DNA of 64,000 bases from a virus. Its lineage: Duplodnaviria > Heunggongvirae > Uroviricota > Caudoviricetes. The stretch lies in IMG/VR virus record IMGVR_UViG_3300034061_003277, positions 479-64,478 of that record. One strand, written 5' to 3'. Below the pieces are notes generated by a model that made no database searches, was not told the DNA's origin, and saw nothing but the letters and a program-made list of their open reading frames with translations. Below are positions 1 to 64,000 of this stretch, piece after piece (positions within the stretch are counted from its first letter, which is position 1; every line of letters starts with the position of its first letter). The translations under genes were made by a program, and so were the position numbers.

Positions 1-38
1 TGGCAATTTGAAGTAGCTGAAAAATTATATTTAAATAA

Positions 39-848
39 ATGAAAGCGATTGTAATTGGAGGTGGTTCTATAGGTAAAAGACACTCAACAAACTTAAATAA
101 ATTTGGAGTTAAAACTCGTATAGTTGATATTGATGAGATAGACAATATAGATAATATATTAAGTGAAGGGTTTGATATGGGTTTAGTTTGCACTCCAAAC
201 ATAAATCATATAGAACATTGCTTAAAATTAGCTAATCATAATATACCTATATTCTGTGAAAAACCATTTTACACATCAAATGAAGGATTAGATGAACTAT
301 TAAAAATAGTAAAAGAAAAAAATCTAATCACAATGGTTGGTTGTAATCTAAGATTTACTCCTGAAGTGCAACAAATTGATCCTGAAAGTAAATATATTAA
401 TGTTTATTTTGGGTATGATCTTAAAAAATGGAGACCTATGACTGACCATTTAAAATCATATAGTGCCAACAAACATTTAGGAGGAGGAATATTATTAGAT
501 GCTATACATGAGTTAGACTATCTTTACTTTAAGTTTGGAGAAATAGAAGACATTTCTTATCTTCATAGAAAACTTACTAACATAACAAATGATACAGAAG
601 ATTTAACTACAGGTACTATTAAATTTAAAAATGGTACTGTAGCTGATTTTCATTTAAATTATCTATCTGAAGATTATTTAAGATATTATGATGTGTTGAA
701 AGATAATAGATTAAGAAGAACAGAATTTGTTTTAGATAATAGTATGTACATTAATGAAATATTTTATTTTGTAGATAATGTTGTGAATAAAACTCAATGT
801 ATGAATAATTTTGAAGAAGCAAGTAAGTTATTAAAACACTTAATATGA
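39..848 (+). CDS. Gfo/Idh/MocA-family NAD(P)-binding oxidoreductase (sugar-nucleotide pathway)
   Basis: N-terminal Rossmann motif IVIGGGSIGKRH; first gene of a coupled operon (ATGA overlap at 845) with a NeuB-like synthase. Confidence 0.55.
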   Translation: MKAIVIGGGSIGKRHSTNLNKFGVKTRIVDIDEIDNIDNILSEGFDMGLVCTPNINHIEHCLKLANHNIPIFCEKPFYTSNEGLDELLKIVKEKNLITMVGCNLRFTPEVQQIDPESKYINVYFGYDLKKWRPMTDHLKSYSANKHLGGGILLDAIHELDYLYFKFGEIEDISYLHRKLTNITNDTEDLTTGTIKFKNGTVADFHLNYLSEDYLRYYDVLKDNRLRRTEFVLDNSMYINEIFYFVDNVVNKTQCMNNFEEASKLLKHLI

Positions 849-1819
849 AAACATTTGTAATAGCAGAGGCAGGAGCTAATCATAATAAAAATTTTAATCA
901 AGCCCTAAAACTGATAGACGTAGCTAAAGAATCAGGAGCCCAAGCTGTTAAATTTCAAACATACTCATCAGAAACTCTTTATAGTAAAAATACTCCTAAT
1001 TTTGCTGGGTATAAAAATATAAATCAACTTATTAAAGATATTGAATTGCCTCGTGAGTGGCAAAAAGATCTAAAGCAATACTGTGATGAGATAGGTATTG
1101 AGTTTATGTCCACCCCATTTGATGAAAATGCAGTTGATGAGTTAGTTAACTTAGGAGTTAAACGATTAAAAATAGCTGGGTTTGAATCTACAGATTTTAG
1201 ATTTGTTGACATGGTAGCTTCATCTAAATTACCTTTAGTTATATCTTTAGGTATTGGATTTGAAATGAATTATTTAGGTAAAATATTTGACATAGCTAAC
1301 AAATATGGAAACCATTTAAGTTTTATGTATGCTAATAATGCTTACCCAACTCCAATTGAAGATGCTGGGGTAGGAATTGTTAGACAATTAGCCCAAGATA
1401 CAAGATACAGTTGGGGTTTATCTGATCATACTGAAAGTACTTTAACACCTGCTTTAGCAGTAGCTGCCGGAGCAACAATAATTGAAAAACATTTTACTTT
1501 AAGTAAACATTTACCTGGACCTGATCATCCATTTGCTTTAGAACCAAACGAATTAAAAGAGATGATTCAAAATATTATATTTGCTGAAAAATCTATTTCG
1601 AAACAAACATCAAATGGAATATCAGACTCAGAACAAGCATTCAAACAAGCAATGCGTTCGGTAGTAGCTAAAACAGATATTAAACCTGGAGAGATTTTAA
1701 CTATAGATAATATTACAACTAAAAGACCTTTTTTAGAAGGATGTACGCCCGCTAGTGAGTTTGAATCATTGTTAGGTATAGTCGCTACTAAAGAATATAA
1801 ATACGATGATTTTATATGA
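845..1819 (+). CDS. N-acetylneuraminate/pseudaminate/legionaminate synthase family (NeuB/PseI/LegI-like)
   Basis: Hallmark N-terminal IAEAGANHN motif, TIM-barrel-type length, C-terminal SAF-like tail; start overlaps upstream stop. Confidence 0.8.
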   Translation: MKTFVIAEAGANHNKNFNQALKLIDVAKESGAQAVKFQTYSSETLYSKNTPNFAGYKNINQLIKDIELPREWQKDLKQYCDEIGIEFMSTPFDENAVDELVNLGVKRLKIAGFESTDFRFVDMVASSKLPLVISLGIGFEMNYLGKIFDIANKYGNHLSFMYANNAYPTPIEDAGVGIVRQLAQDTRYSWGLSDHTESTLTPALAVAAGATIIEKHFTLSKHLPGPDHPFALEPNELKEMIQNIIFAEKSISKQTSNGISDSEQAFKQAMRSVVAKTDIKPGEILTIDNITTKRPFLEGCTPASEFESLLGIVATKEYKYDDFI

Positions 1820-2235
1820 TATTAAGAGAGGCAACATTTAATGATTGGAAAACTCTCCTTGATTGGAGAAATGATCCTTCCACTAGAGAAAACTCATTCA
1901 CTACAGAAGAAATATCAGAATCAACTCATAAACAATGGTTCACAGATAGTTTATCTAATGAAAAAAGAAAAATCTATATTCTAGAAACTAATTTTATTCC
2001 TGTAGGATCTATTAGATCAGATGTTTTAGATACAGATAAGTATATTCTATCTTGGAGTATTGCTCCAAACCAAAGAGGAAAAGGATATGGCACTAAAATA
2101 TTAGAAATTTATTTACAAGGTAAAAAAGGTGAGTTTGTAGCTGAGATTAAATCAGAGAATATAGCCTCTATTAAAATGGTTATGAATAATGGATTTGAAC
2201 AAGTTGATGAATTAAAATATATTAAAAAACAATAA
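1816..2235 (+). CDS. GNAT-family N-acetyltransferase (PseH-like)
   Basis: 139 aa, GNAT-like core (..QRGKGYGTKILE..), embedded in the nonulosonate operon. Confidence 0.5.
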   Translation: MILREATFNDWKTLLDWRNDPSTRENSFTTEEISESTHKQWFTDSLSNEKRKIYILETNFIPVGSIRSDVLDTDKYILSWSIAPNQRGKGYGTKILEIYLQGKKGEFVAEIKSENIASIKMVMNNGFEQVDELKYIKKQ

Positions 2236-2236
2236 C

Positions 2237-2422
2237 ATGACTGATTTAGAAATAATTGATGAAATTCAAAAAGTAAGAGGAAATAATAATGTAAACTGGA
2301 TGGATATATTACGTATAGCTTTTACTCATGCTCCTAAAGAAACAAGAGAAGTATTTAAACGTATTACAAATGATGATAATACTATAAATGAACTATCTAA
2401 AAAATTAGCTAATAACGGATAA
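2237..2422 (+). CDS. hypothetical small protein
   Basis: 61-aa ORF coupled into the operon. Confidence 0.4.
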   Translation: MTDLEIIDEIQKVRGNNNVNWMDILRIAFTHAPKETREVFKRITNDDNTINELSKKLANNG

Positions 2423-3285
2423 TGAGTTATATAAACCATAACTGGAAAGACATAGCTAAAGGTAATACAGCATTTTGTATTTTAGGAGGTCCATCTGTCA
2501 AACAGGTTGATGATATTCAAACTATCATTAATAATAACTTTACTATTACTGTTAATCATAATATAAAAGACTATCCTAACTGTGATTTATATATAACTGC
2601 TGATAATTCTATTGCTAGAGAGTATTTTGAAGACAAAGAATTCTGTCTATTTAAATTTACAGGAGGTAAATTATTAGAAAACCAATCAGGATTTACATAT
2701 GATAAAAATCCAATATGGATTCAAGGTAAAAAAGAAATACTACAACAAAATCCTAATTTAATTAAGATAATAGCTTGCAATGAATTTCCAATTTACAATT
2801 ATTCATTCACAACAGGTCAATTATCAAAACATCATGGAGAAGAATATTGCAAAACTACTCCTCATACTCACCTATGCATTGAATATAGAAATGAACAAGG
2901 TGAGTCTTGGCCTATATTAAGCCCAACAATACCTGAAAGTTTAACTAAATATGGTACTAACCCATATGAGTTAATATCAGGAGGAAATGTATCAGGAATA
3001 TTATTTCAATTGCTATGGTTTATGGGATTTGATAAAGTGATAGTAGTAGGATATGGTGACAATGGAACTTCAAACGGATATGAAATGAATACAATATTTG
3101 AATGGAGTAATGAAGAAATACATGCTATGACAACTCACCATACAAAATGGGGAGACAGATTAAAATCACTCCACGGCTCAGAAATTTGTAGAGAGTATTG
3201 TGATTTTAAACAAGCGTCATATGATGAGTTAGAAACTACTCCTGATAAGAAAAATGAATTAATTTTAAAACTGCTTACATTATGA
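2422..3285 (+). CDS. putative nonulosonic-acid (sialyl-type) transferase, Cst-II/GT42- or DUF115/Maf-like
   Basis: N-terminal 'CILGGPSVKQVD' resembles the Cst-II 'IIAGNGPSLKEIDY' start. 'GFDKVIVVGYGDNGTSNGY' resembles Cst-II 'GYKEIYLSGIDFYQNGSSY'. Comparison is to a remembered family sequence, not a search. Confidence 0.4.
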   Translation: MSYINHNWKDIAKGNTAFCILGGPSVKQVDDIQTIINNNFTITVNHNIKDYPNCDLYITADNSIAREYFEDKEFCLFKFTGGKLLENQSGFTYDKNPIWIQGKKEILQQNPNLIKIIACNEFPIYNYSFTTGQLSKHHGEEYCKTTPHTHLCIEYRNEQGESWPILSPTIPESLTKYGTNPYELISGGNVSGILFQLLWFMGFDKVIVVGYGDNGTSNGYEMNTIFEWSNEEIHAMTTHHTKWGDRLKSLHGSEICREYCDFKQASYDELETTPDKKNELILKLLTL

Positions 3286-4142
3286 AAAAAATTCATTTAA
3301 CAATTCATATATTCCCTAAGGAAATAGATGACTATGAATTTACTATAAATCAATTAAAAGTAGCCTCTAAATTTATAACTAACTTACAGATAGATGCTAA
3401 TGTTATTTTAAATTTAAATGATAAAATAATTGATTGGGATAAATCATCTTTGCCTAAAGAGTATTTTGTAGAAAGATTTAAACATATAAATACAAAACTT
3501 GACTGGGTAACTAATTTAGAAGAAGAAATAACATACAAGCAAGAGTATCATGGTTATCTAGAAAAAAGAATAGCCAATACTAAGCTAGAAGGATATGATG
3601 CATTTTGGTGGCAAGATGTAGATCTAATTTTAGATGATCTTATACTATATGGATTAGAATCTACTTTAGACACTATTACTGAGCCAGATTATATAATAAG
3701 TCCTCAAATATATAAATTTTGGGACACATCATGGGATGTAATATCAGCTGTTCCTAGTAGTGATATTGATGTAGACACATTTGATAGTTTTAATACTAAA
3801 CTACTCCAATATGATAGAAGTATAGGGTTAATACCTAATAAAAACATTAAATTTGCAGGAGGTTGGTTTACTATTTTAAGTGACTCGTTTGTTAAACAAA
3901 TTCCATTTCCTGGTAATACAAAAGGATATGGTAGAGAAGATACATTAGCTTTAGAAATAGGTAAAAAGGTTAATGTAACTCAATATGTGATGAAAGGAAT
4001 AATAGTTCAAGAAAATAGAAAATATTTAAGTAATGCTTTGTATAATAAATTTGTTCATTATAATATAGATTATCTAAAACCTATTAATGAACAATCTTTA
4101 CAAACATTTTATAATTTAATAAACAACATATGGAAAAAATAA
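3282..4142 (+). CDS. hypothetical protein (operon member)
   Basis: 286-aa ORF, start overlaps upstream stop. Confidence 0.5.
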   Translation: MKKIHLTIHIFPKEIDDYEFTINQLKVASKFITNLQIDANVILNLNDKIIDWDKSSLPKEYFVERFKHINTKLDWVTNLEEEITYKQEYHGYLEKRIANTKLEGYDAFWWQDVDLILDDLILYGLESTLDTITEPDYIISPQIYKFWDTSWDVISAVPSSDIDVDTFDSFNTKLLQYDRSIGLIPNKNIKFAGGWFTILSDSFVKQIPFPGNTKGYGREDTLALEIGKKVNVTQYVMKGIIVQENRKYLSNALYNKFVHYNIDYLKPINEQSLQTFYNLINNIWKK

Positions 4143-5314
4143 CATTTTGCATTCCTAGCAAATCAAACCTAAGATACCTTAAAACATGTATCCCATCAAT
4201 TAGAAAAAATTCTTATCGTGATGATCATGATATAATTATTTTTGTTGACTCTGATGAAGATGGAACAGTTAAATGGTTAGAACAAGTTAAAGACAAATAT
4301 AACTTAAGCTATTTTGTTAATCCTAATTTAGGTGAGAGTTTGTTTGGTATAGGTAAAGCATATGATTTTTGTATAGAGCACTCTAAAACGGATATTTTTA
4401 TAATATTCCATGCTGATATGATGTTAGGTAAAAACGCCGATATAAACGCTTATAACCACTTAAAATCTAAGACAGTAGTATGTTCTACAAGAGTAGAACC
4501 ACCTATACATCCTAATAATGGTGAGAAAATAATATCAGATTTTGGGATGTGGCCTGAAGAATTTAAGGAAGAAGAATTTAATTCATATGTTGAGTCACAA
4601 TTAGACGAAACTAAAACTACAAATGGTATTTTTGCCCCATGGATGATGTATAAGAAAGAATACCTTGAAATAGGAGGTCATGACCCAATCTTAAAATCAT
4701 GCCGTGAGGACTCAGACATATTCAATAGAATGAAATTAGCTGAATTTGAGTTTATTCAACCTTGGAACTCATTAGTATATCATTTAACAGGTAGAGGAGC
4801 AGGCAGTTTTGATGGTGATACTGAGCGTCATTTAGCTTGGCAGAAAGAAATGAATAACTCAACTAAAGAATTTATTCGCAAGTGGGGTTCAAATGTTAGA
4901 CATACTGACTTAATGGAACCTATTGTGCCGCCAAAGTATAACATTGCGTTTGTAGTTGACAACTGTAATTTACAATTACTTGAAATTCTAGAGCCAATGT
5001 GTGATAGAATATATGTAGATGAAGTATTCCAAATTGGTCGATCACAAGATTATATAGAAGCATTTCAAGAATCTACATCATTTGATCTACAGAAGAGAGT
5101 ATTAACTAAACAATATAATGACCCTGAGGGTGAAAATGATATTATTGTACATTTTGATGCTAATAAATTCACTCAACAATCATTTTATTTCCTACACCAA
5201 ATACCAGATATAATTAAAGGTAGTGGTGAGGTTGGATTATTTGAGTTAGATATATTTACAATCAATATTATAAACCTTCAAGAGTACCAAAACCAACTTA
5301 TAAAAATATCTTAA
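4130..5314 (+). CDS. GT-A-fold (GT2-like) glycosyltransferase
   Basis: N-terminal 'ITFCIPSKSNLRYLKTCIPSI...IIIFVDSDEDGT' with a DxD-like DSDED. Confidence 0.45.
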   Translation: MEKITFCIPSKSNLRYLKTCIPSIRKNSYRDDHDIIIFVDSDEDGTVKWLEQVKDKYNLSYFVNPNLGESLFGIGKAYDFCIEHSKTDIFIIFHADMMLGKNADINAYNHLKSKTVVCSTRVEPPIHPNNGEKIISDFGMWPEEFKEEEFNSYVESQLDETKTTNGIFAPWMMYKKEYLEIGGHDPILKSCREDSDIFNRMKLAEFEFIQPWNSLVYHLTGRGAGSFDGDTERHLAWQKEMNNSTKEFIRKWGSNVRHTDLMEPIVPPKYNIAFVVDNCNLQLLEILEPMCDRIYVDEVFQIGRSQDYIEAFQESTSFDLQKRVLTKQYNDPEGENDIIVHFDANKFTQQSFYFLHQIPDIIKGSGEVGLFELDIFTINIINLQEYQNQLIKIS

Positions 5315-5526
5315 TAAGCTTGGATTTTACTATATACTTATTATATTTACAATAAAAAATGCTAACATATTACTTTTATAGCAAACAAGATCCCAATAAG
5401 GAAATTATTGATAAGATTCAAGCTAAAGATTTAGAGACAGCTGTTCATTATTTCTTAGGGAGAAAAAATCTTACAAGAGAAAAATTCTTCGATATATATG
5501 GGGTTGGTATTAAAAATCTAAAATAA

Positions 5527-5919
5527 ATGGATTTGAAAAACTTTGGACAAAAACTAAAATTTGAGGAAAGTAATAAAAGCAAAGAGAAAAAAATAAAAGA
5601 ACTATTCATGAGTATTGTAGATACTTTAGAATATAAGTTCCATAGCTCAACAGCTTTATTTACTGAATTCAATATAGAAATCTTCCGATATGAAGAAGAT
5701 TACTATAAAATAATTGAGAATTTACTTTTATTACATTTTGGATTATGGAAAACTGAATTAATCCTTTGGTATGTATATGAAGGTAAAGACGAAAATGGTG
5801 TACCTAACAGTATAGATATTGAATTACCAACAGGTGAAACCCAAACAATGAAATTCTCTACGACTAGTAGTCTATGGAATTTTATGACAAAATTAGACAA
5901 ACAATTAAACAAACAATGA
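5527..5919 (+). CDS. hypothetical protein
   Basis: 130-aa ORF. Confidence 0.4.
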   Translation: MDLKNFGQKLKFEESNKSKEKKIKELFMSIVDTLEYKFHSSTALFTEFNIEIFRYEEDYYKIIENLLLLHFGLWKTELILWYVYEGKDENGVPNSIDIELPTGETQTMKFSTTSSLWNFMTKLDKQLNKQ

Positions 5920-6257
5920 TTATGAGAAAATGCTCAGTGTGTGGGGAGGAAATTAATCCAAAACGAATAGAGATTTTACCTAATACTCAAACATGTGTTC
6001 AACACTCTACAGTAGAGAAAAAAGCAGCTGTAACTGTACAGATGGGAGAAGGAGATCATACGTGGACTGAAACATTCGCAGTCGATAGAGAAGAGTATCG
6101 CAAATTAGAAGAAATGGAGAATAATTTTAGAAAAACAACTGACCCTTCTTCTAAAATAGATATAGTTGATTTTGATGAGGAAGATCAAGAGGAAGAGGAA
6201 ATGGCTGATACTAAACATAACCTCAATTTAGATGATCTTATTGATATTATAGAATAA
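5874..6257 (+). CDS. DksA/TraR-like C4 zinc-finger protein with acidic tail
   Basis: CSVCGEEINPKRIEILPNTQTCVQHS zinc-finger-like segment; C-terminal D/E-rich tail. Confidence 0.45.
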   Translation: MEFYDKIRQTIKQTMIMRKCSVCGEEINPKRIEILPNTQTCVQHSTVEKKAAVTVQMGEGDHTWTETFAVDREEYRKLEEMENNFRKTTDPSSKIDIVDFDEEDQEEEEMADTKHNLNLDDLIDIIE

Positions 6258-6904
6258 TGCCTTTACCAAAACCATTAAGTAAAGAACAGATAATAGCAGC
6301 TATGGGTAAAACCAAGTCAAATAGAGCTGCTGCTAGATATCTTAATGTAAGTTATATACATTATAAGGGTTGGGCGAAGTTATATAAAGATGAAGAAGGA
6401 GGAATATCTTTATTTGAAAAACATAAAAACCAATCAGGAAAAGGCATTCCTAAATTTTTAAATAACGGTAAAAAAGATCCAGCCCTATTAGATGTGATTG
6501 AAGGGCGAATAGATCCTTCTCATTTTAATCCACAGAAAATAAAATACCGTTTATTAGAAGAAGGGTATATAAAAGAAGAATGTTCTAAATGTGGGTTCCA
6601 TGAGCGTAGAGTTATAGATTACAAAATGCCTATTTTACTCTATTTTAAAGATGGAAACAAACAACATTATAAATTAGATAATTTAGAAATGTTATGTTAT
6701 AATTGTTTCTTTTTATATTATGGAGATGTATTTACTGATAAGGATCTTCAACAGTTAGAAGATCATAAACCGCTAAATGAAACAAGTGAAGCAGTGAATA
6801 TGGAATTAGATGATTATCAAGTTCAAAGACTGAAAGAATTAGGATTATATGATTCTAATGAAAGTGAAAACGATGACCCATACTCGTTGGTTTCAAAACT
6901 TTAA
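6257..6904 (+). CDS. HNH (His-Me finger)-like endonuclease with N-terminal HTH
   Basis: N-terminal HTH-like 'NRAAARYLNVSYIHYKGW'; 'CSKCGF...DGNKQHYKLDNLEMLCYNC' HNH-like core. Confidence 0.45.
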   Translation: MPLPKPLSKEQIIAAMGKTKSNRAAARYLNVSYIHYKGWAKLYKDEEGGISLFEKHKNQSGKGIPKFLNNGKKDPALLDVIEGRIDPSHFNPQKIKYRLLEEGYIKEECSKCGFHERRVIDYKMPILLYFKDGNKQHYKLDNLEMLCYNCFFLYYGDVFTDKDLQQLEDHKPLNETSEAVNMELDDYQVQRLKELGLYDSNESENDDPYSLVSKL

Positions 6905-6918
6905 AAATATTTATAAAC

Positions 6919-7074
6919 ATGAAAAATAAAAATCATGATAAAATAACTAAAGATTACAATAAAGCTAAATCACAGCATTTAGAAAAATTGGCTACTAAAA
7001 TGTTAAAACAAGATGAAGTAGCTAATCAATTGAAATCTAAAGAAATTAATCCTGATTTTTTAAACCTATTTTAA
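6919..7074 (+). CDS. small ORF (51 aa) not in track
   Basis: ATG at 6919, lysine-rich, fills an intergenic gap. Confidence 0.25.
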   Translation: MKNKNHDKITKDYNKAKSQHLEKLATKMLKQDEVANQLKSKEINPDFLNLF

Positions 7075-7076
7075 TT

Positions 7077-7436
7077 ATGGCTACAGAATTTACCCTTAAT
7101 AATAGTGAGGAGTTCCAGAAGATGATAAATGATAAGGACTTCAGGATAGCCCAAGCAATTGTAACAACTATTTTAAACAACATAACTACTAAAAAGAAAC
7201 ATATTCATGTATTATCAGTTAGCTGTTTGGAAGAAAATGCTACATATGACATTACTTTAGAAAAAAAACACTTTGTTGATACATTAGAAGAAAATTTAAA
7301 GTATTACATTGAACATGAATTATATGAAGATTGTACTAAAATAGTACAAGCTATAAATAAGTTAAAAGAAACACCAACACCAACACCTAAAACCACACCT
7401 AAGAAAAATGGCAAAAGCAAAACAATCAGCGACTAG
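7077..7436 (+). CDS. hypothetical protein with TP-rich basic C-terminal tail
   Basis: C-terminus TPTPTPKTTPKKNGKSK. Confidence 0.5.
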   Translation: MATEFTLNNSEEFQKMINDKDFRIAQAIVTTILNNITTKKKHIHVLSVSCLEENATYDITLEKKHFVDTLEENLKYYIEHELYEDCTKIVQAINKLKETPTPTPKTTPKKNGKSKTISD

Positions 7437-7892
7437 AACATTTATCGCTAAACCAAGAAAAAAAAGACCAGGCGTACATAGTAAGAAAAAACAAAGTAAG
7501 AATAAGAATAGTAAAAACTATACTAAACCTTACAACAAACAAGGTAAATAAATAAATAAAAATAAAGTTATGAGTAAAAACAGTGCATTACAAAATTACG
7601 ATTGTCTAAAATCTTATATTCAAGTTTTAGAAAATAAACGTAAACGTAGTCCTAGACCCAACAAGAAAAAAGAACGCGATCTATTAAATTACCACCCTGC
7701 TCTAAAATATAATGAAGACAACATTTAGTTTGTTAGAATATATTCTTAAACTACCAGATGATTCTTTAATTACTTTAGTTAAAACAGATTGGGGAGGATT
7801 AGAAATGATTTGTGGTTTTTTATCTATTGAATTAAATATAGAAGAAAATAGCGAGAATTTAAATTAGGTGTATTTATAGCAAATACACCATA

Positions 7893-8135
7893 ATGAAACA
7901 CTTCCCGTTTTTATTTTTATCTATATGGTTAATGGGGTTTATGTATGTGTTTATATTATGGGTAGTATCTATAGATGTTATATCTGTATCTATACTGTTT
8001 GGGATATTAATGGGATTAATAGCTTTAGGAATGACTGTTGTCCAATTTGCATTAAGTAAACATTTGTTTTACTTACTAAGAGGATTTATCATTATGAGGA
8101 AAATTAAGACTAAAAAATCTAAAAATAGACCATAA
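7893..8135 (+). CDS. small membrane protein
   Basis: 80 aa, 2-3 hydrophobic helices, basic C-terminus. Confidence 0.45.
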   Translation: MKHFPFLFLSIWLMGFMYVFILWVVSIDVISVSILFGILMGLIALGMTVVQFALSKHLFYLLRGFIIMRKIKTKKSKNRP

Positions 8136-8141
8136 TAAATA

Positions 8142-8669
8142 ATGGAGGAGTATAGTCATTGGTTCCATTGGAGTCATTATTTTAGAGCTAATTACGAATG
8201 GTTACATAAACCTGAAAAGTTCTTATATGATATTGAACAACAATTGCCCTCATACATTACTCAGATAGTAAATATAGGATGCGCTTCAGGTAGAGATTTT
8301 ATACCTTTTAATGGTAAATATGATTTAATAGGCATTGATATAGCTCCTTATGATCAGATAAATTGGGTTGATGATTTTAAAAACCTAACTTATTATACAT
8401 GCTATATAAAAGACTTTAGTGGTTTAGATGTATTACAAGATTTATCAACATCATTCATCTATACTCAAAATACAATGATGTATGAAACTGAAGAAGGACA
8501 AAGAGATTTTTATGAAAGTATATTAGAACGAGGATGTAAGAATATGCTATTTCATGAACATGAAGGTTTTGATTATAATACTGAGGGATTTAAATTGGAC
8601 CCTAATGATTTTGAGATTACTCAATTTAGACCCCCAGTAAATGCTTACTTAAAATTAACACATTTATGA
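8142..8669 (+). CDS. possible class-I SAM-dependent methyltransferase-like protein
   Basis: 'IVNIGCASGRDF...LIGIDIAP' resembles SAM motif I/II; weak. Confidence 0.3.
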   Translation: MEEYSHWFHWSHYFRANYEWLHKPEKFLYDIEQQLPSYITQIVNIGCASGRDFIPFNGKYDLIGIDIAPYDQINWVDDFKNLTYYTCYIKDFSGLDVLQDLSTSFIYTQNTMMYETEEGQRDFYESILERGCKNMLFHEHEGFDYNTEGFKLDPNDFEITQFRPPVNAYLKLTHL

Positions 8670-8843
8670 CTAATGACGAATTGATTGAAGAGTTACTTTG
8701 GGAAGCTCACACTAAAGGTATAGGTAAAGACATGATTAACCTAGCAAATAAGTATATTACTGAAGATAAAATGAGAAAAAGTTTTGCATACCAAAAGGCA
8801 TATGAAGAACTTCAGGTAGAATTTTATTAAAGATTTTAAAAAA

Positions 8844-8890
8844 GTTTGGCTTTTAGATTTTTATATATTATCTTTATAGTATAAATTAAA
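8844..8890 (+). promoter_or_regulatory. class-I (host sigma-A-like) promoter: TTTG-N20-TAtcTTTa
   Basis: 'gTTTGgcttttagatttttatatatTAtcTTTatagtataa'; 44-nt identical copy at 16708. Confidence 0.6.
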
Positions 8891-8905
8891 ATTTAAATAA
8901 AGGTT

Positions 8906-9229
8906 ATGAATAAATCAATTACTCTTGAAAACAACCACGAGTTGCAATTAGTACCAGATACATGGGACAAAACAATTACTGTGTATTTATTTGATACAAT
9001 TAATGACACTCGAGTAACATTAACTACTTTTGAAGGTGGTAAATGGAGTTCTATATCTCAATCACATATTGACAAATTCTTTGAATTAGTTAAATCTCAT
9101 CCTAAAATTAGAGTCGCTTTAAAGAAAATATTTGGTGAATTAAGAGAAGAAGGTACACCTGATTTTGTTACTTCAATGAAGTGTTTGCGTCGTAGGATTA
9201 ATATTCAAATTAAAAAAATTCTTAAATAA
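8906..9229 (+). CDS. hypothetical protein (class-I promoter-driven)
   Basis: 107-aa ORF directly after a class-I promoter. Confidence 0.5.
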   Translation: MNKSITLENNHELQLVPDTWDKTITVYLFDTINDTRVTLTTFEGGKWSSISQSHIDKFFELVKSHPKIRVALKKIFGELREEGTPDFVTSMKCLRRRINIQIKKILK

Positions 9230-9237
9230 TAAAAACT

Positions 9238-9513
9238 ATGAGAGATATTACTGTTGATGTAGATATAGACTTAGATGATGTCTATGAAGCAATGCATGAC
9301 CGAGACATAGAACAAATGATTATGTGGTTAGATGATGATGGTTATTTAGATAAATTTAAATCACAATCTGTTGTTTTAGGATTTGATGGACATAAATTAT
9401 CTAGATTAGAAGAAGAATTTGTTATTAAATTGATCAAATTAGCTCCTAAATTCCATTCTATAAGTAATGAAGAGTTAGAATTAATTGAGAATATCTGTAA
9501 AAAATATTGTTAA
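9238..9513 (+). CDS. hypothetical acidic protein
   Basis: 91-aa ORF. Confidence 0.45.
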   Translation: MRDITVDVDIDLDDVYEAMHDRDIEQMIMWLDDDGYLDKFKSQSVVLGFDGHKLSRLEEEFVIKLIKLAPKFHSISNEELELIENICKKYC

Positions 9514-9707
9514 TGAATTTAAGTGAAGTTAAAGTATATCCTAGAGTCTACAATATTATTGAAACAGTAGACTCTAGGTTTGCGACTGGGGGTGAAATCA
9601 AAGTATGTCATGTCAATGATGATTCACTGTTAGTAGCTATAGGATCAGGCTTAGCATTTCCAATAAGTAAAAAAGAAGCAGAACAAATAAAAGTCCAACC
9701 AAGATGA
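9507..9707 (+). CDS. hypothetical protein
   Basis: 66-aa ORF. Confidence 0.4.
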   Translation: MLMNLSEVKVYPRVYNIIETVDSRFATGGEIKVCHVNDDSLLVAIGSGLAFPISKKEAEQIKVQPR

Positions 9708-10039
9708 AAAAGTTATTTTTAATGTTACCACTTGTAGGATTAATGGCGTGTGAAGGATCAACTCCACAACCAATAATTATTCCTCATGTTGACACTATTA
9801 TAGTGAAACCAGACCCAATTATACCAACAGATACTACTAAGGCATGGCCTATTAAAGTTGTAACTGTAGAAAGAAATGTGGATAAAAGTATTAATATGAA
9901 GTGGGAAGTAGTAACTGAGAACGGAGTTATGTATTATACTAATCATAAACCACAAATTGGCGATATTGCTTTTTGTCTTGGAATGGATGAAGAGATTGTT
10001 GATTGTGAATGTAATAAACTAAAAACAAATAAACCATGA
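9704..10039 (+). CDS. lipoprotein
   Basis: Signal peptide plus lipobox MKKLFLMLPLVGLMAC. Confidence 0.55.
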   Translation: MKKLFLMLPLVGLMACEGSTPQPIIIPHVDTIIVKPDPIIPTDTTKAWPIKVVTVERNVDKSINMKWEVVTENGVMYYTNHKPQIGDIAFCLGMDEEIVDCECNKLKTNKP

Positions 10040-10422
10040 AAAAAATATTAGTTACACTACTAATATGTGTATGCTCACTAATAGCATTCTCACAACCTGT
10101 ATTTGCCAAATCAAACACAGTAGCAATCGGAATTAAAAACACAGTAGGAACATTTGACTGGGATGCACCTCAGGTCACAAGCGATATTCTAGTTAAAATA
10201 GATGCTGCTGAAATTAATGTTCATTCTAAAGTACACCAACAGTATCATCTCTACTTAGATGTAAATGAATTAAATGATGATGATACAGCATGTTGGATGG
10301 CATATGATAAAGATGGGGAGCGATGTAGGGTTTATCTACTTAGGAACGATGTTGGTGATTCATTTTTAATGATAGAATATAATGATATATCTTGGATTTA
10401 TAATTTAATAATGGTAAAATAA
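10036..10422 (+). CDS. secreted protein
   Basis: Signal peptide ...SLIAFSQPVFA (Bacteroidetes-type SQ cleavage context). Confidence 0.5.
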   Translation: MKKILVTLLICVCSLIAFSQPVFAKSNTVAIGIKNTVGTFDWDAPQVTSDILVKIDAAEINVHSKVHQQYHLYLDVNELNDDDTACWMAYDKDGERCRVYLLRNDVGDSFLMIEYNDISWIYNLIMVK

Positions 10423-10670
10423 TGGCAGAATTTAGTAAACAATGGGTCGAAATGAATGACTCGGAAATGGGATGGGATTTTGATATTGATCAAATAGTAT
10501 CCGAATTACCCACTAATCATATGATTCCTTACATTTGTGAAGGATTTGGATTCATTGCGATTGGAAAAAATGAACAGGATCAAATCTTCTTAGCTATGCC
10601 TACAGGTAACTTTAGTGAAGAAGGATCTGAAGTAGATTGGAAACCAATAGAGGAGGTGATCAATGGATAA
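10422..10670 (+). CDS. hypothetical protein
   Basis: 82-aa ORF. Confidence 0.4.
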   Translation: MAEFSKQWVEMNDSEMGWDFDIDQIVSELPTNHMIPYICEGFGFIAIGKNEQDQIFLAMPTGNFSEEGSEVDWKPIEEVING

Positions 10671-10905
10671 AATGATGTCACTGTATGAATACTTAGGTAA
10701 AGCAGCAGGTGGGCACTTAGGTAAGGAAGTATATATTCGTGCCCTACAAGATGGTGTTAGATGGGAGAAGAAAAAAGTATCTAACCCTAAATACACAGGT
10801 GATGTAATGACATATCCTGAGTCGTTTTTAAAAGAGTATTTTAATCCATCAATTAAATCTTCTCCTCTTTCTTCTATAGAGGATGAAAGTGACACTCCTT
10901 TTTAA
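10663..10905 (+). CDS. hypothetical protein
   Basis: 80-aa ORF. Confidence 0.4.
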   Translation: MDKMMSLYEYLGKAAGGHLGKEVYIRALQDGVRWEKKKVSNPKYTGDVMTYPESFLKEYFNPSIKSSPLSSIEDESDTPF

Positions 10906-10936
10906 TATTTATTAGTAACACTTTATTACTAAAAAT

Positions 10937-11761
10937 ATGTTACTAAAAAACGGATCAAAAGGAGAAGAAGTTAAACAACTTCAAGCAAAATTAGGATTAA
11001 ACGCAGACGGTAATTTTGGTCCTATGACTGAAACTAAAGTCAAAGAATGGCAAGCAGCAAATGGATTAGCAGCTGACGGTATTGTAGGAGACGGTACATG
11101 GGGTAAAATGTTTGGAGCAGCAGCTCCAACCCCTGTTGCAACTGTAGCTATCCCGCCAAGTTCATTCAAACTAGATGCTTTAAAGGGACATATCCCTGAT
11201 GCTGTAATAGCCCAAATCCCAGATACAGCAGCTAAATTCAACATTACAAATCCATTACGTCTAGCTCATTTCTTAGCACAATGTGGACATGAATCAGGTG
11301 GATTCAAATTCATTAATGAGAATTTAAACTACTCAGCTGATGGTTTAAAGAAGATATTCGGAAAATACTTCCCAGGCGATCTAGCTGCTTCATATGCTCG
11401 CAACCCAGAAAAAATTGCTTCTCGTGTTTATGGAGCAAGAATGGGTAATGGAGATGAATCAACAGGTGAAGGATATAAATATCGTGGACGTGGTTATATC
11501 CAATTAACTGGTAAATCTAACTACACCAATTTTGCTAAATTTATAGGAGAAGATACAGTCGCCAACCCCGATCTAGTAGCAACCAAATACCCATTAGCAT
11601 CAGCAGCATTTTTCTTCGATTCAAATAAATTATGGTCAATATGTGATAAAGGAGCTGATGAAGCAACTGTCACAGCAGTCACTAAACGAGTAAACGGTGG
11701 TACAATTGGTTTACCTGATCGTATTAAGCATTTTAACGAGTACTATAACTTATTGAAATGA
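10937..11761 (+). CDS. endolysin: peptidoglycan-binding domain + GH19/lysozyme-like catalytic domain
   Basis: Two PG_binding_1-like repeats (LQAKLGLNADGNFGPMTETKVKEWQ; LAADGIVGDGTWGKM); GH19-type motif LAHFLAQCGHESGGF. Confidence 0.8.
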   Translation: MLLKNGSKGEEVKQLQAKLGLNADGNFGPMTETKVKEWQAANGLAADGIVGDGTWGKMFGAAAPTPVATVAIPPSSFKLDALKGHIPDAVIAQIPDTAAKFNITNPLRLAHFLAQCGHESGGFKFINENLNYSADGLKKIFGKYFPGDLAASYARNPEKIASRVYGARMGNGDESTGEGYKYRGRGYIQLTGKSNYTNFAKFIGEDTVANPDLVATKYPLASAAFFFDSNKLWSICDKGADEATVTAVTKRVNGGTIGLPDRIKHFNEYYNLLK

Positions 11762-12576
11762 TGGCTGAGGAGAAAAAATACAGAAATACATTAACTTCCC
11801 GATTAGTATACCTAAACCCAGATTTTACTCCTGAGGACTCAAGTAGTTTAGAATTAATACCTGTTAATAAAGATGGAGATGGAACTGTTGAGGTATCATT
11901 AACCGCCGCTAGTGGGAGTGCAGTAATAGACTCATCTGAGAATATATTATCACAAGATTTTAGAATTGGTGAGAATGGAATAATTGAAATTTCTTTTAAA
12001 CAAGGTTGGATTACAGATACTTTTAGAAAATTTATAAATAAATATAAAGGTTCTAGATGGCAAGTGCAATTTAAAGTTATAATTAATCTTAATAGTGGAA
12101 ATTTTCCTAAAAATACTTATAAAGATATAATATACTTTAATTTTATTGATATAGAATTAGGTTCTTTTGAACAATCAAATGAAGCAAATAATATTAGAAT
12201 CTTAACTGAATCAGAAATAAGTAAGGATATACTTCAAATAAAATCAAATTTTAAAACTGTAGAGGAGGATTATATTTTAGCTAAAAAGCAATACGAAGCC
12301 CAGTTAAAATCTAATGTTGATCTAGAAATTGATACAGTCAATCCCTACGAACCAAGGTCATTTAAAACTGTTATCACTCGTTTATTAGAATTTCAAGAAG
12401 GCACTATCAATCCATCTTTAGACTATACTAAGGTTGCAGGGTTGGATAGTGAGTATAAAAAACTAGAAGTCATAAATAAGCTAATTACCAACTTAACGAG
12501 AATGTATCCGTCTATCACTATTAAGGATGGTGAAGGCATCCCATACAACGGCAAAGAAGTGCAATTAGAAAAATAA
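11758..12576 (+). CDS. hypothetical protein
   Basis: 272-aa ORF coupled to the endolysin stop. Confidence 0.5.
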   Translation: MMAEEKKYRNTLTSRLVYLNPDFTPEDSSSLELIPVNKDGDGTVEVSLTAASGSAVIDSSENILSQDFRIGENGIIEISFKQGWITDTFRKFINKYKGSRWQVQFKVIINLNSGNFPKNTYKDIIYFNFIDIELGSFEQSNEANNIRILTESEISKDILQIKSNFKTVEEDYILAKKQYEAQLKSNVDLEIDTVNPYEPRSFKTVITRLLEFQEGTINPSLDYTKVAGLDSEYKKLEVINKLITNLTRMYPSITIKDGEGIPYNGKEVQLEK

Positions 12577-12593
12577 ACAATAGAAATACTAAC

Positions 12594-13673
12594 ATGGGTT
12601 ATTTAAAAAACATAGTCACTTATTTCTACAAAATATTATTCAGCTCAGAGATAAATGAAGCTGATAAATTTATTGATAAAGCTGCCATCATCTCTATAAC
12701 TGATGAGCGTGGTAAGATAATCTATGTTAATGATAAGTTTGAGAAGGTTTCTGGGTGGACATTAGATGAGGTTAGAGGTAAAGATCATTCTATAGTCAAT
12801 TCCGGGACGCAACCAGATGGCTATTGGGGTAAGATGTATGAGACTGTGTTGAAGGGTGAAGTGTGGAATGATATTGTATGTAATGTAACTAAAGAGGGTA
12901 AACATTATTGGGTAGACACTTATATTAGAGCCCGTTTTAATAAATGTGGAAAACTAAAAGGATTCTCATCTATTAGACAGGACGTCACTGCGCTTATGGA
13001 GCAGTCTGTTGAGTTAAATAGAAAGAATACATATCTAGAACACGCTGCTAAAATTCTTAGGCACGACATGCACTCAGGTATAAACACTTACATACCAAGA
13101 GGTATTAGTTCATTAGAAAGAAGACTCAAACCAGAAGATATTCAAAAGTTAAAAATAGAAGCTCCTCTTAAGATGATTAAAGAGGGGCTAACTCATGCTC
13201 AAAAAGTTTATAAAGGTGTTTATGAGTTTACCAATTTGGTTAAAAAAGATGTTGTGTTAGATAAAGAGTTATATGATTTAAAACAAATATTAAACTCATA
13301 TCTAGCATCAACTTCATATAAAAGTCAAGTAATAATCAAAGATTTATCTACTGTAGAAGTCAATGAAGCATTATTTTGTACAGCTGTAGATAACCTAATT
13401 CGCAATGGGTTAAAATACAACGACTCAGATACTAAAATAGTAACTATATTTATGGAGGATGATTCTACTCTTGCTATTCAAGATAATGGTAGAGGAATAA
13501 CTCAAGAAGATTTTAATTATTTATCTAGACCTTACACTCGTAAAGAAGGACAAAAAGAAGCAGGTACTGGTTTAGGTTTAAATATATGTGTTGCAATTTT
13601 AAAAGAGCATGGTTTTGATATTACATGTGAAAAAAATGAGGTTGGAACCAAAATGAAAATTAAAATAAAATGA
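12594..13673 (+). CDS. cytoplasmic sensor histidine kinase (PAS + HisKA_3-like H-box + HATPase_c)
   Basis: PAS-like N-terminus (ITDERGKIIYVNDKFEKVSGWTLDEVRGKDHSIV...HYWVDTYI); H-box-like LRHDMHSG; ATPase boxes NGLKYNDSD, DNGRGI, GTGLGLNIC. Confidence 0.7.
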   Translation: MGYLKNIVTYFYKILFSSEINEADKFIDKAAIISITDERGKIIYVNDKFEKVSGWTLDEVRGKDHSIVNSGTQPDGYWGKMYETVLKGEVWNDIVCNVTKEGKHYWVDTYIRARFNKCGKLKGFSSIRQDVTALMEQSVELNRKNTYLEHAAKILRHDMHSGINTYIPRGISSLERRLKPEDIQKLKIEAPLKMIKEGLTHAQKVYKGVYEFTNLVKKDVVLDKELYDLKQILNSYLASTSYKSQVIIKDLSTVEVNEALFCTAVDNLIRNGLKYNDSDTKIVTIFMEDDSTLAIQDNGRGITQEDFNYLSRPYTRKEGQKEAGTGLGLNICVAILKEHGFDITCEKNEVGTKMKIKIK

Positions 13674-14302
13674 GAACACTATTACTATTAAGTTTCTTAT
13701 TAATATCATCACTAGGATTTAGCCAAACTAAATACCCTATCCAAACTATATTCAGAGGTGACTCAGTTGTTATTCTAACTATTAAACAATCTTTTGGTAT
13801 TAATAAAGCAATTGAAACCCAAAAAAGAATTATCCGAGACCAGAATAAAAAAATACTCGCTCTAAATAAAACAATTGATAGTTTAAATAGGATAAATAAT
13901 AGAGTTAATACTGTTATTGATAGTATACAATATATTGCAGACACAACATATAAGTGGGCTGACGAATTTAATATGGTTATCAGAGAACGAGCTATAGGTC
14001 CATGTTTACTTTATACCATACCTCCTTATAACAGTGTATTCTTTTTAGATTTAAGTCGTTATAGAATGTATAGTACAGAATACGGTGAAAAAATTGAATT
14101 AGAATTAATGTCAGATAAACAATATGCCGAGTTTAAAAGACTACAAGATTTATATTTTGATAGATACTACCCTACTTTAGATTATTATAAAGAGATTGGG
14201 TTTAAAGATTTTAATACTGAGATTGAATTATACGAGAAGGCAATTTGGAAGACTAAAAATATAATGAAGTTAATGATAAAACAAGAAGAAAAGAAAAAAT
14301 GA
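13670..14302 (+). CDS. secreted protein encoded between the two kinases
   Basis: Signal peptide MRTLLLLSFLLISSLGFSQ; start overlaps kinase stop. Confidence 0.5.
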   Translation: MRTLLLLSFLLISSLGFSQTKYPIQTIFRGDSVVILTIKQSFGINKAIETQKRIIRDQNKKILALNKTIDSLNRINNRVNTVIDSIQYIADTTYKWADEFNMVIRERAIGPCLLYTIPPYNSVFFLDLSRYRMYSTEYGEKIELELMSDKQYAEFKRLQDLYFDRYYPTLDYYKEIGFKDFNTEIELYEKAIWKTKNIMKLMIKQEEKKK

Positions 14303-15606
14303 AAAAAATAATATCATTACTTATAGTCTTACTTGTATCTATAAATTTATACTCCCAAGAGATAAATTATAAAGACACTCTAGTAGATAACATAGAAACA
14401 ACTTGGATTGATAGCGATACAGCGACATTGGCCGCTATGGGTATTCAAGAAATTGTTACTACTTGGATTGAACCAGAACCAGAGCCAGAACCTGAACCTG
14501 TTGACATGACACAGTTATCAGAAACTGATTTAGTCAACATTGCTCAGGATGTACAATTCCTATCAGAATTGCCTAAGTCATATACTGATTTACCTAAAGA
14601 GGATTTAAAGAATGTTTTAGTTCAAATTGATAATAAACTTAATAAATTAACGGCTGAGCGAGATTCATTATTAGCACAAGCAACTAGAAATGATGAATTA
14701 ATTAAATCAAAAGAAAATACAATTAACGCCTTAGGAAAAGAAAAGAACATCATTGGTTTAACTTTAGAAACTGGTGATTTAATAGTTGAGAAAACAGATT
14801 TAGAAAAGCAAAGAGAAACATTAAAAAAATATCTCTATTGGGCTGTTGGTATAGTAATATTATTTAGTTTAATACTTGCTGTTGTATTACAAAGAAAGAA
14901 AATACAAGTACAGGACGTAGAAATTGAAGAACAACTTAATGACATATCTAAAAAGAATAGTTACTTAGAACACGCTGCGAGAATTATCCGCCACGACATG
15001 CACTCAGGTATAAACACATACATGCCTAGAGGTATTAGTTCACTTGAAAAACGATTAACACCTGAAGACATTCAAAAGTTAAAAATAGAAGGTGCTTTAA
15101 AAATGGTTAAAGAAGGTTTAAACCATACACAGCGAGTATATAAAAGTGTTTATGAATTTACTAACTTAGTGAAATCAGATGTTGTATTGAATAAAACCAA
15201 AGTTAATCTAAAAGATTTGCTTCAAAACTACATTACCCCAAACTCATATAGCTCACAGGTTGAAATTAGTGACTTAGAAGAATTAGAAGTAAATGAAATT
15301 TTATTTTGCAATGCAGTTGAAAATTTAATTAAAAATGGATTATCATATAATGATAGCCAAGAAAAGAAAGTCAAAATATATATTGACAACGACAGTTTAG
15401 TAATCGAAGATAATGGTCGAGGATTTACACAAAAACAATTTGATAAACATTTAACAAAATACTCAAAGAAAACAAATGTTACAGGTGATGAAAATGGACT
15501 CGGTTTGAATATATGCGTTGCTATATTAGAGGAGCATGGTTTTAAATTAAGTTGTGAAGGAAACAATGTAGGAACTAAAATGAAAATTAAAATTAAAAAT
15601 GACTGA
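14299..15606 (+). CDS. membrane-anchored sensor histidine kinase (paralog of 12594-13673 core)
   Basis: Signal peptide, TTWIDSD/TTWIEPE repeat, EPEPEPEPEP linker, coiled coil, TM (WAVGIVILFSLILAVVL). Kinase core ~85% nt-identical over H-box (ttagaacacgctgc...cacgacatgcactcaggtataaaca); DNGRGF, GLGLNICVAILEEHGF. Confidence 0.7.
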   Translation: MKKIISLLIVLLVSINLYSQEINYKDTLVDNIETTWIDSDTATLAAMGIQEIVTTWIEPEPEPEPEPVDMTQLSETDLVNIAQDVQFLSELPKSYTDLPKEDLKNVLVQIDNKLNKLTAERDSLLAQATRNDELIKSKENTINALGKEKNIIGLTLETGDLIVEKTDLEKQRETLKKYLYWAVGIVILFSLILAVVLQRKKIQVQDVEIEEQLNDISKKNSYLEHAARIIRHDMHSGINTYMPRGISSLEKRLTPEDIQKLKIEGALKMVKEGLNHTQRVYKSVYEFTNLVKSDVVLNKTKVNLKDLLQNYITPNSYSSQVEISDLEELEVNEILFCNAVENLIKNGLSYNDSQEKKVKIYIDNDSLVIEDNGRGFTQKQFDKHLTKYSKKTNVTGDENGLGLNICVAILEEHGFKLSCEGNNVGTKMKIKIKND

Positions 15607-16051
15607 CTTGAACATGATTGAATCTATTTTATTAGTAGATGATGAGGATTTATTCCACTTAGTATTTGAAGATGCTTGTAGCCTATTAGACATAACTTTG
15701 TCTTTGGAAGCTATAAACAGTGCTGATGAAGCCGAAAAACGATTTAAAAAATGGTTTGATACCGGTGATATATCTGATAAACCAAAATGTGTATTTGTTG
15801 ATTTAAATATCATAGGATCATCGTTTGATGGTATTGAATTAATTCGACGAATTAACTTTATGTATGGTAACCATGTAGTAGTTGGAATTATATCATCAAG
15901 TAATGAAGCAGAAGAACAAGCCAAAGCACTTCAAGCCGGGGCCCAATTTTGGATCATTAAATCAGATGATATTGAACCACGATTGGAAGAATTTAGAAAA
16001 GACTACCAGGCGTATGAAGCTAGAACAGCCCCATTTAAAATATATAGATAA
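15599..16051 (+). CDS. stand-alone response-regulator receiver (REC, CheY-like)
   Basis: LLVDDED acidic pocket, phospho-acceptor Asp in VFVDLNI, conserved S/T (ISSS) and Lys (WIIKS); no output domain. Confidence 0.75.
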   Translation: MTDLNMIESILLVDDEDLFHLVFEDACSLLDITLSLEAINSADEAEKRFKKWFDTGDISDKPKCVFVDLNIIGSSFDGIELIRRINFMYGNHVVVGIISSSNEAEEQAKALQAGAQFWIIKSDDIEPRLEEFRKDYQAYEARTAPFKIYR

Positions 16052-16701
16052 TGATAGTAGGAAAGGTTACAAAAGAGCAGTTATTAAATGTATACAAGAC
16101 AAAGAACATATGTCTTGAGGGTAACATTCTGAAATTAATTGACCCTGAGGATGACACTGAATTCACAGAGTATTTGAAGATATGTGCTGATAGAGATAAA
16201 GATAGTAGACGTAAGCGTTTGGAAATAACTAAACGTATCCAAACTCAGAACAATGAACTTACTGAAGCCCAACAACAAAATGAAAAATTGATGTTGGAGC
16301 TACAGTCTTCTTTAGAAGAAATGGAAACTTCTAAAGCACAGATCGAATGCCAAAATAAAGAATTGCTACAGTGGAAAGAGGAGAATGAAAAAATGGATGA
16401 AGATCTACGTGAAGCATTAAGAATTGCTGAGAATGCTAAATTAGCAGCTGAGGGTGATTTAGATCTAATGCAGAAAAAAACTCAATTTGAATTAATAAAT
16501 AGCATTGTAAAAGTAGCATTATATATTATTTTAGGTGTAGGTATTGTAACCACAGGGATGTTTGTATTTGCAATGGTAATGGGCTACGACACAACAATTC
16601 TTAGTTCAGCATGGTCTAATATGTTTGGTATATTATTAACTAACTCATTCAGCATAGTAGGTACTATAATGGGAGTTAAATATGCTTCTGAAAAAAAGTA
16701 A
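16051..16701 (+). CDS. coiled-coil protein with C-terminal transmembrane helices
   Basis: Long Q/E/K-rich coiled coil then two hydrophobic helices; start overlaps REC stop. Confidence 0.5.
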   Translation: MIVGKVTKEQLLNVYKTKNICLEGNILKLIDPEDDTEFTEYLKICADRDKDSRRKRLEITKRIQTQNNELTEAQQQNEKLMLELQSSLEEMETSKAQIECQNKELLQWKEENEKMDEDLREALRIAENAKLAAEGDLDLMQKKTQFELINSIVKVALYIILGVGIVTTGMFVFAMVMGYDTTILSSAWSNMFGILLTNSFSIVGTIMGVKYASEKK

Positions 16702-16707
16702 AAGAAA

Positions 16708-16749
16708 GTTTGGCTTTTAGATTTTTATATATTATCTTTATAGTATAAG
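16708..16749 (+). promoter_or_regulatory. class-I promoter (exact repeat of 8844-8885)
   Basis: gtttggcttttagatttttatatattatctttatagtataa. Confidence 0.6.
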
Positions 16750-16763
16750 AAAATTTAAAGGTT

Positions 16764-17300
16764 ATGAAAACACAACAACAAATCACAAAAAATCAATTAT
16801 TACAAATACTATCTGATCTAGATGGTAAACAAGCTATGTTTGTTTCACTAACAGCTGAAGTAGATGCTCGTTTAAAAAAGACAGATAACAAATATGCTAA
16901 AGACACAGTCACTAAATTAAACAAATACTCAGGTTTAATTAATTATAATTACGCTAATAGTGTAAATAATCAACGACTAAGAGAAGATAAAGTAGCTGAT
17001 TTTAAAGCTAAGTCCACTTATGCTAATAAAATTAATGATATGTATAATGGTTGTTTAGCAACACATAATACAACAGGTCAAGTTTATTTAGTATTTAAGG
17101 AACAAAGTTCACAAAAACCAACTTATAAAATTAATGGTAAGGAAGTTGATATTGATACTGAAAACTATTTGAAACAATTTAGAGTTGAGAAAAAAGTTTA
17201 TCAATCACAAAATGTTGATAAGCAAATTGAACATAGAAATGTTAAGTTAGAGAATATTAGAACTTTAAACATTAATAATATTGAATATATTATAATTTAA
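16764..17300 (+). CDS. hypothetical protein (class-I promoter-driven)
   Basis: 178-aa ORF. Confidence 0.5.
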   Translation: MKTQQQITKNQLLQILSDLDGKQAMFVSLTAEVDARLKKTDNKYAKDTVTKLNKYSGLINYNYANSVNNQRLREDKVADFKAKSTYANKINDMYNGCLATHNTTGQVYLVFKEQSSQKPTYKINGKEVDIDTENYLKQFRVEKKVYQSQNVDKQIEHRNVKLENIRTLNINNIEYIII

Positions 17301-17304
17301 AGTA

Positions 17305-17390
17305 GGCCGGGTGGTGAAACAGGTAGACACGCAGGACTTAAAATCCTGTTGCCCAAAAGAGCAGTGTGGGTTCGATTCCCACCCCGGCTA
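17305..17390 (+). tRNA. tRNA-Leu (anticodon TAA), type II
   Basis: Manual fold: acceptor GGCCGGG/CCCGGCT, D-arm GTG-aaacaggtaga-CAC, anticodon arm CAGGA-cuUAAaa-TCCTG, long variable arm TGC-ccaaaaga-GCA, T-arm GTGGG-TTCGATT-CCCAC. Confidence 0.85.
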
Positions 17391-17503
17391 CTAAAGTACA
17401 TGCTACGCTACCCATAAGAACAGCGTCCCAGAGTATGGCTTTTGCTAAAGAGGATAAAATGCGTAGTAGCCTCAGGAGTCTGCAGCTCCACTACGCTCCA
17501 TTA

Positions 17504-17577
17504 GCGCCCTTAGCTCATTCGGTTAGAGCAACTGACTCATAATCAGTAGGTGCCTGGTTCGATCCCAGGAGGGCGCA
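17504..17577 (+). tRNA. tRNA-Met (anticodon CAT; elongator-Met or Ile2 type)
   Basis: Acceptor GCGCCCT/AGGGCGC, D-arm GCTC/GAGC, anticodon arm ACTGA-cuCAUaa-TCAGT, T-arm CCTGG-TTCGATC-CCAGG. Confidence 0.85.
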
Positions 17578-17598
17578 CTAAAAAGTTTTTTAAATATA

Positions 17599-17640
17599 GT
17601 TTGGCTTTTCAAAAAAATTATATTATCTTTATAGTGTAAA
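17599..17640 (+). promoter_or_regulatory. class-I promoter variant
   Basis: aGTTTGGCttttcaaaaaaattatatTAtcTTTatagtgtaaa, same TTTG-N20-TA spacing. Confidence 0.55.
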
Positions 17641-17668
17641 TTAAAAACAAATAAATAAATAAAAAGTT

Positions 17669-17926
17669 ATGAACAAAATGTCTACGACACAAACAACTCG
17701 CCAGTATCGCCAGTTGAACAAAACAGCTAAACAAGCATTCTTTACAGCACGTCGCCGCAACGGAGATGTAACTAAAGTTGCTAAGATGAGTAATCAATCT
17801 ATTAGTCACGTGTCTAATATTATGTCAGGTCGTCGCAGTGTTAATCAAGAAGTTGCAAATGCAATGTATATGGTTTCACGTCGTCGCCTAAAAAACACTG
17901 AGAGACAACTCAGTAAAGTTGCCTAA
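17669..17926 (+). CDS. small basic HTH DNA-binding protein (candidate early regulator)
   Basis: HTH-like VAKMSNQSISHVSNIMSGRRSV; R/K-rich; class-I promoter upstream and strong terminator downstream. Confidence 0.5.
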   Translation: MNKMSTTQTTRQYRQLNKTAKQAFFTARRRNGDVTKVAKMSNQSISHVSNIMSGRRSVNQEVANAMYMVSRRRLKNTERQLSKVA

Positions 17927-17952
17927 GAGGCAAGCCATGTTGTGTGTTGGAT

Positions 17953-17978
17953 TAGGGGGCTTTGCCCCCTAATTTTTA
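17953..17978 (+). terminator. rho-independent terminator
   Basis: tagggggc-ttt-gccccct followed by aattttt. Confidence 0.7.
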
Positions 17979-18029
17979 ATCCTAGATTCTTAAATAAATT
18001 TTATTATCTTTATAGTATAAATAAAAATT

Positions 18030-18503
18030 ATGAATATATTTTACATCCATGAAGATCCAGTTATCGCCGCTCAAATGTTAGCTGATGATCACATTCGCAA
18101 AATGCAAATTGAATCAGCTCAAATGTGTTGTACAGCGCATTGGGAGACAGGAAATGAAGCACCATATAAACGTGCTCATAAGAATCATCCATCAACAATA
18201 TGGGTTAGACAATCAGTACAACACTATAAATGGTTAGTGAAACATGGCCTAGAGATATGCAAAGAGTTTGAATTACGTTATGGTAAACGTCATGCTACAC
18301 AAAATGTGCTTGAATGGTGTGAAAAAAATATACCTAACATATCAAACAATACATTTAAAGAACCACCATTATGCATGCCAGATGAATTTAAAGTAGGTGG
18401 TACAATTGAATCATATCGTAATTTTTATGTTAATGATAAGATTAAAATTAAAGGATTAGATTGGAAAAAAATACCAAATAAGAAACCAAACTGGGTAATA
18501 TGA
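18030..18503 (+). CDS. conserved hypothetical protein
   Basis: 157-aa ORF after a class-II promoter. Confidence 0.5.
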   Translation: MNIFYIHEDPVIAAQMLADDHIRKMQIESAQMCCTAHWETGNEAPYKRAHKNHPSTIWVRQSVQHYKWLVKHGLEICKEFELRYGKRHATQNVLEWCEKNIPNISNNTFKEPPLCMPDEFKVGGTIESYRNFYVNDKIKIKGLDWKKIPNKKPNWVI

Positions 18504-18703
18504 CACCAAAAGAAAAAGCAGAACAATTAGTAAACAAAATGTTTAACTGGATTCAAGGCGGAAGCGTAATAGAATATGAAACAGCTAAAGAATGTGCCTT
18601 GATAGCAGTAGATGAGATATTAAAAGTAGCGTCATTTTACAATGATTCACAAGCCGAAGTAACTTATTGGCAAGAAGTTAAACAAGAAATAGAAAAATTA
18701 TGA
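18500..18703 (+). CDS. hypothetical protein
   Basis: 67-aa coupled ORF. Confidence 0.4.
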   Translation: MTPKEKAEQLVNKMFNWIQGGSVIEYETAKECALIAVDEILKVASFYNDSQAEVTYWQEVKQEIEKL

Positions 18704-19431
18704 GCAAGACAATTATATTAGGAGACACACACGGTCGTAACATTTGGAAAGAGATCGTGTTTCAAGAAAAAGCAGATAGAGTTATTTTTATCGGAGACTA
18801 CTTTGATAGCTTTGATATAGGCCCTGCTGAGCAAATGCATAATTTTCAAGAGATTATTGACTTTAAAGAGAAGGGTGAGTGTGAAGTTATTTTATTAATT
18901 GGTAACCATGACTTTCATTACTACCCAGGCGGCGAGACATACTCAGGATATAAAGCAGGCGCAGCCCCAGCTATTAGACAGATGTTACAAGAAAATGATC
19001 ACCATATGCAAATGTGTTATCAACTTGATAATATCTTATTCACACATGCTGGTATTGGTCATGACTGGTTAGTGTATCAAAACCAATATGAACCATTTAC
19101 AGATCAAGATACTGTAACCAACATAGCTGATTTTGTAAACGCAATTTGGAAATATCAACCTAATCGTTTTATGTTTTATGGAATTGATCCATACGGTGAT
19201 AGTAAAACACAAACACCGATTTGGATACGCCCACAATCATTAATAGCGGGTAATCGAGGTACATTCTTGAAAACAGATTATATCCAAGTAGTAGGTCATA
19301 CTCATGTCGCTAAGATTGATATTGAGGGTAAATCGACAGGCGGTAGATATTATTTCATCGATACATTTGACACCTCAGGTCAATTTTTAGTTTATGAAAA
19401 TAAGGAGTTCAGATTAGGAGAATATCCTTAA
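18700..19431 (+). CDS. calcineurin-like metallophosphoesterase (Ser/Thr-phosphatase / polynucleotide 3'-phosphatase fold)
   Basis: Motifs GDTHG, GDYFD, GNHD, THAG, GHTH. Confidence 0.8.
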   Translation: MSKTIILGDTHGRNIWKEIVFQEKADRVIFIGDYFDSFDIGPAEQMHNFQEIIDFKEKGECEVILLIGNHDFHYYPGGETYSGYKAGAAPAIRQMLQENDHHMQMCYQLDNILFTHAGIGHDWLVYQNQYEPFTDQDTVTNIADFVNAIWKYQPNRFMFYGIDPYGDSKTQTPIWIRPQSLIAGNRGTFLKTDYIQVVGHTHVAKIDIEGKSTGGRYYFIDTFDTSGQFLVYENKEFRLGEYP

Positions 19432-19488
19432 CTTTTTATCCTAGGCTTTTAAATTAAATTTATTATCTTTATAGTATAAGAAAAAATT

Positions 19489-19608
19489 ATGAAAAATAAA
19501 ATAAATGGTAACGCGGTTGATCTAATAGTAGGAATAGCTGCTGTATTTGGAGTAATGACAATATTATTCTCTGCTGTTGGGATGATTATTAAATTAACAT
19601 TTGGTTAA
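19489..19608 (+). CDS. 39-aa hydrophobic peptide (not in track)
   Basis: ATG 9 nt after a class-II promoter; MKNKINGNAVDLIVGIAAVFGVMTILFSAVGMIIKLTFG. Confidence 0.3.
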   Translation: MKNKINGNAVDLIVGIAAVFGVMTILFSAVGMIIKLTFG

Positions 19609-20215
19609 TATGGTTGATAATTTTGAGAAAATACGCTACAGGTTGAAATTTGAGGATGATTATTTTTATTTCATCCAGATTATACAGCGGAGTAAAGAAA
19701 ATCCTGAATTAGGTTCAAACAATAGAATTATTCGTTCTTATAATATTGATTCATTAGAAAAGTTTGATAAAAATAAGGATGAAATAACAATACTGTGTGA
19801 TACATTTAATGCTCGAGCTTATATTCATTTGAATAGAAGAAAGTGGAGTAAGGTTGCACTTGAATGCTTAAGACATAATGCCGAATTAATTGCTAATAAC
19901 CAACACAGTGGTATTAAGTCAAGTTTTGAGACTGTAATTGGACGTAACAATGGTGAATCAAGTGAAACTAAGACATGGATCATTGATATTGATATGAATG
20001 ATTTAGAGGTTGTAAATAAAATTGAACGTATCATTAATAGTGTAGAACCTATAGATAGAACTGTAACTAAATTAATGTATGTTCTTCCTACCAAGAATGG
20101 GTTTCATATGATCACTAAACCATTCAATAGAGCTGAATTTACTAAGTATATGCAGTTGCAAGGTGATACACCTGATATTCATACTGATAACCCAACAATA
20201 TTATACGCAATATGA
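19601..20215 (+). CDS. hypothetical protein (track start is TTG; first ATG at 19610)
   Basis: 204-aa ORF between the phosphoesterase and kinase genes. Confidence 0.5.
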   Translation: MVNMVDNFEKIRYRLKFEDDYFYFIQIIQRSKENPELGSNNRIIRSYNIDSLEKFDKNKDEITILCDTFNARAYIHLNRRKWSKVALECLRHNAELIANNQHSGIKSSFETVIGRNNGESSETKTWIIDIDMNDLEVVNKIERIINSVEPIDRTVTKLMYVLPTKNGFHMITKPFNRAEFTKYMQLQGDTPDIHTDNPTILYAI

Positions 20216-20610
20216 AAACATTAATATTATTAAGAGGATTACCTGGATCGGGTAAATCAACATTAGCTAAAATGTTAGTCGGGGATAAAGATTACCGACA
20301 CAAAGAGGCTGATATGTTTTTCGTCGACGGTGAGGGTAATTACAAGTTTGAACCATCAAAAATCAAAGATGCTCATGCTTGGTGTCAAGAGGAGGTTGAT
20401 TTCCTAATGAGATATGAGCATTCGCCAGTGGTAGTGTCAAACACATTCACACAAGAGTGGGAGATGGATGCTTATTTTGAATTAGCTGAGAAGTATGATT
20501 ACCAAACATCTTGCCTTATAGTAGAAAATAGACACGGTGGAGTAAATGAACATGGTGTACCCGCAGACAAATTAGAACAAATGAAAAATCGTTTTGAAAT
20601 AAAATTATAA
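20212..20610 (+). CDS. P-loop polynucleotide-kinase-like protein (AAA_33/PNK kinase-domain type)
   Basis: Walker A LLRGLPGSGKSTLAKM at N-terminus; ~130 aa. Confidence 0.6.
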   Translation: MKTLILLRGLPGSGKSTLAKMLVGDKDYRHKEADMFFVDGEGNYKFEPSKIKDAHAWCQEEVDFLMRYEHSPVVVSNTFTQEWEMDAYFELAEKYDYQTSCLIVENRHGGVNEHGVPADKLEQMKNRFEIKL

Positions 20611-20624
20611 AAATAACAAACAAA

Positions 20625-20873
20625 ATGAAAATTACAGTAATCCACAACCCAGATGAAGAAAATTGGGGACAATATGCAGGAGTTGAAACAATTTTAACTA
20701 CTAATGAAGGCACAGAATCAGTCAACTTTGCTGGAGGTGAACCTGAAGACATGAGTATTGCTAGAGATTTGAGTGATGCCTGGAGCATTAAAGAATTATT
20801 AGTTAGAGCATATAATGCAGGTAAGAATGGCGAAACATTAGAAATCGAAGAAATAACAGAAGACGACGAATAA
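20625..20873 (+). CDS. small acidic protein
   Basis: 82 aa, D/E-rich. Confidence 0.4.
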   Translation: MKITVIHNPDEENWGQYAGVETILTTNEGTESVNFAGGEPEDMSIARDLSDAWSIKELLVRAYNAGKNGETLEIEEITEDDE

Positions 20874-22037
20874 ATGGAAAACAATAATTCAGTGTGCTAT
20901 GTAGCACGTATAAACGAAATCAACCCAATCCCAGGAGCAGATAATATCGAACAAGGTGTTATCGGAGGATGGAATTGTATTATCAAGAAAGGAGAATACA
21001 AAGTAGATGACTTAGTTGTAGTAGCAACCACAGACGCAGTTATTCCTGTAGAGCTATCAGATGCAATGAACGTAACCAATTACTTACGTAAGGGTCAACG
21101 TGTGCGTACTGTTAAGTTAAGAGGTGTTTACAGTGAGTGTTTGATTATACCTTTAAGATACGCTCGTCAATCTGCTAAATACACTAAATTGGAGTGGAAT
21201 GAAGGTAAGGATGTAATGGAATTGTTAGGTATCTTCAAGTATGAACCACCAGTACGCCAAGTACAAGTGGCAGGGGGTCGTAAGATTAAATATAAAGACA
21301 ACCCTAATTTCCAGGTTTATTATAAATTCCCCAACATAAAAAATGTGAATGGAATGTTTAATGAAGAAGATTATGTACAAATTACTCGTAAGATACATGG
21401 TACAAATGCTCGTTATGGTATTGTTAAGAAACATAAGTTATCATTTTGGGATAAGTGTAAAAAATTCTTACGATTAGCTGATGAGTGGATTGAGTATGAA
21501 TATGTTTATGGTTCACATAACGTTGAGAAAGGTTCTGATACACAAGGTTTCTACTCAACTGATGTTTGGAGAGAGGTAGCTGATAAGTATCAAATCAAAG
21601 ATAAGTTGTGGGCGTTTGTTAAGAATCACACACCAACTGAAGTTGGAACTGGAGTAATAGTATATGGTGAGATATACGGACCTGGTATTCAAAAGAACTA
21701 TGACTACGGATTGAAGGAGTTAGAGTTTGCTGGTTTTGATGTTGTATGGAATGGTAAATATTTTTGTGGTGAATTAACTCATCTTACAATGATTGGTAAG
21801 CATAATGACTTTATCGACGGTGTTGATTTGCCTCACGTACCTATTTTATATGTTGGACTTTGGTCTCAAGAGATTCAAGATAAGTTCACATTCAACAACT
21901 TTATTGAAGGAACTAAAGTACCACATGAAGGTATTGTAATCAAACACACAAGTGGACAAAGAGAAAAAGTAGCTAAAGTAATTAACCCAGACTATCTCAT
22001 CTATGGAGAGAAACATGATGTAGGAGATTCACACTAA
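20874..22037 (+). CDS. ATP-dependent RNA ligase (KxHGxN nucleotidyltransferase in C-terminal half, DraRnl/Rnl5-like arrangement)
   Basis: Motif I RKIHGTNARYG at ~residue 175; motif IV HEGIVIKH; motif V KVAKVINPDY; ~170-aa N-terminal extra domain. Confidence 0.6.
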   Translation: MENNNSVCYVARINEINPIPGADNIEQGVIGGWNCIIKKGEYKVDDLVVVATTDAVIPVELSDAMNVTNYLRKGQRVRTVKLRGVYSECLIIPLRYARQSAKYTKLEWNEGKDVMELLGIFKYEPPVRQVQVAGGRKIKYKDNPNFQVYYKFPNIKNVNGMFNEEDYVQITRKIHGTNARYGIVKKHKLSFWDKCKKFLRLADEWIEYEYVYGSHNVEKGSDTQGFYSTDVWREVADKYQIKDKLWAFVKNHTPTEVGTGVIVYGEIYGPGIQKNYDYGLKELEFAGFDVVWNGKYFCGELTHLTMIGKHNDFIDGVDLPHVPILYVGLWSQEIQDKFTFNNFIEGTKVPHEGIVIKHTSGQREKVAKVINPDYLIYGEKHDVGDSH

Positions 22038-22047
22038 GACTTTTTAT

Positions 22048-22083
22048 CCTAGGCTTTTAAATAAGATTTATTATCTTTATAGT
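22048..22083 (+). promoter_or_regulatory. class-II phage promoter: cCTAG-N19-TAtcTTTatagtat
   Basis: cctaggcttttaaataagatttattatctttatagtatg, immediately before ATG 22084. Confidence 0.6.
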
Positions 22084-22734
22084 ATGAAAATAGAATTAAA
22101 ACCCCACCAAGGATTATGGTTTACAAGTGATACTCACTACAACCATGCTAACATATGTCGAGCGACTACAAGATGGACTGATGCAGATGCTGTGACTCGT
22201 GACTTTAGTTCATTAGAGAAAATGAATGAGACATTAGTATCTAACATTAACAAATATGTTCAACAAGATGATATCCTGATTCATTTAGGTGATTGGTCAT
22301 TTGGTGGTTTTGAGAGTATTAAAGAGTTTAGAGATAGGATTGTATGCCAAAACATACATTTAGTACTCGGAAACCATGATCATCATATTTCAAACAACAG
22401 AGACGATATCCAATCTATATTCAGTTCAGTAAATCAATACTTAGATTTAGATGTTAGATGGTGGGTTGCTGGTAAGATAAAAGAACACGCTCGTTTCATC
22501 TGTATGCATTATCCTATAGCGAGTTGGAATGGAATGAATGATGGGGCAGTTCACTTACATGGACACGTTCATTTACCTAAACATTTAAGAATGGCAGCTG
22601 GCAAGGCAATGGATGTAGGAGTAGATGGAAATGATTTGGAGCCAATTGAAATGGATGATATATTAATTAAAATGGTATCTAGACCAATCGATAAATTAAC
22701 ATTACCAAAAGATCATCACGTTAAAAGAATATAA
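22084..22734 (+). CDS. calcineurin-like metallophosphoesterase (second copy)
   Basis: SDTHYNH, LGDWSFGG, GNHDHH, HLHGHVH. Confidence 0.75.
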   Translation: MKIELKPHQGLWFTSDTHYNHANICRATTRWTDADAVTRDFSSLEKMNETLVSNINKYVQQDDILIHLGDWSFGGFESIKEFRDRIVCQNIHLVLGNHDHHISNNRDDIQSIFSSVNQYLDLDVRWWVAGKIKEHARFICMHYPIASWNGMNDGAVHLHGHVHLPKHLRMAAGKAMDVGVDGNDLEPIEMDDILIKMVSRPIDKLTLPKDHHVKRI

Positions 22735-22911
22735 TATGGAAAATTTACAAATTAAAATTGTAATCACCGATGGTGAAAAAGAGGCTAAGACATCAATCAA
22801 TATTGAGGATTATCAAATGATGAAAGAACTACACGGTGTTAGTTTAATAGACGAGCAAGTTGATGTTTTACTTAATGAAATCAAAAAATCATCACATTAA
22901 AAACAAATAAT

Positions 22912-23304
22912 ATGGAAGATAGAATACAAATAAATGGAACATGGTATGTTCGTGAACAACCAGATGCTGAACTAGAAGCGATATTACACCCATTCAGAAA
23001 AGAAGTAAAACCATTAAAGAGAGAAGATGTAACTTTTTTTAAAGGATTTGTGTATGAAACAGATAAATTCTGTTATGAAGCAATTATCCCAGAATATCAT
23101 GTTCATATTGATATTAAATTCACTGACAAACGTATTAAACCATGGGTAGAAGACCACTGGGATAGTATGGCTTGGTTTAAGGGAGTGTCAGAAAACAACC
23201 CAGACTCAATTAACTCATTAATAAATGAAAATGAAATGGAGGCTGAGGATATATTAAAGTTTAGATCATTTTTAGCATTTTTAAAACAACAAGGATGGCT
23301 GTAA
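22912..23304 (+). CDS. hypothetical protein
   Basis: 130-aa ORF. Confidence 0.45.
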   Translation: MEDRIQINGTWYVREQPDAELEAILHPFRKEVKPLKREDVTFFKGFVYETDKFCYEAIIPEYHVHIDIKFTDKRIKPWVEDHWDSMAWFKGVSENNPDSINSLINENEMEAEDILKFRSFLAFLKQQGWL

Positions 23305-23645
23305 GAACATATATAAGAGTAACATATGTAGCAGTATCAGAATGGGGTAAGCCAATAATGACTGCTTATACACAAGAGGACCTTAAAGCAGGTTTAGATG
23401 AGTATTATGGAATAGGAACAGACCCAAAAGCGAAATACCTTGATTGGACTCCATATGATAGCAAGTATCCGGATGAGTTTGAAGGAACATATCGATATGA
23501 GGTAGATGACATGAATGGAGGTTTGGAGCCAGAGGATGTTAGGGTATATTGTATAGAATTTTATCCAACAACAAGATATGAAGTGGATACTCAAAAAGAA
23601 GCACTCATTGAATTAACAAATATAAACTTAGAAGATGAAAACTAA
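23295..23645 (+). CDS. hypothetical protein
   Basis: 116-aa ORF. Confidence 0.45.
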   Translation: MAVRTYIRVTYVAVSEWGKPIMTAYTQEDLKAGLDEYYGIGTDPKAKYLDWTPYDSKYPDEFEGTYRYEVDDMNGGLEPEDVRVYCIEFYPTTRYEVDTQKEALIELTNINLEDEN

Positions 23646-23892
23646 AACAGTAGAACGCCTAATGAATGAGACACCAGAGCATATCAAACAACAAGTTAGT
23701 GAATATGCTGATAATGTAGTTCAAAACAACGCATCATTTGTATTTAAGCCATCTCCTAAATATGTGGGTTGTTATTGTTTAGGAGGTAAGACAGGAATGT
23801 GTGTTTACTTTGAATACAAACCTAACTGGTTTCATAGAACAATGATGAAGGCGTGTTTAGGGTGGGAATGGAAAGATGATAATAGAATATAA
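23635..23892 (+). CDS. hypothetical protein
   Basis: 85-aa ORF. Confidence 0.4.
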   Translation: MKTKTVERLMNETPEHIKQQVSEYADNVVQNNASFVFKPSPKYVGCYCLGGKTGMCVYFEYKPNWFHRTMMKACLGWEWKDDNRI

Positions 23893-23895
23893 GTT

Positions 23896-24177
23896 ATGAA
23901 TAACGAAATTGAAATAAAACCAGTATCCGAAATGGAAGCTGACACAAGACGACTTTGTGAAATACGATTTGATTGTATGGTAACAATGCATGATGTTGCG
24001 TTTAAAAAGTATAAGGGAGTATTAGGACACCAGCAACAATCTAAAACACCTCAATGGTTTAAGTCCAACACTGCACTCACATTAGAGTTTATTAAAGACG
24101 CTGAACCTCAACTTATAGGGGAACACATCAAACAAATGTTTCACCAATTAGAACAAACAATAGAAAGTTATGAGTAA
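23896..24177 (+). CDS. hypothetical protein, paralog of 34917-35201
   Basis: 'CEIRFDCMVTMHDVAFKKYKGVLGHQQQSKTPQWFK' vs 'CEIKFNCLVTMHDVAYKKYKGVWGQEKQSKIPQWFK'. Confidence 0.55.
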   Translation: MNNEIEIKPVSEMEADTRRLCEIRFDCMVTMHDVAFKKYKGVLGHQQQSKTPQWFKSNTALTLEFIKDAEPQLIGEHIKQMFHQLEQTIESYE

Positions 24178-24328
24178 CACAAAGGCACACTTAATAACAA
24201 CAGCAATCCTATTAGGACTATTAGGGTTCGCAGTATCAATGTTCCTATGGCCAGCAGTAGGGATACTATTACTAATGGTAACAATGATCTACGTTGTAGT
24301 ATACGATAACATAAAGAAAGGACGATAA
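24170..24328 (+). CDS. 52-aa membrane peptide (not in track; preferred over minus ORF 24168-24530)
   Basis: ATG overlaps upstream stop (TATGAGTAA); MSNTKAHLITTAILLGLLGFAVSMFLWPAVGILLLMVTMIYVVVY. Confidence 0.35.
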   Translation: MSNTKAHLITTAILLGLLGFAVSMFLWPAVGILLLMVTMIYVVVYDNIKKGR

Positions 24329-24336
24329 ATAAAACA

Positions 24337-24600
24337 ATGGCAAAGTACAGAAAGAAACCAATAGTGATAGAAGCAGTACAGTTCACAAGAGCGAACTGGG
24401 AAGCAGTACAATCATTCACACAAGGCAAGGCACACACTCTTACAATCGAGAAGAGAATAGATGGCAAATGTACTTGTATCATTCCAACCTTAGAAGGGCA
24501 ACATATAGCTACAGAAGGGGATTGGATCATTAAAGGTGTAGCTGGAGAGTTTTATCCTTGCAAACCAGATATATTTAAACAAACATATGAATCATACTAA
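24337..24600 (+). CDS. hypothetical protein
   Basis: 87-aa ORF. Confidence 0.45.
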   Translation: MAKYRKKPIVIEAVQFTRANWEAVQSFTQGKAHTLTIEKRIDGKCTCIIPTLEGQHIATEGDWIIKGVAGEFYPCKPDIFKQTYESY

Positions 24601-24829
24601 ACAAACCGCACTACAATGGTATATTAAACAATGTGAAAACATTAAATATAACCCATTAGAAAAAAATGGATACACCATTGCTAAAGAAAAAATTATTAAG
24701 CAAGCACTTGAAATGGAGAAGGAGCAGATATTGGATGCCGTAAAATATGGCTGCTCAGATTGGGGAAGTGCTAAAGATGCTGAACAATACTACAACGAAA
24801 CTTACGGAGGTCAAGATGAAACACTTTAA
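24587..24829 (+). CDS. YYNETYGG-family small protein (paralog 1)
   Basis: KQTALQWY...EMEKEQI...EQYYNETYGG. Confidence 0.5.
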   Translation: MNHTKQTALQWYIKQCENIKYNPLEKNGYTIAKEKIIKQALEMEKEQILDAVKYGCSDWGSAKDAEQYYNETYGGQDETL

Positions 24830-25094
24830 AATTATGGGTAGGATAGTCCTACTGTTTAGTATAATAATGTTCATGTCTTTTATCCCTGATTCTTTTCCCG
24901 AGTTCTTTGGAGACTGGTACTGTAATGGAGGTAACTATTATAAACAAGAAGGATGCTTATATGGCCCAGCTGCTATTCACGGCCCTACATTGCATTGGGG
25001 ATTCCGTCATTACATATGGGTGTTTATGGGTATTACTCTGTTTATCTATAATGCTGTAATTATGGTAATTAAATTAGATAAAGAATCAAGATGA
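24816..25094 (+). CDS. membrane protein (ATG at 24816; track ORF starts upstream)
   Basis: MKHFKIMGRIVLLFSIIMFMSF...; two TM helices. Confidence 0.4.
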   Translation: MKHFKIMGRIVLLFSIIMFMSFIPDSFPEFFGDWYCNGGNYYKQEGCLYGPAAIHGPTLHWGFRHYIWVFMGITLFIYNAVIMVIKLDKESR

Positions 25095-25345
25095 ATAAGC
25101 AAACTGCGGTTGAATTTTTAATAAAAGAATTTAATGATATTCTTGGTCCGTTAGACACTAAACCAATGCAAGATTTATTAATGATGGATGCAATGAAAAG
25201 AGCCAAGCATATGGAGAAGTGGCAGATTAAAGGGGCTTACCAAAAAGGCAGATTTAGTGGCCAAACTAATTGGGGTTACGGTAATGATGTAACAGCAGAA
25301 CAATACTACAACGAAACTTACGGAGGTAACAATAACATACAATGA
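25091..25345 (+). CDS. YYNETYGG-family small protein (paralog 2)
   Basis: MNKQTAVEFL...HMEKWQI...EQYYNETYGG. Confidence 0.5.
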   Translation: MNKQTAVEFLIKEFNDILGPLDTKPMQDLLMMDAMKRAKHMEKWQIKGAYQKGRFSGQTNWGYGNDVTAEQYYNETYGGNNNIQ

Positions 25346-25362
25346 TAAAACAATAGAAAGTT

Positions 25363-25644
25363 ATGAGAATAAACATTAGAATGACCGAGTCATATACAAC
25401 GTATGTTATTAGAGACTCATTTGTAATTGATACTGACGACTACCCTGAACTACAAGGTATGAGTGAAATAGATATGATGAAATATGTTCATGAAAACAGT
25501 GAGAACATAGAGCATAAAGAATGGGAACAATCGTTGTGGGACGCTGCAAGTGAGATGGATGTGTTAAGAGATAAGATAACAGACGATACACGTGAGTTTC
25601 ATGTTGAAGCATTAGTAGATGGACATCCAATAAAAATAAAATGA
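25363..25644 (+). CDS. hypothetical acidic protein
   Basis: 93-aa ORF. Confidence 0.4.
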   Translation: MRINIRMTESYTTYVIRDSFVIDTDDYPELQGMSEIDMMKYVHENSENIEHKEWEQSLWDAASEMDVLRDKITDDTREFHVEALVDGHPIKIK

Positions 25645-25922
25645 AGACACAAACCGCAGTTGAATGGTTGGAAGAGCAAATAAAAGATATTTTTTATGTT
25701 GCTGAAGCATCTGAAATGACTAAAAAGTTCAAAAGTGTTTATGAACAAGCCAAGCAAATGGAGAAGGAGCAGATTGATAACTTTATTGATTTTATAAATG
25801 AAAGACATTTTAATCGATTTACATTATCAAAAGATGAAGCAGAAATATATTACAACGAAACTTACGGAGGTAATATAACACCACGCATGAGTGAAGATTA
25901 TACATTTGAAGATGGAGTTTAA
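25641..25922 (+). CDS. YYNETYGG-family small protein (paralog 3)
   Basis: MKTQTAVEWLEEQ...AKQMEKEQI...EIYYNETYGG. Confidence 0.5.
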   Translation: MKTQTAVEWLEEQIKDIFYVAEASEMTKKFKSVYEQAKQMEKEQIDNFIDFINERHFNRFTLSKDEAEIYYNETYGGNITPRMSEDYTFEDGV

Positions 25923-25936
25923 CCTTAATCTTTTAA

Positions 25937-25972
25937 CCTAGATTTTTAAATAAAATATATTATCTTTATAGT
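25937..25972 (+). promoter_or_regulatory. class-II phage promoter
   Basis: cctagatttttaaataaaatatattatctttatagt then ATG 25973. Confidence 0.6.
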
Positions 25973-27073
25973 ATGAAATTAAATACATTATACAAAAGAG
26001 CAGTAAACGGTAAAATAAATGAATGGACCGTTGAAACATTAGATAATTGTTTTAGAACAATATCAGGTTATACAGATGGAGTTAAAACCACTTCTGAATG
26101 GACATGCTGTGCTGGTAAGAACATTGGTAAGAAAAATGAGACAACACCTGAACAACAAGCATTAGCTGAAGCTAAAGCGATGTGGACTAAAAAATTAGAG
26201 TTAGGTAGTTATGAATCAATAGATGATATTGATACACCTAAGTTTTTTAATCCAATGTTAGCTCATAAGTTTGAAGACCATAAAGATAAAATTGAATACC
26301 CAGTTTATAGTCAACCTAAATTAGATGGTATTAGATGTATTGTTAGAGCAGATGGTATGTGGAGTAGAAATGGTAAGAAAATTATCTCAGCACCTCACAT
26401 TTATGAAGCTATGAAACCATTGTTTGAATCTAATCCTGATTTAATATTTGATGGTGAGTTATATGCTGATAAATTTGCGAATGACTTTAATGCTATTTGT
26501 TCATTAGTTAAGAAAACTAAACCAACAAATGATGATTTAAAGAAAAGTAAAGAATCAATTCAATACCACATTTATGATTTGCCTAGTTGTAATGGTACAT
26601 TCATTAAACGATTATCTGAATTAACTAATTTAGAGTCTAATTTACCTTCATGTTGTGAGGTAGTAGCTACAAATTTTGTTAAAAACGAAAGTGAAATTGA
26701 TGAATGGTATAGTGATTATGTTAATCAAGGTTATGAAGGACAAATGATTCGTTTAGATAAAGAATATGAATCAAAACGTTCTAAATCATTACTTAAACAT
26801 AAGTCGTTTATTGATGAAGAATATACTATCTTAGATGTAGTTGAAGGTGAAGGTAATAAAACAGGAATGGTAGGTTCATTTGTATTTAAGAGTAAGACAG
26901 GACATATATTTAATTCGTCACCTAAATTTAACTGGGAGGAATGTAAGGCGATGTGGAACAATAAAAATGAATTAATTGGCAAATCAGCTACAGTTAAGTA
27001 CTTTAACTTAACACCAGATGGTGTTCCAAGATTTCCATATGTAATTAAAATTGATAGAGAGAGTTACGAATGA
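25973..27073 (+). CDS. ATP-dependent DNA ligase
   Basis: Motif I KLDGIR, motif III IFDGELY, motif IV EGQMIR, motif V LLKHK; C-terminal OB-like region. Confidence 0.75.
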   Translation: MKLNTLYKRAVNGKINEWTVETLDNCFRTISGYTDGVKTTSEWTCCAGKNIGKKNETTPEQQALAEAKAMWTKKLELGSYESIDDIDTPKFFNPMLAHKFEDHKDKIEYPVYSQPKLDGIRCIVRADGMWSRNGKKIISAPHIYEAMKPLFESNPDLIFDGELYADKFANDFNAICSLVKKTKPTNDDLKKSKESIQYHIYDLPSCNGTFIKRLSELTNLESNLPSCCEVVATNFVKNESEIDEWYSDYVNQGYEGQMIRLDKEYESKRSKSLLKHKSFIDEEYTILDVVEGEGNKTGMVGSFVFKSKTGHIFNSSPKFNWEECKAMWNNKNELIGKSATVKYFNLTPDGVPRFPYVIKIDRESYE

Positions 27074-27297
27074 AGAAATGCTTTGATTGTAAACGAACAT
27101 ACCCACTATTTATGTTCACCAGAAACCCTAGACCATATCAGCGACCTGAGCATCAGGGTAAGAATTTAGTGTGTAGACATTGTACTTACAAACGTTGGAG
27201 TAAAGATATGTTTGCTTGGGTTGTTAATTCAAATAATAAATTTGAACGAATTGAATTTAAATCAAAATTAGAAATTATTAAAAAACTATTTATATGA
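27070..27297 (+). CDS. zinc-ribbon protein
   Basis: CFDC...CRHC pairs. Confidence 0.4.
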   Translation: MKKCFDCKRTYPLFMFTRNPRPYQRPEHQGKNLVCRHCTYKRWSKDMFAWVVNSNNKFERIEFKSKLEIIKKLFI

Positions 27298-27500
27298 TAC
27301 CAGCAGCAATTATTTCATTTACATTAGCACTTATAATAGCAGTGTTAATGGTTCGAGGAATAAATTATATGGAAAAAAATCACCCTGATTATGATGGGAA
27401 GGATTTGTTTGATGAAGAGTAAATTAACACCTTTATTAAAGTAAACTTGGATTCTCAAGCATATTATATTATCTTTATAGTATAAATTAAAATAAAAGTT

Positions 27501-27761
27501 ATGGCATTATCATCACGTTCGATTAGAAAAGGTATCACCATTAAATTTGATGGTCATATTGTAGACAAACAAGTTGTTTTAGAAGCAAGTAAAACATGGG
27601 AAGCAAGACATGAAGCACTATTTACAAAGTTGTTAAAACAAGGTGGTAAATTTACTACTAATGGAGTTGTAGTGGAAGTAATACCACAAGAACAAATGCT
27701 AACATCACGTGGTGAGAAAGATGGTGGCATCACAGTATCAGATCCATTAGCGCGATTTTAA
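27501..27761 (+). CDS. hypothetical protein
   Basis: 86 aa; class-II promoter upstream. Confidence 0.45.
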   Translation: MALSSRSIRKGITIKFDGHIVDKQVVLEASKTWEARHEALFTKLLKQGGKFTTNGVVVEVIPQEQMLTSRGEKDGGITVSDPLARF

Positions 27762-27832
27762 AATCTAAACTCTTAGCCCTAGATTCTTAAATAAATTTTA
27801 TTATCTTTATAGTATAAATTAAAATAAAAGTT

Positions 27833-28042
27833 ATGAAAAACAAAGTTTGGCACAAAGTAGTTATTGGGACAGAAGAACAAAATGTTGAAATCTTCCCGAC
27901 AGAAGGGTTTGATGGTATTATCATACAAACAAAAGAATTGGATGATAAGACATATAGCCCAAGATTGTATCTTACTGAAGACGAAATGGAACTATTGATT
28001 TCCAAAATGAGAGAGATGATGGATTACGTAACTAAAAACTAA
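27833..28042 (+). CDS. hypothetical protein
   Basis: 69 aa; class-II promoter upstream. Confidence 0.45.
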   Translation: MKNKVWHKVVIGTEEQNVEIFPTEGFDGIIIQTKELDDKTYSPRLYLTEDEMELLISKMREMMDYVTKN

Positions 28043-28048
28043 GTAATT

Positions 28049-28321
28049 GTGGAAGATCAAAAAAATATCCATTATTTCAATTACGATAACCCAAATGCTA
28101 AATTTGGTATTGAACCAAATGAAATTTTAAATCTAAACAAAACAACAATGGAAGGTAAATATGTAATCATAGATCTAAGGACTATGGATTTCATGAAGGA
28201 TGGAAATGGTATTATAAAGTACTATGATACTGAAGAAGAAGCAGGTATTGTATGTGGTGTATATGAGCACGAAAACGCTTGGATATTAAAATTAATATAT
28301 AATCATATAGAAGCACAATGA
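28049..28321 (+). CDS. hypothetical protein
   Basis: 90 aa. Confidence 0.4.
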   Translation: MEDQKNIHYFNYDNPNAKFGIEPNEILNLNKTTMEGKYVIIDLRTMDFMKDGNGIIKYYDTEEEAGIVCGVYEHENAWILKLIYNHIEAQ

Positions 28322-28473
28322 TGGATCAAATAGCATATGGTATATTGTTTGCCTTACAAGGACTAGCAATAGCGTTTATAGTATATATTGGAGTGTGGAT
28401 GCCTAAAGATAAAATGAAGGGTCACGCCGGTAGAGACAAATGTAAATGTTGTAAAGATTAAAAAATAAAGGTT

Positions 28474-28680
28474 ATGAAAAAAGCATTAAAAATAATTTTA
28501 GCATTTATTGTAATAAATGTAATCATGGGTATTGGTGTTTGGGGAGTAATTACTAACGAAAGTGATACAGAACCAGGATGGCAAGTATGGGGATGGTTTT
28601 TAGCAGTACTTACAATTGCATGGCCAGCTATTAGTTTTTGGTGGGATAGAATGCTTTGGTTATTAGATTTAGAAGATTAA
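28474..28680 (+). CDS. small membrane protein
   Basis: 68 aa, two TM helices, W-rich. Confidence 0.45.
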   Translation: MKKALKIILAFIVINVIMGIGVWGVITNESDTEPGWQVWGWFLAVLTIAWPAISFWWDRMLWLLDLED

Positions 28681-28804
28681 AATAATTAGCCCCGCTCGCG
28701 AGGGGATCGTAAAACACAGTAAGCCTCTGACACAAGCTCAAGTAACTGTTCTCATCGTATAGGAGATAGAGTTAGCCTACTCGACGTCGTTTAAAAAGGC
28801 AGCA

Positions 28805-28871
28805 AGTCAGGTAACTTAATTGGCAAAGCTCCTAACAAGGAAGATTGCGGGTTCGAATCCCGCCCTGACTA
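28805..28871 (+). ncRNA. tRNA-like element A (canonical acceptor, D-loop and T-arm; no canonical anticodon arm)
   Basis: 5' AGTCAGG pairs perfectly with 3' CCTGACT; T-arm GCGGG-TTCGAAT-CCCGC; D-loop aattggc; only 67 nt, anticodon region tcc-taacaag-gga is non-canonical. Confidence 0.4.
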
Positions 28872-29136
28872 CGATGAGTGAGAGATCCTCAGGCAGATTG
28901 GCTACATTCTGTAAAAAAAGTAGTGGTAGTAAAAAGCCCCCGACCTTAATGGGGAATCGATTCGGGTTAAAGTGAAGCATATCCGCAGCTCCGACGTATA
29001 GGATTGACAGGTTTTTATGTGGTAAGACACTAATGAAAAAGACCGACTGAGCGAAAGGCAGAAGGGGATATGGTTCTCGAAATAGTTAGAGAAACCCGTT
29101 AAAATCTACTCACTGAGATCTCAGGTGGGGCAATAT

Positions 29137-29299
29137 AGTCAGGTGGCGGAATTGGTAGACGCTATCGTACTCAAGTAAGGCAAAGCAATGTAGATGAAAC
29201 GTCGTCACATGGTGAGTTAACACCTAAAAGTCTTTGGACTTGAAATCCAAAAAACCTTGAGTATGTTCTACAATACAGGTTCGAATCCTGTCCTGACTA
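29137..29299 (+). ncRNA. tRNA-like element B: split Ser(TGA)-type tRNA with ~70-nt insertion between D-arm and anticodon arm
   Basis: 5' AGTCAGG-tg-GCGGAATTGGTAGACGC (canonical type-II D-arm). Perfect anticodon arm TTTGGA-cuUGAaa-TCCAAA at 29233-29251. T-arm ACAGG-TTCGAAT-CCTGT and 3' CCTGACT. Confidence 0.4.
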
Positions 29300-29377
29300 C
29301 GCACCTACAATTGGGTAGGAAGTTGGCCGCCAACCAACAAGGGACAAAGGCTGACACCTCGGAAAGACGAGGAACAT

Positions 29378-29447
29378 AGACAGGTAGTTTAATTGGTAAA
29401 ATGTTCTCATACTGAGAAGAATACAGGTTCGAATCCTGTCCTGACTA
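29378..29447 (+). ncRNA. tRNA-like element C (acceptor/D/T canonical, anticodon arm replaced by tight hairpin)
   Basis: AGACAGG/CCTGACT acceptor (1 mismatch), D-loop aattggtaaa, T-arm ACAGG-TTCGAAT-CCTGT; central TTCTCA-tac-TGAGAA hairpin. Confidence 0.4.
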
Positions 29448-29549
29448 CAAAAACACATTAACTCAAGTACCCATACTGAGGACGATGGGCTAAGTAAGAT
29501 ACAATTCCGTCATGCAGGGAGTAGAATGCTTGAGAATGTGTTTAAATAT

Positions 29550-29654
29550 AGTCAGGTGATTTTTGGAAAACGCAGCACCTTCCAGGGTTGAGACTAACAG
29601 CTAATGGCACTCAGAATGATAAAGCTGAAGCAGGTTCGATTCCTGTCCTGACTA
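29550..29654 (+). ncRNA. tRNA-like element D (105 nt; shared acceptor and T-arm, expanded centre)
   Basis: AGTCAGG...GCAGG-TTCGATT-CCTGT-CCTGACT-A; 73-nt central region without canonical arms. Confidence 0.35.
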
Positions 29655-29670
29655 CTAAAAATAAAAATAT

Positions 29671-29913
29671 ATGGCAAAAGTAACAATTGAATTTGACCGT
29701 GATGAAGAAGCAAATGAGCTCCGCACCACACTAGATGGGAATAAGTATAAACATCTTATCTGGGAACTAGACCAAAAACTACGTAGTGTACATAAGTACG
29801 GAGCCGCTCTTGAAGGTGGTGGTGAAGCAACTGAAGCTGAAATGGAGGTATGTTATAAATTAAGAGACATTATTAGAGAAATGTTATTAAATGATAATTT
29901 AACAATAGAATAA
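29671..29913 (+). CDS. hypothetical protein
   Basis: 80 aa. Confidence 0.45.
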   Translation: MAKVTIEFDRDEEANELRTTLDGNKYKHLIWELDQKLRSVHKYGAALEGGGEATEAEMEVCYKLRDIIREMLLNDNLTIE

Positions 29914-29915
29914 AT

Positions 29916-30317
29916 ATGATTATATATTTAGATGATATACGAACACCAATTGAGACAGATTGGGTTGTTGTTAGAAATTATGATGAGTTTGTATCTAAAA
30001 TAACTGAAATTGGTTTAGATGATATTGAACTAATATCATTAGATCATGACCTAGGCGATTCAGCTATGAGGGAATGGCACACCAATGTATATCACAACTA
30101 CACCTTAGACTATAATAACATTACAGAGAAGACTGGAATGGATTGTGCTAGATGGTTAGTGGAACAATGGTTAAATGGAGCCCCAGTATGCCAAGTAATG
30201 ATTCACTCAGCTAACGCTGTTGGTAGTGCTAACATGATGGGTTATATTAACAACTATAAACATATCCATCATTTAGAACAAGACTGTGCTCGATGGGTAA
30301 TACCACATACAATATAA
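29916..30317 (+). CDS. hypothetical protein
   Basis: 133 aa. Confidence 0.45.
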   Translation: MIIYLDDIRTPIETDWVVVRNYDEFVSKITEIGLDDIELISLDHDLGDSAMREWHTNVYHNYTLDYNNITEKTGMDCARWLVEQWLNGAPVCQVMIHSANAVGSANMMGYINNYKHIHHLEQDCARWVIPHTI

Positions 30318-30519
30318 ACAACTAAAATTTAAATATATGTTTTCACTTATTTTATTTTCAGCATTAATTATTATGAATTATTATTCATATAAATTACATA
30401 ACGCAGATGGATCACGTGGTTGGGCTAACTTCTGTATGTTTAACATAGGGTTATGTTTTGTACAGGCTTTAGAAGCATTGGTAAAAGTATTAAATAATCT
30501 TTAAACCTTAACTTCTTAT

Positions 30520-30579
30520 CCTAGGCTTTTAGATATTTTATATTATCTTTATAGTATAAATTAAAAACAAATAAAAGTT
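30520..30579 (+). promoter_or_regulatory. class-II phage promoter
   Basis: cctaggcttttagatattttatattatctttatagtataaattaaaaacaaataaaagttATG. Confidence 0.6.
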
Positions 30580-31383
30580 ATGTTAGAAATCGACAATTCA
30601 TCATTTCTCAGCAAAGCTGAGATTAAAGAACGTGCCTCATCAGTATTTACTACTGTAAAAGGTGAAGCAACAAGTGAAAAATACACTCATATTCCAACTG
30701 ACCAAGTCATAGATGACATGGAAAAGTTAGGATGGGGAGTAGTAGACGCTAAACAAGTACGCGCTCGTAAGGGTGTAGGTTATCAAAAACATTTAGTTGT
30801 GTTTCGCAATCCGAATGTAGCTATTAATGGTGAGGATGGTGATGATGTGTTTCCACAAATTCTATTAACAAATTCACATGATGGTAAAAACGCATTTACT
30901 TTCACAGCTGGGTTGTTTAGAATGGTATGTGAGAATGGTTTAGTAATATCAACTCAAGAGTTTGAGAATCTAAAGATTCGCCACATGGGTTATAGTTTTA
31001 CTGAGTTACAAGCGACAATTACATCAATGGTAGAAAAATTACCACTAACTGTTGACAGTATGAACAAGCTAAAAGCAACTAAACTAAATCAAGAACAAAA
31101 AATTGATTTTGCTAAACGAGCACTTGAGACAAGATTTAGTAAAGAGGAGGTAGCTAACGTAACTATTAATATTGATGAGTTATTAGAACCAACACGTAAA
31201 GAAGATAGTGGTGATGATATTTGGAGCGTGTTTAATGTTATTCAAGAAAAGTTAATTCATGGCATGTTTGAGTACAAAACAGGAACCAAAGCGAGAAAAG
31301 CTCGCAAAATTAAGAACTTCAATCAGGACTTAAAAGTGAATGAGAAGTTATTTGAACTGGCGCTTGAATATGTAGCCGCATAA
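30580..31383 (+). CDS. DUF932-like phage/plasmid protein
   Basis: LLTNSHDGKNAFTFTAGLFRMVCENGLV resembles the DUF932 core; from memory, unverified. Confidence 0.35.
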   Translation: MLEIDNSSFLSKAEIKERASSVFTTVKGEATSEKYTHIPTDQVIDDMEKLGWGVVDAKQVRARKGVGYQKHLVVFRNPNVAINGEDGDDVFPQILLTNSHDGKNAFTFTAGLFRMVCENGLVISTQEFENLKIRHMGYSFTELQATITSMVEKLPLTVDSMNKLKATKLNQEQKIDFAKRALETRFSKEEVANVTINIDELLEPTRKEDSGDDIWSVFNVIQEKLIHGMFEYKTGTKARKARKIKNFNQDLKVNEKLFELALEYVAA

Positions 31384-31389
31384 TAAAAT

Positions 31390-31411
31390 GGGGCTACGGC
31401 CCCTTTTTTTT
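31390..31411 (+). terminator. rho-independent terminator
   Basis: ggggc-tac-ggcccc followed by T8. Confidence 0.75.
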
Positions 31412-31432
31412 ACAAATATAAAATAAAATAAA

Positions 31433-31609
31433 ATGAAAAAAGTTATGTTCACTGCGTTGCTGTTTATCCTAGCAAACGCGGGTATGTTATGGTTATGGTT
31501 GATACTATTTAGATCACCGTTACCCTGGATAACATGGATCGGGATTGTTACTCACATCTTTGTATTGTTTGGTCTCCCATATGAAAAAATGTTTAATATA
31601 AATAAATAA
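31433..31609 (+). CDS. 58-aa membrane protein (not in track)
   Basis: MKKVMFTALLFILANAGMLWLWLILF...; AAAGTTATG start context. Confidence 0.4.
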   Translation: MKKVMFTALLFILANAGMLWLWLILFRSPLPWITWIGIVTHIFVLFGLPYEKMFNINK

Positions 31610-31615
31610 ATAAAA

Positions 31616-32395
31616 ATGAAAAAAGTAGTTCTATTCTCAGCCGCTGCTGCGGCGATGTTATTCACAGCATGTAACCCTGTTCAACCTAATTTTGAAGGGG
31701 TATTAATGCAAAATTATGGCCGAAATGGAGTTCAAGACTTCAGTATTGTAACTGGTACTCAAGGTATGTTAGGCCCAGGTACTGAGTTATATCAGGTACC
31801 AATGTATGAACAAACAGCTGACCCTACTCAGGTAACTATTACTGCTAAGGACGCAGGTGTATTTACAGTAGATCCATCATTCACATATGAAGCAATTCGT
31901 GGTAAAGGTATTGATATTGTATTTAATTACAAGCATACTGGGTTTGATGATAATATGGATAACTTGGAAAATATGATTTTGAATCCAATTGTTATCAATG
32001 CGTTTAGGGAGGAAGCACGTAGTTTTACTACTGACTCATTGATGAATAATCTAAATATGTTCGAGTCTAGAGTACAGGAGCGTTTACGTGCTGAGTTTGA
32101 GAGTAAATTCTTTAAACTAAATAGTTTAACATCGGGTCTAACCCCACCAACTAGTATGGCTCAAGCAATTGAATCTCGAAATAACCAAAAGCAAATGGCT
32201 GAGCAGGTTCGGAATGAACTTGAAGTAGCACGTATGCAAAAGGAAAAAGCTCAAATTGAACAAGAAACTAATAAGATTATTTCTCAAGGTTTGACTAAGG
32301 AAATTTTATCACAACAGTGGATTGAAGCAATCCGTAACACAAGTAATAAGATTATTATTACAGACGGTAAAACACCAGTGATGTTACAACAATAA
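31616..32395 (+). CDS. lipoprotein, possibly SPFH/band-7-like
   Basis: Lipobox AAMLFTAC; C-terminal A/E/Q-rich helical region typical of SPFH proteins (weak). Confidence 0.4.
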   Translation: MKKVVLFSAAAAAMLFTACNPVQPNFEGVLMQNYGRNGVQDFSIVTGTQGMLGPGTELYQVPMYEQTADPTQVTITAKDAGVFTVDPSFTYEAIRGKGIDIVFNYKHTGFDDNMDNLENMILNPIVINAFREEARSFTTDSLMNNLNMFESRVQERLRAEFESKFFKLNSLTSGLTPPTSMAQAIESRNNQKQMAEQVRNELEVARMQKEKAQIEQETNKIISQGLTKEILSQQWIEAIRNTSNKIIITDGKTPVMLQQ

Positions 32396-32422
32396 GAATT
32401 AGTTTCTTATAATGTTATACTT

Positions 32423-32447
32423 AGCCCCGACCTAACCAGTCGGGGCT
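32423..32447 (+). terminator. rho-independent terminator-like hairpin
   Basis: agccccgac-ctaacc-agtcggggct then cTTTaT. Confidence 0.55.
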
Positions 32448-32523
32448 ACTTTATCCTTAACCTTTCATCCTAGACTCTTAAGTCTTTTATGTTATCTTTA
32501 TAGTATAAATTAAAAACAATAAT

Positions 32524-32808
32524 ATGAAATTAACGTTATCTAAAGCATGGATGAGTGATTGTCCCGAGTTAGTAGAAATTATTCAAGCGCAAAGGTTACA
32601 AGAAATTATTGATTACGCTAATGAAAGTATTGATAAAGCTAATGCAACATTAAAACGCCTAAATGAAATCCGTGAGTCAGCTATACTGGCATCTGAGATA
32701 AATGAATTGGTAGAAAATATAAATATGGTATTAGAACATATCTGGAACTGTGAGGCGTCACTTGAATGGGCACGAGCAGAAATGAAGGGAATGTTTTTTA
32801 TGAATTAA
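32524..32808 (+). CDS. hypothetical protein
   Basis: 94 aa; class-II promoter. Confidence 0.45.
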   Translation: MKLTLSKAWMSDCPELVEIIQAQRLQEIIDYANESIDKANATLKRLNEIRESAILASEINELVENINMVLEHIWNCEASLEWARAEMKGMFFMN

Positions 32809-32822
32809 AACAACACAAATAT

Positions 32823-32963
32823 ATGACTAAAAAAGAATTAGCAGCCGAGATCAAAGAACTAAATAAGTACTTAGATAAGAACCCATGGGATATAATCAAA
32901 CGCCAAGAACGTTCTTTACTTATAGAAGAGTTATGCGACGCCATTTTAAAATTAACCGAGTAA
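32823..32963 (+). CDS. hypothetical small protein (first ATG in track ORF 32766-32963)
   Basis: MTKKELAAEIKELNKYL... Confidence 0.3.
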   Translation: MTKKELAAEIKELNKYLDKNPWDIIKRQERSLLIEELCDAILKLTE

Positions 32964-33020
32964 TTTCATCCTAGATTTTCAAGCAAACTGTATTATCTTT
33001 ATAGTATAAATTAAAAACAT

Positions 33021-33743
33021 ATGGAAAAAATTTCAATTACTAGAGGTATTGACCTCAAATTCAACGACTCAATTATGAGACCGATGAAAACTAACTCTGA
33101 GTTAGATGTGATATTATCAGAAAATGGCGGTTTAATGCCCGCCACAAATATGGTAATAGCAGGTGGACCTGGTTCAGGTAAAACAACATTAACATTAGAT
33201 ATGTTAGCGCGTTTAACTGAAGAAGGACATAAAACACTATTCATCTCAGGTGAAATGGATGAGATTGGTTATTTTAAATACTGTAAACGATTGCCTCGTA
33301 TCGCTAAAGTACCAGTTTTGTTTTTGAAAAATTATGCTGATAAGTTAGCGCCAACACTTATTCAAGTATTAGATGAAGGATATGATGTAGTAGTAATTGA
33401 TAGTGTAGCGGAAGTATTAGGTATGTTTAGAGACATATATAAAACGACTGAAGTAGCTGGTGAACGTTGGTTATTAGAGTTACAAGATAAACATAAAATG
33501 GGTAATAACTCAGCTAATACACATACTTGTTTTATCAATATTCAACAAGTAACTAAAGCAGGTCAATTTGCAGGTAGTAATAGATTGAAACATATGACTG
33601 ATGCAATGGGTATTATTAAACGTGATTCAGATACAGCTGAAAGAAGATTACAATTCGATAAGAACCGAGATGGTAATACAGATCAAGTTGTAACGTTTAC
33701 AATCAGACCAGATTTTATTGAATATGGGTTTGAGAGTATATAA
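33021..33743 (+). CDS. RecA-fold ATPase (Sak4/RadB-like minimal recombinase or DnaB-C-like)
   Basis: Walker A IAGGPGSGKTTLTLDM, Walker B VVVIDSV; ~240 aa. Confidence 0.55.
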   Translation: MEKISITRGIDLKFNDSIMRPMKTNSELDVILSENGGLMPATNMVIAGGPGSGKTTLTLDMLARLTEEGHKTLFISGEMDEIGYFKYCKRLPRIAKVPVLFLKNYADKLAPTLIQVLDEGYDVVVIDSVAEVLGMFRDIYKTTEVAGERWLLELQDKHKMGNNSANTHTCFINIQQVTKAGQFAGSNRLKHMTDAMGIIKRDSDTAERRLQFDKNRDGNTDQVVTFTIRPDFIEYGFESI

Positions 33744-33776
33744 GTGGTGAGGAAATAATAATAAATAAATCAAAGT

Positions 33777-33995
33777 ATGAGTAAAAAAGTAGGGAGAGTA
33801 ACGAATTTGTACAACAAAGCTAAACGTCAATTAGAAAAGAACCAATTAGAAGATGCTAGGGATACATTAGATACATGTTTGCTAGTGTTAGCTATGGAGA
33901 CAGAACACGGGTTAGAAACAATTGATAATGTTAAAACAGATTTATGGAAGGATCGTGTATGGTTGTTACTAGAAGAGAAACAACTATTATATTAA
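33777..33995 (+). CDS. hypothetical protein
   Basis: 72 aa. Confidence 0.4.
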   Translation: MSKKVGRVTNLYNKAKRQLEKNQLEDARDTLDTCLLVLAMETEHGLETIDNVKTDLWKDRVWLLLEEKQLLY

Positions 33996-34070
33996 GTACA
34001 CTCAAACTTTTTATCCTAGACTTTTAAATAAGATGTATTATCTTTATAGTATAAATTAAAAACATATAAT

Positions 34071-34319
34071 ATGAGATTTAGATTAGAAAATGAAGCACCA
34101 CAAACAACGATTGAAATAACAATCGAGAATATCTTAACTGATAGTGGTATTGAACAAAGTGAGATCCAATTCCGAGGTGATAAACGTTATTTAAGAGTGG
34201 GGTATTGGAACCGTTTAAGTGAAGATATATTAGCTAGGTTAAACAATTATGTCAAAGGCGAGTCCGAGATGTATGATGAGGATTGTGGTTATTTATTTTA
34301 TTACGAAATCAAACACTAA
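34071..34319 (+). CDS. hypothetical protein
   Basis: 82 aa; class-II promoter. Confidence 0.45.
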   Translation: MRFRLENEAPQTTIEITIENILTDSGIEQSEIQFRGDKRYLRVGYWNRLSEDILARLNNYVKGESEMYDEDCGYLFYYEIKH

Positions 34320-34324
34320 CATAT

Positions 34325-34501
34325 ATGAGAAAATTTACAATTGAGTACTCAGGCAAAACGATGGATCAATTTCCTGAACATAGATTTAACCCATACCCAG
34401 CAACAGCACCAGCATGGGAGGTGTTAGATCAAAACGGAGCATCTAGGTTTGTTGGTTCATACCAAGCATGTGAGAATTTTATTCAAATATTCAGTAACTA
34501 A
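34325..34501 (+). CDS. hypothetical protein (ATG 34325; track ORF 34283 begins at TTG)
   Basis: MRKFTIEYSGKTMDQF... Confidence 0.4.
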   Translation: MRKFTIEYSGKTMDQFPEHRFNPYPATAPAWEVLDQNGASRFVGSYQACENFIQIFSN

Positions 34502-34507
34502 ATAACT

Positions 34508-34750
34508 ATGGAAAAGAAACAAACTGCGGTTGATACCCTTATTGAAATATTAGTTCAAGAATGTGGGTTTGATAATGAAACAGAAACAGCTCAACGAGTT
34601 ATTTTATTAGCCAAAAAAATGGAGAAGGAGCAGATTGAAATGGCTTGTAACCAACAAGAATTTGAGGATATTGATGGTCTTGGAATCTGCGAAACAATTT
34701 CTAAAGGTGAACAATACTACAACGAAACTTACGGAGAAACTAAAAACTAA
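34508..34750 (+). CDS. YYNETYGG-family small protein (paralog 4)
   Basis: MEKKQTAVDTL...KKMEKEQI...EQYYNETYGE. Confidence 0.5.
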   Translation: MEKKQTAVDTLIEILVQECGFDNETETAQRVILLAKKMEKEQIEMACNQQEFEDIDGLGICETISKGEQYYNETYGETKN

Positions 34751-34756
34751 ATAACT

Positions 34757-34924
34757 ATGGAAAAAGAAAAGAAAAAATACGATTTTAATAAACCATCTAA
34801 AGAACTTCCAACTGATGAGGAAATATATGAACTTGCTGAAAAAATATTAGCGGTTGATTATCTGAGTTTCACGGAAGGTGCTAAATGGATGAGAGATAAA
34901 ATCAAAGGAGGTAACAATGAGTAA
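34757..34924 (+). CDS. 55-aa ORF (not in track)
   Basis: MEKEKKKYDFNKPSKELPTDEEIYELAEKILAVDYLSF...; stop overlaps next ATG. Confidence 0.3.
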   Translation: MEKEKKKYDFNKPSKELPTDEEIYELAEKILAVDYLSFTEGAKWMRDKIKGGNNE

Positions 34925-35201
34925 TCTAGAAATAACAAAGGTCTCTGAATTAGAAGCAAACACTACAAGAGTATGTGAAATCAAATTTAATTGTCTAGTC
35001 ACAATGCATGATGTTGCTTACAAAAAATATAAAGGTGTATGGGGTCAAGAAAAACAATCAAAGATACCACAATGGTTTAAAGCAAACCAAACAATAACAT
35101 TAGAAGGTGTTAAAGATGCTGACCCATATGAACTTGGAATGAGGATTAAACAAATGTTTAATCAAATGGAAGACACAATTAACAAGTATGAAAATGAGTA
35201 A
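34917..35201 (+). CDS. hypothetical protein, paralog of 23896-24177
   Basis: See 23896 entry. Confidence 0.55.
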   Translation: MSNLEITKVSELEANTTRVCEIKFNCLVTMHDVAYKKYKGVWGQEKQSKIPQWFKANQTITLEGVKDADPYELGMRIKQMFNQMEDTINKYENE

Positions 35202-35391
35202 ACAAACAGCGGTTGAATGGTTGGAAGAGCAATACTATGAATCAGAAGGTAAATTAACAAGACATGATTTTGACCAAGCCAAGCAAATGGAAAAGGAGCA
35301 GATTGTTGAATCCCACCACGATGGATACAATGACGGTTATTCAAAAAACAATGCTTCATCAGCTAAATACTATCACGAAAATTATAAATAA
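35188..35391 (+). CDS. YYNETYGG-family small protein (paralog 5, divergent C-terminus KYYHENYK)
   Basis: MKMSKQTAVEWLEEQYY...AKQMEKEQI. Confidence 0.45.
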   Translation: MKMSKQTAVEWLEEQYYESEGKLTRHDFDQAKQMEKEQIVESHHDGYNDGYSKNNASSAKYYHENYK

Positions 35392-35398
35392 ACACAAC

Positions 35399-35884
35399 AT
35401 GAACGTAGCAGAAATCAAACACAAAGTAGCAGAGCTAATACTCGAATCAAAGACAAAATGGGAAAAAACATTTAATGGTATTGAACCACCCACACAAGCA
35501 GAACGAGACGAATATGAACAACATCATAAACTCACTAACAGCAAAATCAAACAAATCGTTCCACGAGAACTACAACTGAGCATAGGTTTAACTGGGTGTG
35601 CTAAGACAGTGTGGAATGGTGATGTTGATAGAGAGATTGAAGCAGAGTTTGGTAAAGGTAATGGTGTGTATTGTGATAGTGAGTCAGGTATGTTTTATGC
35701 TAAAGCATCACCTAAAATGGTTCATAAATTGATTCGATTCATTGATTATAAGTTTCCAAACGAACTTGAACTAAGTATATCACCAACAGGTGATTGGGAT
35801 GATAATGGTAACCCATGGTTTTACAATTGGAATAGTATGGAACGTTATTTTAAGGAGTTAGAACAAGATGCCGAAAACTCTTAA
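35399..35884 (+). CDS. hypothetical protein (ATG 35399; track ORF 35264 overlaps previous gene)
   Basis: MNVAEIKHKVAELILESKTKWEK... Confidence 0.45.
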   Translation: MNVAEIKHKVAELILESKTKWEKTFNGIEPPTQAERDEYEQHHKLTNSKIKQIVPRELQLSIGLTGCAKTVWNGDVDREIEAEFGKGNGVYCDSESGMFYAKASPKMVHKLIRFIDYKFPNELELSISPTGDWDDNGNPWFYNWNSMERYFKELEQDAENS

Positions 35885-35935
35885 CCTAGACTTTTAAGTG
35901 AATTGTATTATCTTTATAGTATAAATTAAAAACAT
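35885..35935 (+). promoter_or_regulatory. class-II phage promoter (archetype)
   Basis: CCTAGActtttaagtgaattgtatTAtcTTTatagtataaattaaaaacatATG. Confidence 0.65.
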
Positions 35936-36124
35936 ATGACAACAAAAGAACTAACACAACAGACAAGACTGTTAATGGTGAAACACCCCGAACTGAAAGA
36001 AACATTTATGAGCCTACACGAACTAGCTATAACTGAAATACAAGATGGTGGTAACGAGTCAGTAGAATGTGAACGAGCATTAGAAGACATGAATGAAGAG
36101 ATTAAAGAGTACCTTAACTCTTAA
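35936..36124 (+). CDS. hypothetical protein
   Basis: 62 aa. Confidence 0.45.
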   Translation: MTTKELTQQTRLLMVKHPELKETFMSLHELAITEIQDGGNESVECERALEDMNEEIKEYLNS

Positions 36125-36181
36125 TCCTAGATCCTCAAGTATATTATATTATCTTTATAGTATAAATTAAAAACATATAAT

Positions 36182-36391
36182 ATGAAATTTCAATGTATTA
36201 AAGGTTTCGCAACATCAGATAACATATCTGTAGTTGCAATGGAAGGTGATGTGGTTATGTTAATTTCAACTGATGAAGGCGAAGTTTTAGTTACAGGAAT
36301 AGCTGGGTGGTGTAATGGATTTGAATTAAACTTCACACCAAGAGAATTCACTACACATTTCAGAACAGTTGGAATCACATATACCATTTAA
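36182..36391 (+). CDS. hypothetical protein
   Basis: 69 aa. Confidence 0.45.
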   Translation: MKFQCIKGFATSDNISVVAMEGDVVMLISTDEGEVLVTGIAGWCNGFELNFTPREFTTHFRTVGITYTI

Positions 36392-36418
36392 GATAAAATA
36401 AATCAAAAATATATAATT

Positions 36419-36925
36419 ATGAGTAACTTAAAAGGACAATTAGACGCATTACAAGCGCAATTAGAAGATTTACGATCACAATTTACATTGAAACAACCAA
36501 CAGAGTTTGAGCCGTGTTGTACTGATGAATGTACGTGTGAAGAATCTGAAAAAGTGGAACGTACTAAATTCACAGTTATAGCAGATGATAATGGGCCTGA
36601 ATATGACAGTGCAGGGTTTAGTGAAGCAGATCGCGAACCAGAACAAACAATCACATTTACTAAAGAAGAACTAATCACACTTGCCGCTAAATTAATGGAA
36701 CGAGCCATATCAGCAGTTAAAGAAGCAGTTGATGATACTAATTTAGACGCTGATAATTTAGTTGATTTATCAATGGGTTATGGTTATCAAATCGAGATTG
36801 AATTAGATACAGATCAGATTACCAGGTCTATCAATGATGAAATTGATAATACTATTGAGTTAGATAATGACTCAGTTGAAGATGAGTTATATGATATTTT
36901 GAGAGAAATGGAGAAAGTAAGTTAA
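36419..36925 (+). CDS. acidic coiled-coil protein
   Basis: 168 aa, D/E-rich. Confidence 0.45.
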   Translation: MSNLKGQLDALQAQLEDLRSQFTLKQPTEFEPCCTDECTCEESEKVERTKFTVIADDNGPEYDSAGFSEADREPEQTITFTKEELITLAAKLMERAISAVKEAVDDTNLDADNLVDLSMGYGYQIEIELDTDQITRSINDEIDNTIELDNDSVEDELYDILREMEKVS

Positions 36926-36953
36926 TGTGTGTGTGTTTTAATTTATAACAATT

Positions 36954-36977
36954 GTGGGGGTTAACACCCCCACTTTT
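36954..36977 (+). terminator. rho-independent terminator
   Basis: gtggggg-ttaaca-cccccac then TTTT. Confidence 0.7.
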
Positions 36978-37031
36978 AATCCTAGACTCCCAAGTAAACG
37001 ATATTATCTTTATAGTATAAATTAAAAACAT

Positions 37032-37508
37032 ATGATTAAATTTATCGAAACAGATTCAGGACGTATCAGCAGTGGATACACTCATGAACACAACGACTGC
37101 ACAGTGCGAGCATTAGCAGAAGTAACTGGTGCAAGTTATGCCCAAGCACATTCATTTTGGACAAAGTTAGGTCGCACACCACGTCATGGTTCATATATGA
37201 GTTGGTTAGATGATTATTTAATTAAGAATAATAATGAATTGTTTGGTTGGAAAGTGGTTAGACATAGAATACCATATCATGATCACGAACGTGAACGTGA
37301 TCCAATTACACGCAAACCAACAGTAAAACGCCTTAATGTTAAAACATTTATACAACAAAACCCAAAAGGTCGATTCATGACAATTAATCGTAGCCATGCT
37401 AAAGCAATTGTTAATGGTGAGATACGAGATTTAGATCAGGGAATATATAGTGAGTTAATGTTGGTATATGAATTTAAAGACTCTAGATTTTCAACCCTAG
37501 ACTTTTAA
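37032..37508 (+). CDS. hypothetical protein
   Basis: 158 aa. Confidence 0.45.
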   Translation: MIKFIETDSGRISSGYTHEHNDCTVRALAEVTGASYAQAHSFWTKLGRTPRHGSYMSWLDDYLIKNNNELFGWKVVRHRIPYHDHERERDPITRKPTVKRLNVKTFIQQNPKGRFMTINRSHAKAIVNGEIRDLDQGIYSELMLVYEFKDSRFSTLDF

Positions 37509-37551
37509 GTGAGTTACATTATCTTTATAGTATAAATTAAAAACATATAAT

Positions 37552-37794
37552 ATGACAGTTAGACAATTAAGAGAAATGTTAGCGGATTTTGACGCAGACA
37601 TGGAGGTACGATTCGCATACAACTATGGCGATTATTGGAACAGCGAAGTCGCAGCAGATATAACTGAAGCAGACATAGGACAAGTCCAATACTCAGCATA
37701 TCATAAATCAGACAAGGTTGTTGACCCTGATAAAGATAATGATGATGACAGCATAAATGCCTTAACCGCCCCACACGTAGTGATTTTAAGATAA
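37552..37794 (+). CDS. hypothetical protein
   Basis: 80 aa. Confidence 0.45.
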   Translation: MTVRQLREMLADFDADMEVRFAYNYGDYWNSEVAADITEADIGQVQYSAYHKSDKVVDPDKDNDDDSINALTAPHVVILR

Positions 37795-37813
37795 ATAATA
37801 AAAATAACATAAC

Positions 37814-38098
37814 ATGAAAAGAACATTTTTTAACCCTAAAAAGATAAACTGGGCAAGAATTGCCCAAGCAGAATGGAGTAATATAAAAGACGATATTAGA
37901 GAGATGTATGGGGATAAGGCTATACGTACAACATATAATGACCAACGTGTATATGGTCGTCGTATTAAGTTTAGAACCCATCCAGATGTAAGTAGAGATG
38001 AAGTGATCGGATTTATTAAGGGTAAAGGATACATGGCAGAACGACATCCACAAGGATATGTCCTGGCATATTTTGGATCACCTGAAAGCTGGCTCTAA
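37814..38098 (+). CDS. hypothetical basic protein
   Basis: 94 aa. Confidence 0.45.
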   Translation: MKRTFFNPKKINWARIAQAEWSNIKDDIREMYGDKAIRTTYNDQRVYGRRIKFRTHPDVSRDEVIGFIKGKGYMAERHPQGYVLAYFGSPESWL

Positions 38099-38164
38099 AC
38101 TCTTAACCCTAGACTCTTAAATATAATACATTATCTTTATAGTATAAATTAAAAACATAAAACA

Positions 38165-38542
38165 ATGACAATTTCACTAACCCCATCAGAATCAGAAGAG
38201 TATTTTTACAACGCATTATGTAACGGCTTACATGAATTAGCAGGTAACGGTGTTGAACTTGATTTTGACAAAGATGATTTTGATTCATCACGAGCAACAT
38301 TAGGACCAAACGCACCATGTTTTGAAGACATATTGATGCAAATGTTACGTGATGGTTATAGATTAGATTTTATTGATGAGGAAGCAGAAGACACTGTATC
38401 AATCACAATGAATGATGTTCATGCAAAAGTACAAACAACAATACCACGCCATTTACTTGATATGATAAATGAACAAGACGATGCTGTAACAGCAGATGTT
38501 ATATTACAAACAGTTATATATGGTGAGGTTGTCTATGGATAA
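38165..38542 (+). CDS. hypothetical acidic protein
   Basis: 125 aa. Confidence 0.45.
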   Translation: MTISLTPSESEEYFYNALCNGLHELAGNGVELDFDKDDFDSSRATLGPNAPCFEDILMQMLRDGYRLDFIDEEAEDTVSITMNDVHAKVQTTIPRHLLDMINEQDDAVTADVILQTVIYGEVVYG

Positions 38543-38616
38543 CCTTAATCTTCTATCCTAGATTATTAGGTGTATTGTATTATCTTTATAGTATAAATTA
38601 AAAACATATAACATTT

Positions 38617-38808
38617 ATGGTAATTAAACGAGAACAATGTAAAGTAGATTCAATAACCACTAAATATAATGGTGAGGAATATACATACACCGAATGGACA
38701 TTTGACAATAATACAGTAGATTGGGAAGTGACAGATGAATATGGGACAGTAGTTCACGATGATAGAATTATCAATTTTATGGCGGATGAATATGAAGAAA
38801 CACTATAA
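38617..38808 (+). CDS. hypothetical protein
   Basis: 63 aa. Confidence 0.4.
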   Translation: MVIKREQCKVDSITTKYNGEEYTYTEWTFDNNTVDWEVTDEYGTVVHDDRIINFMADEYEETL

Positions 38809-38827
38809 TTAAAAAATACATAATAAA

Positions 38828-39049
38828 ATGGAACTACTGAAACATGAAGTTTATTCACAGACAATTGAAAACACTTACACAATCAACCACCCAACAGAAG
38901 GAGTATTGATCTATAAAGAATGGATTGATAGTAATGGTGGGGAATGTCTGGATTTTGTTTTACGAAGTAAGGATGGTTATGAGATTGATGAAGCAGTATT
39001 GATAGAAGAAATTCAGGAGTTTGTAGATAATTTAGAAACAATTAAATAA
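38828..39049 (+). CDS. hypothetical protein
   Basis: 73 aa. Confidence 0.4.
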   Translation: MELLKHEVYSQTIENTYTINHPTEGVLIYKEWIDSNGGECLDFVLRSKDGYEIDEAVLIEEIQEFVDNLETIK

Positions 39050-39051
39050 TT

Positions 39052-39318
39052 ATGATATACCTAACCTTAATGACCGGTGCAGCTTTGATCGTGCTGCACC
39101 GGAACAACAAAACATTTCATCTACGAAACCAAATCACAGATATGTGTGGTGAGTACACATTAAAACAGATACGTGATGGTGTCTATGATGATAACGCGTT
39201 AGAATGGTGTGATGATCAATTACCATCATATAATAAAATGGTATTGTCATTTCATAAACGATTACGTATCCAAGACTGGTTAACAACAGAACAAATCACT
39301 AAATTAAATAATATATGA
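39052..39318 (+). CDS. hypothetical protein
   Basis: 88 aa. Confidence 0.4.
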   Translation: MIYLTLMTGAALIVLHRNNKTFHLRNQITDMCGEYTLKQIRDGVYDDNALEWCDDQLPSYNKMVLSFHKRLRIQDWLTTEQITKLNNI

Positions 39319-39515
39319 ACGCAGATATTCACTTCACAGACGACCAAGGTAATGAATTTTATGTTGGGATAAGAAATGGCGAGTTAAGTCAAGTTTGGAA
39401 AAACAAAATGGACATAAGAGATTTTAGAGTTTATGTTGAAGAATTATATGACATAGAACCCAAACCTGGAATGTATATAGATGGTGATGAATGGGAACGT
39501 GAAATGGGTAGATAA
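39315..39515 (+). CDS. hypothetical protein
   Basis: 66 aa. Confidence 0.4.
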   Translation: MNADIHFTDDQGNEFYVGIRNGELSQVWKNKMDIRDFRVYVEELYDIEPKPGMYIDGDEWEREMGR

Positions 39516-39587
39516 TACCCATATTTTTATACCTAGACTTCTATATAAATTGTATTATCTTTATAGTATAAATTAAAAACATATAAT

Positions 39588-39812
39588 ATGGAACAATTAA
39601 AAATGTGGGTAGATGAGAACATGAATGTATTTTCACAATTAGATGAAAGTGAAATACAAGAACTCAACCCTGATTATTTAGATAATAATATAGTTAAGGA
39701 GTTAAAGACTAAACATAATATGAATAAACCATTTCTACATAATGGTATAGCCGTATATTACTATGACGGTGTAGTATGTGTAGAAAATATGGATGTGGAT
39801 GAGGAAAAATAA
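39588..39812 (+). CDS. hypothetical protein
   Basis: 74 aa. Confidence 0.4.
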   Translation: MEQLKMWVDENMNVFSQLDESEIQELNPDYLDNNIVKELKTKHNMNKPFLHNGIAVYYYDGVVCVENMDVDEEK

Positions 39813-39817
39813 ATGTT

Positions 39818-39848
39818 TAGGGCGCTAACATAGCGCCCTAACTTTTAT
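39818..39848 (+). terminator. rho-independent terminator
   Basis: ttagggcgct-aacat-agcgccctaa then cTTTTaT. Confidence 0.7.
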
Positions 39849-39900
39849 ACCTAGACTTTTAAGTATTATATATTATCTTTATAGTATAAATTAAAAACAT

Positions 39901-40167
39901 ATGAGTAAAAAAATCAAAATCGAACCACACCAAACAAGACGCATCACAGAACACAAAATGGCCTACGACTTAGGCTCACTAATCGGTACAGTGCAAGCAG
40001 TATTACAATACGACGCTGTTGATGAAACAGCGAAGCGTTCATTATTGAGAGTGTTACGTGAAATAGAAGATGGTGTGAGTGAGTATAGTAAGTCCCGTAT
40101 TGCTAAGTTAGAACAGTTAGCGGCTGAGAAAGGATTTGAATATTATATCCAAGACTCTCAATCCTAG
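39901..40167 (+). CDS. hypothetical protein
   Basis: 88 aa. Confidence 0.4.
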   Translation: MSKKIKIEPHQTRRITEHKMAYDLGSLIGTVQAVLQYDAVDETAKRSLLRVLREIEDGVSEYSKSRIAKLEQLAAEKGFEYYIQDSQS

Positions 40168-40237
40168 ATAAATAGGAGGATTATTATATCTTTATAGTAT
40201 AAATTAAAATAATAAAACACATAAAAAACAACACAAC

Positions 40238-40603
40238 ATGGGTAAATTAAAACAGTACGAAATTGAAGCAATCATTAGTGCCATTCATGATCAAATCTTA
40301 GACACAAATAAAAATAACAGACGTGACGAGTTCGCACCTGCCGAAACTAAATTATCAAAACTAATTAAACAGGAAAAGGAAGCATACGCGATTGCATCTA
40401 AATTGACCGAAAAGAGACGGAATTTATCAAACGAGTTAAGTAATGAATTAGACGCGTATTATTGTAACGTAAAAGAAAAATTCCAACCAAGACAAAACAT
40501 AAATAGATTAGAAATTAGAAACAAACTAATCTTATCACAAATTAGCCCAGACGCTAACATAGATCAAATTATCAAAGACATAGTTAAAACTTACACTAAA
40601 TAA
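40238..40603 (+). CDS. hypothetical protein
   Basis: 121 aa. Confidence 0.45.
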   Translation: MGKLKQYEIEAIISAIHDQILDTNKNNRRDEFAPAETKLSKLIKQEKEAYAIASKLTEKRRNLSNELSNELDAYYCNVKEKFQPRQNINRLEIRNKLILSQISPDANIDQIIKDIVKTYTK

Positions 40604-40611
40604 TATAAAAC

Positions 40612-40830
40612 ATGACACAACAGTACGTTATTGACACATTAGCAGAAAACGGATTCACATCTGAACACTATGACCAAGGAATGGAAATGGGTAGTGAGCA
40701 GTGGATGGACATAGTAGAAACCATAACAGGTAAGAACGCATACGACGACTCCGTATTGACAGAGGACGATAATAAAACGATATGGGAGTTCCGAGTAGTA
40801 ATGGGTGAGTTAGGTATTGAATGTTGGTAA
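40612..40830 (+). CDS. hypothetical acidic protein
   Basis: 72 aa. Confidence 0.4.
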   Translation: MTQQYVIDTLAENGFTSEHYDQGMEMGSEQWMDIVETITGKNAYDDSVLTEDDNKTIWEFRVVMGELGIECW

Positions 40831-40903
40831 ACACTTTAATCTTTATACCTAGATTAAGGAGCAAACTATATTATCTTTATAGTATAATTAAAAAATAATA
40901 ATA

Positions 40904-41242
40904 ATGAAAGTTTATTCACCACAACCGAACAATGAATTGTTCAAAGTAACTAACTTAAAAGCGTTTACAACAAAACGTTTAACTAAATCACACCCGATGT
41001 GGGATGTATTAGACAAAATCGCAACACACTTAAAAATAAATGATGAACCATTAACAAAAATATATGGTCACATATACTTTAATGAGAGTGGAGGTAGTTT
41101 TGATGAACAAGACCAAACATTGTATGTGTATGTAGCAGGTGATAGTGAAGTGAGTATTACTAAATCATTAACAACATTTAGTAGAGGATATCAGAGTAAA
41201 AGTGGATGGGGTATTAAGAAATGGAATGAAATAAAACCATAA
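40904..41242 (+). CDS. hypothetical protein
   Basis: 112 aa. Confidence 0.45.
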   Translation: MKVYSPQPNNELFKVTNLKAFTTKRLTKSHPMWDVLDKIATHLKINDEPLTKIYGHIYFNESGGSFDEQDQTLYVYVAGDSEVSITKSLTTFSRGYQSKSGWGIKKWNEIKP

Positions 41243-41309
41243 CTTTTATACCTAGATTAAAGAATATATTGTATTATCTTTATAGTATAAATTAAAAACA
41301 TATAATAAT

Positions 41310-41504
41310 ATGAAGTATTACGTAACAGAAATCATCCCAGCCACAATTGTTAGAAAATATGTTGTGGAGGCAGAAACAGAATCGGAAGCAGTTGAATTGG
41401 TAAGTGAGGGAGGTAAGGGGTGGTATAAAGAAACTATTAAGGAACACCAAGACGATGCTGAGTTTGTGGCGCGTGAAAGCTTTGAAATAGATAACCAAAA
41501 ATAA
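41310..41504 (+). CDS. hypothetical protein
   Basis: 64 aa. Confidence 0.4.
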   Translation: MKYYVTEIIPATIVRKYVVEAETESEAVELVSEGGKGWYKETIKEHQDDAEFVARESFEIDNQK

Positions 41505-41747
41505 TACCAGAATAAAACATGTATAGTTTAGATTGTAGTTATTATACAAAGTCATTTACAACATTGAATGAGTTAATAAATGATATAGCAATGTCCGGTA
41601 TGGACCCGAACTATGAAGTAACATTTAATGGTGAGGGAATAGGGGAAAAAGCAATTGATTTCCTAAACTTTTAATCCTAGATTCTCAAGTGTTATATATT
41701 ATCTTTATAATATAAGAAAAAATAATAAATAATTAAATAACAGTAAC

Positions 41748-41960
41748 ATGACAATTTCAGAACTAATCCAAAACTTAACAGAATTAAAAGCAGAACATGG
41801 CGACGTGGAAGTAGTATTATCAGTAAATGACCATACCGACTACACATACAATTTTGAACACCCAGGATTTGATATCGGACCGGTGTATGACGAAGAATTT
41901 GAGAGTGAAGATGAAGACGGGAACGAAATCGACTATTGTGTATGTGAAATTAGTATATAA
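41748..41960 (+). CDS. hypothetical acidic protein
   Basis: 70 aa. Confidence 0.4.
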   Translation: MTISELIQNLTELKAEHGDVEVVLSVNDHTDYTYNFEHPGFDIGPVYDEEFESEDEDGNEIDYCVCEISI

Positions 41961-41989
41961 TATAGGTAAATAACCAAAATAGAACAATT

Positions 41990-42169
41990 ATGGCGAATAA
42001 TAATAGATCAAGTGGGATCGGGTTTGGAACGATATTATTTCTAATATTCCTAACTCTAAAACTAACAAATTATATTGATTGGAGTTGGTGGTGGATATTT
42101 AGTCCGTTGTGGATACCATTATTAGTAGCGGGGATATTGATATTGATTGTTATTAAGAGTAATAAATAA
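41990..42169 (+). CDS. 59-aa Trp-rich membrane protein (not in track)
   Basis: MANNNRSSGIGFGTILFLIFLTLKLTNYIDWSWWWIFSPLWIPLLVAGILILIVI. Confidence 0.35.
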   Translation: MANNNRSSGIGFGTILFLIFLTLKLTNYIDWSWWWIFSPLWIPLLVAGILILIVIKSNK

Positions 42170-42173
42170 TAAT

Positions 42174-42401
42174 ATGAAAGAACAAAACATGACCCCGGTT
42201 GAGTGGTTAGTAGATAGATGGATTGAACGTGGCACATTAGATCGTTGTGACATTAATAAAGCTAAATTGATGGAACAAAAAACAATAATCAACTATAACA
42301 AACGAGGTACATATATTCTATCGAATATCGAGTTAGTTATTTTAGGTGTGATTATAACCATTATAGGGGTGTTAATATCGATTTTAGTTGTATTGTCATA
42401 A
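42174..42401 (+). CDS. membrane-anchored relative of the QTAVEWL family (ATG 42174)
   Basis: MKEQNMTPVEWLVDRW...AKLMEQK... then a C-terminal TM helix. Confidence 0.4.
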   Translation: MKEQNMTPVEWLVDRWIERGTLDRCDINKAKLMEQKTIINYNKRGTYILSNIELVILGVIITIIGVLISILVVLS

Positions 42402-42846
42402 TAAAATGTTGAACCATTTTTAATATAAATAATACAAATGTGACAAACATATGTGAGTGTGTTATAGGGAGACTATGTGGTGTGGTGGGTATGTGATGAA
42501 CGGGTGATGAATGGGTGGTATGGAGTGGTGCGGTAGTGACTTGACATCGCCTGTTCAGAACAGATCTTAACCATAACAAAAAATATATACAAAAATAAAA
42601 AACCAAAACAAAAAAATAAAAATAAAAGAAAATTAAAAAACAAAAGAAAAAAAAACCAAAAATTTTTAACCTAGATAAAGGGGTGAGTTAATATATCTTT
42701 ATAGTATAAATTTAATAAATAATAATATGAAAAAAGTATTGACCTGGGCTGAATTAGAAAGAATAGAGGAGTTTTACCAAGACTTTCAGCCCTAGATAAA
42801 TAGGGAAATAGTATTATCTTTATAGTAATAAATTAAATTAACACAC

Positions 42847-43053
42847 ATGATTAAAATTAGTGATTTAGGACCCGGATACAGTATATTCGGAAACAAAGGA
42901 AATGTATGGAGCAACACAGCACACGCCTACAAAAGCGGAGTAGGTAATGTATGCGGCACACCAGCACTATCGAATAACTGGGCTAGGATAGAAGGGCTAA
43001 CGCATGTAGGGTGCCCGGAGTGTATAGAGAAATTAAAAGAAAATAACCATTAA
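42847..43053 (+). CDS. hypothetical Cys-containing small protein
   Basis: 68 aa; CGT...CPEC. Confidence 0.4.
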   Translation: MIKISDLGPGYSIFGNKGNVWSNTAHAYKSGVGNVCGTPALSNNWARIEGLTHVGCPECIEKLKENNH

Positions 43054-43215
43054 TTTCATACCTAGGTAAATAGGGAGATTAATATATCTTTATAGTATAA
43101 GAAAAAAAAATAAAGTGTATAGGTAATCATGTTACGTGAGCATGAAACAGGATTACAGTGAAGTAATAAGTTGAAATACGCCTATACACTTTATACCATA
43201 ATAAAATAAATTATA

Positions 43216-43389
43216 TGAAAGACAACACAGACATCAAGATTTTAGTTATGTGCGTAGCAGCATTTGTGATATCAACATTAGGGATAGTAGTATCGCCTAC
43301 AATAATGTCACAAATATTTTTCGCCGTTATTGATTTATTCATTGCTATTTTGATTATGTTTTTATTAGGTGAGATTAGAAAACCATAAC
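43216..43389 (+). CDS. 57-aa membrane protein (not in track; preferred over minus ORF 43211-43396)
   Basis: MKDNTDIKILVMCVAAFVISTLGIVVSPTIMSQIFFAVIDLFIAILIMFLLGEIRKP. Confidence 0.35.
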
Positions 43390-43458
43390 TATCCATCTTA
43401 GACTTTTGAGTAAATTATTATATCTTTATATTAATAAAATAAATTAATAATTAAAGTT

Positions 43459-43716
43459 ATGGCCAACAAAAAAGGTAGTTATGAATTAGTAGAAAGTGTA
43501 ATGGTAGATTGTTATGGTGGTGGTTTAGGTGAGTATAATGAGAAGGTGATGAATGATTTTTATAGTAGTTTTGAGAAGGGTGTTGATGTGAGTAAAAATA
43601 AGTTTTTTGAGTTTTGTAATAAGTATATAGATGATGTAAGTGAGAGATATTATATTAGATTAAATTGGGAGTTTATTATTAGTGGTGGTGATGAGAGTGT
43701 TTATGAGGAATGTTAA
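43459..43716 (+). CDS. hypothetical protein
   Basis: 85 aa. Confidence 0.4.
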   Translation: MANKKGSYELVESVMVDCYGGGLGEYNEKVMNDFYSSFEKGVDVSKNKFFEFCNKYIDDVSERYYIRLNWEFIISGGDESVYEEC

Positions 43717-43721
43717 ATTAA

Positions 43722-43745
43722 GGGGGCAAATGCCCCCACTTTTTA
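43722..43745 (+). terminator. rho-independent terminator
   Basis: gggggc-aaat-gccccc then acTTTTTaT. Confidence 0.7.
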
Positions 43746-43806
43746 TCCTAGACTAGAAAATGAGTTATTATATCTTTATAGTATAAATTAAAATAATATA
43801 AATAGT

Positions 43807-43995
43807 ATGTACCAAGAACTAAACACCTTTATTATCTTTCCAGAATCAAATAACATTTTTAATTATGTTACGTTTAAATGTCTCCCCGACGAATTAAATA
43901 ATATGTTAATTAAGGAGGAAATGATTGGTCCGGAATATCATTATTCCGAGTTCAGTTGGGTTATTTTTAAGGACGGAGAAATGATTCAGGGTTAA
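43807..43995 (+). CDS. hypothetical protein
   Basis: 62 aa. Confidence 0.4.
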   Translation: MYQELNTFIIFPESNNIFNYVTFKCLPDELNNMLIKEEMIGPEYHYSEFSWVIFKDGEMIQG

Positions 43996-44083
43996 CACCT
44001 GAATTATTCGTCCTAGATAATTAAGCGATATATAATATCTTTATATTAATAAAATAAATTAATAACTAAATAATTAGCACACC

Positions 44084-44260
44084 ATGCAAAGCGAACTACA
44101 AAAACTTATTAGCAGTTTAATTCAAAACGGTATCAACCAAGATCAAATTGATGCGTTCACAGCATTATATAACGAAGCAGTAAAGTTAAAGTTTGAAGTG
44201 GACGACATTGACCAGTACGAACAAGACGGACCATTATATGTTACATTAAAAATAAAATAA
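44084..44260 (+). CDS. 58-aa ORF (not in track)
   Basis: MQSELQKLISSLIQNGINQDQIDAFTALYNEAVKL...; class-II promoter upstream. Confidence 0.3.
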   Translation: MQSELQKLISSLIQNGINQDQIDAFTALYNEAVKLKFEVDDIDQYEQDGPLYVTLKIK

Positions 44261-44333
44261 TAACCATAACTTTCACACCTAGGTTATTAAGTAGTATATA
44301 ATATCTTTATAGTATAAATTAAAATAATAAAAA

Positions 44334-44510
44334 ATGTACAATCCAAAATCAACTAATCCGTTTAAAGCATTTGCCGTGTTCGTAGCTATCATAACCACAC
44401 TATTTCTAGTTGGGTGTAGCACACCACAACACGGTTACAATTATAAGTCGCATTCAAAACACCGTAACACTGGACCAAGTAAGTGTTATAAGCAACATAA
44501 TAAGTGGTAA
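44334..44510 (+). CDS. 58-aa lipoprotein-like ORF (not in track)
   Basis: MYNPKSTNPFKAFAVFVAIITTLFLVGCSTPQHG... (lipobox LVGC). Confidence 0.3.
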   Translation: MYNPKSTNPFKAFAVFVAIITTLFLVGCSTPQHGYNYKSHSKHRNTGPSKCYKQHNKW

Positions 44511-44606
44511 GGAAATAATAACCATATATTTCACACCTAGAAAATTAAGTTTTATATTATATCTTTATATTAATAAATTAAAATAATAAATAAATAATTA
44601 AAAATT

Positions 44607-44924
44607 ATGGAACAAACAAACACACCACAACTAGGCCGACCAGTTAATCCAAACAGCCGCCGCCAACAAGAATTAGCCGCTAAAGCGGAGCGCAGAGCAT
44701 TAGGGTTAGTTAAACGAGGACGCCCAGTAGTTGAAGGTAGCAAACGCCAATTAGAATTGGAAGCCAAAATGGAGCGAATGATTAGTAATGGTGGGGTGGT
44801 TAGACGCGGCCGACCAGTTAATGGTGAGAGTAAGCGCCAACAACTATTAAACGCCAGAGCGGAATTGGCCGCTCTGGGTATTGTAAGAACACCGGGACGA
44901 CCAAAAGTGGTTATTGCGGAGTAA
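44607..44924 (+). CDS. AT-hook-like repeat DNA-binding protein
   Basis: Three repeats of (G)RPV(N/V)..SKRQ..L.AKAER (LGRPVNPNSRRQQELAAKAERR / RGRPVVEGSKRQLELEAKMERM / RGRPVNGESKRQQLLNARAEL) plus terminal PGRPK; locally GC-rich. Confidence 0.5.
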   Translation: MEQTNTPQLGRPVNPNSRRQQELAAKAERRALGLVKRGRPVVEGSKRQLELEAKMERMISNGGVVRRGRPVNGESKRQQLLNARAELAALGIVRTPGRPKVVIAE

Positions 44925-45462
44925 TTTAATTATTTTATTAAGGGGGGGTGGGCGCCGCAATGGCGCCTATCTCTGTCCCGTACCGCGTACGTACGCGTAT
45001 ACCACAACCCATATATATACCACGCGCGCTGCTATCCATACGCGGGTGCGGTGATACCGCTACCGGGATGGACGTATTAAGATATAAAGTATAATTATAG
45101 TGGGTAGGGTTTGTATATACTTATATACTTTGAGCCCACACCACATACCATACCACATCATCACATCTCTTAACCATTACATCACCCTATATTAACTGCT
45201 GGGGTGTAAATTTTGGTATACGCCTTTTACACATGATTTCAAAGAACTAAAAGTAACTAGTAATAAAAATTTTACCCAGTAGCAAAAATATATACGTATC
45301 TACCACCCGTTGTGTTAACATGCTACATACTACGTTCTGTTTATCCTCTCTCTCTTTTCCCGTATTCCAAATATAACATGTATATGAGAACAGGCCAAGC
45401 TTAAAACAAAAAAAGTTTTTAAATTTGGCTCCACATAACCCCTTTATATATTCAGCAGTAAT

Positions 45463-45801
45463 ATGCATTTACTAATAGGAATACTCTTTGGTATGTTAGC
45501 CCAGGCGCTAACGTTCCTACAGTTACAGGGCCAAATGAGATACACGTGGTTTAAAAACAACTACTGGTTAGTAGTCCTAATGGGAATACCTATATCAATG
45601 TTATTTATGTACTCAGTTAAAAACATGATAACCTTTTTTAACGGCCAGATGTGGCCATCGCGCCTCATAGGTTTTTCCATTGGTACAATAGTGTTTATCA
45701 TTATGTCGTATGCTCTTTTCCGCGAGCCGGTTACCACTAAAACGTTTATATGCTTGGTATTAAGCGTAGTAATACTGTGTATTCAATTATTCATGAAGTG
45801 A
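45463..45801 (+). CDS. membrane protein (3 TM)
   Basis: 112 aa, hydrophobic. Confidence 0.45.
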   Translation: MHLLIGILFGMLAQALTFLQLQGQMRYTWFKNNYWLVVLMGIPISMLFMYSVKNMITFFNGQMWPSRLIGFSIGTIVFIIMSYALFREPVTTKTFICLVLSVVILCIQLFMK

Positions 45802-45975
45802 TACGCTAATTGATTTAAAGCGTTTTATACACCCTATAGTATCAAAAGTATATACGGATATCTGGATGAAGGTGCGAAGTGTGAGGGTGTGTGCATGGCC
45901 TAGTAGAGAGCCTTTTTTTGCCCTAAGTTTGTAAACTGTAAATTTAGATGTTATCTTTACAATAAAATAAAAGTT

Positions 45976-46539
45976 ATGAGTAAAAAAGGATTAAAACACA
46001 ATGTAGCAAATTTTGTAGGTGATTCAATGGATGCATATAAATCCGATCCTACGGGTTATGTAGTAACAGCAGCAGCTGGTGCCGTGGTTGCTAATCATGT
46101 TGGTAAACATATTGTTAAACCATTAATTTCAATTGCCTCACCTATTGTTTGGCCACTTGTTGCTATTGGATGGTTATGGTTAGGTTGGGGTTATGTTTTA
46201 TCTAAAATCTTTAAAAACAACTTTATCAGTTATACTTTAGCTACAGTACCATATGGTTTATTCTTTTATCTATGTTACTTAGGATTAACACCTAACGTTA
46301 TATTAGCTAACATGATTATAGCTGGTGTTGGATTCTTTGGAGGCATCGCTTGGATATCATACCAGCTAAAGAAATTATGGCATGGTGAACCAGAGGTTAT
46401 AGATTATTCAAAACCAGTATGGGATGCTGATCGTGGGTGTTATTATCAATTTAATTCTAAGACTAAAAAGTATCATTACTTTACTATGTATCCTGATGGA
46501 TCTAGATATGAATGGTATACTAGAGATATGCCTTTCTAA
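45976..46539 (+). CDS. membrane protein
   Basis: 187 aa, several hydrophobic helices, W/Y-rich tail. Confidence 0.45.
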   Translation: MSKKGLKHNVANFVGDSMDAYKSDPTGYVVTAAAGAVVANHVGKHIVKPLISIASPIVWPLVAIGWLWLGWGYVLSKIFKNNFISYTLATVPYGLFFYLCYLGLTPNVILANMIIAGVGFFGGIAWISYQLKKLWHGEPEVIDYSKPVWDADRGCYYQFNSKTKKYHYFTMYPDGSRYEWYTRDMPF

Positions 46540-46552
46540 TATTTATTAATAT

Positions 46553-47023
46553 ATGGAATTAGTTTCAACTTACATTTGTAAAAAAAGTGATATAGGAGTA
46601 CACGACAATATGTTCGGAGGTACTCTTTTGTCATTAATAGACGATGCCTCAGCTTCATACGCTGCTCAAATCTGTGATACCCCACGTATGATCACTATTA
46701 AAATTAGTGAATTACTATTTAAAAGACCTGTTAAAGTAGGTTCAATATTAAAAATATATGCTAAAGTTAGTGAGTTTGGGACTACATCTATTGGTTTATA
46801 TGTAGAGGTAAGAAAACATAATGTTTATACTGGTGGGCAAGAAATTGTTACTCACACTAATATTAAATTTGTTCGTATTGATGAAGATGGAAAACCTATT
46901 CCTATTTTACCATATGTAAAAGATAGATATTATGAGAGAATAGATAAATATGGTCAAGGGTTATTAACTAAAAATAATATTCACCCTGTAATAGAAGAAT
47001 CATTTGTAAAATCAAATAATTAG
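46553..47023 (+). CDS. hotdog-fold acyl-CoA thioesterase-like protein (YciA/4HBT-type)
   Basis: HDNMFGGTLLSLIDDASA resembles the thioesterase 'GG.LM...D.A' active-site region; ~150 aa. Confidence 0.45.
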   Translation: MELVSTYICKKSDIGVHDNMFGGTLLSLIDDASASYAAQICDTPRMITIKISELLFKRPVKVGSILKIYAKVSEFGTTSIGLYVEVRKHNVYTGGQEIVTHTNIKFVRIDEDGKPIPILPYVKDRYYERIDKYGQGLLTKNNIHPVIEESFVKSNN

Positions 47024-47026
47024 TAT

Positions 47027-47596
47027 ATGACAAATAGAAGAAACAGATATTTTGATAAAGATGATCAATTTAGGAGTATTATCTTAAGTAATGACATTGA
47101 TAATGAGACTGTAGAAGAAGTAATGCAATTTATTATAGATGTAAACGCATATGATGAGGATTTTGAGAACCAAATCAAAGACTATGAGCGTAAACCTATT
47201 AAAGTTATTATTAATAGTTTTGGTGGTTCAATATATGATGGTTTTGCTTTAGTAGGTGTTATTGAAAACTCTATGACCCCAATTCATACTTACTGTTATG
47301 GTATAGCTATGTCTATGGCTTTACCTATATTCGCTTCTGGGCATGTTCGTTTTATGAGTAAGTTTTCTACACTTATGTATCATGAAGCTTTAACTTCACA
47401 TCTTGATATGAAATTTTCTTTAATCAAAGATGACATGGATGAATGTAATCGTTTAATGAAACAATATGATGAATATTTATTATCACGTTCATCAATGACT
47501 CAAAAACAACTTGACGAAGTTAAAAAATCAAGACGCGATTGGTATTTTACAGCTGATGAAGCGCTAAAATTAGAACTTATAGAAGCTATTATATGA
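47027..47596 (+). CDS. ClpP-family (S14) serine protease
   Basis: INSFGGSIYDG (cf. INSPGG), GIAMSMALPIFASG (Ser), MYHEA (His), RRDWYFTADEALKLELIEAII C-terminus (Asp). Confidence 0.6.
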   Translation: MTNRRNRYFDKDDQFRSIILSNDIDNETVEEVMQFIIDVNAYDEDFENQIKDYERKPIKVIINSFGGSIYDGFALVGVIENSMTPIHTYCYGIAMSMALPIFASGHVRFMSKFSTLMYHEALTSHLDMKFSLIKDDMDECNRLMKQYDEYLLSRSSMTQKQLDEVKKSRRDWYFTADEALKLELIEAII

Positions 47597-48120
47597 TTAA
47601 ACTAACTGAACTGCTTAAAGAAATAGAACAAGATAAAATTGACTTTTCTGAGTTAGATAAAATTGATGATGTTGTAAAAAATGCTATTGAAGCTGCCTCA
47701 CACAAACAAAATGAAGTAGATATCACTAGTTTATCACTATTAGCTTTAGCAGCCCCAGGTATAGTTAACAATGTAGCTAAAATTGTAAAAGCATTATTAT
47801 CTAAAATTAATATTAAAAAAGGTGAGCAGCCTATAGATAAAGTAATTAGAATATCTGGTGAATTAGATAATAAATTAGATTCACCTATTAGGTTAATGCT
47901 TAAACCATTTGTTAAAGATGATGGTAAACGAAATAAAGCAGCTAATATTATAAAAGCATTAGTATTATTAATAGCTGGTATATTAACTAATGCTGATATA
48001 TCTAAATCCCCTACATTAGTAGATGCCATAAAAGCTTATATGCCTGGTTCATGGCAAGATGTTATTTCTATTAGATCATTACCCGATTTAGCTTCTAAAG
48101 CAAAGACGCTGTTTGCATAA
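47593..48120 (+). CDS. hypothetical protein
   Basis: 175 aa, coupled to the ClpP-like gene. Confidence 0.45.
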   Translation: MIKLTELLKEIEQDKIDFSELDKIDDVVKNAIEAASHKQNEVDITSLSLLALAAPGIVNNVAKIVKALLSKINIKKGEQPIDKVIRISGELDNKLDSPIRLMLKPFVKDDGKRNKAANIIKALVLLIAGILTNADISKSPTLVDAIKAYMPGSWQDVISIRSLPDLASKAKTLFA

Positions 48121-48144
48121 TATGTATTATTAAAATACACAATT

Positions 48145-48384
48145 ATGAAAAAATTAATCTTATTAATCTCTCTCCTAACATTGGTAGCTTGTACCCCTCC
48201 AATGAAATCAGAACCAAATAAATGTAAATGCACACCAGAACATTGTTGTGCTGATACAGTCACTATCAAAGAAAATTTTCCTCCTTTCCCTGAACTTCAA
48301 ACTGAGGATAATATTATTTTTGAAGAGCCCACCCCAGCTTATCAATATGAAGAAATCCCAACTCATCATGAAGAGATAATCTAA
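48145..48384 (+). CDS. small lipoprotein
   Basis: MKKLILLISLLTLVAC lipobox. Confidence 0.5.
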   Translation: MKKLILLISLLTLVACTPPMKSEPNKCKCTPEHCCADTVTIKENFPPFPELQTEDNIIFEEPTPAYQYEEIPTHHEEII

Positions 48385-48423
48385 TTTCATATATTTATAA
48401 TTAACACACAAATTTTATAAATT

Positions 48424-48711
48424 ATGAAAAACATATTTAATACTTTATTCACCTGGGTAGGTGGTATCTTTAAAGACGAAACTGGTAGTCCATCATCTAA
48501 ACGAGTTGTAGGCATCATCGCTGGTGTTACACTTTGTATCACAATGTATCACAATAGCTTCACTACTGTAGACATCGCCCCAGCACAATACTTAGTTGAC
48601 GCAGTAGCCTTATTAGCATTCGGTTGTTTAGGATTAGCATCTGTAGATAAGATTTTCGGTAAGAAGATTAATAGTGAAGAAATAAAAGATGAAAAATCTG
48701 AAAATAAATAA
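48424..48711 (+). CDS. membrane protein
   Basis: 95 aa, two TM helices. Confidence 0.45.
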   Translation: MKNIFNTLFTWVGGIFKDETGSPSSKRVVGIIAGVTLCITMYHNSFTTVDIAPAQYLVDAVALLAFGCLGLASVDKIFGKKINSEEIKDEKSENK

Positions 48712-48735
48712 TTATTGTTATAAAATAATAAACTG

Positions 48736-49116
48736 ATGAGCAAGGAATTATTAAAAATGCAAAAATTGGCTGGTATTATTACTGAAAGTCAATATAAAGA
48801 AAAATTAAACGAAACCGATAGTAATTTAGGTGATCTACTCACCCCAGATGATTTGCATAAATTCTTACACACATTAAGAAATTCAATTAATACTGGTGAT
48901 AAGAAGGCACCACTAGATATGGTTAATAAAGCAATATCATCTATCGCGGATAAATTAACTGAAGGTATTAATGATACTGCAGATAGTATTAAGTATAGTT
49001 ATGACGATATGAGAGATGCGTTTCATGAAGGAATGCATATAGGTAGAACAACAAGTTATAGTGAACCATCTGAAGAAAAATTCTTAAAATTTATGGCTTC
49101 AAAAGGTTTAAATTAA
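48736..49116 (+). CDS. hypothetical protein
   Basis: 126 aa. Confidence 0.45.
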   Translation: MSKELLKMQKLAGIITESQYKEKLNETDSNLGDLLTPDDLHKFLHTLRNSINTGDKKAPLDMVNKAISSIADKLTEGINDTADSIKYSYDDMRDAFHEGMHIGRTTSYSEPSEEKFLKFMASKGLN

Positions 49117-49149
49117 CCAATATTTTTAAAAACATATTATATTAAAATT

Positions 49150-49170
49150 TGGCCTTCGGGCCATTTTTTA
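49150..49170 (+). terminator. rho-independent terminator
   Basis: tggcc-ttcg-ggcca then TTTTTT. Confidence 0.7.
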
Positions 49171-49323
49171 TTATCTTTACATCGTATGAAAAAATTAAAA
49201 ATGAAGATTAAGGAGTGGTGGAGAAAACATATTATAGATGTATGCCCACCTCACCTCGACGATATATTTTAAGGCATTAAGCAGGCGTTCTTTGACATAA
49301 AAAATAATAAGGAGAAATAAATT

Positions 49324-49620
49324 ATGGAAACAATGTATTTTGTTTTAGGTATGCTCTCGATTGTTGGTGCTATTATATTAGCAACAATTGTTTGGGGTGT
49401 AGTTAAGATTAACAGTTTGTTAAAAGAAGTTAAAAATAATGATGAAGAATTTAATAATTTAAATCGTATTATATGGGAAAACCATAACAATACACGCGAA
49501 GATTTAGATCATAGATTTAAAGATATGTATGATGAAATAAAGCATACTCACTCATATATCGATTCACGCATCGATAAAGTAACAGGCATATTAGGTGCTA
49601 AACAAGTAATTAAAGGATAA
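49324..49620 (+). CDS. membrane-anchored protein
   Basis: N-terminal TM helix. Confidence 0.45.
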   Translation: METMYFVLGMLSIVGAIILATIVWGVVKINSLLKEVKNNDEEFNNLNRIIWENHNNTREDLDHRFKDMYDEIKHTHSYIDSRIDKVTGILGAKQVIKG

Positions 49621-49664
49621 TATTAATCCAAAGAACGCCTGCTAAAAATATTATTATTAAAGTT

Positions 49665-50213
49665 ATGAGATATAAATTACAACACATCTGGGAAACATTT
49701 AGATATAGCATACCTGGATTTTTTAGAGCATTATGGGTATTCCGTAAAGCATTATGGAATTATCGTTGGTATGGAGGACACCACTCAGTATTCCCACTTA
49801 TGTCTGCTGCTATAAAAGATATGCATGTTAATATAGAAGAACGTGGTATTGAGGAATTGATATCTAAAGGTAAAAAAGTAGAAGCAATGAAACGATGTGT
49901 TTACCTACTTGATTTATTTGCTGATGATGGTTTTGTAGATGCAGCGGAGAAAGAGTTAGGATTAGAAATGATCTTTCGTAATCACTTTGAACCTTTAGAA
50001 GATAGACCAGAGTTATATGTATTAGTAGAAGACCTTACTGAAGAGGAAAAGAAAATCAATGAGCGAGTACTAAGAAGAGCTCACGATATGCAAAAGAAAG
50101 GTTGGAAGGAACTTATGCATTTACTTAGTGGACAAAACTATTCCAAATTTAAAAAAGAAATAGAGTTCTTAGACCAGTTTGATGGCTCAGGTATCCGTGG
50201 TTGGTGGGACTAA
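49665..50213 (+). CDS. hypothetical protein
   Basis: 182 aa. Confidence 0.45.
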   Translation: MRYKLQHIWETFRYSIPGFFRALWVFRKALWNYRWYGGHHSVFPLMSAAIKDMHVNIEERGIEELISKGKKVEAMKRCVYLLDLFADDGFVDAAEKELGLEMIFRNHFEPLEDRPELYVLVEDLTEEEKKINERVLRRAHDMQKKGWKELMHLLSGQNYSKFKKEIEFLDQFDGSGIRGWWD

Positions 50214-50240
50214 TCATGAATATGCATATATTTATATACC

Positions 50241-50672
50241 ATGGACATTAATGATCTATTTAAATTATTCTCAGAAGAAGATAAAGAATCACCTAAAAAT
50301 GACACCCCAACTTTAGATTTTACAGAACATCCAGTATATTGGGTAGGGATGTTTACTAAAATTATTAAAAATCATAAGGGATTTGACTTATATATTAAAA
50401 AAATCTTCAATAAACTTACTCCTGAGTTAGAAATAGAGATAGATAAAATGGAGGAGTTAGGAGATTGGGTCACATTTAATCGGGCTTGGTTTTATATAGA
50501 AAAAATAAATCTAAAAAATGATTTCCATTATGAATATTTAACATCAACTGCTACTCCTGATACCATAATGGCTTTAGATGTTACTATAGCTCATTTTGAG
50601 CGCCTTGAAGAATATGAAAAATGCGCTCATTTATCTGATATTAAAAATGAGTTAAAAGATTTCATCAAATAG
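50241..50672 (+). CDS. hypothetical protein
   Basis: 143 aa. Confidence 0.45.
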   Translation: MDINDLFKLFSEEDKESPKNDTPTLDFTEHPVYWVGMFTKIIKNHKGFDLYIKKIFNKLTPELEIEIDKMEELGDWVTFNRAWFYIEKINLKNDFHYEYLTSTATPDTIMALDVTIAHFERLEEYEKCAHLSDIKNELKDFIK

Positions 50673-50719
50673 ACTTGGGAGTACTTAAATCTTATATTAT
50701 ATTATAACAAAACAAAATT

Positions 50720-50917
50720 ATGAAAAACAGAGAAACTGTCTTAAAAAAATTAGATTCTATTGAAGCTGGTTTGAATGTATTAAAATTTATGGTTAATAGA
50801 CAAGAACCTATAGAAAATTTTATCAATAAAATTGAATCTACTAGAGAATTAGTAGACCATGTTAAAGGATATATCGAAAATGAGCTTATAGCAGGAACTG
50901 AATTAAACCGTATTTAA
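50720..50917 (+). CDS. hypothetical protein
   Basis: 65 aa. Confidence 0.4.
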   Translation: MKNRETVLKKLDSIEAGLNVLKFMVNRQEPIENFINKIESTRELVDHVKGYIENELIAGTELNRI

Positions 50918-50934
50918 TAATAAAAATAAAAGTT

Positions 50935-51696
50935 ATGATTTTAACAGCAGAAAAAATTCAACAAAACTGGATTGACTTAGAAGAAGTAATTAAAGTATAC
51001 ATTGATGAACCACGCCGTTCACAATTACTTGATTTCTACTCAACATACTCAGAGCGCATTATGATGATGCCTGCCTCTCATAAAAAAGAATACCACAATG
51101 CCTTCCCAGGTGGCTATGTAGATCATGTATTACGAGTAATAGATTGTGCTCTTAAATTAAATGATGTATGGATTGAAATGGGGGTAGATAATTCTACTTA
51201 TACTAAAGAAGAGTTAGTATTTGCTGCTTTAAATCATGATTTAGGTAAATTAGGTGATGCTGAAAATGAATCATATATCCCTCAAACTGACCAATGGCGT
51301 AAAGATAAATTAGGTGAAGATTATACTTTTAATAGTAAACTAGCTTTCGCCTCAGTACCAGATCGTGGATTATTTTTACTTCAACAACATGGTATTAAGT
51401 ATACATTTAACGAAATGATTACTATTCAAACTCATGATGGTCTATATGATGAAGGTAATAAAAAATACTTAATGTCATGGTCACCTGAGCAAAAACCAAG
51501 AACAGCATTACCATTTATTGTTCACCAAGCTGATTTAATGGCTGCTCGTATTGAGTTCGAACATGAGTGGTTACCTAAACTAAATAATCAAACAACTAAA
51601 ACCCAAACCAAACCAACTACCAAAACTTCAGTTAAAACTAAAGCATTAGGAAATGTAAAATCATCTGGTTTAATGGATTTATTAAATGACATATGA
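50935..51696 (+). CDS. HD-domain phosphohydrolase
   Basis: H..H (GGYVDHVLRV) and HD (ALNHDLGKLG) motifs. Confidence 0.55.
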   Translation: MILTAEKIQQNWIDLEEVIKVYIDEPRRSQLLDFYSTYSERIMMMPASHKKEYHNAFPGGYVDHVLRVIDCALKLNDVWIEMGVDNSTYTKEELVFAALNHDLGKLGDAENESYIPQTDQWRKDKLGEDYTFNSKLAFASVPDRGLFLLQQHGIKYTFNEMITIQTHDGLYDEGNKKYLMSWSPEQKPRTALPFIVHQADLMAARIEFEHEWLPKLNNQTTKTQTKPTTKTSVKTKALGNVKSSGLMDLLNDI

Positions 51697-51965
51697 TAGT
51701 ATTATTAATAATATTAGGATTAATGGTCGTAGTACTTGGGTACACGACCTTTAATCTTCTTAAGAAAAATGAAAAAGCAGAAGACTTAATACTCAACTAT
51801 GAGAATTATATTAAGACTTTAGCTATTACTTTATCAACAGCTGATAAAAAAATAAAAGATATTGATAGCAAAGGATTATTCGACAGCGATGATGAAATAG
51901 GATGGTTCTTTAATCATATTAAAGAAATTCAAGATGATTTAAATAAGTTTAATCCTAATTTATGA
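51693..51965 (+). CDS. membrane-anchored small protein
   Basis: N-terminal TM. Confidence 0.4.
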   Translation: MIVLLIILGLMVVVLGYTTFNLLKKNEKAEDLILNYENYIKTLAITLSTADKKIKDIDSKGLFDSDDEIGWFFNHIKEIQDDLNKFNPNL

Positions 51966-52843
51966 TAAGTACAATTACTAAACCTAAAAAAAGTGGTGTT
52001 TATTTCACCCAACAAACTGAGGATGCTATTATTAAATATAATAAATCCCAAGATTTTGAGGTTAAAAATAAAATATATGATAATGAAATTCATTATGCTT
52101 TTTTTAAGTTAACTGAGAATATAATACATACATTCAAATTTTATTATACTGAGGTAGATAATATTGAAGATTTACAACATGAGGTAATTACTTTTTTACT
52201 CTCCAAAATACATCTTTATGATCATAAAAAGAATCTTCAAGATCGATTTAGGAATATAATTACTAAAGAATTCAAAGAGGAGTATGAATCAAATTTTGAA
52301 GAATATGTAGGCGAGGTAGATAGAGTAACTCAAAGCCAAATAAATGACTTTATATCATTACTAACAATCTCAGATGAGTGTAGAGATAAATTAAATAAAC
52401 TTACCCCACCTAAAGCTTATTCTTATTTTGGTACTATTGCTAAACGATATTTAATACTATATAATACTAAAAATTATAAAAAACGAGTAGACTCAGTCCC
52501 AGTTGAGGAATTAGAACAAGATGAAACATATTCTTATTTAATAGACGAACCTACTAAAAATGAATTTTTATCAACATATATAGATAAGTTTGTTGAACAT
52601 TGTAGTTCTAATATATATAGTTTATTCCCTAAAGAGTATGACGCCCAAATAGCAGATGCTATTCTAGAACTATTCCGTAAAAGAGAAAATATAGATATCT
52701 TTAATAAAAAAGCATTATATATCTACATTAGAGAAATAGTAGATGCTAAAACCCCAAAAATAACTAAAATAGCTAACCAACTTTATAGTATTTTTAAAGG
52801 AGGATATATATCGTATTTAGAAAATGGGTATATAAAATTTTAA
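51962..52843 (+). CDS. possible divergent sigma-70-family factor (speculative)
   Basis: 'DLQHEVITFLLSKIHLYDHKK' patterns like sigma region 2.2 '[22 protein letters not shown]'; upstream 'EDAIIKYNKS' like region 2.1; no clear region-4 HTH. Confidence 0.3.
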   Translation: MISTITKPKKSGVYFTQQTEDAIIKYNKSQDFEVKNKIYDNEIHYAFFKLTENIIHTFKFYYTEVDNIEDLQHEVITFLLSKIHLYDHKKNLQDRFRNIITKEFKEEYESNFEEYVGEVDRVTQSQINDFISLLTISDECRDKLNKLTPPKAYSYFGTIAKRYLILYNTKNYKKRVDSVPVEELEQDETYSYLIDEPTKNEFLSTYIDKFVEHCSSNIYSLFPKEYDAQIADAILELFRKRENIDIFNKKALYIYIREIVDAKTPKITKIANQLYSIFKGGYISYLENGYIKF

Positions 52844-52873
52844 TATTTCATATTTATATGAAAAATATACCGT

Positions 52874-53221
52874 ATGAGTGCATTAGACAATATAGTATTT
52901 GGTGACAAAAAATTCTCAGACATACTAGAAGAAATTTATAACAACCAAAAGAAAAAAGAAAAGCAAATATCAGCTCTTATAGCTGAATTGAAACCACTTG
53001 TAAACGAGATTGGAGATGCTACTTTAATTGTTCCTCTTATTAAAGAATACCTAGATGTGGGTGTTAAAAATGATGAGCAATTAATCAAAATGGCTACTAT
53101 TATCCAACGAGTAGTTCAATCTAATGCTACCGCTGCAGGAGAGGGATTCACAATATCAGATGAGGAAAAAGCACAACTTTTATCTGAGTTAAATAAAATC
53201 GAGTCTAAAACCGATAGATAA
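52874..53221 (+). CDS. hypothetical protein
   Basis: 115 aa. Confidence 0.45.
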   Translation: MSALDNIVFGDKKFSDILEEIYNNQKKKEKQISALIAELKPLVNEIGDATLIVPLIKEYLDVGVKNDEQLIKMATIIQRVVQSNATAAGEGFTISDEEKAQLLSELNKIESKTDR

Positions 53222-54486
53222 TGATAGCACCTAAGTTTGGTTTAAAATCATCAGTTTCTTCTTTATCTAGAAATAAGGGAGGCGAATCTTTAGTAGGAAG
53301 AGCTCAACTTTCAACTATATATTCTGTTAGAGTATTAGATATAATTTTAGATGATACTCATGAATTATTTGACGAATATGGAGGATGGAATTCTATAGGC
53401 ACTATATTCTATGAATATGCTAATGCTCCTATAGCTCTTGTAAAACAAGATGTGCTACCTGCTTTTCCACTATCTCCTAATATTAAACAATACCCTACTA
53501 TAAATGAGTTGGTTCCCCTAATATTTTTAGCAGACCAACAAGTTATAGATAACCCAAACGCAGTTAAGCCATATTATTTTCCTCCTATAAACATTTGGAA
53601 TAGCATCCATCATAATGCTATACCAAACTTATTACATATTAGACAAGCTAATGTAAACGCTGATTATAGAGAATCTGAATTAGGTATAGTTAATAGAACT
53701 GTAGAAGATGGTGGCACTGATATAACTTTAGGAGAAACATTCAAAGAAAAAATAGATGTGCATCCTTTATTACCATATGAAGGAGATATAATATATGAAG
53801 GAAGATGGGGTAATTCTATTAGATTTAGCTCAACTGTTACTGATGCTGTTATTCCCAATGAGTGGTCTCAAAACTCAACAGAAAATGGTGATCCTATAAC
53901 CCTAATTAGAAACGGCCAGCCAACAACCGGAATACCACCAGAACCTTGGATCCCTATAACTGAAAATATAAATACAGATCAATCTTCTTTATATTTAACA
54001 ACAACCCAAACAATACCTTTAGAAGCCAATATTTTAGATGCGTCATTCTCTACCTCAGATAATTCACCCGCTAGTGTAAACACATATAATTCACCTCAAA
54101 TATTACTTAATTCTGGTAGATTAGTTTTAAATGCTACATCTGACTCTGTCATTATAGGCTCACCTAAAACAATTCATCTATCCGCTCTAAACTCAGTTAA
54201 TATAGATGGTGGAAATAAAACTACTATAGCATCCCCACAGATATTATTAGGAGCTAATAACGCCTCTCAACAATTAATATTGGGTAATAAATTCATGGAT
54301 GATTTTAAATTATTATTAGAATTATTACAAGATGTAAGTGATACTCTTTCTAACTTAGTAGGAGTACCACCTGGAGCACCATTAAATCCTGTTCTTACAT
54401 TACAAGCTATAAATTTATCTAGTAAATGTGCTTCTTTATCTAATAACTTAAATAGTTATTTATCTAATACTACTAAAACTGTATAA
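53221..54486 (+). CDS. putative tail/baseplate structural protein
   Basis: 421 aa, S/T/N-rich, upstream of the baseplate genes. Confidence 0.4.
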   Translation: MIAPKFGLKSSVSSLSRNKGGESLVGRAQLSTIYSVRVLDIILDDTHELFDEYGGWNSIGTIFYEYANAPIALVKQDVLPAFPLSPNIKQYPTINELVPLIFLADQQVIDNPNAVKPYYFPPINIWNSIHHNAIPNLLHIRQANVNADYRESELGIVNRTVEDGGTDITLGETFKEKIDVHPLLPYEGDIIYEGRWGNSIRFSSTVTDAVIPNEWSQNSTENGDPITLIRNGQPTTGIPPEPWIPITENINTDQSSLYLTTTQTIPLEANILDASFSTSDNSPASVNTYNSPQILLNSGRLVLNATSDSVIIGSPKTIHLSALNSVNIDGGNKTTIASPQILLGANNASQQLILGNKFMDDFKLLLELLQDVSDTLSNLVGVPPGAPLNPVLTLQAINLSSKCASLSNNLNSYLSNTTKTV

Positions 54487-54488
54487 TA

Positions 54489-56375
54489 ATGTCTGTATAT
54501 AAAGTTAGTGATGGGAGTATAATTACGTTTAAAAAACGTGGCCCCGAATTATCAGCTATATTAACCACTCCTGATGGTAAGGTTATTACTGGGCCTTCAA
54601 GGATGGGTAACACTGAGGAAAAAGCCGCCAGAGAGATATTATTAGCTAGTAATATTGTAGACCCTACTACAGGAGATCCTTTACCATATACTATTGAAGG
54701 TTCACCTCCTCCAACATCAACATCAACAGTACCCCCAGCTGGCTTACAACAACCAACACCTCCTCCTCTTCCCTTAAAACCTAATGCTAAAGTTACAATA
54801 ACTGGAAAAGTTGTAGATAGTATTAGTAAACGACCTATAGAATTAATAATAGTAACTAATGGCTCTGATAGTGTAGAAACTAATAAAAATGGAGAGTTTG
54901 TTTTTGAATATATATACTCCCCTGATAAAAATAACATAACATTTTTTGGGGTTGGTTATACTCCTCTTTCTAAAGATATATCTACTGAGCCTAATAATAA
55001 AATAATTCTAGGAGAGGTTCTTCTTGAACCTGTACAACTATCAGCATTAGAAGTAGTAGGAAAACCCAACGTTTTTTTTATAAATGGGTTTGTAGTTGAT
55101 AATAAAGGAAAATTCATCCCAGATGCTAAAGTAACTTTTAGTTATTTTATACCTATTAATATAGATGTTAATTTACCTACTGTTAATTCACCTGTTCCTC
55201 AGGTAAGTGTAGATTTATCTAGTGTTATCCCCCCCATTCCTCCTATCCCTCCTGTTCCTATTAAAAAAATTAAAAATACTGATAGTAAAGGAATATTTGA
55301 ATTTGGTGATGATTCTGATTTTAATTTAAAAGATGCTACATTAACTGTAACGGCTCCAAATTACGAATCAGTCATTATAAATTTAACTAATGCCCCAAGC
55401 GAAGGAGTAAAGATATATAAAAACAAAAAAGGAGTTCCTGATTTAACATCTACCCCATATGATGGTAAAATATATCCTATAGGAAGAATAGTTCTTCCTC
55501 CTAAAGCTACTGAAACTATTAGTGAGGAACAAATTAAACAAAAAGTTAAACGAACTAAAGATAAATCAGACCCTGGGTTTATACAGCGTTTAATCCAATT
55601 AACAGTTAAAGCATATAATGCTGCTGTAGATAGATTAGTACCTTTTTTATTAAACATGTTAATCGCATTTGGTCCCGCTGCTGCTAATGCTGTTATGACT
55701 AATTCAAAAGTATTAGATAAAGTATGTCCCTCTCAAAGCACTATCAATAATATTATTAGGGCTAGAAACTCACTAGTAACCCAAATAAATGTACTATATA
55801 ACAGCTTAAGAATACTATCATCAGCTTCATCAGCCACATCTACTTTTACCCAATCGCTTACTACAGCTATTCAAGCGTATTATTTACTTCCTATTCCTGC
55901 GTCTACTTTATCAGCAGGAGCAGTAGCGTTTTTATTGGAAGCTAAAGATACTATAAAAGAAGATCTTAAAAAACAAACTAAAATATTAGATGGTATAGTA
56001 GCAATAATAGCTTATTGTGCGGCTATATTAGCTTACTTACTTACTATATTAAATTTATTAGACCAACTAATACTACTTTGCGCTGAAGAACAAGAAATAC
56101 CTTTTAATCAACTCAATCCTGAAATCACAGCTACTATTAATAACTCTTTAAATAATGAATTAGTGGAAAATCCTCCTATATATAAGGGCTTTAAACTAGA
56201 ATTAGTTTTAGATGCCACCAATAACACAGCATATCCTAAAAGATATGCCCAAGCATTAAATGTTCAAGGTATTGCTGTATTAAAAACTGACTCATCATTC
56301 GCATCAGATCCACAAGTATTGATAGACCAATTAAAATTCATCATAGATTCAAACCCTAATTTAACAGCTGAATAA
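54489..56375 (+). CDS. putative structural protein with proline-rich linker and CarboxypepD_reg-like beta domain
   Basis: PPPTSTSTVPPAGLQQPTPPPLPLKP linker; ITGKVVDS...NGEFVFEY; C-terminal hydrophobic segments. Confidence 0.4.
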   Translation: MSVYKVSDGSIITFKKRGPELSAILTTPDGKVITGPSRMGNTEEKAAREILLASNIVDPTTGDPLPYTIEGSPPPTSTSTVPPAGLQQPTPPPLPLKPNAKVTITGKVVDSISKRPIELIIVTNGSDSVETNKNGEFVFEYIYSPDKNNITFFGVGYTPLSKDISTEPNNKIILGEVLLEPVQLSALEVVGKPNVFFINGFVVDNKGKFIPDAKVTFSYFIPINIDVNLPTVNSPVPQVSVDLSSVIPPIPPIPPVPIKKIKNTDSKGIFEFGDDSDFNLKDATLTVTAPNYESVIINLTNAPSEGVKIYKNKKGVPDLTSTPYDGKIYPIGRIVLPPKATETISEEQIKQKVKRTKDKSDPGFIQRLIQLTVKAYNAAVDRLVPFLLNMLIAFGPAAANAVMTNSKVLDKVCPSQSTINNIIRARNSLVTQINVLYNSLRILSSASSATSTFTQSLTTAIQAYYLLPIPASTLSAGAVAFLLEAKDTIKEDLKKQTKILDGIVAIIAYCAAILAYLLTILNLLDQLILLCAEEQEIPFNQLNPEITATINNSLNNELVENPPIYKGFKLELVLDATNNTAYPKRYAQALNVQGIAVLKTDSSFASDPQVLIDQLKFIIDSNPNLTAE

Positions 56376-56393
56376 CCATATATTTATAATCGT

Positions 56394-56750
56394 ATGAAAA
56401 CAGACTTATTAAAAAACCTAATTAAAAGCGCAGTGCGCGAGGCAATCCAAGAAGAATTAAAAGATATTCTACTTGAAGCAGTTAGATCACCTAAAACAGT
56501 AGTACAGGAAACATATGTTCCTGTTTCACCTTCAACAGTTAATACCCAACCAAACGGTACTATTGTAAATCATGATCTTAAACGTAATCTAAGAAGTATG
56601 ATTGGAGGCGAATTTGACACCGTTGTTACTGCTAACTCATCACACGCCCAACCTGCTTATACCCCACCTCCTGTTAACACAGCAGGTGAAGGATCAAGTT
56701 TACCTGGAGGTGAAGTAAGTTTAGACCAAATAATGGGATTAATGAAATAA
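56394..56750 (+). CDS. hypothetical protein
   Basis: 118 aa. Confidence 0.45.
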   Translation: MKTDLLKNLIKSAVREAIQEELKDILLEAVRSPKTVVQETYVPVSPSTVNTQPNGTIVNHDLKRNLRSMIGGEFDTVVTANSSHAQPAYTPPPVNTAGEGSSLPGGEVSLDQIMGLMK

Positions 56751-56751
56751 A

Positions 56752-57156
56752 ATGGCTATAAGAATACCAAATAAAAATCCACTAGATTTAGATAAAAATA
56801 TAGCTATAGGCGTAGCTATCCCTTTTAACTACCCAGCGGTATTTAGATCTACATTCTCAACCCCAGATCAGATAAAATCTAATCTAATTAATTATATATT
56901 AACTAATAAGGGAGAGAGAATATTTAATATAAATTTTGGTAGTGGTATAAGAGCTCAATTATTTAATAACATTAATTATACTACATTATCTAATCTGCAA
57001 GCTCAAATACAAGGAGAGATTGAGTCAAATTTTCCCTCTATAACAATACAACAACTAATAATCACTCCAGATATTGATAGCAATGTTGTGAATTTAACTT
57101 TAAATTACACAATATTAAATAGTCCAAACATGGAAACAGTACAAATAACAATGTAA
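56752..57156 (+). CDS. baseplate wedge protein, gp25/GPW-like
   Basis: IKSNLINYILTNKGERIFNINFGSGIRAQLF matches the GPW_gp25 signature (I..IL.T..GER...P.FGS.L..L.F); ~130 aa. Confidence 0.6.
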   Translation: MAIRIPNKNPLDLDKNIAIGVAIPFNYPAVFRSTFSTPDQIKSNLINYILTNKGERIFNINFGSGIRAQLFNNINYTTLSNLQAQIQGEIESNFPSITIQQLIITPDIDSNVVNLTLNYTILNSPNMETVQITM

Positions 57157-57157
57157 T

Positions 57158-59038
57158 ATGGCAACTACTGAAAATAGAAATATAGTCTACTTAAACAAAA
57201 ACTTCTCAGATTTTAGAACAAATCTTATTGAGTTTGCTAGAACATATTTCCCTCAAACATATAATGACTTTACTCCTGCGTCACCTGGAATGATGTTTAT
57301 GGAGATGTCTGCGTATATAGGAGACGTTATGACATTTTACTTGGATAACCAAATCCAAGAAAACTTCATACAGTATGCTAAACAACGAAATAATGTATAT
57401 GCTTTAGCTTATATGTTAGGTTACTTCCCTAAAGCCACAGGAGTAGCCACAGTAGATATAGACATATATCAACAAGTACCTTCTATTTTAAGTGGTTCAA
57501 CATTTATTCCTGATTACAATTACACTCTTAGAATGTTAGAGAATACATCTTTAGCTTCTACCACTGTACCATCATCGCCTACATTTTTAATTCAAGATGG
57601 CGTTGACTTCTCTTTTTCAAGCTCATTAGACCCAACTGAAGTTAGTATATATCAAACAACAGGTAACTCTGTTGATTATTTCTTATTAAAAAAACAACGC
57701 ACCGCCATCTCAGCCCAAATTCAAACTACAACATTCTCATTTGGTGCTCCTCAAAGATACCCAACAGTAGAAATTCTTGATTCTAATATAATTGGTATAT
57801 TAGATATTACAGATAGTGAAGGGAATAAATGGTATGAGGTGCCGTATTTAGGTCAAGAAATGGTTTATGACACTATTAAAAATACTAATGTCAATGACCC
57901 TAATTTCTACACAGATGAAGGAGATACTCCATATCTATTAAGATTAAAGAAAATTCAAAGAAGATTTATCACTAGATTTATATCTGATCAAGTTCTTCAA
58001 CTCCAATTTGGAGCTGGGACAACTCCTGCAAATAACGATGAGGAAATTACCCCCAACCCTGATAATGTAGGTCTAGGATTACCTTATAAAAGATCATTAT
58101 TATCTACAGCATTTTCTCCTTCTAACTTCCTATACACAGACACATATGGTATTGCCCCATATAACACTACATTAACTGTAAGATATTTAGTAGGAGGAGG
58201 TTTACAATCTAATATAAATGGTGGAATTTTAAATAGAATTAATACTACAACTAATATAAAGTTTAATTATCCTAATCTTAATTCTAATTTATCTACATTT
58301 GTATTTAATTCTTTAACTATAACTAACCCTAAAGCTGCTTCTGGAGGAGGCGCTGGAGATACTATAGATGAGATAAAACAAAAATCATTAGTTAATTTTA
58401 CTACTCAATTAAGAAGTGTAACTCAAGATGACTATTTGATAAGAGCATTAAGTCTCCCATCAGAGTATGGCTCAGTAGCTAAAGCATATATTGAACCAGA
58501 AAAAATATCTAATTTACTACCTGGAGAAACTCCATCTGTATTAGATTTATATATTTTAGCTTATGATGTTAATAAAGATTTAGTTGTAGCTTCTGAGGCT
58601 CTAAAGCATAACCTTAAAACTTATCTATCACAATATAGAATCATCAATGACTCCATCAGAATTAAAGATGCATTTGTTATTAATATAGGTATCAATTTTG
58701 ACCTTATTATACTACCGCAATTTAACAATAATGAAGTTATAACACAGTGTATACTCGCTTTACAAAATTATTTTACAATTGATAATTGGCAAATCAATCA
58801 ACCTATCATTCTTAGAGATTTATATATACTTTTAGATAAAATAGAAGGAGTACAAACTGTAAAAGATATATCTATATCTAACAAAAATTCTTCTAACTCT
58901 ACCTCAGATTACTCTGTGTATTCATATGATATATCTGGGGCTACTAGAAATGGAATAATATACCCTTCATTAGATCCTATGATATTTGAAGTTAAATTTC
59001 CTGAATTAGATATTAAAGGAAGAGTGGTTCCTTTATAA
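57158..59038 (+). CDS. baseplate J-like protein (T4 gp6 / P2 gpJ family)
   Basis: N-terminal FSDFRTNLIEFARTYFPQTYNDFTPASPGMMFMEMSAYIGDVMTFYLD typical of Baseplate_J; follows the gp25-like gene. Confidence 0.6.
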   Translation: MATTENRNIVYLNKNFSDFRTNLIEFARTYFPQTYNDFTPASPGMMFMEMSAYIGDVMTFYLDNQIQENFIQYAKQRNNVYALAYMLGYFPKATGVATVDIDIYQQVPSILSGSTFIPDYNYTLRMLENTSLASTTVPSSPTFLIQDGVDFSFSSSLDPTEVSIYQTTGNSVDYFLLKKQRTAISAQIQTTTFSFGAPQRYPTVEILDSNIIGILDITDSEGNKWYEVPYLGQEMVYDTIKNTNVNDPNFYTDEGDTPYLLRLKKIQRRFITRFISDQVLQLQFGAGTTPANNDEEITPNPDNVGLGLPYKRSLLSTAFSPSNFLYTDTYGIAPYNTTLTVRYLVGGGLQSNINGGILNRINTTTNIKFNYPNLNSNLSTFVFNSLTITNPKAASGGGAGDTIDEIKQKSLVNFTTQLRSVTQDDYLIRALSLPSEYGSVAKAYIEPEKISNLLPGETPSVLDLYILAYDVNKDLVVASEALKHNLKTYLSQYRIINDSIRIKDAFVINIGINFDLIILPQFNNNEVITQCILALQNYFTIDNWQINQPIILRDLYILLDKIEGVQTVKDISISNKNSSNSTSDYSVYSYDISGATRNGIIYPSLDPMIFEVKFPELDIKGRVVPL

Positions 59039-59070
59039 AAGATAACCAAACTTTATATTTATAATAAAAA

Positions 59071-60180
59071 ATGGCAGTATATAAAATATTTCCTTCTAAA
59101 GATGCCACTATATATTCAGATACTCCTAATAAAAATACAGGACTTGATGAAATATTAGATGTGTCTGTATTTCCTACATCATTAGATGGGTATGCTTTAG
59201 CTAGCAGATTTCTTATCCAGTTCTCCTCAGATGATATATCTAGTACTTTAGACAGTAAAGTTCAAGATAAACAATGGGACGCATATTTAAGAACTTTTAT
59301 AGCTAATGTAGATGGTCTAAATCTAGACACTATTGTAGAAGCCTACCCTGTATCGCAATCTTGGGACATGGGAATAGGAAAATACTTATACAACCCTGAA
59401 GTAACAACAGGAGTGAGCTGGACTTGGAAAGATTACAAAGACGGAAACGCTTGGTTCACATCATCTACTGCTTTTAATCCTAACACTACAGGATCATGGT
59501 TTATTTCATCATCTATTGGAGGTGGAACTTGGTATACTAATTATGGTGCCTCTCAAAGTTTTAGTTACTATGGAGATAAAGACATAAATCTAAAAGTAAC
59601 CCCAACTGTAGGAGCTTGGTATAGTAGTAGTCTTAACAACAACGGATTTATACTTAAACAACAAGTTGAATTCAACACTGGCTCAGTTTATGATACTAAT
59701 CTAAAATATTTTTCTCGAGATACACATACTATTTACCCACCTTGCTTAGAAATTAGATGGAGAGACTATGAATTTAATACTGGTTCATCAGGTATAACAA
59801 TTCTTAACACTACACCAGCCACTATAGCTTTAGATGAAAACCCAGGGACCTTCTACCCTAGCAGCGTAAACAGATTTAGAGTTAATAGCCGACCAGAATA
59901 CCCTACAAGAGTATTCAGTACAGCTTCCTATTATGTTCAAAATTATTATCTTCCAACATCATCATATTATGCTATCAAAGATTTAGATACTAATGAATAT
60001 GTAATTGAATTTGATGATTTATATACCCAATTAAGCGCTGATGCTACTGGTAGTTATTTTGATTTATACATGAATGGTTTGGAACCTGAAAGATATTATA
60101 GTATATTAATCAAAACCTCTCTTAATGGTAATGTATTAGTGTTTAGTAATGATTATTATTTTAAAGTTATAAATGGCTAA
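59071..60180 (+). CDS. putative baseplate/tail-fibre-associated structural protein
   Basis: 369 aa, beta-rich, downstream of baseplate J. Confidence 0.4.
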   Translation: MAVYKIFPSKDATIYSDTPNKNTGLDEILDVSVFPTSLDGYALASRFLIQFSSDDISSTLDSKVQDKQWDAYLRTFIANVDGLNLDTIVEAYPVSQSWDMGIGKYLYNPEVTTGVSWTWKDYKDGNAWFTSSTAFNPNTTGSWFISSSIGGGTWYTNYGASQSFSYYGDKDINLKVTPTVGAWYSSSLNNNGFILKQQVEFNTGSVYDTNLKYFSRDTHTIYPPCLEIRWRDYEFNTGSSGITILNTTPATIALDENPGTFYPSSVNRFRVNSRPEYPTRVFSTASYYVQNYYLPTSSYYAIKDLDTNEYVIEFDDLYTQLSADATGSYFDLYMNGLEPERYYSILIKTSLNGNVLVFSNDYYFKVING

Positions 60181-60517
60181 TTACCCTTTAAATAAAACCC
60201 AATATGGGAAAATATCGTATGAAAATGTTATAGATACTTCTATAACCCAATTACAGACTCCTCCTCCCCCAAAACAGAACACAGTAACTGTAGAGGAATT
60301 CTTTAATTATTATCAAACTTTATTCTTCCAAATACCTAAAGAGGGAACTATAAACTCTCATACATTTTTAGTAGAGCAAAGTGGTCAATATATAGGAACA
60401 AACAACATAACAGAAGATGTTCAAGCATTGTTAGATGAAATAACAGCTTTAAGACAAGATCTTTTAGCAGCTAACCAACAGCTAATAAATCTTCAAACGA
60501 ATTCAAATACAATATGA
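60173..60517 (+). CDS. hypothetical protein
   Basis: 114 aa; stop overlaps next ATG (ATGA). Confidence 0.45.
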   Translation: MANYPLNKTQYGKISYENVIDTSITQLQTPPPPKQNTVTVEEFFNYYQTLFFQIPKEGTINSHTFLVEQSGQYIGTNNITEDVQALLDEITALRQDLLAANQQLINLQTNSNTI

Positions 60518-63500
60518 GTGCAAATATAACAGAAATATCACCAATAACGTTAGTTCCCACTCAGTTTCTTTCTGTTTCTGAACAAAATTTAATCCAAACT
60601 CAAGAAGGTAGTGCAGCTTTTAATCCTGAAACTGATTATGTTGAGTATACTATAGTATCATCACCTGATGGACAGTTCCAGGTCACAGATATACCTTACA
60701 TAGGATATAGTTTCACTACAATGCCTAATGCTGCTCCTGAAATAAGCATAGATGTTGAGAACGATTTAGCAGCTTTAGGATATACTACTGGTAACTTTAA
60801 TGTATTATATAATTTTTTAAGACCTATATTAAGTTCATCATATGATAATGCTATCTTTTACATAAAAGAGATATCATCTGATAGAACTGAAGTTAAAATC
60901 TCAAGCCAACAAATAGGCAATGTTGAGTTGTTAGCTGAGATTAATGCTTTTATAAATCAAAGAAGCACATCACTATATTTTGAAGATTTTTATTTAGATT
61001 TTGGGGGCAATTCATTATCAATAGCTAATAATTTAGTATTAGATACAACCTCAACTCCTTTTACTTTATTAGTAAATTTATATGATCCCTTACCTAATAC
61101 TGTAAAGTTAAATGATACATTTTGGATGGTGGAAATGTCCGCTAACCCTTTATCATTTAATGTAGAGTTTATCCCTGAGGCTATTGACCTCCCAATAACA
61201 ACTGCCCCAATAAAGGGTCCTAATTTTGATTTGCCTTTTAAAAATCAAATCAATAACTCAACAAATTACTTAGATTACACTCAACTATTAGTTACAAACA
61301 ATAGTTCTTCTTATTTCCAAATTAATAATTTATTAGAAGAAAAAGGATTAGAAATTAATATAGACTATGATGACTATGCTAATTTTATCCATTTCTCCTC
61401 AGCCCTACAAAGATTAAAAAACTTTAAGTATAAAGTCCAATTAATAGAGCAATATAACAACGATATAGACGTATTATTAACTGTTAACTCACCTAATGCA
61501 ATAGGTGATGTAGTGATTCTTGAGGGTAAAATAAACAATATTATAACCAATTTTGATGGGTATGAGTATTTTCTTTATTTTGAATCTGGCTCACAGTACA
61601 CATGGCCTAAACAAAATTCATCTCAACCTTATCAATTATATTCATCAACCTCACCTACTGTTACTACATGGTATGGTAGCGAGGATTTATCTTCCCCATA
61701 CTTTGGAGGAGTATCTTTAAGCGCATCTGTATATGATCAAAACAACCAAGATTATCTATATTATACAGTCCCAGAATACATAAGAGACGATTCTAGCAAT
61801 GACCCATATAAGTTATTTATAGATATGATGGGTCAAATGTATGATAACATTTGGGTTTACTATAAAGATATTTCTAATTTACATCACGCTGATAATAGAT
61901 TAGACCATGGAATTTCAAAAGACTTAGTAGCAGACGCTCTAAGATCATTTGGTATAAAAATTTATCAAAATAACTACTCCACAGACGATTTATACGCCGC
62001 ATTTTTAGGATACAACCAAGCATCAGGCTCATATTATATCTCATCATCAGGAGAGTATATAAATGATTATGTGACAGCATCACCTGAAGCAGCAGTTGAA
62101 CCAACAGATGATGTAAATAAAGAAGTATATAAACGTTTATATCATAACTTACCATATTTACTTAAAACCAAAGGTACTATTCCTGGTTTAAGAACACTTA
62201 TTAATTGTTATGGTATCCCGGATTCTATTTTAAGAATTAGTGAATTTGGAGGAAAAGATAGAGATATTTCTACATATGATTATTATTACCAAAGATTTAG
62301 TAAGGCATTTCAACCTAAAAATAATGCTGTAGCTTTAATACCTTGGTTACCATTATATAGAAATTATTTAAATACCCTTAATAGATTCTATGTGTGGCCT
62401 GTGGGTTATGTAGCTCCTGTTAACTTTAATAATCAAGACTACATACTAGAAGACGAAAATACATTTTACACAGTTCCTGACTGTATACAATTTAGATTTA
62501 AGACAACTGGGGTACCCCCGACAACCCATTATTCTCAATCTTTATTATTAAAAGTAACAACAGGTAGTTTAGTAGTAGACCCAAGCCAAAATGAATATGT
62601 AGTTAATAATTATATAGACAATTACTTTATAAGTGATATAGTTTTTGAGGATGCTACTAAAAACTGGGATCTAGGACTATTCTTATTTTACACAGGATCA
62701 GGAACAGAATATATAGGGCCGGATTATTACCCTAATTACCAATATGGTAATTTAAGATTTTATCTTTCTGGCTCTTCACTTGAGGGAGGATTTGCCCAGT
62801 CTGAAGATATATACCTTCCATTCTTTGACGGCGGTTGGTGGAATGTGATGCTACAAAGAAATACTCATCCTTCATCATCTCAAAATGATCAAAATACAAC
62901 ATATACATTATATGCTGCTAATAAAATATATAATGGGTATGATGGAGATATTATTGGGTATGTAGGTTCATCAAGTTTATATGTTGATGGAGCTACATCT
63001 AGCTCTCTTAATGCTGCCTGGAATAGACATACAAATGATGCTTACCTAGCACTAAACACAGGAATGTTTGTAGGTGGGTTTGTGTCTGGAGCAATGGTTA
63101 ATGATAACTACACCCAAAACCCAGGGATACTATTTACAGGCTCATTACAAGAATTTAGATACTACTCTCAAGACTTAACCCAAGAAATATTCGAAAACTT
63201 CACTATGAACCCAGAGTCTATTGAAGGTTTATCTTTAACAGGCCCATTAAGTTCATTTGATATACAAAATTTTAGAGCCCCATTAGGTAATGAATTAATA
63301 GATGATTTCTTATATTTTGTAACAGGATCCACAAACTATGATTTATATAATTCAGTTCACCCAGCTTCTACTGCCTCAGCTGAATCATTAATAACTCAGT
63401 CATTTATCTTACCTTCTTCTACTTTTGTTAATTTTAGTGTAGATAACCCAAACTCTAACCTAAACATATTAAATAATTTAACTTATACTAATATATTTAG

Positions 63501-64000
63501 TAACTTATCTAGCCAAGATGTGTCAAGTGGAGCATACTTAAGTTGGGACCCAATTACAGGAGCACTACTAGTCAATGACACATGTTTAGGAGGAGCAGGT
63601 GAATTTGTAATAGAAGGAACAATAGATGACCCACTATCAAGCACATATGATGTGTTATTTGTAGTGTCATCATCTGTGCGAGGAGAAATAGCATCATCAA
63701 CAATAAACATCACTTCCCCAAGTAGTTACTTAGTACAATTTGCCCCAGTATCTATATACAATGGGGAACTTATAACCATACTAGCTAGTGGTTCTATAAA
63801 TAATATAGACATAACACCAGCATCTATTTATGGCTTAAGTATTGAAAACTTATCTGTTAAAGGAGTTACTACTTTAAGTAATTACCAAATATTATACTAT
63901 TCTTCATCTACATCTGCTAGTCATACTGAAAATCAAGTTGAGACATATTACTTTGACCAACCTATAGCCGGGATTAGAAATCGTGTAAATGAAAAGATAA
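60514..64000 (+). CDS. large tail-fibre/structural protein, C-terminally truncated by window end
   Basis: Open frame from ATG 60514 with no stop for >1160 codons (absent from track because no stop in window); S/T/N/Y-rich repetitive beta composition. Confidence 0.6.
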   Translation, partial: MSANITEISPITLVPTQFLSVSEQNLIQTQEGSAAFNPETDYVEYTIVSSPDGQFQVTDIPYIGYSFTTMPNAAPEISIDVENDLAALGYTTGNFNVLYNFLRPILSSSYDNAIFYIKEISSDRTEVKISSQQIGNVELLAEINAFINQRSTSLYFEDFYLDFGGNSLSIANNLVLDTTSTPFTLLVNLYDPLPNTVKLNDTFWMVEMSANPLSFNVEFIPEAIDLPITTAPIKGPNFDLPFKNQINNSTNYLDYTQLLVTNNSSSYFQINNLLEEKGLEINIDYDDYANFIHFSSALQRLKNFKYKVQLIEQYNNDIDVLLTVNSPNAIGDVVILEGKINNIITNFDGYEYFLYFESGSQYTWPKQNSSQPYQLYSSTSPTVTTWYGSEDLSSPYFGGVSLSASVYDQNNQDYLYYTVPEYIRDDSSNDPYKLFIDMMGQMYDNIWVYYKDISNLHHADNRLDHGISKDLVADALRSFGIKIYQNNYSTDDLYAAFLGYNQASGSYYISSSGEYINDYVTASPEAAVEPTDDVNKEVYKRLYHNLPYLLKTKGTIPGLRTLINCYGIPDSILRISEFGGKDRDISTYDYYYQRFSKAFQPKNNAVALIPWLPLYRNYLNTLNRFYVWPVGYVAPVNFNNQDYILEDENTFYTVPDCIQFRFKTTGVPPTTHYSQSLLLKVTTGSLVVDPSQNEYVVNNYIDNYFISDIVFEDATKNWDLGLFLFYTGSGTEYIGPDYYPNYQYGNLRFYLSGSSLEGGFAQSEDIYLPFFDGGWWNVMLQRNTHPSSSQNDQNTTYTLYAANKIYNGYDGDIIGYVGSSSLYVDGATSSSLNAAWNRHTNDAYLALNTGMFVGGFVSGAMVNDNYTQNPGILFTGSLQEFRYYSQDLTQEIFENFTMNPESIEGLSLTGPLSSFDIQNFRAPLGNELIDDFLYFVTGSTNYDLYNSVHPASTASAESLITQSFILPSSTFVNFSVDNPNSNLNILNNLTYTNIFSNLSSQDVSSGAYLSWDPITGALLVNDTCLGGAGEFVIEGTIDDPLSSTYDVLFVVSSSVRGEIASSTINITSPSSYLVQFAPVSIYNGELITILASGSINNIDITPASIYGLSIENLSVKGVTTLSNYQILYYSSSTSASHTENQVETYYFDQPIAGIRNRVNEKI

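Follow-up and report, generated by a model that had tools for sequence, protein, structure and literature searches.

Phage T4 counters the anticodon nuclease PrrC by repairing tRNA with its Pnkp and Rnl1 enzymes. More broadly, phage RNA-repair systems combine ligase, kinase, phosphoesterase, and nucleotidyltransferase components, with cREC proteins linked to RNA ligases (Iyer et al. 2021; PMC7824862), and divergent AEP domains occur in predicted RNA-repair proteins, mainly kinetoplastid, in what PMC5862659 relays of Burroughs & Aravind 2016. The Rnl5 class of RNA ligases, phage homologues of which have already been noted, is known from enzymes that seal duplex nicks and require an RNA 3'-OH strand, whereas breaks in tRNA loops are the province of Rnl1 and Rnl4 (PMC4408790). 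The sole in vivo phenotype known for the class is that of DraRnl, in DNA repair (PMC5397189). The locus described here lies in a window of 64,000 nucleotides from a phage of Bacteroidota, and its hidden primase-polymerase-like protein provides a testable clue to the role of this poorly understood ligase class.

An initial annotation of the region recognized a PNK-like kinase, an RNA ligase, and two calcineurin-type phosphoesterases (MPE1 and MPE2), and read them as bacterial Pnkp/ligase chemistry divided among separate genes. All four ORFs, each on the + strand, hold up in their coordinates and in their Pfam, PHROG, and TIGR matches (Table 1), and the tRNA-Leu and tRNA-Met genes it reported are real. 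The kinase, phosphoesterase, and ligase genes are indeed separate, but that picture missed an AEP-fold gene within the putative operon and a more distant cREC gene, which together shift it from a split Pnkp/ligase to a heal-fill-seal system.

Table 1. Features of the repair locus and its surroundings (positions within the window)
Feature	Position	Strand	Basis or remark
tRNA-Leu	17305-17391		
tRNA-Met	17504-17578		
Pyrimidine-dimer-glycosylase-like gene	18030-18503		
MPE1, calcineurin-type metallophosphoesterase, 243 aa	18700-19431	+	Pfam Metallophos 2e-8
Promoter-like 17-mer TTATCTTTATAGTATAA	19463-19479	+	10 nt upstream of first ORF of putative AEP-kinase-ligase unit
Small hydrophobic ORF, 39 aa, first gene after promoter-like motif	19489-19608	+	Read from sequence
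AEP/prim-pol-fold protein, 201 aa	19610-20215	+	phrog_14949; no Pfam family
PNK-like P-loop kinase, 132 aa	20212-20610	+	AAA_33 5e-13
Acidic ORF, 82 aa, in kinase-ligase interval	20625-20873	+	PHROGs of unknown function only
Rnl5-type ATP-dependent RNA ligase, 387 aa	20874-22037	+	PF21189 + PF09414
Promoter-like 17-mer variant; last bases contain MPE2 start codon	22071-22087	+	
MPE2, calcineurin-type metallophosphoesterase, 216 aa	22084-22734	+	Metallophos 1.4e-6; phrog_547 3e-42
ATP-dependent DNA ligase, separate gene	25973-27073		
cREC domain protein, 133 aa	29916-30317	+	PF20274 8.8e-24

Promoter-like 17-mers, likewise absent from the initial annotation, divide the genes here among three putative transcription units, consisting of MPE1, AEP-kinase-ligase, and MPE2. 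Downstream of the motif at 19463 come, in order, the small ORF, the AEP gene, the kinase, the 82-aa ORF, and the ligase, with the AEP stop codon overlapping the kinase start (ATGA). The 82-aa ORF, which had no Pfam family in a Pfam search, is missing from most related loci, and most relatives have kinase and ligase genes immediately adjacent. The start codon of the DNA ligase is overlapped by the motif (25960-25976) just as that of MPE2 is. The 17-mer occurs 30 times in the window, always on the + strand, where 0.33 copies would be expected. Because about 30 units follow such a motif, co-regulation by it is no special property of the RNA-repair cluster.

By its sequence, the ligase is an Rnl5 (DraRnl/NgrRnl)-type enzyme with intact catalytic motifs, as the initial annotation had proposed. 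An N-terminal OB domain (PF21189, E 9.5e-17) is joined to a C-terminal RNA_ligase half (PF09414, E 1.6e-14), and the TIGR02306 DraRnl model aligns over the full length (E 7e-31; 10-375 to 5-339 of 341) with a score of 107.3 bits, below the curated equivalog cut-off of 151.15, so that the protein falls into a divergent Rnl5 subfamily. Its family profile matched the NgrRnl structure at E 2.3e-17 over residues 12-128 and at 1.1e-23 over the whole chain. The claimed motif I lysine is K173, in RKIHGTN; together with the residues of motifs III (E266), IIIa (F288/D289), IV (E352/G353/K357), and V (K368), it is invariant or nearly so among 21 homologues. The chain ends 19 residues past motif V, with nothing appended after the nucleotidyltransferase domain. 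The enzyme is Rnl5-like rather than a DNA ligase or capping enzyme, and the phage encodes a separate DNA ligase.

The kinase is predicted to be a polynucleotide 5'-OH kinase. It matches a PHROG annotated as polynucleotide kinase (5e-9), and the best PDB matches of its family profile, at modest E-values, include the RazKIN RNA 5'-OH kinase (2e-5) and T4 Pnk (6.6e-5), along with 9drz, PSTK, and the CthPnkp kinase. With adenylate and thymidylate kinases the match is confined to the P-loop, and the protein groups with RNA 5'-OH polynucleotide kinases rather than with dNMP kinases. The P-loop (G12-S-G-K15-S16-T17) is invariant save for residue 13 (S or A) and a nearly invariant T17. In the PNK clade, an aspartate about 20 residues after the P-loop serves as general base for the 5'-OH. 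The invariant D34 (E32-A-D34) lies at that distance, in a position corresponding to T4 D35 and MciKIN D36 (PMC11571804), and R107 (ENRH) and R127, candidates for the lid arginines that contact NTP phosphates, are likewise invariant among homologues. In bacterial genomes, kinase homologues are solitary genes lacking conserved neighbors.

Both phosphoesterases retain the binuclear-metal motifs of the calcineurin fold. In MPE1, the DxH, GDxxD, GNHD, H, and GH motifs are invariant in 11 homologues (D9, H11, D33, N69, H70, H116, and H200), and in MPE2 the invariant residues are D16, H18, D70, N97, H98, H142, H161, and H163. MPE1 had no PDB match, whether searched as one sequence or as a profile, and the MPE2 profile found only the uncharacterized Aquifex aq_1665 (1xm7, 1.4e-7); in these PDB searches neither gave a specific sequence match to the CthPnkp phosphatase or the lambda-phosphatase clade. 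MPE1 weakly matches a 737-residue PHROG profile annotated as RNA ligase (phrog_8238, 3.5e-4), which the kinase also matches weakly at a different position.

ORF 19610-20215, which follows MPE1 and overlaps the kinase start, encodes an AEP/prim-pol-fold protein. It was previously unannotated in Pfam and PHROGs (phrog_14949 is listed as of unknown function) and belongs to a family of stand-alone proteins of about 200 aa in phages of Bacteroidota. LigD polymerase domains are among its structural matches. The protein has the AEP catalytic fold. It also has motif I (DxD) and motif II ((s)GxH) on beta-strands: residues D126, D128, G164, and H166 sit in predicted strands 123-127 and 165-169 and are invariant across 42 homologues of 35-46% identity. 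In a DIHxDNPT segment, a candidate for the motif III acidic residue, close homologues keep H191 and D193 without exception and D189 almost always; these are not among the invariant or near-invariant columns of the diverse 42-homologue set. PF09250 was matched by just one of the 42 family members, at E 0.023. Elsewhere the family keeps company with RNA-end enzymes. One protein architecture fuses it to cREC, a CCA-adding-type nucleotidyltransferase adjoins it in Cellulophaga phage phi17:2, a PF09414 RNA ligase lies 1.5 kb away in the crAss-like cr116_1, and a true Pnkp (PDB 4xrp, 7e-31) is encoded 660 bp upstream of the AEP-like gene in gut phage MT835470.

Gene linkage was compared across 33 related viral ligase loci. 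A kinase gene is near the ligase in 23 of them, and all 18 loci with MPE2 also have the kinase; some end-healing gene is present in 26. Kinase-less ligase loci carry other Metallophos genes and the RNA-repair HAD_SAK_2 phosphatase. These associations persist through 20 different gene orders, and linkage of the ligase to kinase and MPE2 in so many arrangements supports an RNA end-healing and sealing module. Of the genes in the initial annotation, the comparison supports the kinase, MPE2, and the ligase as a heal-and-seal unit. MPE1, which occupies another putative unit and is near the ligase in only 7 loci, appears to be a peripheral member, loosely linked to the cluster. A cREC homologue occurs within 6 kb of the ligase in 8 loci, and the AEP gene is found in 11. 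As the latter may sit in the kinase-ligase interval, ahead of these two genes, or behind the ligase, its linkage has survived rearrangement and divergence to 38-44% identity. In one locus (L030), genes for Metallophos, cREC, AAA_33 kinase, AEP-like, and Rnl5-like proteins follow one another without interruption and in part overlap, with the cREC homologue directly between phosphoesterase and kinase.

This pattern bears on an explanation that we consider unlikely, in which kinase and ligase form the sole functional pair while the phosphoesterases and AEP gene are unrelated early genes in a fast-shuffling region; the AEP protein could then be a replication primase, and MPE1 and MPE2 protein phosphatases or nucleotide phosphodiesterases. 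Such a reading would accommodate the distribution of the genes over three putative units, the weak matches of MPE1 to NinI-like Ser/Thr phosphatase and SbcD profiles, and the many AEP homologues (Lak phages, pT24, Dulem virus 40) with no detectable repair partner nearby. It would also fit close relatives (L056, L058, and L077) in which AEP and MPE2 genes stand side by side, or as MPE1-AEP-MPE2, without kinase or ligase, so the two do not strictly depend on the ligase. Against it are the presence of the kinase in all 18 ligase loci with MPE2, the retained AEP linkage, the compact L030 cluster, and the AEP-cREC fusion. Nor does the AEP protein carry a helicase, zinc-binding, or PriCT domain, as phage replicative AEP primases usually do.

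We regard the cluster as probably a module by which the phage repairs RNA breaks in a heal-(fill)-seal manner. Conserved linkage and a putative operon layout here join domains that can be identified and catalytic motifs that are intact. Its enzymatic activities, order of steps, and substrate we infer as follows. An RNase cut would leave 2',3'-cyclic-phosphate or 3'-phosphate and 5'-OH ends. The 3' end would be cleared by MPE2, the likeliest 3'-end-healing enzyme of the cluster, and probably also by the cREC protein, a predicted cyclic-phosphate-processing enzyme and distal member of the RNA-repair neighborhood. The kinase would phosphorylate the 5'-OH, the AEP-fold protein might replace missing nucleotides or turn the break into a nick, and the ligase would close the 3'-OH(RNA)/5'-PO4 nick within a base-paired region. 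Substrates would most likely be tRNAs of host or phage origin, or other structured RNAs, that host defense or toxin nucleases have cut. Counter-defense against anticodon nucleases, as first proposed, is one possibility and no firmer than that because characterized Rnl5 enzymes seal duplex nicks rather than anticodon-loop breaks. The tRNA genes once taken as support lie 1.1 kb off in another putative unit and are weak evidence.

A quite unlikely variant directs the same enzymes to phage DNA: the AEP protein would add ribonucleotides at gaps or breaks, the kinase and phosphoesterases would clean 5'-OH and 3'-phosphate ends, and Rnl5 would seal a 3'-ribo/5'-PO4 nick, as in a LigD-like "ribo-patch." DraRnl deletion sensitizes Deinococcus to radiation, the phi17:2 AEP-like gene adjoins a WGR-PARP protein and an ATP-dependent DNA ligase, and pyrimidine-dimer-glycosylase-like and DNA ligase genes are close by here. 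However, the phage already has that dedicated DNA ligase, and the cREC fusion and linkage, HAD_SAK_2 phosphatases, CCA-adding enzyme, and Pnkp point to RNA ends, a 2',3'-cyclic phosphate requiring a 2'-OH. Maturation of the phage's own RNAs, in which halves of unusual tRNA-like transcripts (28.7-29.7 kb) might for example be joined once an endonuclease had cut out an insert, is very improbable: a 1-kb noncoding block directly upstream of the cREC gene does hold four tRNA or tRNA-like elements that share their T-arm and 3' acceptor sequence, including one of 166 nt whose anticodon arm carries an insert of about 90 nt, but no splicing endonuclease was identified, the block lies 6.6 kb from the ligase, a 108-nt element folds no better than shuffled sequence, and the kinase-ligase pair is absent from close relatives (L056) and hence dispensable.

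Within the RNA break-repair module, a tentative further step, which we hold possible but rather less than even, is that Rnl5 ligases have their missing polymerase partner in the AEP-fold protein, a ribonucleotide-adding gap filler that, together with kinase, MPE2, and cREC, would convert a ragged break into the 3'-ribo nick sealed by Rnl5. If so, the module would be a split, LigD-like heal-fill-seal machine for structured RNA or RNA-DNA hybrid, and the first genetic pairing to hint at the physiological substrate of the Rnl5 family.

With DraRnl of Deinococcus and NgrRnl of Naegleria, the phage ligase shares its two-domain architecture, catalytic motifs, and freedom from a C-terminal appendage, but about 35 additional residues separate its motifs I and III, and its gene lies within a putative end-healing operon that includes an AEP-fold gene, an arrangement for which we found no description in the literature consulted. 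Like T4 Pnkp and Rnl1, the module combines a phage-encoded 5' kinase, a 3' phosphoesterase, and an ATP-dependent RNA ligase, proposed to undo the damage that nucleases inflict on RNA; its kinase profile matches T4 Pnk in the kinase domain. Unlike T4, its ligase is an Rnl5 nick sealer with an N-terminal OB domain, its kinase and phosphatase candidates are separate proteins, the latter being calcineurin-type enzymes and cREC rather than HAD, and an AEP-fold protein is added.

The bacterial Pnkp/Hen1 and Pnkp1-Rnl-Hen1 systems (Clostridium thermocellum, Capnocytophaga gingivalis) have the same kinase, calcineurin-type phosphoesterase, and ligase chemistry, and in phage MT835470 a true Pnkp1 homologue adjoins the AEP-like gene. 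In contrast, the phage studied here divides the activities among separate small proteins, its ligase belongs to Rnl5 rather than Rnl4, and no Hen1 methyltransferase was seen in the phage system. The union of ligase, kinase, phosphoesterase, and nucleotidyltransferase also recalls the RNA-repair systems predicted by Burroughs & Aravind 2016 and the cREC-RNA ligase linkages of Iyer et al. 2021. Bacterial LigD, like the phage module, unites an AEP-fold enzyme, a 3'-phosphoesterase activity, and a 3'-ribonucleotide-preferring ligase in one repair unit; the phage module differs in that its proteins are separate, it uses an RNA ligase, its phosphoesterases adopt other folds, it includes a 5' kinase and cREC, and its target is probably RNA.

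The cassette is best read as an RNA heal-(fill)-seal module assembled from predicted activities. Its source is a metagenomic phage (a 165-kb contig, confirmed as phage by its structural and lysis genes), and GenBank phages include no close relative, as a megablast search with the region found no match. The initial annotation had described a tRNA repair cassette of four genes, namely, two calcineurin-type phosphoesterases (MPE1 and MPE2), a P-loop kinase, and an RNA ligase. All four were found as open reading frames (ORFs) on the plus strand, and Pfam recovered Metallophos twice, AAA_33, and RNA_ligase, in agreement with PHROGs. Automatic pipeline labels ran along similar lines: 'RNA ligase (TIGR02306 family)' for the ligase, 'predicted kinase', 'calcineurin-like phosphoesterase family protein' for MPE2, and 'predicted phosphodiesterase' for MPE1. 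ARAGORN and Rfam both confirmed the accompanying tRNA-Leu and tRNA-Met, and the Rfam scan placed no tRNA-like element between them.

Features of the repair cassette and of other loci discussed here, with positions in the window
Feature	Position	Strand	Details
GFO/IDH/MocA oxidoreductase	39-848		Pfam
tRNA-Leu(taa)	17305-17391		ARAGORN and Rfam
tRNA-Met(cat)	17504-17578		ARAGORN and Rfam
TTATCTTTATAGTATAA copy	18004	+	precedes Pyr_excise-like gene, small ORF, MPE1
MPE1	18700-19431	+	243 aa; Pfam Metallophos E 2e-8
TTATCTTTATAGTATAA copy	19463	+	10 nt before 39-aa hydrophobic ORF, then AEP gene, kinase, 82-aa ORF, ligase
AEP gene	19610-20215		201 aa; between MPE1 and kinase
Predicted kinase	20212-20610	+	132 aa; Pfam AAA_33 5e-13; PHROGs polynucleotide kinase 5e-9
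RNA ligase	20874-22037	+	387 aa; PHROGs RNA ligase 3e-61
Motif variant	22071	+	holds MPE2 start codon
MPE2	22084-22734	+	216 aa; Metallophos 1.4e-6; PHROGs phosphoesterase 3e-42
Motif variant	25960	+	holds DNA ligase start codon
DNA_ligase_A_M/OB protein (separate DNA ligase)	25973-27073		Pfam
67-nt tRNA	28805-28871		Rfam 43 bits; missed by ARAGORN
166-nt tRNA-like RNA	29136-29301		~90-nt insert in anticodon arm; folding z-score -3.6
tRNA-Val	29378-29448
108-nt element	29549-29656		folding no better than shuffled sequence
cREC protein	29916-30317		8.8e-24; directly 3' of tRNA-like block
DUF932 protein	30580-31383		after cREC
SPFH/Band-7 protein	31616-32395		after DUF932 protein

The ligase has the architecture that defines the Rnl5 class (PMC4408790), as judged from its model matches, its invariant motifs, and a C terminus that ends 19 residues past motif V. 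An OB-fold domain (PHA02142, residues 10-94) precedes the RNA_ligase domain (PF09414, residues 167-370), and an end-to-end match to the DraRnl equivalog TIGR02306 (E 7e-31) scores 107 bits, under the 151-bit cut-off. A profile of 21 homologues reached the Naegleria Rnl5 structure at 1e-23, with T4 Rnl2 a distant runner-up at only 1e-5, and across these homologues the nucleotidyltransferase motifs are all invariant (K173 in RKIHGTN, E266, F288/D289, E352-G-x-x-x-K357, and K368). By these sequence criteria the protein is a divergent Rnl5 subfamily member. A DNA ligase or a capping enzyme, the alternatives that the initial annotation had raised, is ruled out, as the matches are to Pfam RNA_ligase and the DraRnl model and the DNA ligase is a separate gene.

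The kinase is, on well-supported prediction, a polynucleotide 5'-OH kinase. Its family (22 homologues) retains the P-loop, an aspartate 19 residues past the P-loop lysine (D34), and arginines R107 and R127; a P-loop and a downstream aspartate are the hallmarks of such kinases (PMC11571804). The best solved match of the family profile was 9d8a, a stand-alone RNA 5'-OH kinase of Mucorales tRNA splicing (2e-5), followed in order by T4 Pnk (6.6e-5), 9drz, PSTK, and the CthPnkp kinase, E-values modest enough that the assignment stays a prediction rather than proof. Thymidylate and adenylate kinases matched over the P-loop only, which rules out the dNMP kinase that had been suggested as an alternative identity. 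Kinases of this 130-aa family are common in Bacteroidota, Vibrio, Thalassospira, and Leptospira genomes (40-53% identity), where they are solitary genes; a search for conserved neighbours in those genome contigs found none. Both phosphoesterases keep the complete binuclear-metal motif set. Among solved structures, neither showed specific kinship to the CthPnkp or lambda phosphatase clade: MPE2 matched only the uncharacterised Aquifex protein aq_1665 (1.4e-7), and MPE1 had no match.

The company kept by the ligase was surveyed in 49 viral contigs encoding ligases 54-89% identical to that of the window, and neighbours within about 6 kb were counted at the 33 loci with at least 3 kb on each side. 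The kinase was nearby at 23 of these 33 loci and MPE2 at 18, every one of which also had the kinase. An ORF between MPE1 and the kinase that the initial annotation had overlooked, encoding an AEP (prim-pol)-fold protein, recurred at 11, a gene for a predicted cyclic-phosphate-processing (cREC) protein at 8, and MPE1 at 7. At least one of four tracked end-healing families (kinase, MPE2, MPE1, or cREC) accompanied the ligase at 26 loci. Gene order took 20 different forms, among them (KIN, kinase; LIG, ligase) AEP-KIN-LIG-MPE2-MPE1, MPE2-KIN-LIG, MPE2-KIN-AEP-LIG, MPE2-LIG-KIN, and LIG-AEP. One locus (L030) held contiguous, partly overlapping genes for Metallophos, cREC (6e-21), AAA_33 kinase, AEP-like, and Rnl5-like proteins, and ligase loci lacking the kinase carried further Metallophos genes as well as two RNA-repair phosphatases of the HAD_SAK_2 'Swiss-army-knife' type (5e-20). 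Gene linkage of this kind, which outlasts rearrangement and the substitution of one enzyme by an analogous one, is a classic mark of a functional module.

Within this cassette, the kinase and ligase behave as an insertable sub-module, since three loci carry the AEP gene and MPE2 without them. The closest relative, L056 (IMGVR_UViG_3300032224_001676), has flanking proteins 97-100% identical to those of the window and the order MPE1-AEP-MPE2, with AEP joined directly to MPE2 and the kinase, 82-aa ORF, and ligase (window positions 20212-22083) absent. Protein identity falls to 78-88% near the junction, which points to a recent recombination that added or lost the kinase-ligase sub-module. At viral locus L058 and at L077, a more distant one, AEP is likewise paired only with MPE2. 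The AEP gene and MPE2 thus have no strict dependence on the kinase-ligase pair.

The AEP family has no Pfam family and falls in a PHROG of unknown function. It comprises 2007 representatives at 50% identity, almost all about 200 aa long. The AEP motifs I (D126-x-D128) and II (G164-x-H166) are invariant in homologues of 35-46% identity and lie on predicted strands. A Pfam scan of 42 members gave no consistent family, Foldseek against viral structures matched uncharacterised proteins only, and a distant member used as query recovered the same clade only. Its carriers among GenBank phages all infect Bacteroidota or are uncultured gut phages, including Cellulophaga, Tenacibaculum, and Prevotella Lak phages and one crAss-like phage; a scan of genome contigs for AEP loci found nothing. 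Several members keep RNA-end enzymes close by. One homologue carries a fused cREC domain (3.7e-18), and this fusion protein found nothing as query against viral contigs; crAss-like cr116_1 has a PF09414 RNA ligase 1.5 kb upstream; and gut phage MT835470 encodes a true Pnkp 660 bp upstream (4xrp Capnocytophaga Pnkp1, 7e-31; T4 Pnkp, 5e-14), with a ligase-like and an MPE2-like gene at most 5.5 kb away. In Cellulophaga phage phi17:2 (L073, 5001-9404), the genes after AEP-like gp033 encode, in order, a PolyA_pol/CCA-type nucleotidyltransferase, a WGR+PARP protein, a hypothetical protein, and an ATP-dependent DNA ligase; a phage-borne WGR-PARP break sensor in this setting is curious. With the profiles used, no RNA-end partner was detectable for members in Lak phages, pT24, or Dulem virus 40. 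A passage of PMC5862659 that cites Burroughs & Aravind 2016 describes divergent AEP domains in predicted RNA-repair proteins, chiefly of kinetoplastids.

The window contains 30 copies of a 17-mer, TTATCTTTATAGTATAA, all on the plus strand (0.33 expected by chance); they span 8868-44317 and lie 10-30 nt 5' of ORF starts (for example, 16732, 17623, 18004, 19463, 22071, 25960, and 27469). The motif probably marks a class of promoters specific to the phage; scans for sigma-70 promoters and terminators gave no excess over shuffled background. At MPE2 and the DNA ligase the motif takes the form TTATCTTTATAGTATGA, whose internal start codon suggests leaderless transcripts. If the motif does act as a promoter, AEP, kinase, and ligase would form one putative unit, with MPE1 and MPE2 in neighbouring units, and the cassette would have the same motif as some 30 other units. 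The AEP stop codon overlaps the kinase start. The putative MPE1 unit also includes a Pyr_excise-like (pyrimidine-dimer DNA glycosylase) protein (18030-18503; PF03013, 1.3e-5; phrog_624, 1e-51).

Farther downstream, a non-coding 1-kb block (28681-29670) contains four tRNA or tRNA-like elements with identical T-arm and 3' acceptor sequence (copies at 28844, 29272, 29420, and 29627); Y-RNA matches from Rfam in this block were not above noise. At least 120 viral contigs contain a 25-mer from the tRNA 3' half, CAGGTTCGAATCCTGTCCTGACTAC, many of them in several copies, and in 14 of 120 the retrieved stretch included a DUF932 homologue. Burroughs and Aravind reportedly proposed in 2016 that SPFH/Band-7 proteins with tRNA-like RNA are RNA-repair scaffolds.

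Elsewhere in the window, a HATPase_c histidine-kinase-like protein (14299-15606) adjoins a receiver-domain protein (15599-16051) and is preceded by an ORF (12594-13673) matching phage 'kinase' PHROGs; to our knowledge, such a two-component-like pair is unusual in a phage. Pfam counted two HATPase_c proteins and a PAS domain among the window ORFs, and ORFs outside the cassette gave NeuB, glycosyltransferase, and acetyltransferase families, whose presence suggests nonulosonic-acid or other sugar synthesis. Three small paralogous ORFs (24587-24829, 25091-25345, and 25641-25922) have a common C-terminal YYNETYGG motif.

In the heal-(fill)-seal module we propose, cREC and MPE2 would remove 2',3'-cyclic or 3'-phosphate ends, the kinase would phosphorylate the 5'-OH, the AEP-fold enzyme would restore nucleotides or make a nick, and the Rnl5 ligase would close the resulting nick. 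Rnl5 ligases occur widely, in bacteria, phages, fungi, and amoebae, and their physiological role has been described as uncharted. Radiation sensitivity, the sole DraRnl phenotype, is explained by a 'ribo-patch' model of DNA repair that requires a ribonucleotide-incorporating polymerase; the only genetic study proposed such a polymerase, as yet unidentified, as the partner of Rnl5 ligases (PMC5397189). AEP and Rnl5 genes in one putative operon are thus notable whether the substrate is RNA or DNA. We favour RNA, as cREC, HAD_SAK_2, the CCA-type enzyme, and Pnkp are RNA-end enzymes. The anticodon-loop breaks (PrrC/RloC-like) that the initial annotation had named as target are unsupported by known Rnl5 activity: DraRnl and NgrRnl act on duplex nicks whose 3'-OH strand is RNA, and it is Rnl1 and Rnl4 that seal loop breaks (PMC4408790).

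With an Rnl5 gene beside AEP-fold, kinase, and phosphoesterase genes in a putative operon, the recombinant proteins can be tested together. The analysis also defines a large AEP protein family (~2000 clusters at 50% identity) without functional annotation and widens the repertoire of RNA-repair and counter-defence systems known from phages of Bacteroidota. Heal-and-seal systems in phages are already known, as are Rnl5 homologues of phage origin; the Rnl5-like ligases of Pseudomonas, Mycobacterium, and Limnohabitans phages have no kinase or MPE annotated next to them, and phage Wilder has a Pnkp 3 kb from its Rnl5-like ligase. As far as we checked, with Burroughs & Aravind 2016 outside the comparison, the fold assignment of the AEP family is new, as is, so far as checked, its recurrence beside Rnl5 ligase, PNK-like kinase, MPE, and cREC genes. 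The proposed module fits the 'syntax' of phage RNA repair, in which a ligase, a kinase, a phosphoesterase, and a nucleotidyltransferase are combined, and also the cREC-ligase linkages already described (PMC7824862).

What the first reader, a model, noticed from the sequence alone, without database searches (positions are those of the whole stretch)
28681..29665. ~1-kb non-coding block of four aberrant tRNA-like elements sharing one acceptor stem
No ORF occupies 28681-29665. Four elements share the identical acceptor pair AGTCAGG/CCTGACT, a canonical T-arm (G/ACAGG-TTCGAAT/T-CCTGT) and D-loop-like aattggN, but none has a canonical anticodon arm in the expected position:
- A is 67 nt.
- C carries a 6-bp stem with a 3-nt loop in place of the anticodon arm.
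- D is 105 nt.

GC-rich palindromes (ctgagatctcag, cccccgacc...tcggg) and two canonical tRNAs 11 kb upstream add to the picture. These could be tRNA pseudogenes, unusual spliced or permuted tRNAs, tRNA-mimic decoys for host anticodon nucleases (the RNA-repair cassette supports this), or processing signals for a structured RNA.
Basis: seen in the sequence. Interest (0 to 1): 0.8.

Follow-up and report, generated by a model that had tools for sequence, protein, structure and literature searches.

The report
Phage tRNA-shaped RNAs with swappable cores
The block holds four genes for tRNA-shaped RNAs that keep every part a cell needs to cut out and stabilise a tRNA but lack the anticodon arm. They belong to a large, apparently undescribed family in uncultured freshwater phages, in which one fixed tRNA frame carries hundreds of different, exchangeable inserts.

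Summary
Window 28681-29665 has no credible ORF and carries four co-oriented tRNA-like elements: A 28805-28871, B 29137-29299, C 29378-29447 and D 29550-29654. All have a tRNA acceptor stem, D arm and T arm, and none has a canonical anticodon arm.

They are not pseudogenes or intron-containing tRNAs. The same frame (AGUCAGG…ACAGGUUCGAAUCCUGU-CCUGACU-A) occurs in at least 293 fetched loci. That gave 501 copies, up to 9 per locus, almost all from IMG/VR viral contigs. It is essentially absent from 185,579 cellular genomes and from cultured phages.

- The insert ("cargo") is hypervariable: 268 types among 330 unique copies.
- Each cargo type is conserved and structurally constrained.
- The same type recurs between unrelated flanks, and different types occupy the same site in near-identical phages.
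- Flanking bases (U at -1, C at +1) match those of the phages' real tRNAs.
- Frame positions 5-26 are identical to E. coli tRNA-Leu, whose synthetase ignores the anticodon and variable arms.

Best reading: these are non-decoding small RNAs matured like tRNAs, with the frame supplying processing and stability and the cargo supplying function. The function itself is unknown. I found no prior description.

The parts
28681..28804 (+). Spacer 1, the leader of the array. It opens with the hairpin CCCCGCTCGCGAGGGG (28691-28706).
   Evidence: Positions 28684-28801 are 93-99% identical in L189, L373-375, L305, L105, L221 and L180, although the DUF932 protein next to it is only about 66% identical in L373-375. 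The segment is not thermodynamically structured (z = +0.69). In relatives it is followed directly by spacer 4 and a D-type element.
28805..28871 (+). Element A, a 67-nt tRNA-like RNA. Layout: acceptor 28805-28811 / 28864-28870, D arm about 28814-28828, UCCU-AACA-AGGA hairpin 28830-28841 in place of the anticodon arm, T arm 28847-28863, A73 at 28871.
   Evidence: Rfam tRNA 43.4 bits with the anticodon region unaligned. The free MFE fold equals the cloverleaf minus the anticodon loop. ARAGORN makes no call.
28872..29136 (+). Spacer 2, 265 nt of non-coding sequence. Its 3' part (about 29071-29136) is a recurring leader motif: AAAUCUACUYA…AUCUCAG.GUGGGG.AAUAU.
   Evidence: Positions 28874-29041 and 29072-29130 are 86-100% identical in L244 and L310. 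Parts also match L187, L058, L016 and L103, directly upstream of other family elements.
29137..29299 (+). Element B, a 163-nt tRNA-like RNA. Layout: acceptor 29137-29143 / 29292-29298, tRNA-Leu-type D arm 29146-29162, 112-nt cargo 29163-29274, T arm 29275-29291, A73 at 29299. The cargo is closed by the stem GUACUCAAG/CUUGAGUAU and contains several hairpins, one of them anticodon-arm-like (UUGGA-CUUGAAA-UCCAA).
   Evidence: Fold. Only a partial 25-bit tRNA hit. Positions 5-26 are 100% identical to E. coli tRNA-Leu genes. The only other copy found is metagenome contig Ga0164292_10084386: 98.2% identity over 170 nt that coincide with the element (window 29132-29300), with unrelated flanks. A 16-nt probe from its cargo found no copy in IMG/VR.
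29300..29377 (+). Spacer 3, three hairpins. The last one (29353-29377) is the recurring leader hairpin GAC-N-stem-GAAAGA-stem-AACAU: stem CCUCG 29357-29361, loop GAAAGA 29362-29367, stem CGAGG 29368-29372.
   Evidence: MFE z = -3.36. The same hairpin, with covarying stems (GCUCG/CGAGC, GCUUG/CAAGC, GAUUG/CAAUC, GCACG/CGUGC, GCCGG/UCGGC), lies immediately 5' of elements in at least 17 distinct sequences.
29378..29447 (+). Element C, a 70-nt tRNA-like RNA. It has an A3·A70 mismatch in the acceptor stem. A 6-bp stem with a 3-nt loop (UUCUCA-UAC-UGAGAA) replaces the anticodon arm.
   Evidence: Rfam tRNA 49.8 bits, with 5 nt where the model expects the 7-nt loop. ARAGORN calls it 'tRNA-Val(tac)'. 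Constrained fold. Similar stem-plus-triloop forms occur in L042 and in Tenacibaculum phage pT24.
29448..29549 (+). Spacer 4, a 102-nt long-hairpin RNA. Outer stem ACACAUUAACUCAAG / CUUGAGAAUGUGU; conserved interior GUACCC…GGGCUAAGUAAGAUACAAUUCC…GGGAGUAGAAUG.
   Evidence: MFE z = -3.37. It is 90-94% identical in L108, L305, L373-375 and L249. More distant copies in L002, L050, L009 and L011 have a covarying outer stem, and all sit directly upstream of a family element.
29550..29654 (+). Element D, a 105-nt tRNA-like RNA of the conserved 'D-type'. Its cargo reads C-ACC-loop-GGU-U-GAG-hairpin-CUC-AGAAUGAUAAAG. The 5' strand of the D stem is degenerate in this copy.
   Evidence: No Rfam hit even at E <= 10. 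The pattern GGTTGAG-N10-22-CTCWKWATGRYAAAG is found in 87 IMG/VR contigs. In the 47-sequence alignment A1, 7 of 7 acceptor pairs, 4 of 5 T-stem pairs and the cargo-closing pair 29-81 (GC 30, UA 12, AU 4) show compensatory changes. 93.0% of cells are paired against 82.7% in shuffles, and 0 of 500 shuffles reach the observed values.

Best explanation
The block is an array of genes for non-decoding, tRNA-framed small RNAs, interleaved with other small structured RNAs.

**Architecture (shown).** Each element keeps the top half and elbow of a tRNA: a 7-bp acceptor stem, discriminator A73, U8, a D loop with GG, and a T arm with a UUCGAAU loop. The anticodon and variable arms are replaced by a cargo domain of about 15-130 nt.

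**Maturation (inferred).** The array is transcribed with the gene flow. RNase P cuts at the 5' end of each element, the host tRNA 3'-end machinery trims and completes CCA at the 3' end, and the tRNA fold makes the products stable. This also releases the conserved spacer RNAs.

**Division of labour.** The frame is therefore a processing and stability handle, the same principle as the engineered 'tRNA scaffold' used to express foreign RNAs in E. coli. The cargo carries the function and differs from element to element.

**Exchange (shown as a pattern, mechanism inferred).** Whole elements are exchanged among phages as cassettes, presumably by recombination through the constant frame halves.

**Possible charging (speculative).** In most members, including B, the frame is a tRNA-Leu frame. 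It carries the determinants that E. coli LeuRS uses (A73, A15-U48, G18G19, A20a, D/T-loop contacts) and lacks only the two arms LeuRS ignores. These RNAs may therefore also be leucylated, which would add protection by EF-Tu.

**Unknown.** What the cargos bind or do. The fast turnover at fixed loci is the pattern expected of host-specific or counter-defence functions.
For: **Family size and distribution.**
- 293 fetched loci carry 501 copies (438 unique), up to 9 per locus, on one strand in 291 of 293 loci.
- Only 21 hits occur in 185,579 cellular genomes. All are MAG contigs, about half labelled Bacteroidota.
- No cultured phage has the full frame.

**Not decoding.**
- Only 1 of 219 has a canonical anticodon arm, and anticodon-arm-like hairpins are at the shuffled expectation.
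- ARAGORN gives no call or arbitrary anticodons.

**tRNA-type maturation signals.**
- Family elements have -1 U in 142 of 178 and +1 C in 174 of 178.
- The ordinary tRNAs of the same loci have -1 U in 113 of 167 and +1 C in 167 of 167, followed by the same CAA/CTA.
- The window's own tRNA-Leu and tRNA-Met end in …A|Ctaa, as element D does.
- Elements sit inside tRNA arrays.

**The aberrant forms go with this frame.**
- In an unbiased scan of the loci, lengths of 67-196 nt occur with AGTCAGG (or its G·U variants), while other acceptor stems have normal tRNA lengths.
- The 5'-half bait recovers 3' halves that differ mostly by G·U-compatible transitions.

**The cargo is selected.**
- D-type covariation and cargo invariants persist across clades that changed the acceptor stem by compensatory substitutions.
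- In 34 cargo clusters, variable pairs split into 15 compensatory and 21 G·U-consistent against 7 broken. Slid controls give 3, 31 and 204.
- B is 98.2% identical over exactly the element in an unrelated context.

**Cassette behaviour.**
- 268 cargo clusters among 330 unique copies, and identical cargos between unrelated flanks.
- Nine phages with 88-95% identical flanks hold at least 6 unrelated cargos at the same site.
- The window has A-sp2-B-sp3-C inserted between spacer 1 and spacer 4, which are adjacent in relatives.

**tRNA-Leu frame.**
- Positions 5-26 are 100% identical to E. coli tRNA-Leu genes.
- A73 is present in 97%, U8 in 96% and U48 in 81% of copies.
- LeuRS rules are taken from PMC9976931.
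Against: - No expression, processing or aminoacylation data exist. Every maturation step is inferred from sequence context.
- Average cargo folding is barely better than shuffled sequence (mean z = -0.4), and no motif is shared across cargos. A common molecular partner for the cargo is therefore unlikely, and some cargos may be filler.
- 231 of 268 cargo types are singletons, so selection on them is untested.
- About a third of members, including window A, C and D, lack the Leu-type D arm. Leucylation cannot be the common denominator.
- Two window copies deviate from the consensus (C has an A3·A70 mismatch; D has lost one strand of its D stem) and could be decaying.
- The near-invariance of the acceptor sequence within this phage group could reflect concerted evolution rather than function.
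- The alignments used for the cargo covariation test were folded with RNAalifold, which itself rewards covariation.
Confidence: 0.6

Rival explanations
1. Decoys or competitive inhibitors. The constant tRNA frame is the active part. Abundant uncleavable tRNA look-alikes would soak up host tRNA-targeting defence nucleases (PrrC/RloC, PARIS AriB, retron-PtuAB and Cas13-type collateral RNases) or other tRNA-binding host factors. The anticodon arm would be replaced so that the decoy cannot be cut.
For: - The window encodes an RNA healing-and-sealing set next to the array: metallophosphoesterases at 18700-19431 and 22084-22734, an AAA_33 kinase at 20212-20610, an RNA ligase at 20874-22037, and a cREC domain protein at 29916-30317. 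cREC and RNA-ligase systems are linked to repair of nuclease-cut RNA (PMC7824862).
- The one canonical tRNA that shares the frame is tRNA-Lys(UUU) in L042, a classic nuclease target.
- cREC genes are enriched near D-type elements: 8 of 54 loci against 7 of 252, p = 0.0014.
- Short members simply cap the anticodon stem with a tri- or tetraloop.
Against: - Known anticodon nucleases recognise the anticodon loop, which is absent here (established knowledge).
- A decoy needs no 50-130-nt cargo, and it does not explain cargo covariation, the deep conservation of the D-type cargo, or the hundreds of cargo types.
- RNA-repair genes lie within the fetched flanks of only a few loci.
- No protein family is adjacent in more than about 10% of loci.
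Confidence: 0.15
2. Punctuation marks. The elements exist mainly to make RNase P and the 3'-end machinery cut a long transcript, which releases and defines the ends of the conserved spacer RNAs or of neighbouring mRNAs. Precedents are plant mitochondrial t-elements, MALAT1/mascRNA and the MHV68 tRNA-miRNA units. The tRNA-like product would be a by-product.
For: - Spacers 1, 2 and 4 and the GAAAGA leader hairpin are more conserved than the surrounding genes and recur directly upstream of elements in many phages.
- Spacers 3 and 4 fold with z of about -3.4.
- Many single elements sit right after a stop codon and right before the next gene.
- t-elements are documented in PMC1920247.
Against: - Punctuation needs only a minimal tRNA-like fold. 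It does not explain long, conserved, covarying cargos such as D-type and B, or cargo replacement at a fixed site while both flanks stay the same.
- Many elements have no conserved spacer next to them.
- This reading is compatible with, and partly contained in, the best explanation.
Confidence: 0.15
3. Decaying or neutral copies. The elements are pseudogenes of a phage tRNA (Leu or Lys) whose middle is free to drift, or repeats kept only because they serve as recombination hot spots.
For: - Cargos fold on average little better than shuffles and share no motif.
- Window copies C and D carry small defects.
- Many contigs end within about 1 kb upstream of the DUF932 gene, roughly where this window has its array. 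That could reflect assembly breaks at repeats, but it was not tested.
Against: - The frame is almost invariant over hundreds of copies while the flanks diverge.
- Flanking processing signals are kept.
- Cargo types are conserved at 80-100% between unrelated contexts, with compensatory changes.
- Unrelated cargos at one site in 90%-identical phages cannot arise by drift.
- Phage genomes do not usually retain 1 kb of junk.
Confidence: 0.05
4. Real decoding tRNAs in disguise: intron-containing, permuted or otherwise unusual tRNAs that become functional after splicing, possibly using the phage's own ligase, kinase and phosphoesterase.
For: - B contains a perfect anticodon-arm-like hairpin (UUGGA-CUUGAAA-UCCAA, anticodon UGA) inside its cargo.
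- The phage encodes the enzymes of a heal-and-seal pathway.
Against: - Such a hairpin is present in 4 of 219 cargos against 3.96 expected by chance.
- Only 1 of 219 elements has an anticodon arm in place.
- There is no group I intron signal, and the cargos are too short for one.
- In B, removing the 5' part would leave a variable region that pairs with the removed segment.
Confidence: 0.03

Closest known systems
Canonical tRNA (Rfam RF00005), in particular bacterial class II tRNA-Leu
   Same: - 7-bp acceptor stem, U8, D loop with GG, T arm with UUCGAAU, and discriminator A73.
- The same -1 U / +1 C gene context as the phages' real tRNAs.
- Frame positions 5-26 are identical to E. coli tRNA-Leu.
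   Different: - No anticodon arm or loop: 1 of 219 has one.
- A 15-130-nt variable cargo in its place, with occasional extra hairpins inserted in the D loop.
- One nearly fixed acceptor sequence shared by hundreds of different molecules.
tmRNA (RF00023)
   Same: The 5' and 3' ends form a tRNA-like acceptor/T-arm module, and a large insert replaces the anticodon arm. tmRNA is also found in phage tRNA arrays (L012, L009).
   Different: - U3-A70 instead of the alanine identity pair G3·U70.
- An intact D arm.
- Cargo far smaller and not conserved; no tag reading frame or pseudoknot series.
- Neither ARAGORN nor Rfam tmRNA hits the block.
Bacterial Y RNAs (YrlA, RF02553) with a tRNA-like module, partners of Ro60/Rsr in RNA-repair operons
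   Same: Non-decoding RNAs that mimic the tRNA acceptor, T and D arms. They are processed and modified by tRNA enzymes, occur in phages, and are genomically linked to RNA-repair genes (PMC4201824; PMC7824862).
   Different: - The topology is inverted. In YrlA the RNA ends form the Ro-binding stem and the 'acceptor' is closed by a loop; here the ends are the acceptor stem.
- The Rfam YrlA score is 17.8 bits against a threshold of 69.
- No TROVE/Ro60 domain was found in the 40 window ORFs scanned against Pfam.
Engineered tRNA scaffold for recombinant RNA expression (Ponchon and Dardel; PMC3753655)
   Same: The same design: cargo RNA grafted in place of the anticodon arm so that the chimera is processed by RNase P and the 3' enzymes and escapes nucleases.
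   Different: That scaffold is man-made, based on tRNA-Lys or tRNA-Met. Here the design is natural, multi-copy, based on tRNA-Leu, and evolving as exchangeable cassettes.
tRNA-like processing elements: plant mitochondrial t-elements (PMC1920247), MALAT1 mascRNA, and MHV68 tRNA-miRNA units (the last two from my own knowledge)
   Same: tRNA-like folds without decoding function, cut by RNase P and RNase Z, that define the ends of neighbouring RNAs.
   Different: Those are eukaryotic or organellar with few copies. None has a hypervariable, conserved-by-type cargo inside the tRNA fold.
Phage T4 stable RNAs 'species 1 and 2' (rnaC, rnaD) in the T4 tRNA cluster (my own knowledge; not tested here)
   Same: Small stable RNAs of unknown function, encoded among phage tRNA genes and matured with them.
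   Different: Two fixed genes in one phage lineage. No shared frame with many cargos is known, and no sequence similarity was tested or found here.
'tRNA-Undet' and 'tRNA-Pro' genes of cultured Tenacibaculum phage pT24 (LC168164.1, 192032-192477)
   Same: A cultured Bacteroidota jumbo phage with clustered tRNA-like genes. In these, a long stem with a triloop (GGGUA-UAU-UACCC) or a 6-bp stem with a 5-nt loop replaces the anticodon arm, as in window element C.
   Different: - Different acceptor stems (GGUUGUA/UACAACC).
- Only short cargos were seen.
- They were simply counted as tRNAs in the genome note (PMC5502841).

Membership tests
tRNA (decoding) | 7-bp acceptor stem plus discriminator base | tested here: met
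   A, B and D have 7 of 7 pairs; C has 6 of 7 (A3·A70). A73 is present in all four.
tRNA (decoding) | T arm: 5-bp stem with a 7-nt UUCRANY loop | tested here: met
   All four elements have it.
tRNA (decoding) | D arm with G18G19 | tested here: met
   A, B and C have a D stem and AAUUGG. D keeps the GG but has lost the 5' strand of its D stem in this copy; relatives have it.
tRNA (decoding) | Anticodon arm: 5-bp stem and 7-nt loop with U33 and purine 37, at positions 27-43 | tested here: not met
   None of the four has it. In the family, 1 of 219 does. Hidden anticodon arms are at chance level.
tRNA (decoding) | Rfam RF00005 gathering score (29 bits) | tested here: inconclusive
   A scores 43.4 bits and C 49.8 bits, both passing on the strength of the frame alone. 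B scores 25.1 bits (partial) and D has no hit.
tRNA-Leu identity set for LeuRS (E. coli rules) | A73; class II D loop with A14, A15, G18G19 and A20a; U48 (Levitt partner of A15); intact D/T-loop contacts. The anticodon and variable arm are not required. | tested here: met
   - Met for B: positions 5-26 are identical to E. coli tRNA-Leu, with T at 29274 (U48) and A73.
- In the family, A73 is 97%, U48 is 81%, and the Leu-type D arm occurs in 204 of 330 copies.
- Not met for window A, C and D, which have other D arms.
- Rules are from PMC9976931.
tRNA-Leu identity set for LeuRS (E. coli rules) | Actual aminoacylation with leucine | not testable with these tools
   This needs charging assays. The host LeuRS rules in Bacteroidota are unknown.
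tmRNA | G3·U70 alanine identity pair; internal tag ORF with resume codon; pseudoknots | tested here: not met
   The elements have U3-A70. ARAGORN's tmRNA mode and Rfam tmRNA give no hit in the block.
YrlA / bacterial Y RNA | Rfam RF02553 score of at least 69 bits; Ro-binding stem formed by the RNA ends; adjacent rsr (TROVE) gene | tested here: not met
   The score is 17.8 bits, E = 1.5. The RNA ends form the acceptor stem. No TROVE domain was found in the scanned window ORFs.
Group I intron-containing tRNA | Intron_gpI (RF00028) core inside the anticodon loop, at least about 200 nt | tested here: not met
   No hit in 28400-29900 at E <= 10. The cargos are 15-112 nt in the window.
New family proposed here: fixed-frame, variable-cargo tRNA-like RNAs | Acceptor AGUCAGG/CCUGACU (G·U variants allowed) with A73; T arm RCAGG-UUCGAWU-CCUGU; no anticodon arm; -1 U and +1 C | tested here: met
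   B, C and D meet all of these, C with one acceptor mismatch. A meets all except the T-stem sequence (GCGGG/CCCGC).
D-type subfamily | Cargo C-ACC-(5-7 nt)-GGU-U-GAG-(hairpin)-CUC-WKWAUGRYAAAG, closed by a covarying pair | tested here: met
   Element D matches the pattern and aligns with 46 relatives. All invariant columns are present.

The most novel reading that the evidence does not exclude
Freshwater phages, probably of Bacteroidota, carry a horizontally exchanged library of hundreds of different small RNAs. All are mounted on one tRNA-Leu-derived frame that hijacks the host's tRNA maturation and possibly its LeuRS and EF-Tu. The cargo cassettes are swapped at fixed loci on the time scale of strain divergence. 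This would be an RNA counterpart of the protein 'accessory/anti-defence gene' islands of phages, with individual cargos acting as host-specific inhibitors, sponges or regulators.
Probability: 0.3. Interest if true: 0.9.

Novelty: new variant of a known kind. Interest (0 to 1): 0.8.

Why it matters
1. **A new RNA family.** It would add a large, previously unrecognised class of phage non-coding RNAs. It would also be a natural precedent for the tRNA-scaffold trick used in RNA biotechnology, and so a ready-made catalogue of cargos and insertion points that a tRNA frame tolerates, including the D loop.
2. **A fast-evolving interface.** Replacement of unrelated cargos at one site in near-identical phages is the signature of an arms-race or host-range function. 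If some cargos are RNA-based counter-defence or host-takeover factors, this opens a new layer of phage-host conflict.
3. **An annotation problem.** tRNA finders label these genes as tRNAs with arbitrary anticodons: Val, Leu, Ser, Pro, Cys, Tyr, 'Undet'. That inflates phage tRNA counts and can mislead codon-usage and suppressor-tRNA analyses.
4. **A test of identity rules.** The tRNA-Leu frame gives a direct prediction, anticodon-independent charging of a non-decoding RNA, that bears on how aminoacyl-tRNA synthetase identity rules can be exploited.

Tried and rejected
- **Cultured-phage matches.** Similarity searches with the block, a 24-kb stretch, the bare frame and a D-type element found only ordinary tRNAs sharing a D arm or a T arm.
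- **Rfam.** All families were tried at permissive thresholds on the block, the whole window and nine rich loci. The elements match nothing but the tRNA model.
- **Antisense targets.** Complementarity between the 1-kb block and the rest of the window is at chance level: best 28 bits, against 24-36 bits for shuffled sequence.
- **Cargo origin.** Cargo matches outside elements in about 2 Mb of loci were examined for the best 40, and those looked like other, unmasked family copies. No sign of spacer-like acquisition was seen.
- **Protein partner.** De novo clustering of 3,306 neighbouring ORFs found no family in more than about 10% of loci. DUF932, the most frequent neighbour among the window's own proteins, has an element within 6 kb in only 21 of 80 loci.
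- **Hidden anticodon arms or introns.** Rejected.
- **Universal cargo motif.** None found.
- **Strong cargo folding.** Not seen on average (z = -0.4).
- **Sigma-70 promoters.** The scan gave 9 sites against 4.9 expected, none compelling. The TTGACA upstream of the GAAAGA hairpin would place the transcription start inside the acceptor stem, so I read that motif as an RNA hairpin.
- **Small ORF in the D-type.** An 11-codon ORF runs from the conserved AUG of the D-type into the T arm. I judged it a trivial consequence of fixed spacing.
- **Anti-Shine-Dalgarno mimicry.** CACCUCC in the D-type is not conserved as CCUCC in all members.
- **Literature.** Searches by sequence and by concept found no description.


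Full report
**1. What is in the window.**

The window is a low-GC (about 31%) phage-like region with almost all genes on the + strand. It has no close match among 50,697 cultured or deposited phage records. Positions 28681-29665 lie between a 68-aa ORF that ends at 28680 and an 80-aa ORF that starts at 29671, and hold only short overlapping ORFs.

Four co-oriented tRNA-like elements are present:

| Element | Coordinates | Length | What replaces the anticodon arm |
|---|---|---|---|
| A | 28805-28871 | 67 nt | 4-bp stem with a tetraloop |
| B | 29137-29299 | 163 nt | 112-nt branched insert closed by a 9-bp stem |
| C | 29378-29447 | 70 nt | 6-bp stem with a UAC triloop |
| D | 29550-29654 | 105 nt | small three-way junction |

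All four have a 7-bp acceptor stem, although C has an A3·A70 mismatch. All have a T arm with a UUCGAWU loop and discriminator A73. A, B and C have a D arm with AAUUGG; D has UUUUGG and only one strand of the D stem.

ARAGORN reports only C, as 'tRNA-Val(tac)'. The Rfam tRNA model passes A and C on the frame alone, with the anticodon region unaligned. It gives B a partial 25-bit hit and D nothing. The shared motifs are far above chance.

**2. The block is one locus of a very large family.**

- Over all loci fetched, 293 carry at least one element. That makes 501 copies, 438 of them unique, with up to 9 in a locus of 15 kb or less. They lie on a single strand in 291 of 293 loci.
- In DUF932-containing loci, all 32 elements are on the same strand as the gene.
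- Lengths run from about 45 to about 250 nt, with a median near 105.
- The motif is nearly absent from one genome each of 185,579 bacterial and archaeal species. There were 21 hits, all MAG contigs, about half of them labelled Bacteroidota such as Chitinophagia, Sediminibacterium, Flavobacterium and Saprospirales. These are probably mis-binned phage DNA.
- No cultured phage has the full frame.
- Text searches by sequence and by concept found no description. An IMG/VR-wide survey of structured RNAs mentions only a handful of generic 'tRNA or tRNA-like' candidates.

**3. They are not decoding tRNAs, intron-containing tRNAs or pseudogenes.**

- Only 1 of 219 unique copies has a canonical anticodon arm in place: a tRNA-Lys(UUU) in L042.
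- A 5-bp/7-nt U33/R37 hairpin anywhere in the insert occurs in 4 of 219 copies, against 3.96 in shuffled inserts.
- ARAGORN gives either no call or arbitrary anticodons.
- In an unbiased scan of the loci, abnormal lengths (67-196 nt) go with the acceptor AGTCAGG or its G·U variants, while other acceptor stems have normal tRNA lengths.
- With the 5' half as bait, 78 of 87 new copies have the matching 3' half. Deviations are mostly G·U-compatible transitions, and the T stem shows occasional compensatory changes.

**4. They carry the maturation context of real tRNAs.**

- The base before A1 is U in 142 of 178 copies, and the base after A73 is C in 174 of 178, followed by AA or UA.
- The ordinary tRNAs in the same loci show U at -1 in 113 of 167 and C at +1 in 167 of 167, with the same trailing bases.
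- The window's own tRNA-Leu and tRNA-Met end in …A|Ctaa, as element D does.
- Elements are embedded in or next to tRNA arrays.

From established knowledge, RNase P prefers U at -1 and recognises the acceptor/T-arm stack and the elbow. From this I infer that the elements are cut and finished like tRNAs. This step is inferred, not shown.

**5. The insert ('cargo') is hypervariable as a set, but each type is conserved.**

- The 330 unique copies fall into 268 cargo clusters, of which 231 are singletons.
- Nine phages whose flanks are 88-95% identical on both sides hold the element at the same intergenic site, with the frame 82-100% identical, yet carry at least six unrelated cargos of different lengths.
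- Conversely, the same cargo (80-100% identical) recurs between flanks with no detectable similarity.
- Window element B illustrates this. Its only other copy, on metagenome contig Ga0164292_10084386, is 98.2% identical over 170 nt that coincide with the element, and the flanks are unrelated.
- Within the window, A-sp2-B-sp3-C looks like an insertion between spacer 1 and spacer 4, which are adjacent in relatives (L373-375, L305, L108, L249).
- Many contigs end within about 1 kb upstream of DUF932. This may reflect assembly breaks in this region; I did not test that.

**6. The cargo is under selection.**

Element D belongs to a 'D-type' found in 87 IMG/VR contigs. In a 47-sequence alignment:
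- All 7 acceptor pairs, 4 of 5 T-stem pairs and the pair closing the cargo covary. For example, AGUCAGG/CCUGACU is replaced by AAUUAUG/CAUAAUU, GGUCAGC/GCUGACC or UUGGGUA/UACCCAA.
- 93.0% of cells are paired, against 82.7% in shuffles.
- 15 pairs show double changes, against 9.0 expected.
- 0 of 500 shuffles reach the observed values, and slid controls collapse.
- The cargo core C-ACC-loop-GGU-U-GAG-hairpin-CUC-WKWAUGRYAAAG stays invariant.

So for the D-type the cargo, not the acceptor sequence, is the conserved determinant. Across 34 cargo clusters, variable predicted pairs are 15 compensatory and 21 G·U-consistent against 7 broken. Slid controls give 3 and 31 against 204. This test is biased in favour of the structure, because RNAalifold rewards covariation.

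Against a simple 'compact structured domain' picture:
- Cargos fold on average only slightly better than shuffles (z = -0.4).
- They share no common k-mer.
- 23 of 438 contain an extra T-arm-like hairpin, and 8 carry a hairpin inserted in the D loop.

**7. The frame is a tRNA-Leu frame in most members.**

- Positions 5-26 (AGGUGGCGGAAUUGGUAGACGC) are 100% identical to the tRNA-Leu genes of all 5,426 E. coli genomes.
- 204 of 330 copies have this class II D arm. A73 is 97%, U8 is 96%, and the base before the T stem is U in 81%.
- According to the identity review PMC9976931, E. coli LeuRS requires A73, the A15-U48 pair, G18G19, A20a and the D/T-loop contacts. [quoted passage not shown]

The family has kept those parts and replaced the two dispensable arms. 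This makes leucylation of B-type members a concrete but untested possibility. It cannot apply to A, C and D, which have other D arms.

**8. Context.**

- Upstream lie a metallophosphoesterase, an AAA_33 kinase, an RNA ligase (PHROG 968, 2.8e-61), a second phosphoesterase and a DNA ligase. Directly downstream is a cREC 'cyclic-phosphate processing receiver' protein (PF20274, 8.8e-24), followed by DUF932.
- cREC has been proposed to clear 2',3'-cyclic ends for RNA ligases in phages (PMC7824862).
- cREC genes are modestly enriched near D-type elements: 8 of 54 loci against 7 of 252, Fisher p = 0.0014.
- No protein family accompanies the elements in more than about 10% of loci. Any obligatory partner is therefore more likely a host factor or is encoded elsewhere in the phage genome.

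**9. The spacers are RNAs or signals in their own right.**

- Spacer 1 (28684-28801) is 93-99% identical in eight loci, although the neighbouring DUF932 protein is only about 66% identical in three of them (L373-375). It is not structured.
- Spacers 3 and 4 fold with z of about -3.4.
- The hairpin GAC-N-stem-GAAAGA-stem-AAYAU, seen in the window at 29353-29377, sits immediately 5' of elements in many phages, with covarying stems.

The 1-kb block thus looks like a polycistronic non-coding RNA locus whose units are separated by tRNA-type processing.

**10. Interpretation.**

The best-supported model (confidence about 0.6) is a family of non-decoding, tRNA-framed small RNAs.
- The frame gives precise excision, CCA and stability, and in Leu-type members possibly aminoacylation.
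- The cargo gives function.
- Whole elements are exchanged as cassettes.

Shown: the architecture, family size, lack of anticodon arms, tRNA-like flanks, cargo turnover and conservation, and the identity with tRNA-Leu. Inferred: transcription, RNase P and 3' processing, stability, and recombination through the frame halves. Speculative: leucylation and counter-defence roles.

Rivals:
- Frame-only decoys for tRNA-targeting nucleases (0.15).
- Pure punctuation for the spacer RNAs or mRNAs (0.15; partly compatible with the main model).
- Neutral or decaying copies (0.05).
- Cryptic decoding tRNAs (0.03).

**11. Comparison with known systems.**

- The elements work like the engineered tRNA scaffold and like tRNA-like processing elements (t-elements, mascRNA, MHV68 tRNA-miRNA units).
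- They share the 'tRNA ends plus large insert' layout of tmRNA and the tRNA mimicry of bacterial Y RNAs.
- They fail the defining tests of decoding tRNA (no anticodon arm), tmRNA (no G3·U70, no tag ORF) and YrlA (17.8 bits against 69, inverted topology, no Ro60).
- The nearest cultured example is a cluster of 'tRNA-Undet' and 'tRNA-Pro' genes in Tenacibaculum phage pT24. There a stem with a tri- or pentaloop replaces the anticodon arm. The genome note simply counts them as tRNAs. pT24 offers an experimental entry point.

**12. Verdict.**

This is a real feature and an apparently undescribed family: a new variant of the known kind 'tRNA-like non-coding RNA'. It is distinguished by one fixed frame carrying hundreds of exchangeable, individually conserved cargos. 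Interest 0.8.

Noticed in passing
L195 1366-1600 (- strand): A reduced RNase P RNA-like gene of 235 nt sits between two tRNAs inside a phage array of more than 20 tRNAs that also holds family elements.
- It scores 49.7 bits on RF00010, below the gathering score of 100, with E = 1.8e-14.
- It keeps P1-P4 and the conserved GAGGAAACUCAGG, AGAUUAAUG and ACAAGAUCC stretches.
- Most of the specificity domain is missing.

This may be a phage-encoded minimal RNase P RNA.
   Followed up: partly
window 28684-28801 (spacer 1): A 118-nt unstructured non-coding segment is 93-99% identical in eight loci. The adjacent DUF932 protein is only about 66% identical in three of them (L373-375). This is far more conserved than the surrounding genes, and its function is unknown (leader, promoter or base-pairing RNA?).
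   Followed up: partly
window 29448-29549 (spacer 4) and homologues in L108, L305, L373-375, L249, L002, L050: A conserved RNA of about 100 nt forms a long hairpin with a covarying outer stem and an invariant interior (GUACCC…GGGCUAAGUAAGAUACAAUUCC…GGGAGUAGAAUG). MFE z = -3.4. It is not in Rfam.
   Followed up: partly
window 29353-29377; at least 17 distinct sequences in other loci: The leader hairpin GAC-N-(5 bp)-GAAAGA-(5 bp)-AAYAU lies immediately 5' of family elements. Its stems covary and its loop is invariant.
   Followed up: partly
window 18700-22734 and 29916-30317: An RNA healing-and-sealing gene set is present: two metallophosphoesterases, an AAA_33 kinase, an RNA ligase with a PHA02142 OB domain, and a cREC domain protein. 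The cREC gene is enriched near D-type elements (8 of 54 loci against 7 of 252, p = 0.0014).
   Followed up: partly
window 12594-16051: The phage encodes a two-component-like set: a PAS-HATPase histidine kinase (12594-13673), a second HATPase protein (14299-15606) and a response-regulator receiver (15599-16051). This is unusual cargo for a phage.
   Followed up: no
window 39-5314: A sugar-modification cluster is present: a GFO/IDH/MocA oxidoreductase, a NeuB sialic-acid-type synthase and a family 2 glycosyltransferase.
   Followed up: no
L016 4124-4186 (+): A freshwater-1 RNA (RF02979) scores 70.1 bits, just under the gathering score of 72, inside the same kind of tRNA/tRNA-like array.
   Followed up: no
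L009 7609-8193 (-): A group I intron (97.8 bits) abuts a tmRNA hit (49.2 bits) in a phage locus that also carries family elements.
   Followed up: no
L395 (Tenacibaculum phage pT24, LC168164.1, 191520-192477): A cultured Bacteroidota jumbo phage has a cluster made of an amber-suppressor tRNA (CUA), two near-identical 'tRNA-Undet' genes with a stem plus UAU triloop, and an anticodon-less 'tRNA-Pro'. The genome note reports simply '4 tRNAs'.
   Followed up: partly
L247, L259, L262 and L062 (for example L247 101-nt element GGTTGCG…CGTGACC): A second conserved cargo type (…GAAUAGAAYGAACUCGAGAUANUUYUAUUC…) occurs on different acceptor stems in large phages with near-complete tRNA sets. This suggests that several ancient tRNA-framed RNA families exist besides the D-type.
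   Followed up: no
Phage hit H6: Synechococcus T7-like phage S-TIP37, MH540083.1, 4942-4984: An unannotated 43-nt stretch is 86% identical to a direct fusion of the frame's D arm and T arm. This may be a mini tRNA-like element in a cyanophage.
   Followed up: no

Follow-up and report, generated by a model that had tools for sequence, protein, structure and literature searches.

The 538-nt stretch that lacks open reading frames at positions 44925-45462 of the window (the whole 64,000-nt stretch of phage DNA analyzed here) is one copy of an unannotated non-coding element common to about a hundred phages, all of which belong to one related clade. In the most likely view, it encodes a structured RNA where the early-gene array ends, and a terminator and promoters that restart transcription come next. 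Strand-asymmetric pairing, covariation, a fixed orientation and the terminator that follows together indicate a transcribed RNA element. We favor, at a probability of roughly 55%, the view that the island is the window's copy of a boundary module between transcription units, found across the clade and centered on a conserved structured RNA.

A sequence-only reading of the window had described this stretch as non-coding, GC-rich and rich in palindromes, placed it directly 3' of an AT-hook-like gene, and proposed that a series of promoter-like repeats stops there. These descriptions were borne out. All motif strings that it quoted were found where it had placed them (CACGCGCGCTG begins at 45021 and GCGGGTGCGGTGATACCGC lies at 45042-45060), and the G+C content was 50-60% at 44900-45050 compared to ~31% for the window. 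No conserved ORF was found over 44925-45462, and the sole sizeable one, on the minus strand at 45247-45468, is not intact in the closest relative, L014, where a 1-nt indel disrupts it. A decayed gene or pseudogene of a neighbor was rejected, as tblastn with 12 upstream-neighbor proteins from related loci found no match in 44925-45462. The promoter-like series (ATCTTTATAGTATAAATTAAAA) runs from 8.8 to 44.3 kb with 22 + strand copies, the last at 44303-44327; none follows, none with ≤3 mismatches occurs in 44925-45462, and the protease/baseplate block comes after the island. Taken alone, the single motifs of the island were not beyond chance, and the fold of 44925-45100 was not unusual (z -0.89). 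Its conservation, in contrast, is far beyond chance, as judged by the profile and covariance model matches discussed below. Its features are summarized in Table 1.

Table 1. Positions of the element's features and of flanking features in the window.
Feature	Position	Strand	Sequence or structure	Remark
Last, variant copy of the repeated promoter-like motif	44561-44598	+	ATCTTTATATTAATAAATTAAAATAA	5' of AT-hook-like gene
AT-hook-like gene	44607-44924	+		105-aa basic protein, four GRP repeats
Hairpin 1	44942-44967, extends to 44979	+	GGGGGGGTGGGCGCC-GCAAT-GGCGCC	GGCGCC/GGCGCC core, loop GCAAU
GTAC-rich block with perfect 14-bp palindrome	44984-44997	+	CGCGTACGTACGCG	
Box A	45021-45040	+	CACGCGCGCTGCTATCCATA	to 45048 with the 3' arm of its stem
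Local hairpin	45048-45060	+	GCGGU-GAU-ACCGC	inside variable middle part
Box 1	45113-45128	+	GTATATACTTATATAC	93 nt after box A start
CA-rich block	45134-45170	+		part of G-free run 45135-45197
Weak terminator-like 3' end	45183-45214	+	CACCC (45183-45187)/GGGUG (45202-45206), then UAAAUUUU	
Box 2	45285-45303	+	AAAATATATACGTATCTAC	decayed copy of the family's second box; direct-repeat family D2
Sigma-70-like promoter	45425-45452	+	TTGGCT-16 nt-TATATT	directly 5' of next gene
Membrane protein gene	45463-45801	+		112 aa; first gene 3' of element
Third box copy	45840-45865	+	AAAAGTATATACGGATATCTGG	3' of membrane protein gene

The family was defined by a signature consisting of box A, CACGCGCG(Y)TNNTATCCATA, and TATATA(Y)NNATAT located 90-93 nt after the start of box A, which the window carries at 45021-45040 and 45114-45126 with a spacing of 93 nt. 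Matches to this signature in 21 IMG/VR and 98 metagenome stretches yielded 99 distinct true copies, which come from viral and metagenome contigs of uncultured marine and freshwater phages. The spacing from box A to box 1 was 90-93 nt in 99/99 copies (91 nt in 61); the constancy of box A is partly owed to its being part of the search pattern. A core profile built from 99 other copies matched the window at 45016-45130 (E 6e-17), with no second site in the window, and a covariance model built from marine copies only matched 45002-45140 on the + strand (37.6 bits, E 5.6e-5). Each genome segment examined held one copy of the element. A GTAC-rich block stands at the place of the palindrome in all groups of the family, and L063 carries a hairpin with a different stem (GGTGGGA/TCCCACC) at the place of hairpin 1.

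The element was not found in 185,579 prokaryotic species genomes, where 3 matches without any other feature were taken as chance, and the deposited phage genomes (50,697, searched by blastn and tblastn) gave nothing real with the island, the elements of two relatives, a 35-nt consensus or a neighboring protein as queries. The exact hairpin-1 string had no match in IMG/VR, because the loop differs even in the closest relative. Neither the island nor the element of L071 gave a match or a near-threshold score with Rfam 15 (4227 models) at gathering or permissive E-values; Rfam 15 matches in the window and ten related loci were confined to tRNAs and one tmRNA, the latter in L066, where a tRNA gene flanks the element on one side and a pair of tRNA and tmRNA genes on the other. 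A literature search by sequence strings and by topic found nothing relevant.

We examined the genomic position of the copies. The upstream genes, a co-directional array of small genes, share the strand of the element in 51 of the 54 decidable loci. The window copy sits 3' of such an array and 5' of the conserved protease/baseplate block; the same block lies 3' of the element across the clade, and the L079 and L064 versions are colinear with 47-59 kb of the window (26-75% amino-acid identity). Genes just downstream of marine copies lie on the opposite strand (33 loci). The membrane protein gene that follows the island was found at 60 related loci and has the element upstream only in the closest of them (L014); at most of the others, a ~370-aa glutamine-synthetase-like ORF ends 18 nt before the gene. 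Close relatives of the window phage have no element within 5 kb of the same junction.

GC-rich palindromes in ORF-free DNA 5' of head-morphogenesis genes could mark a packaging signal or a physical genome end (pac, cos or the boundary of a terminal repeat), and the sequence-only reading had raised a packaging or terminus region. Copies on whole metagenome contigs were not enriched near contig ends (19 within 400 nt vs 17.4 expected) and the cut side was inconsistent. Since the element also occurs inside long contigs and no terminase gene adjoins it in the window, we regard this explanation as highly improbable.

That reading had likewise raised a replication origin, with an inflection of GC skew as a sign of it. 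Cumulative skew is still increasing at 45 kb and does not turn until ~53-54 kb, in a test weakened by the co-orientation of all genes of this phage. The DnaA box TTATCCACA was absent from 44925-45462 with ≤1 mismatch (26 in the window vs 27.6 expected), and the island held two-copy short repeats only, with no iterons. An origin might still be primed by transcription at the end of the early region, in the style of T4 oriF/oriG or the T7 primary origin, with the AT-rich boxes acting as the unwinding element. Origins of T7 and T4 are positioned after early genes, and a single copy per segment, an orientation fixed relative to transcription, AT-rich 16-mers adjoining GC-rich hairpins and a DNA-binding-type gene alongside would all suit this proposal. 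Besides the absence of a skew change at 45 kb and of initiator-binding repeats, the transcript of the CA tract would be G-poor and so probably unfavorable to a persistent R-loop, and the absence of the element from the junction of close relatives would be odd for an essential origin. We judge a transcription-primed origin to be quite improbable.

We then asked what the copies reveal about pairing. Hairpin 1 appears in both the MFE and centroid folds and is lengthened by G·U pairs that exist on the + strand only (A·C on the other strand); it is followed by UAUCUCUG, with no U-run. Hairpins of the family likewise tolerate G·U but not A·C pairs on the + strand. Of 53 representatives, 39 had a lower fold on the + than on the - strand (Wilcoxon p 1.5e-4; mononucleotide shuffles), the - strand folding better in a subset of marine copies, and the fold z-score of the window was -2.09 on the + strand compared to -0.41 on the - strand (dinucleotide shuffles). 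The marine 'domain 2' helix has A·C mismatches when read on the + strand, which become G·U on the - strand; not all parts need be read from one strand.

Covariation was found in one helix. P3, the stem of box A, in which CACGCG pairs with CGCG..TG, is 99.6% paired in the marine group, yet never varies. Helix P4 is 89% paired in 49 marine copies, and three of its pairs include G·U, in 17, 31 and 4 cells respectively. Family-wide, 8/8 pairs of P4 change on both sides, amounting to 33 cells compared to 11.2 +/- 2.5 after shuffling (0/500 reached the observed value) when counted on an alignment fitted to the model, and its covariation score was 0.151 vs ≤0.056 for slid partners. The signal in the unfitted marine alignment was modest, with double changes in 3 pairs and 9 cells vs 2.8 +/- 1.4. 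RNAalifold on plain MAFFT alignments reported two short helices only, and a helix search on the unguided family-wide alignment returned only trivial AT pairings, because the helices sit in different registers among groups. P4 ends just before box 1 in other copies. In the window its place is occupied by the hairpin at 45048-45060, and the covariance model handled the middle part as an insertion rather than aligning it to P4; box 1 of the window forms the tip of a predicted hairpin. Two further candidates were rejected: a closing helix between an upstream TATATA and box 1 is predicted, but its upstream arm varies while box 1 does not, and a conserved small ORF (ATGGCAACC... in marine 'domain 2', or open frames through box A) is interrupted by frame-shifting indels. 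The box A loop partly resembles rolling-circle/CRESS nick sites and the complement of the 16S 530 loop, in subsets of the copies only.

The window was also compared to L014. Two compensatory double substitutions separate them. One lies in the palindrome, which reads CACGTACGTACGTG in L014 (44985 G>A, 44996 C>T) with pairing kept, and the other in the end hairpin, CACCT/AGGTG in L014 (45187 C>T, 45202 G>A). A third difference, 45110 T>C, converts a U·G pair to C:G, and hairpin 1 differs in its loop only (GCAAT to ATAGT). The core is 95.8% identical, with no difference over the 78 nt from 44997 to 45074; the CA tract is 66% identical with an 8-nt indel and is still CA-rich. The -10 hexamer of the promoter 5' of the membrane protein gene is conserved, and L014 shows a weak profile match at the place equivalent to the third box.

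Box A and box 1 are kept as sequence and never covary, which would also suit a protein that binds DNA. The island could thus be a DNA-level control region whose boxes (A, 1 and 2) and GTAC palindromes serve a phage or host protein, such as the multi-AT-hook protein, as operators or promoter elements; the protein would switch the downstream promoters, and the hairpins would be incidental. Conservation of all three boxes without covariation is as such a region would have it, as are the fixed 90-93 bp from box A to box 1, the motif shared by box 1 and box 2 (YCGA-N4-6-TATATAC-NN-ATAT), the overlap of box 2 with a sigma-70-like promoter, the third box beyond the next gene and the adjacency of the AT-hook gene at a subset of loci. 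However, it would leave unexplained the tolerance of G·U on one strand, the compensatory changes in hairpins of unrelated sequence and the intrinsic terminator directly after box 1. Furthermore, most carriers lack the AT-hook gene within the flanks examined, and AT-hooks bind AT-rich minor grooves rather than GC-rich boxes. We consider a control region of this kind unlikely.

The 3' side of the element takes one of two forms. Among the marine copies, 33/49 carry a strict intrinsic terminator after box 1, its T-run being on the + strand, compared to 0/45 others; in the non-marine copies the 80 nt after box 1 average 32.5% C and 7.8% G. An intrinsic terminator scan of 44925-45462 found none. The G-free run at 45135-45197 (63 nt, ~38% C, the second longest in the window) has the character expected of a Rho-dependent terminator, which is C-rich, G-poor and unstructured over at least ~60-80 nt, and we propose it on the basis of its base composition as a candidate Rho-utilization (rut-like) site. 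The hairpin at 45183-45206 appears in both the MFE and centroid folds. Elsewhere in the window, some copies of the repeated promoter-like motif directly follow an intrinsic terminator, a canonical one standing at about 43720-43747 ahead of such a copy.

Promoter-like sequences lie farther 3'. Of 90 relatives, at least 60 have a box 2, placed 3' of box 1 at a distance of 74-363 nt (median 135 nt), and about half of those copies have the form of a sigma-70-like promoter (A-tract, TTGGCN, 17 nt, TATATT), often 15-35 nt before a + strand ATG. TTGGCT/TTGGAT-17 nt-TATATT precedes the downstream gene in L063, L067, L068 and L080. These promoter-like sites fit -35/-10 spacing better than the Bacteroidota-type motif (-33 TTTG / -7 TAnnTTTG), which was rejected, with 6 occurrences in the window vs 3.6 expected and none in the island.

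Taken together, these findings suggest the following course of events, which we deduce from sequence comparison. Transcripts from the repeated early-type promoters, the last of which would serve the AT-hook-like gene, would enter the element on the + strand. Its first ~200 nt (44942-45130) would fold into hairpin 1, the GTAC palindrome, the box A stem-loop, the variable hairpin and box 1. Transcription would stop next, in the marine relatives at the intrinsic terminator and in the window and other freshwater-type copies probably through Rho acting on the G-free CA-rich tract; in the window, the weak hairpin-plus-U stretch at 45183-45214 may help. Downstream genes would restart from the sigma-70-like promoters, box 2 in relatives and 45425-45452 in the window. 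Our best guess is that the RNA would accumulate as a stable 3'-end-derived species that acts in trans or controls the decision between stop and read-through. More tentatively, and at something short of even odds, the core (~44942-45214) may belong to a new class of structured non-coding RNA whose boxes and position are conserved throughout this clade of large phages from marine and freshwater habitats. Such an RNA would arise as the 3' end of early transcripts and, in some lineages, cooperate with a multi-AT-hook protein; it might, for instance, regulate the switch from early to late genes or act as a decoy that occupies a host factor.

A cis-acting attenuator, either a riboswitch or protein-dependent, would use the same parts differently: an RNA domain would sense a ligand or phage protein and decide between stop and read-through into the downstream block. 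The layout suits it: loops are invariant and stems variable in a conserved domain, and a terminator or C-rich tract comes directly after; window-type and lake-type copies lie upstream of co-directional genes, and some lineages encode a basic repeat protein just upstream. Yet read-through would not express the opposite-strand genes downstream of marine copies, promoters for an independent restart lie beyond the element, no competing terminator and antiterminator pairings were identified, and Rfam riboswitches and leaders gave no match. The probability of an attenuator is accordingly low in our estimation.

We compared the element to known systems. Promoter-early stem-loop (PeSL) cassettes were reportedly described in 2010 by Arbiol, Comeau, Krisch and co-workers in the hyperplastic regions of T4-type phages. 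The 22 promoter-like repeats of the window resemble them, as these flank small ORFs of unknown function in a variable region and in some cases come after an intrinsic terminator, and the island at the end of the array also joins stem-loops with promoters. However, the island is single-copy and ~500 nt long, its core has no similarity to the repeated motif, and it persists among phages with protein identities of just 26-75%; it is a separate element that closes the array rather than one more PeSL cassette. The G-free tract directly 3' of the structured region recalls Rho-dependent terminators such as lambda tR1, and in relatives its place is interchangeable with that of an intrinsic terminator. 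The likeness is one of composition, and known rut sites, for which we know of no defining sequence, offer nothing comparable to the conserved upstream domain.

Other resemblances concern the RNA. Like lambda nut/N and HK022 put, the element would join a conserved box and hairpins in nascent RNA, near a gene for a small arginine-rich protein, at a boundary of temporal gene classes. It differs in showing no sequence or structure match, in lying at the end of early units rather than at their start, in being followed by seemingly used terminators and independent promoters, and in that most copies have no such protein gene nearby. The marine structured domain, located at the 3' end of a co-directional array and ended by an intrinsic terminator, is reminiscent of 3'-UTR-derived or terminator-ended sRNAs, but at about 200-280 nt the element exceeds typical base-pairing sRNAs in length, and also in sequence conservation. 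GOLLD, ROOL, HEARO and the lake and marine motifs of Rfam were also found by conservation in aquatic metagenomes and phages and are GC-rich in an AT-rich background, and the copy beside tRNA and tmRNA genes adds to the likeness; in contrast to these, the element matches none of the Rfam models and is much smaller than GOLLD or ROOL. With T4 oriF/oriG and the T7 primary origin, finally, it shares promoter-like boxes and AT-rich segments just after early genes, and differs in the respects given above.

If the RNA reading is true, phage populations of oceans and lakes contain an abundant, unannotated family of non-coding RNAs, with boxes better conserved than the surrounding proteins and a genome position fixed at the early/late junction. 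How large AT-rich phages bring early transcription to a close and begin the next program could then be tested even in uncultured ones; two lineages, one with an intrinsic terminator after the element and the other with a rut-like tract, offer a natural comparison. The box A and box 1 signature also makes it simple to recognize this phage clade and to mark where its hypervariable region ends.

The gene just upstream of the island (45-53% G+C) encodes a likely partner of the element. In freshwater lineages the element is often paired with this multi-AT-hook gene, which lies upstream on the same strand in 18/99 loci; most carriers do not have it within the flanks examined. It is also found 5' of a long gene-free gap in the more diverged L185 and L187-189. 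The RNA of freshwater lineages may be bound by the encoded protein. The four GRP repeats and a Ser are invariant in its alignment, short GRP repeats being typical of disordered AT-hooks, and none of its 570 homologues has a Pfam domain or an informative name. We flag this 570-member family of small multi-AT-hook proteins accordingly. One homologue is labeled 'DNA polymerase II large subunit' at source, a misfit for a ~140-aa repeat protein.

The best-supported reading of the island (window 44925-45462) is a boundary module, in which a structured RNA domain would form the 3' end of early-type transcripts and would be followed by a stop signal, either intrinsic or rut-like, and then by restart promoters. 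We rate the island as real and conserved, and as falling within known kinds, namely phage non-coding RNA or transcription boundary. As proposed in the sequence-only reading, the 538 nt that begin after the stop codon of ORF 44607-44924 and run up to ORF 45463-45801 are non-coding, and every string quoted there was located within them. Mechanical ORFs in the island are all short, and in the nearest relative a 1-nt indel breaks the longest of them (45247-45468, minus strand). The G+C content peaks at 50-60% near 44900-45050 compared to ~31% for the window, and the upstream gene (44607-44924) is G+C-rich as well. Judged alone, neither the island motifs nor the fold energy of its GC-rich part stood out (z -0.89).

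The island is a member of a family, one copy among many, defined by a 20-nt box (box A) and an AT-rich box further on (box 1). Using the box CACGCGCGNTNNTATCCATA as query, we recovered 21 IMG/VR stretches, while the box-plus-TATATA pattern recovered 98 metagenome stretches from marine (TARA and others) as well as lake sources; the same pattern found three matches only, chance-like, in 185,579 prokaryotic genomes. Once duplicates and five false hits were taken out, 99 distinct copies remained, and box A and box 1 lay 90-93 nt apart in all 99 (91 nt in 61). Since the search pattern misses diverged versions, such as locus L187 with its altered box A, the constancy of box A is partly a product of how copies were found. 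A profile of the core matched the window once, at 45016-45130 (E 6e-17), and a covariance model trained solely on marine copies matched 45002-45140 on the + strand (E 5.6e-5). The element is outside all described RNA families: Rfam 15 holds no family for it, 50,697 deposited phage genomes contained no copy, and text searches of the literature found no description.

Relatives of the downstream membrane protein are encoded at 60 loci, among which the island DNA is common only to L014, the closest relative of the window (protein identity 91%). At most of the others, a glutamine-synthetase-like ORF of ~345-375 aa (MKIKLEYVWLDGY...) ends 18 nt before the membrane gene. This ORF (~1.1 kb in L015, L021, L024-L028, L030-L033, L036-L055 and L060) fills the exact slot of the window's AT-hook gene plus island, a slot of variable content, and may be an auxiliary metabolic gene. 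The related locus L063, found with the window's upstream AT-hook-like protein as query (56% identity), carries the AT-hook-like gene and then a ~380-nt gene-free stretch with the same element order as the window: a hairpin whose stem differs, (GTAC)3, ACCACGCGCG..TATCCATA, TTGTATATACTTATATA and a CA-rich tract. The gene downstream of that stretch is not that of the window.

The absence of the element from this junction in near relatives is at odds with the less probable view that it acts as a transcription-primed origin. That view also finds no support in skew, DnaA boxes or iterons: the island has neither DnaA boxes nor iterons, and cumulative GC skew shows no inflection at 45 kb, the sole one in the window lying at ~53-54 kb. 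From that peak the skew declines (window 53000-64000) with long ORFs still on the + strand. The suggestion of a packaging site or terminus is unsupported, as whole-contig copies near contig ends were not in excess (19 within 400 nt vs 17.4 expected).

Features of the island in the window and of the family layout
Feature	Position	Strand	Remark
Hairpin GGCGCC-GCAAT-GGCGCC	44951-44967		within longer G-rich stem 44942-44979
Perfect palindrome CGCGTACGTACGCG	44984-44997
CACGCGCGCTG	from 45021
GCGGGTGCGGTGATACCGC	45042-45060
CA-rich block	from 45134
Putative promoter TTGGCT-16-TATATT	45425-45452		directly 5' of membrane gene; likewise in L063, L067, L068, L080
Family: optional GC-rich hairpin	right after upstream stop codon	+
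Family: GTAC-rich block	after optional hairpin	+
Family: box A		+	CACGC arm pairs with GCGUG ~17 nt on; 99.6% paired, invariant
Family: purine-rich linker	between box A and P4	+
Family: hairpin P4		+	3' arm ends just before YCGR and box 1
Family: box 1, (G)TATATAC-NN-ATAT	after P4 and YCGR	+

Part of the evidence for RNA structure comes from P4, the hairpin before box 1. In 49 marine copies it was 89% paired, with changes on both sides at three pairs, and G·U pairs occupied 17, 31 and 4 cells of three pairs, where the other strand would give C·A. Across 53 representatives (<90% identity, aligned to the covariance model), all 8 of 8 pairs had both sides changed; double-change cells numbered 33 compared to 11.2 +/- 2.5 after shuffling (0/500 shuffles as high), a count that is an upper bound because the alignment was fitted to the structure. 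The covariation score was 0.151 in this set vs at most 0.056 with slid partners. Pairs of U·G or G·U type also occur in the 5' hairpins of the window, L063 and the marine copies, and exist on the + strand alone. The + strand folded more stably in 39 of the 53 representatives (p 1.5e-4), to which base composition contributes, and window 44938-45222 gave z -2.09 on the + strand and -0.41 on the - strand. Compared to L014, the window is 95.8% identical from box A to box 1, is free of change over 78 nt (44997-45074), and is 66% identical with an 8-nt indel in the CA tract. Two compensatory pairs separate them, 44985 G>A with 44996 C>T in one hairpin and 45187 C>T with 45202 G>A in a second hairpin, and at 45110 a T>C change replaces U·G by C:G pairing.

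Among the 49 marine copies, 33 have a canonical intrinsic terminator (T-run on the + strand) no more than 100 nt beyond box 1. None of the 45 non-marine copies has one; their 80 nt after box 1 are 32.5% C and 7.8% G. The window counterpart is a 63-nt G-free run (45135-45197), the second longest within 64 kb. From its composition only, we read the CA-rich block as a putative Rho-utilisation-type terminator, mainly because intrinsic terminator and C-rich, G-poor tract occupy the same place and are mutually exclusive. A weak hairpin-plus-UAAAUUUU at 45183-45214 is preserved by compensatory change. The main rival, a DNA-level cluster of operators and promoters, would account for boxes conserved as sequence, but leaves the one-strand tolerance of G·U, the compensatory changes and the terminator after box 1 unexplained.

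A second box (box 2) lies downstream in at least 60 of 90 copies. About half of these comprise an A-tract, TTGGCN, 17 nt (with TCGA and TATATAC) and TATATT, a predicted sigma-70-like promoter that is often 15-35 nt upstream of a + strand ATG. Box 2 of the window (45285-45303) is decayed. A third box, TATATAC-NN-ATAT, was observed at 45849-45861 in the 174-nt spacer 3' of the 112-aa membrane gene, which is thus bracketed by box copies. Between terminator and box 2, marine copies carry a 'domain 2', absent from the window, with the helix ACGCCAAAA/TTTTGGCGT, also ACACCAAA/TTTGGTGT and ACCCCC/GGGGGT. Mismatches in this helix read A·C on the + strand and G·U only on the opposite strand, from which domain 2 may be read as the 3' end of an inverted cassette. 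Domain 2 (CCATTTAACGCCAAA...AAAATGGCAACC...TTTTGGCGTCGAGG) is conserved with a covarying helix, for example at ~4395-4480 in the related locus L071 and in L077 (+115 to +215 from box A, oriented); the helix arms are interleaved with those of another possible pairing, CCATTT/AAATGG, and a pseudoknot-like topology would result.

The carrier phages are related to one another. Genes 3' of the element in L079 and L064 run in the same order as those of window 47-59 kb, with amino-acid identities of 26-75% (protease-like, 250-aa HD/TraI_2-like, 240-290-aa and ~420-aa proteins and a 626-aa baseplate wedge), so that the position of the element is syntenic, between a variable small-gene array and a conserved block. 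The sole break in gene order is the DUF932 gene, which in the window (30580-31383) precedes the element by 14 kb and in L079, L064 and L146 follows it by 1.4-2.7 kb. Upstream genes share the strand of the element at 51 of 54 decidable loci. Window-like and lake groups have co-directional downstream genes, and most marine copies have a short opposite-strand cassette followed by a + strand block again. A riboswitch-like attenuator fits in part: it suits the groups with co-directional genes and does not suit the marine arrangement. In its working, the boundary module would be most like a terminator region, Rho-dependent or intrinsic, with a conserved 3' RNA domain in front of it; nut/put elements resemble it only in that they too combine a conserved box and hairpins with a gene for an arginine-rich protein close by. 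The data show the position and orientation of the element, its strand asymmetry and covariation, and the alternation of terminator types. From these we infer transcription of the element and Rho action, as well as whatever function the RNA may have in trans or in cis.

The placement at an early/late boundary was correct, because the promoter series ATCTTTATAGTATAAATTAAAA ends before the island and the genes beyond it encode a membrane protein and thioesterase-fold, prohead-protease-like and baseplate-wedge-like proteins. The series, ATCTTTATAGTATAAATTAAAA(ACA/TAA), comprises 22 + strand copies from 8.8 to 44.3 kb (8870-44327) and none beyond; several stand immediately 3' of intrinsic terminators, and copies precede small ORFs and also the DUF932 gene (30545). 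Promoter-early stem-loop cassettes have reportedly been described for hyperplastic regions of T4-type phages; the repeated promoter/terminator units of the small-gene array look alike, whereas the island itself is not one. ORF 43459-43716 (+) has ~240 nt of coding strand (43470-43712) without any cytosine (GC skew 1.0), encodes 85 aa in C-free codons only, and is followed by a canonical intrinsic terminator at 43720-43747.

The product of ORF 44607-44924 is a basic 105-aa protein with four GRP repeats (LGRPVNPNSxRQ, KRGRPVVEGSKxQ, RGRPVNxxSKRQ and GRPK). Among its 570 homologues, none had a Pfam domain or informative name and one bore an implausible source label; the four GRP motifs and a serine are invariant, which makes 'AT-hook-like' a fair label. 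At 18 of the 99 loci, every one of them in a window-like or lake group, the gene lies 5' of the element on the same strand; it was absent from the flanks examined in the marine and several lake groups. At the diverged loci L185 and L187-189 it is last in the small-gene row, followed by a long gap with a diverged element. A second GRP-repeat paralogue occurs 1-3 kb upstream of the first in L063, L067, L113 and L159, and that of L063 is followed by no long non-coding stretch. At another family locus, L066, the element has a tRNA gene on one side and a tRNA plus a phage-encoded tmRNA on the other (tmRNA 198-608, - strand, 113 bits; tRNAs 633-704 and 2074-2159), all within 1 kb on either side and on the same strand.
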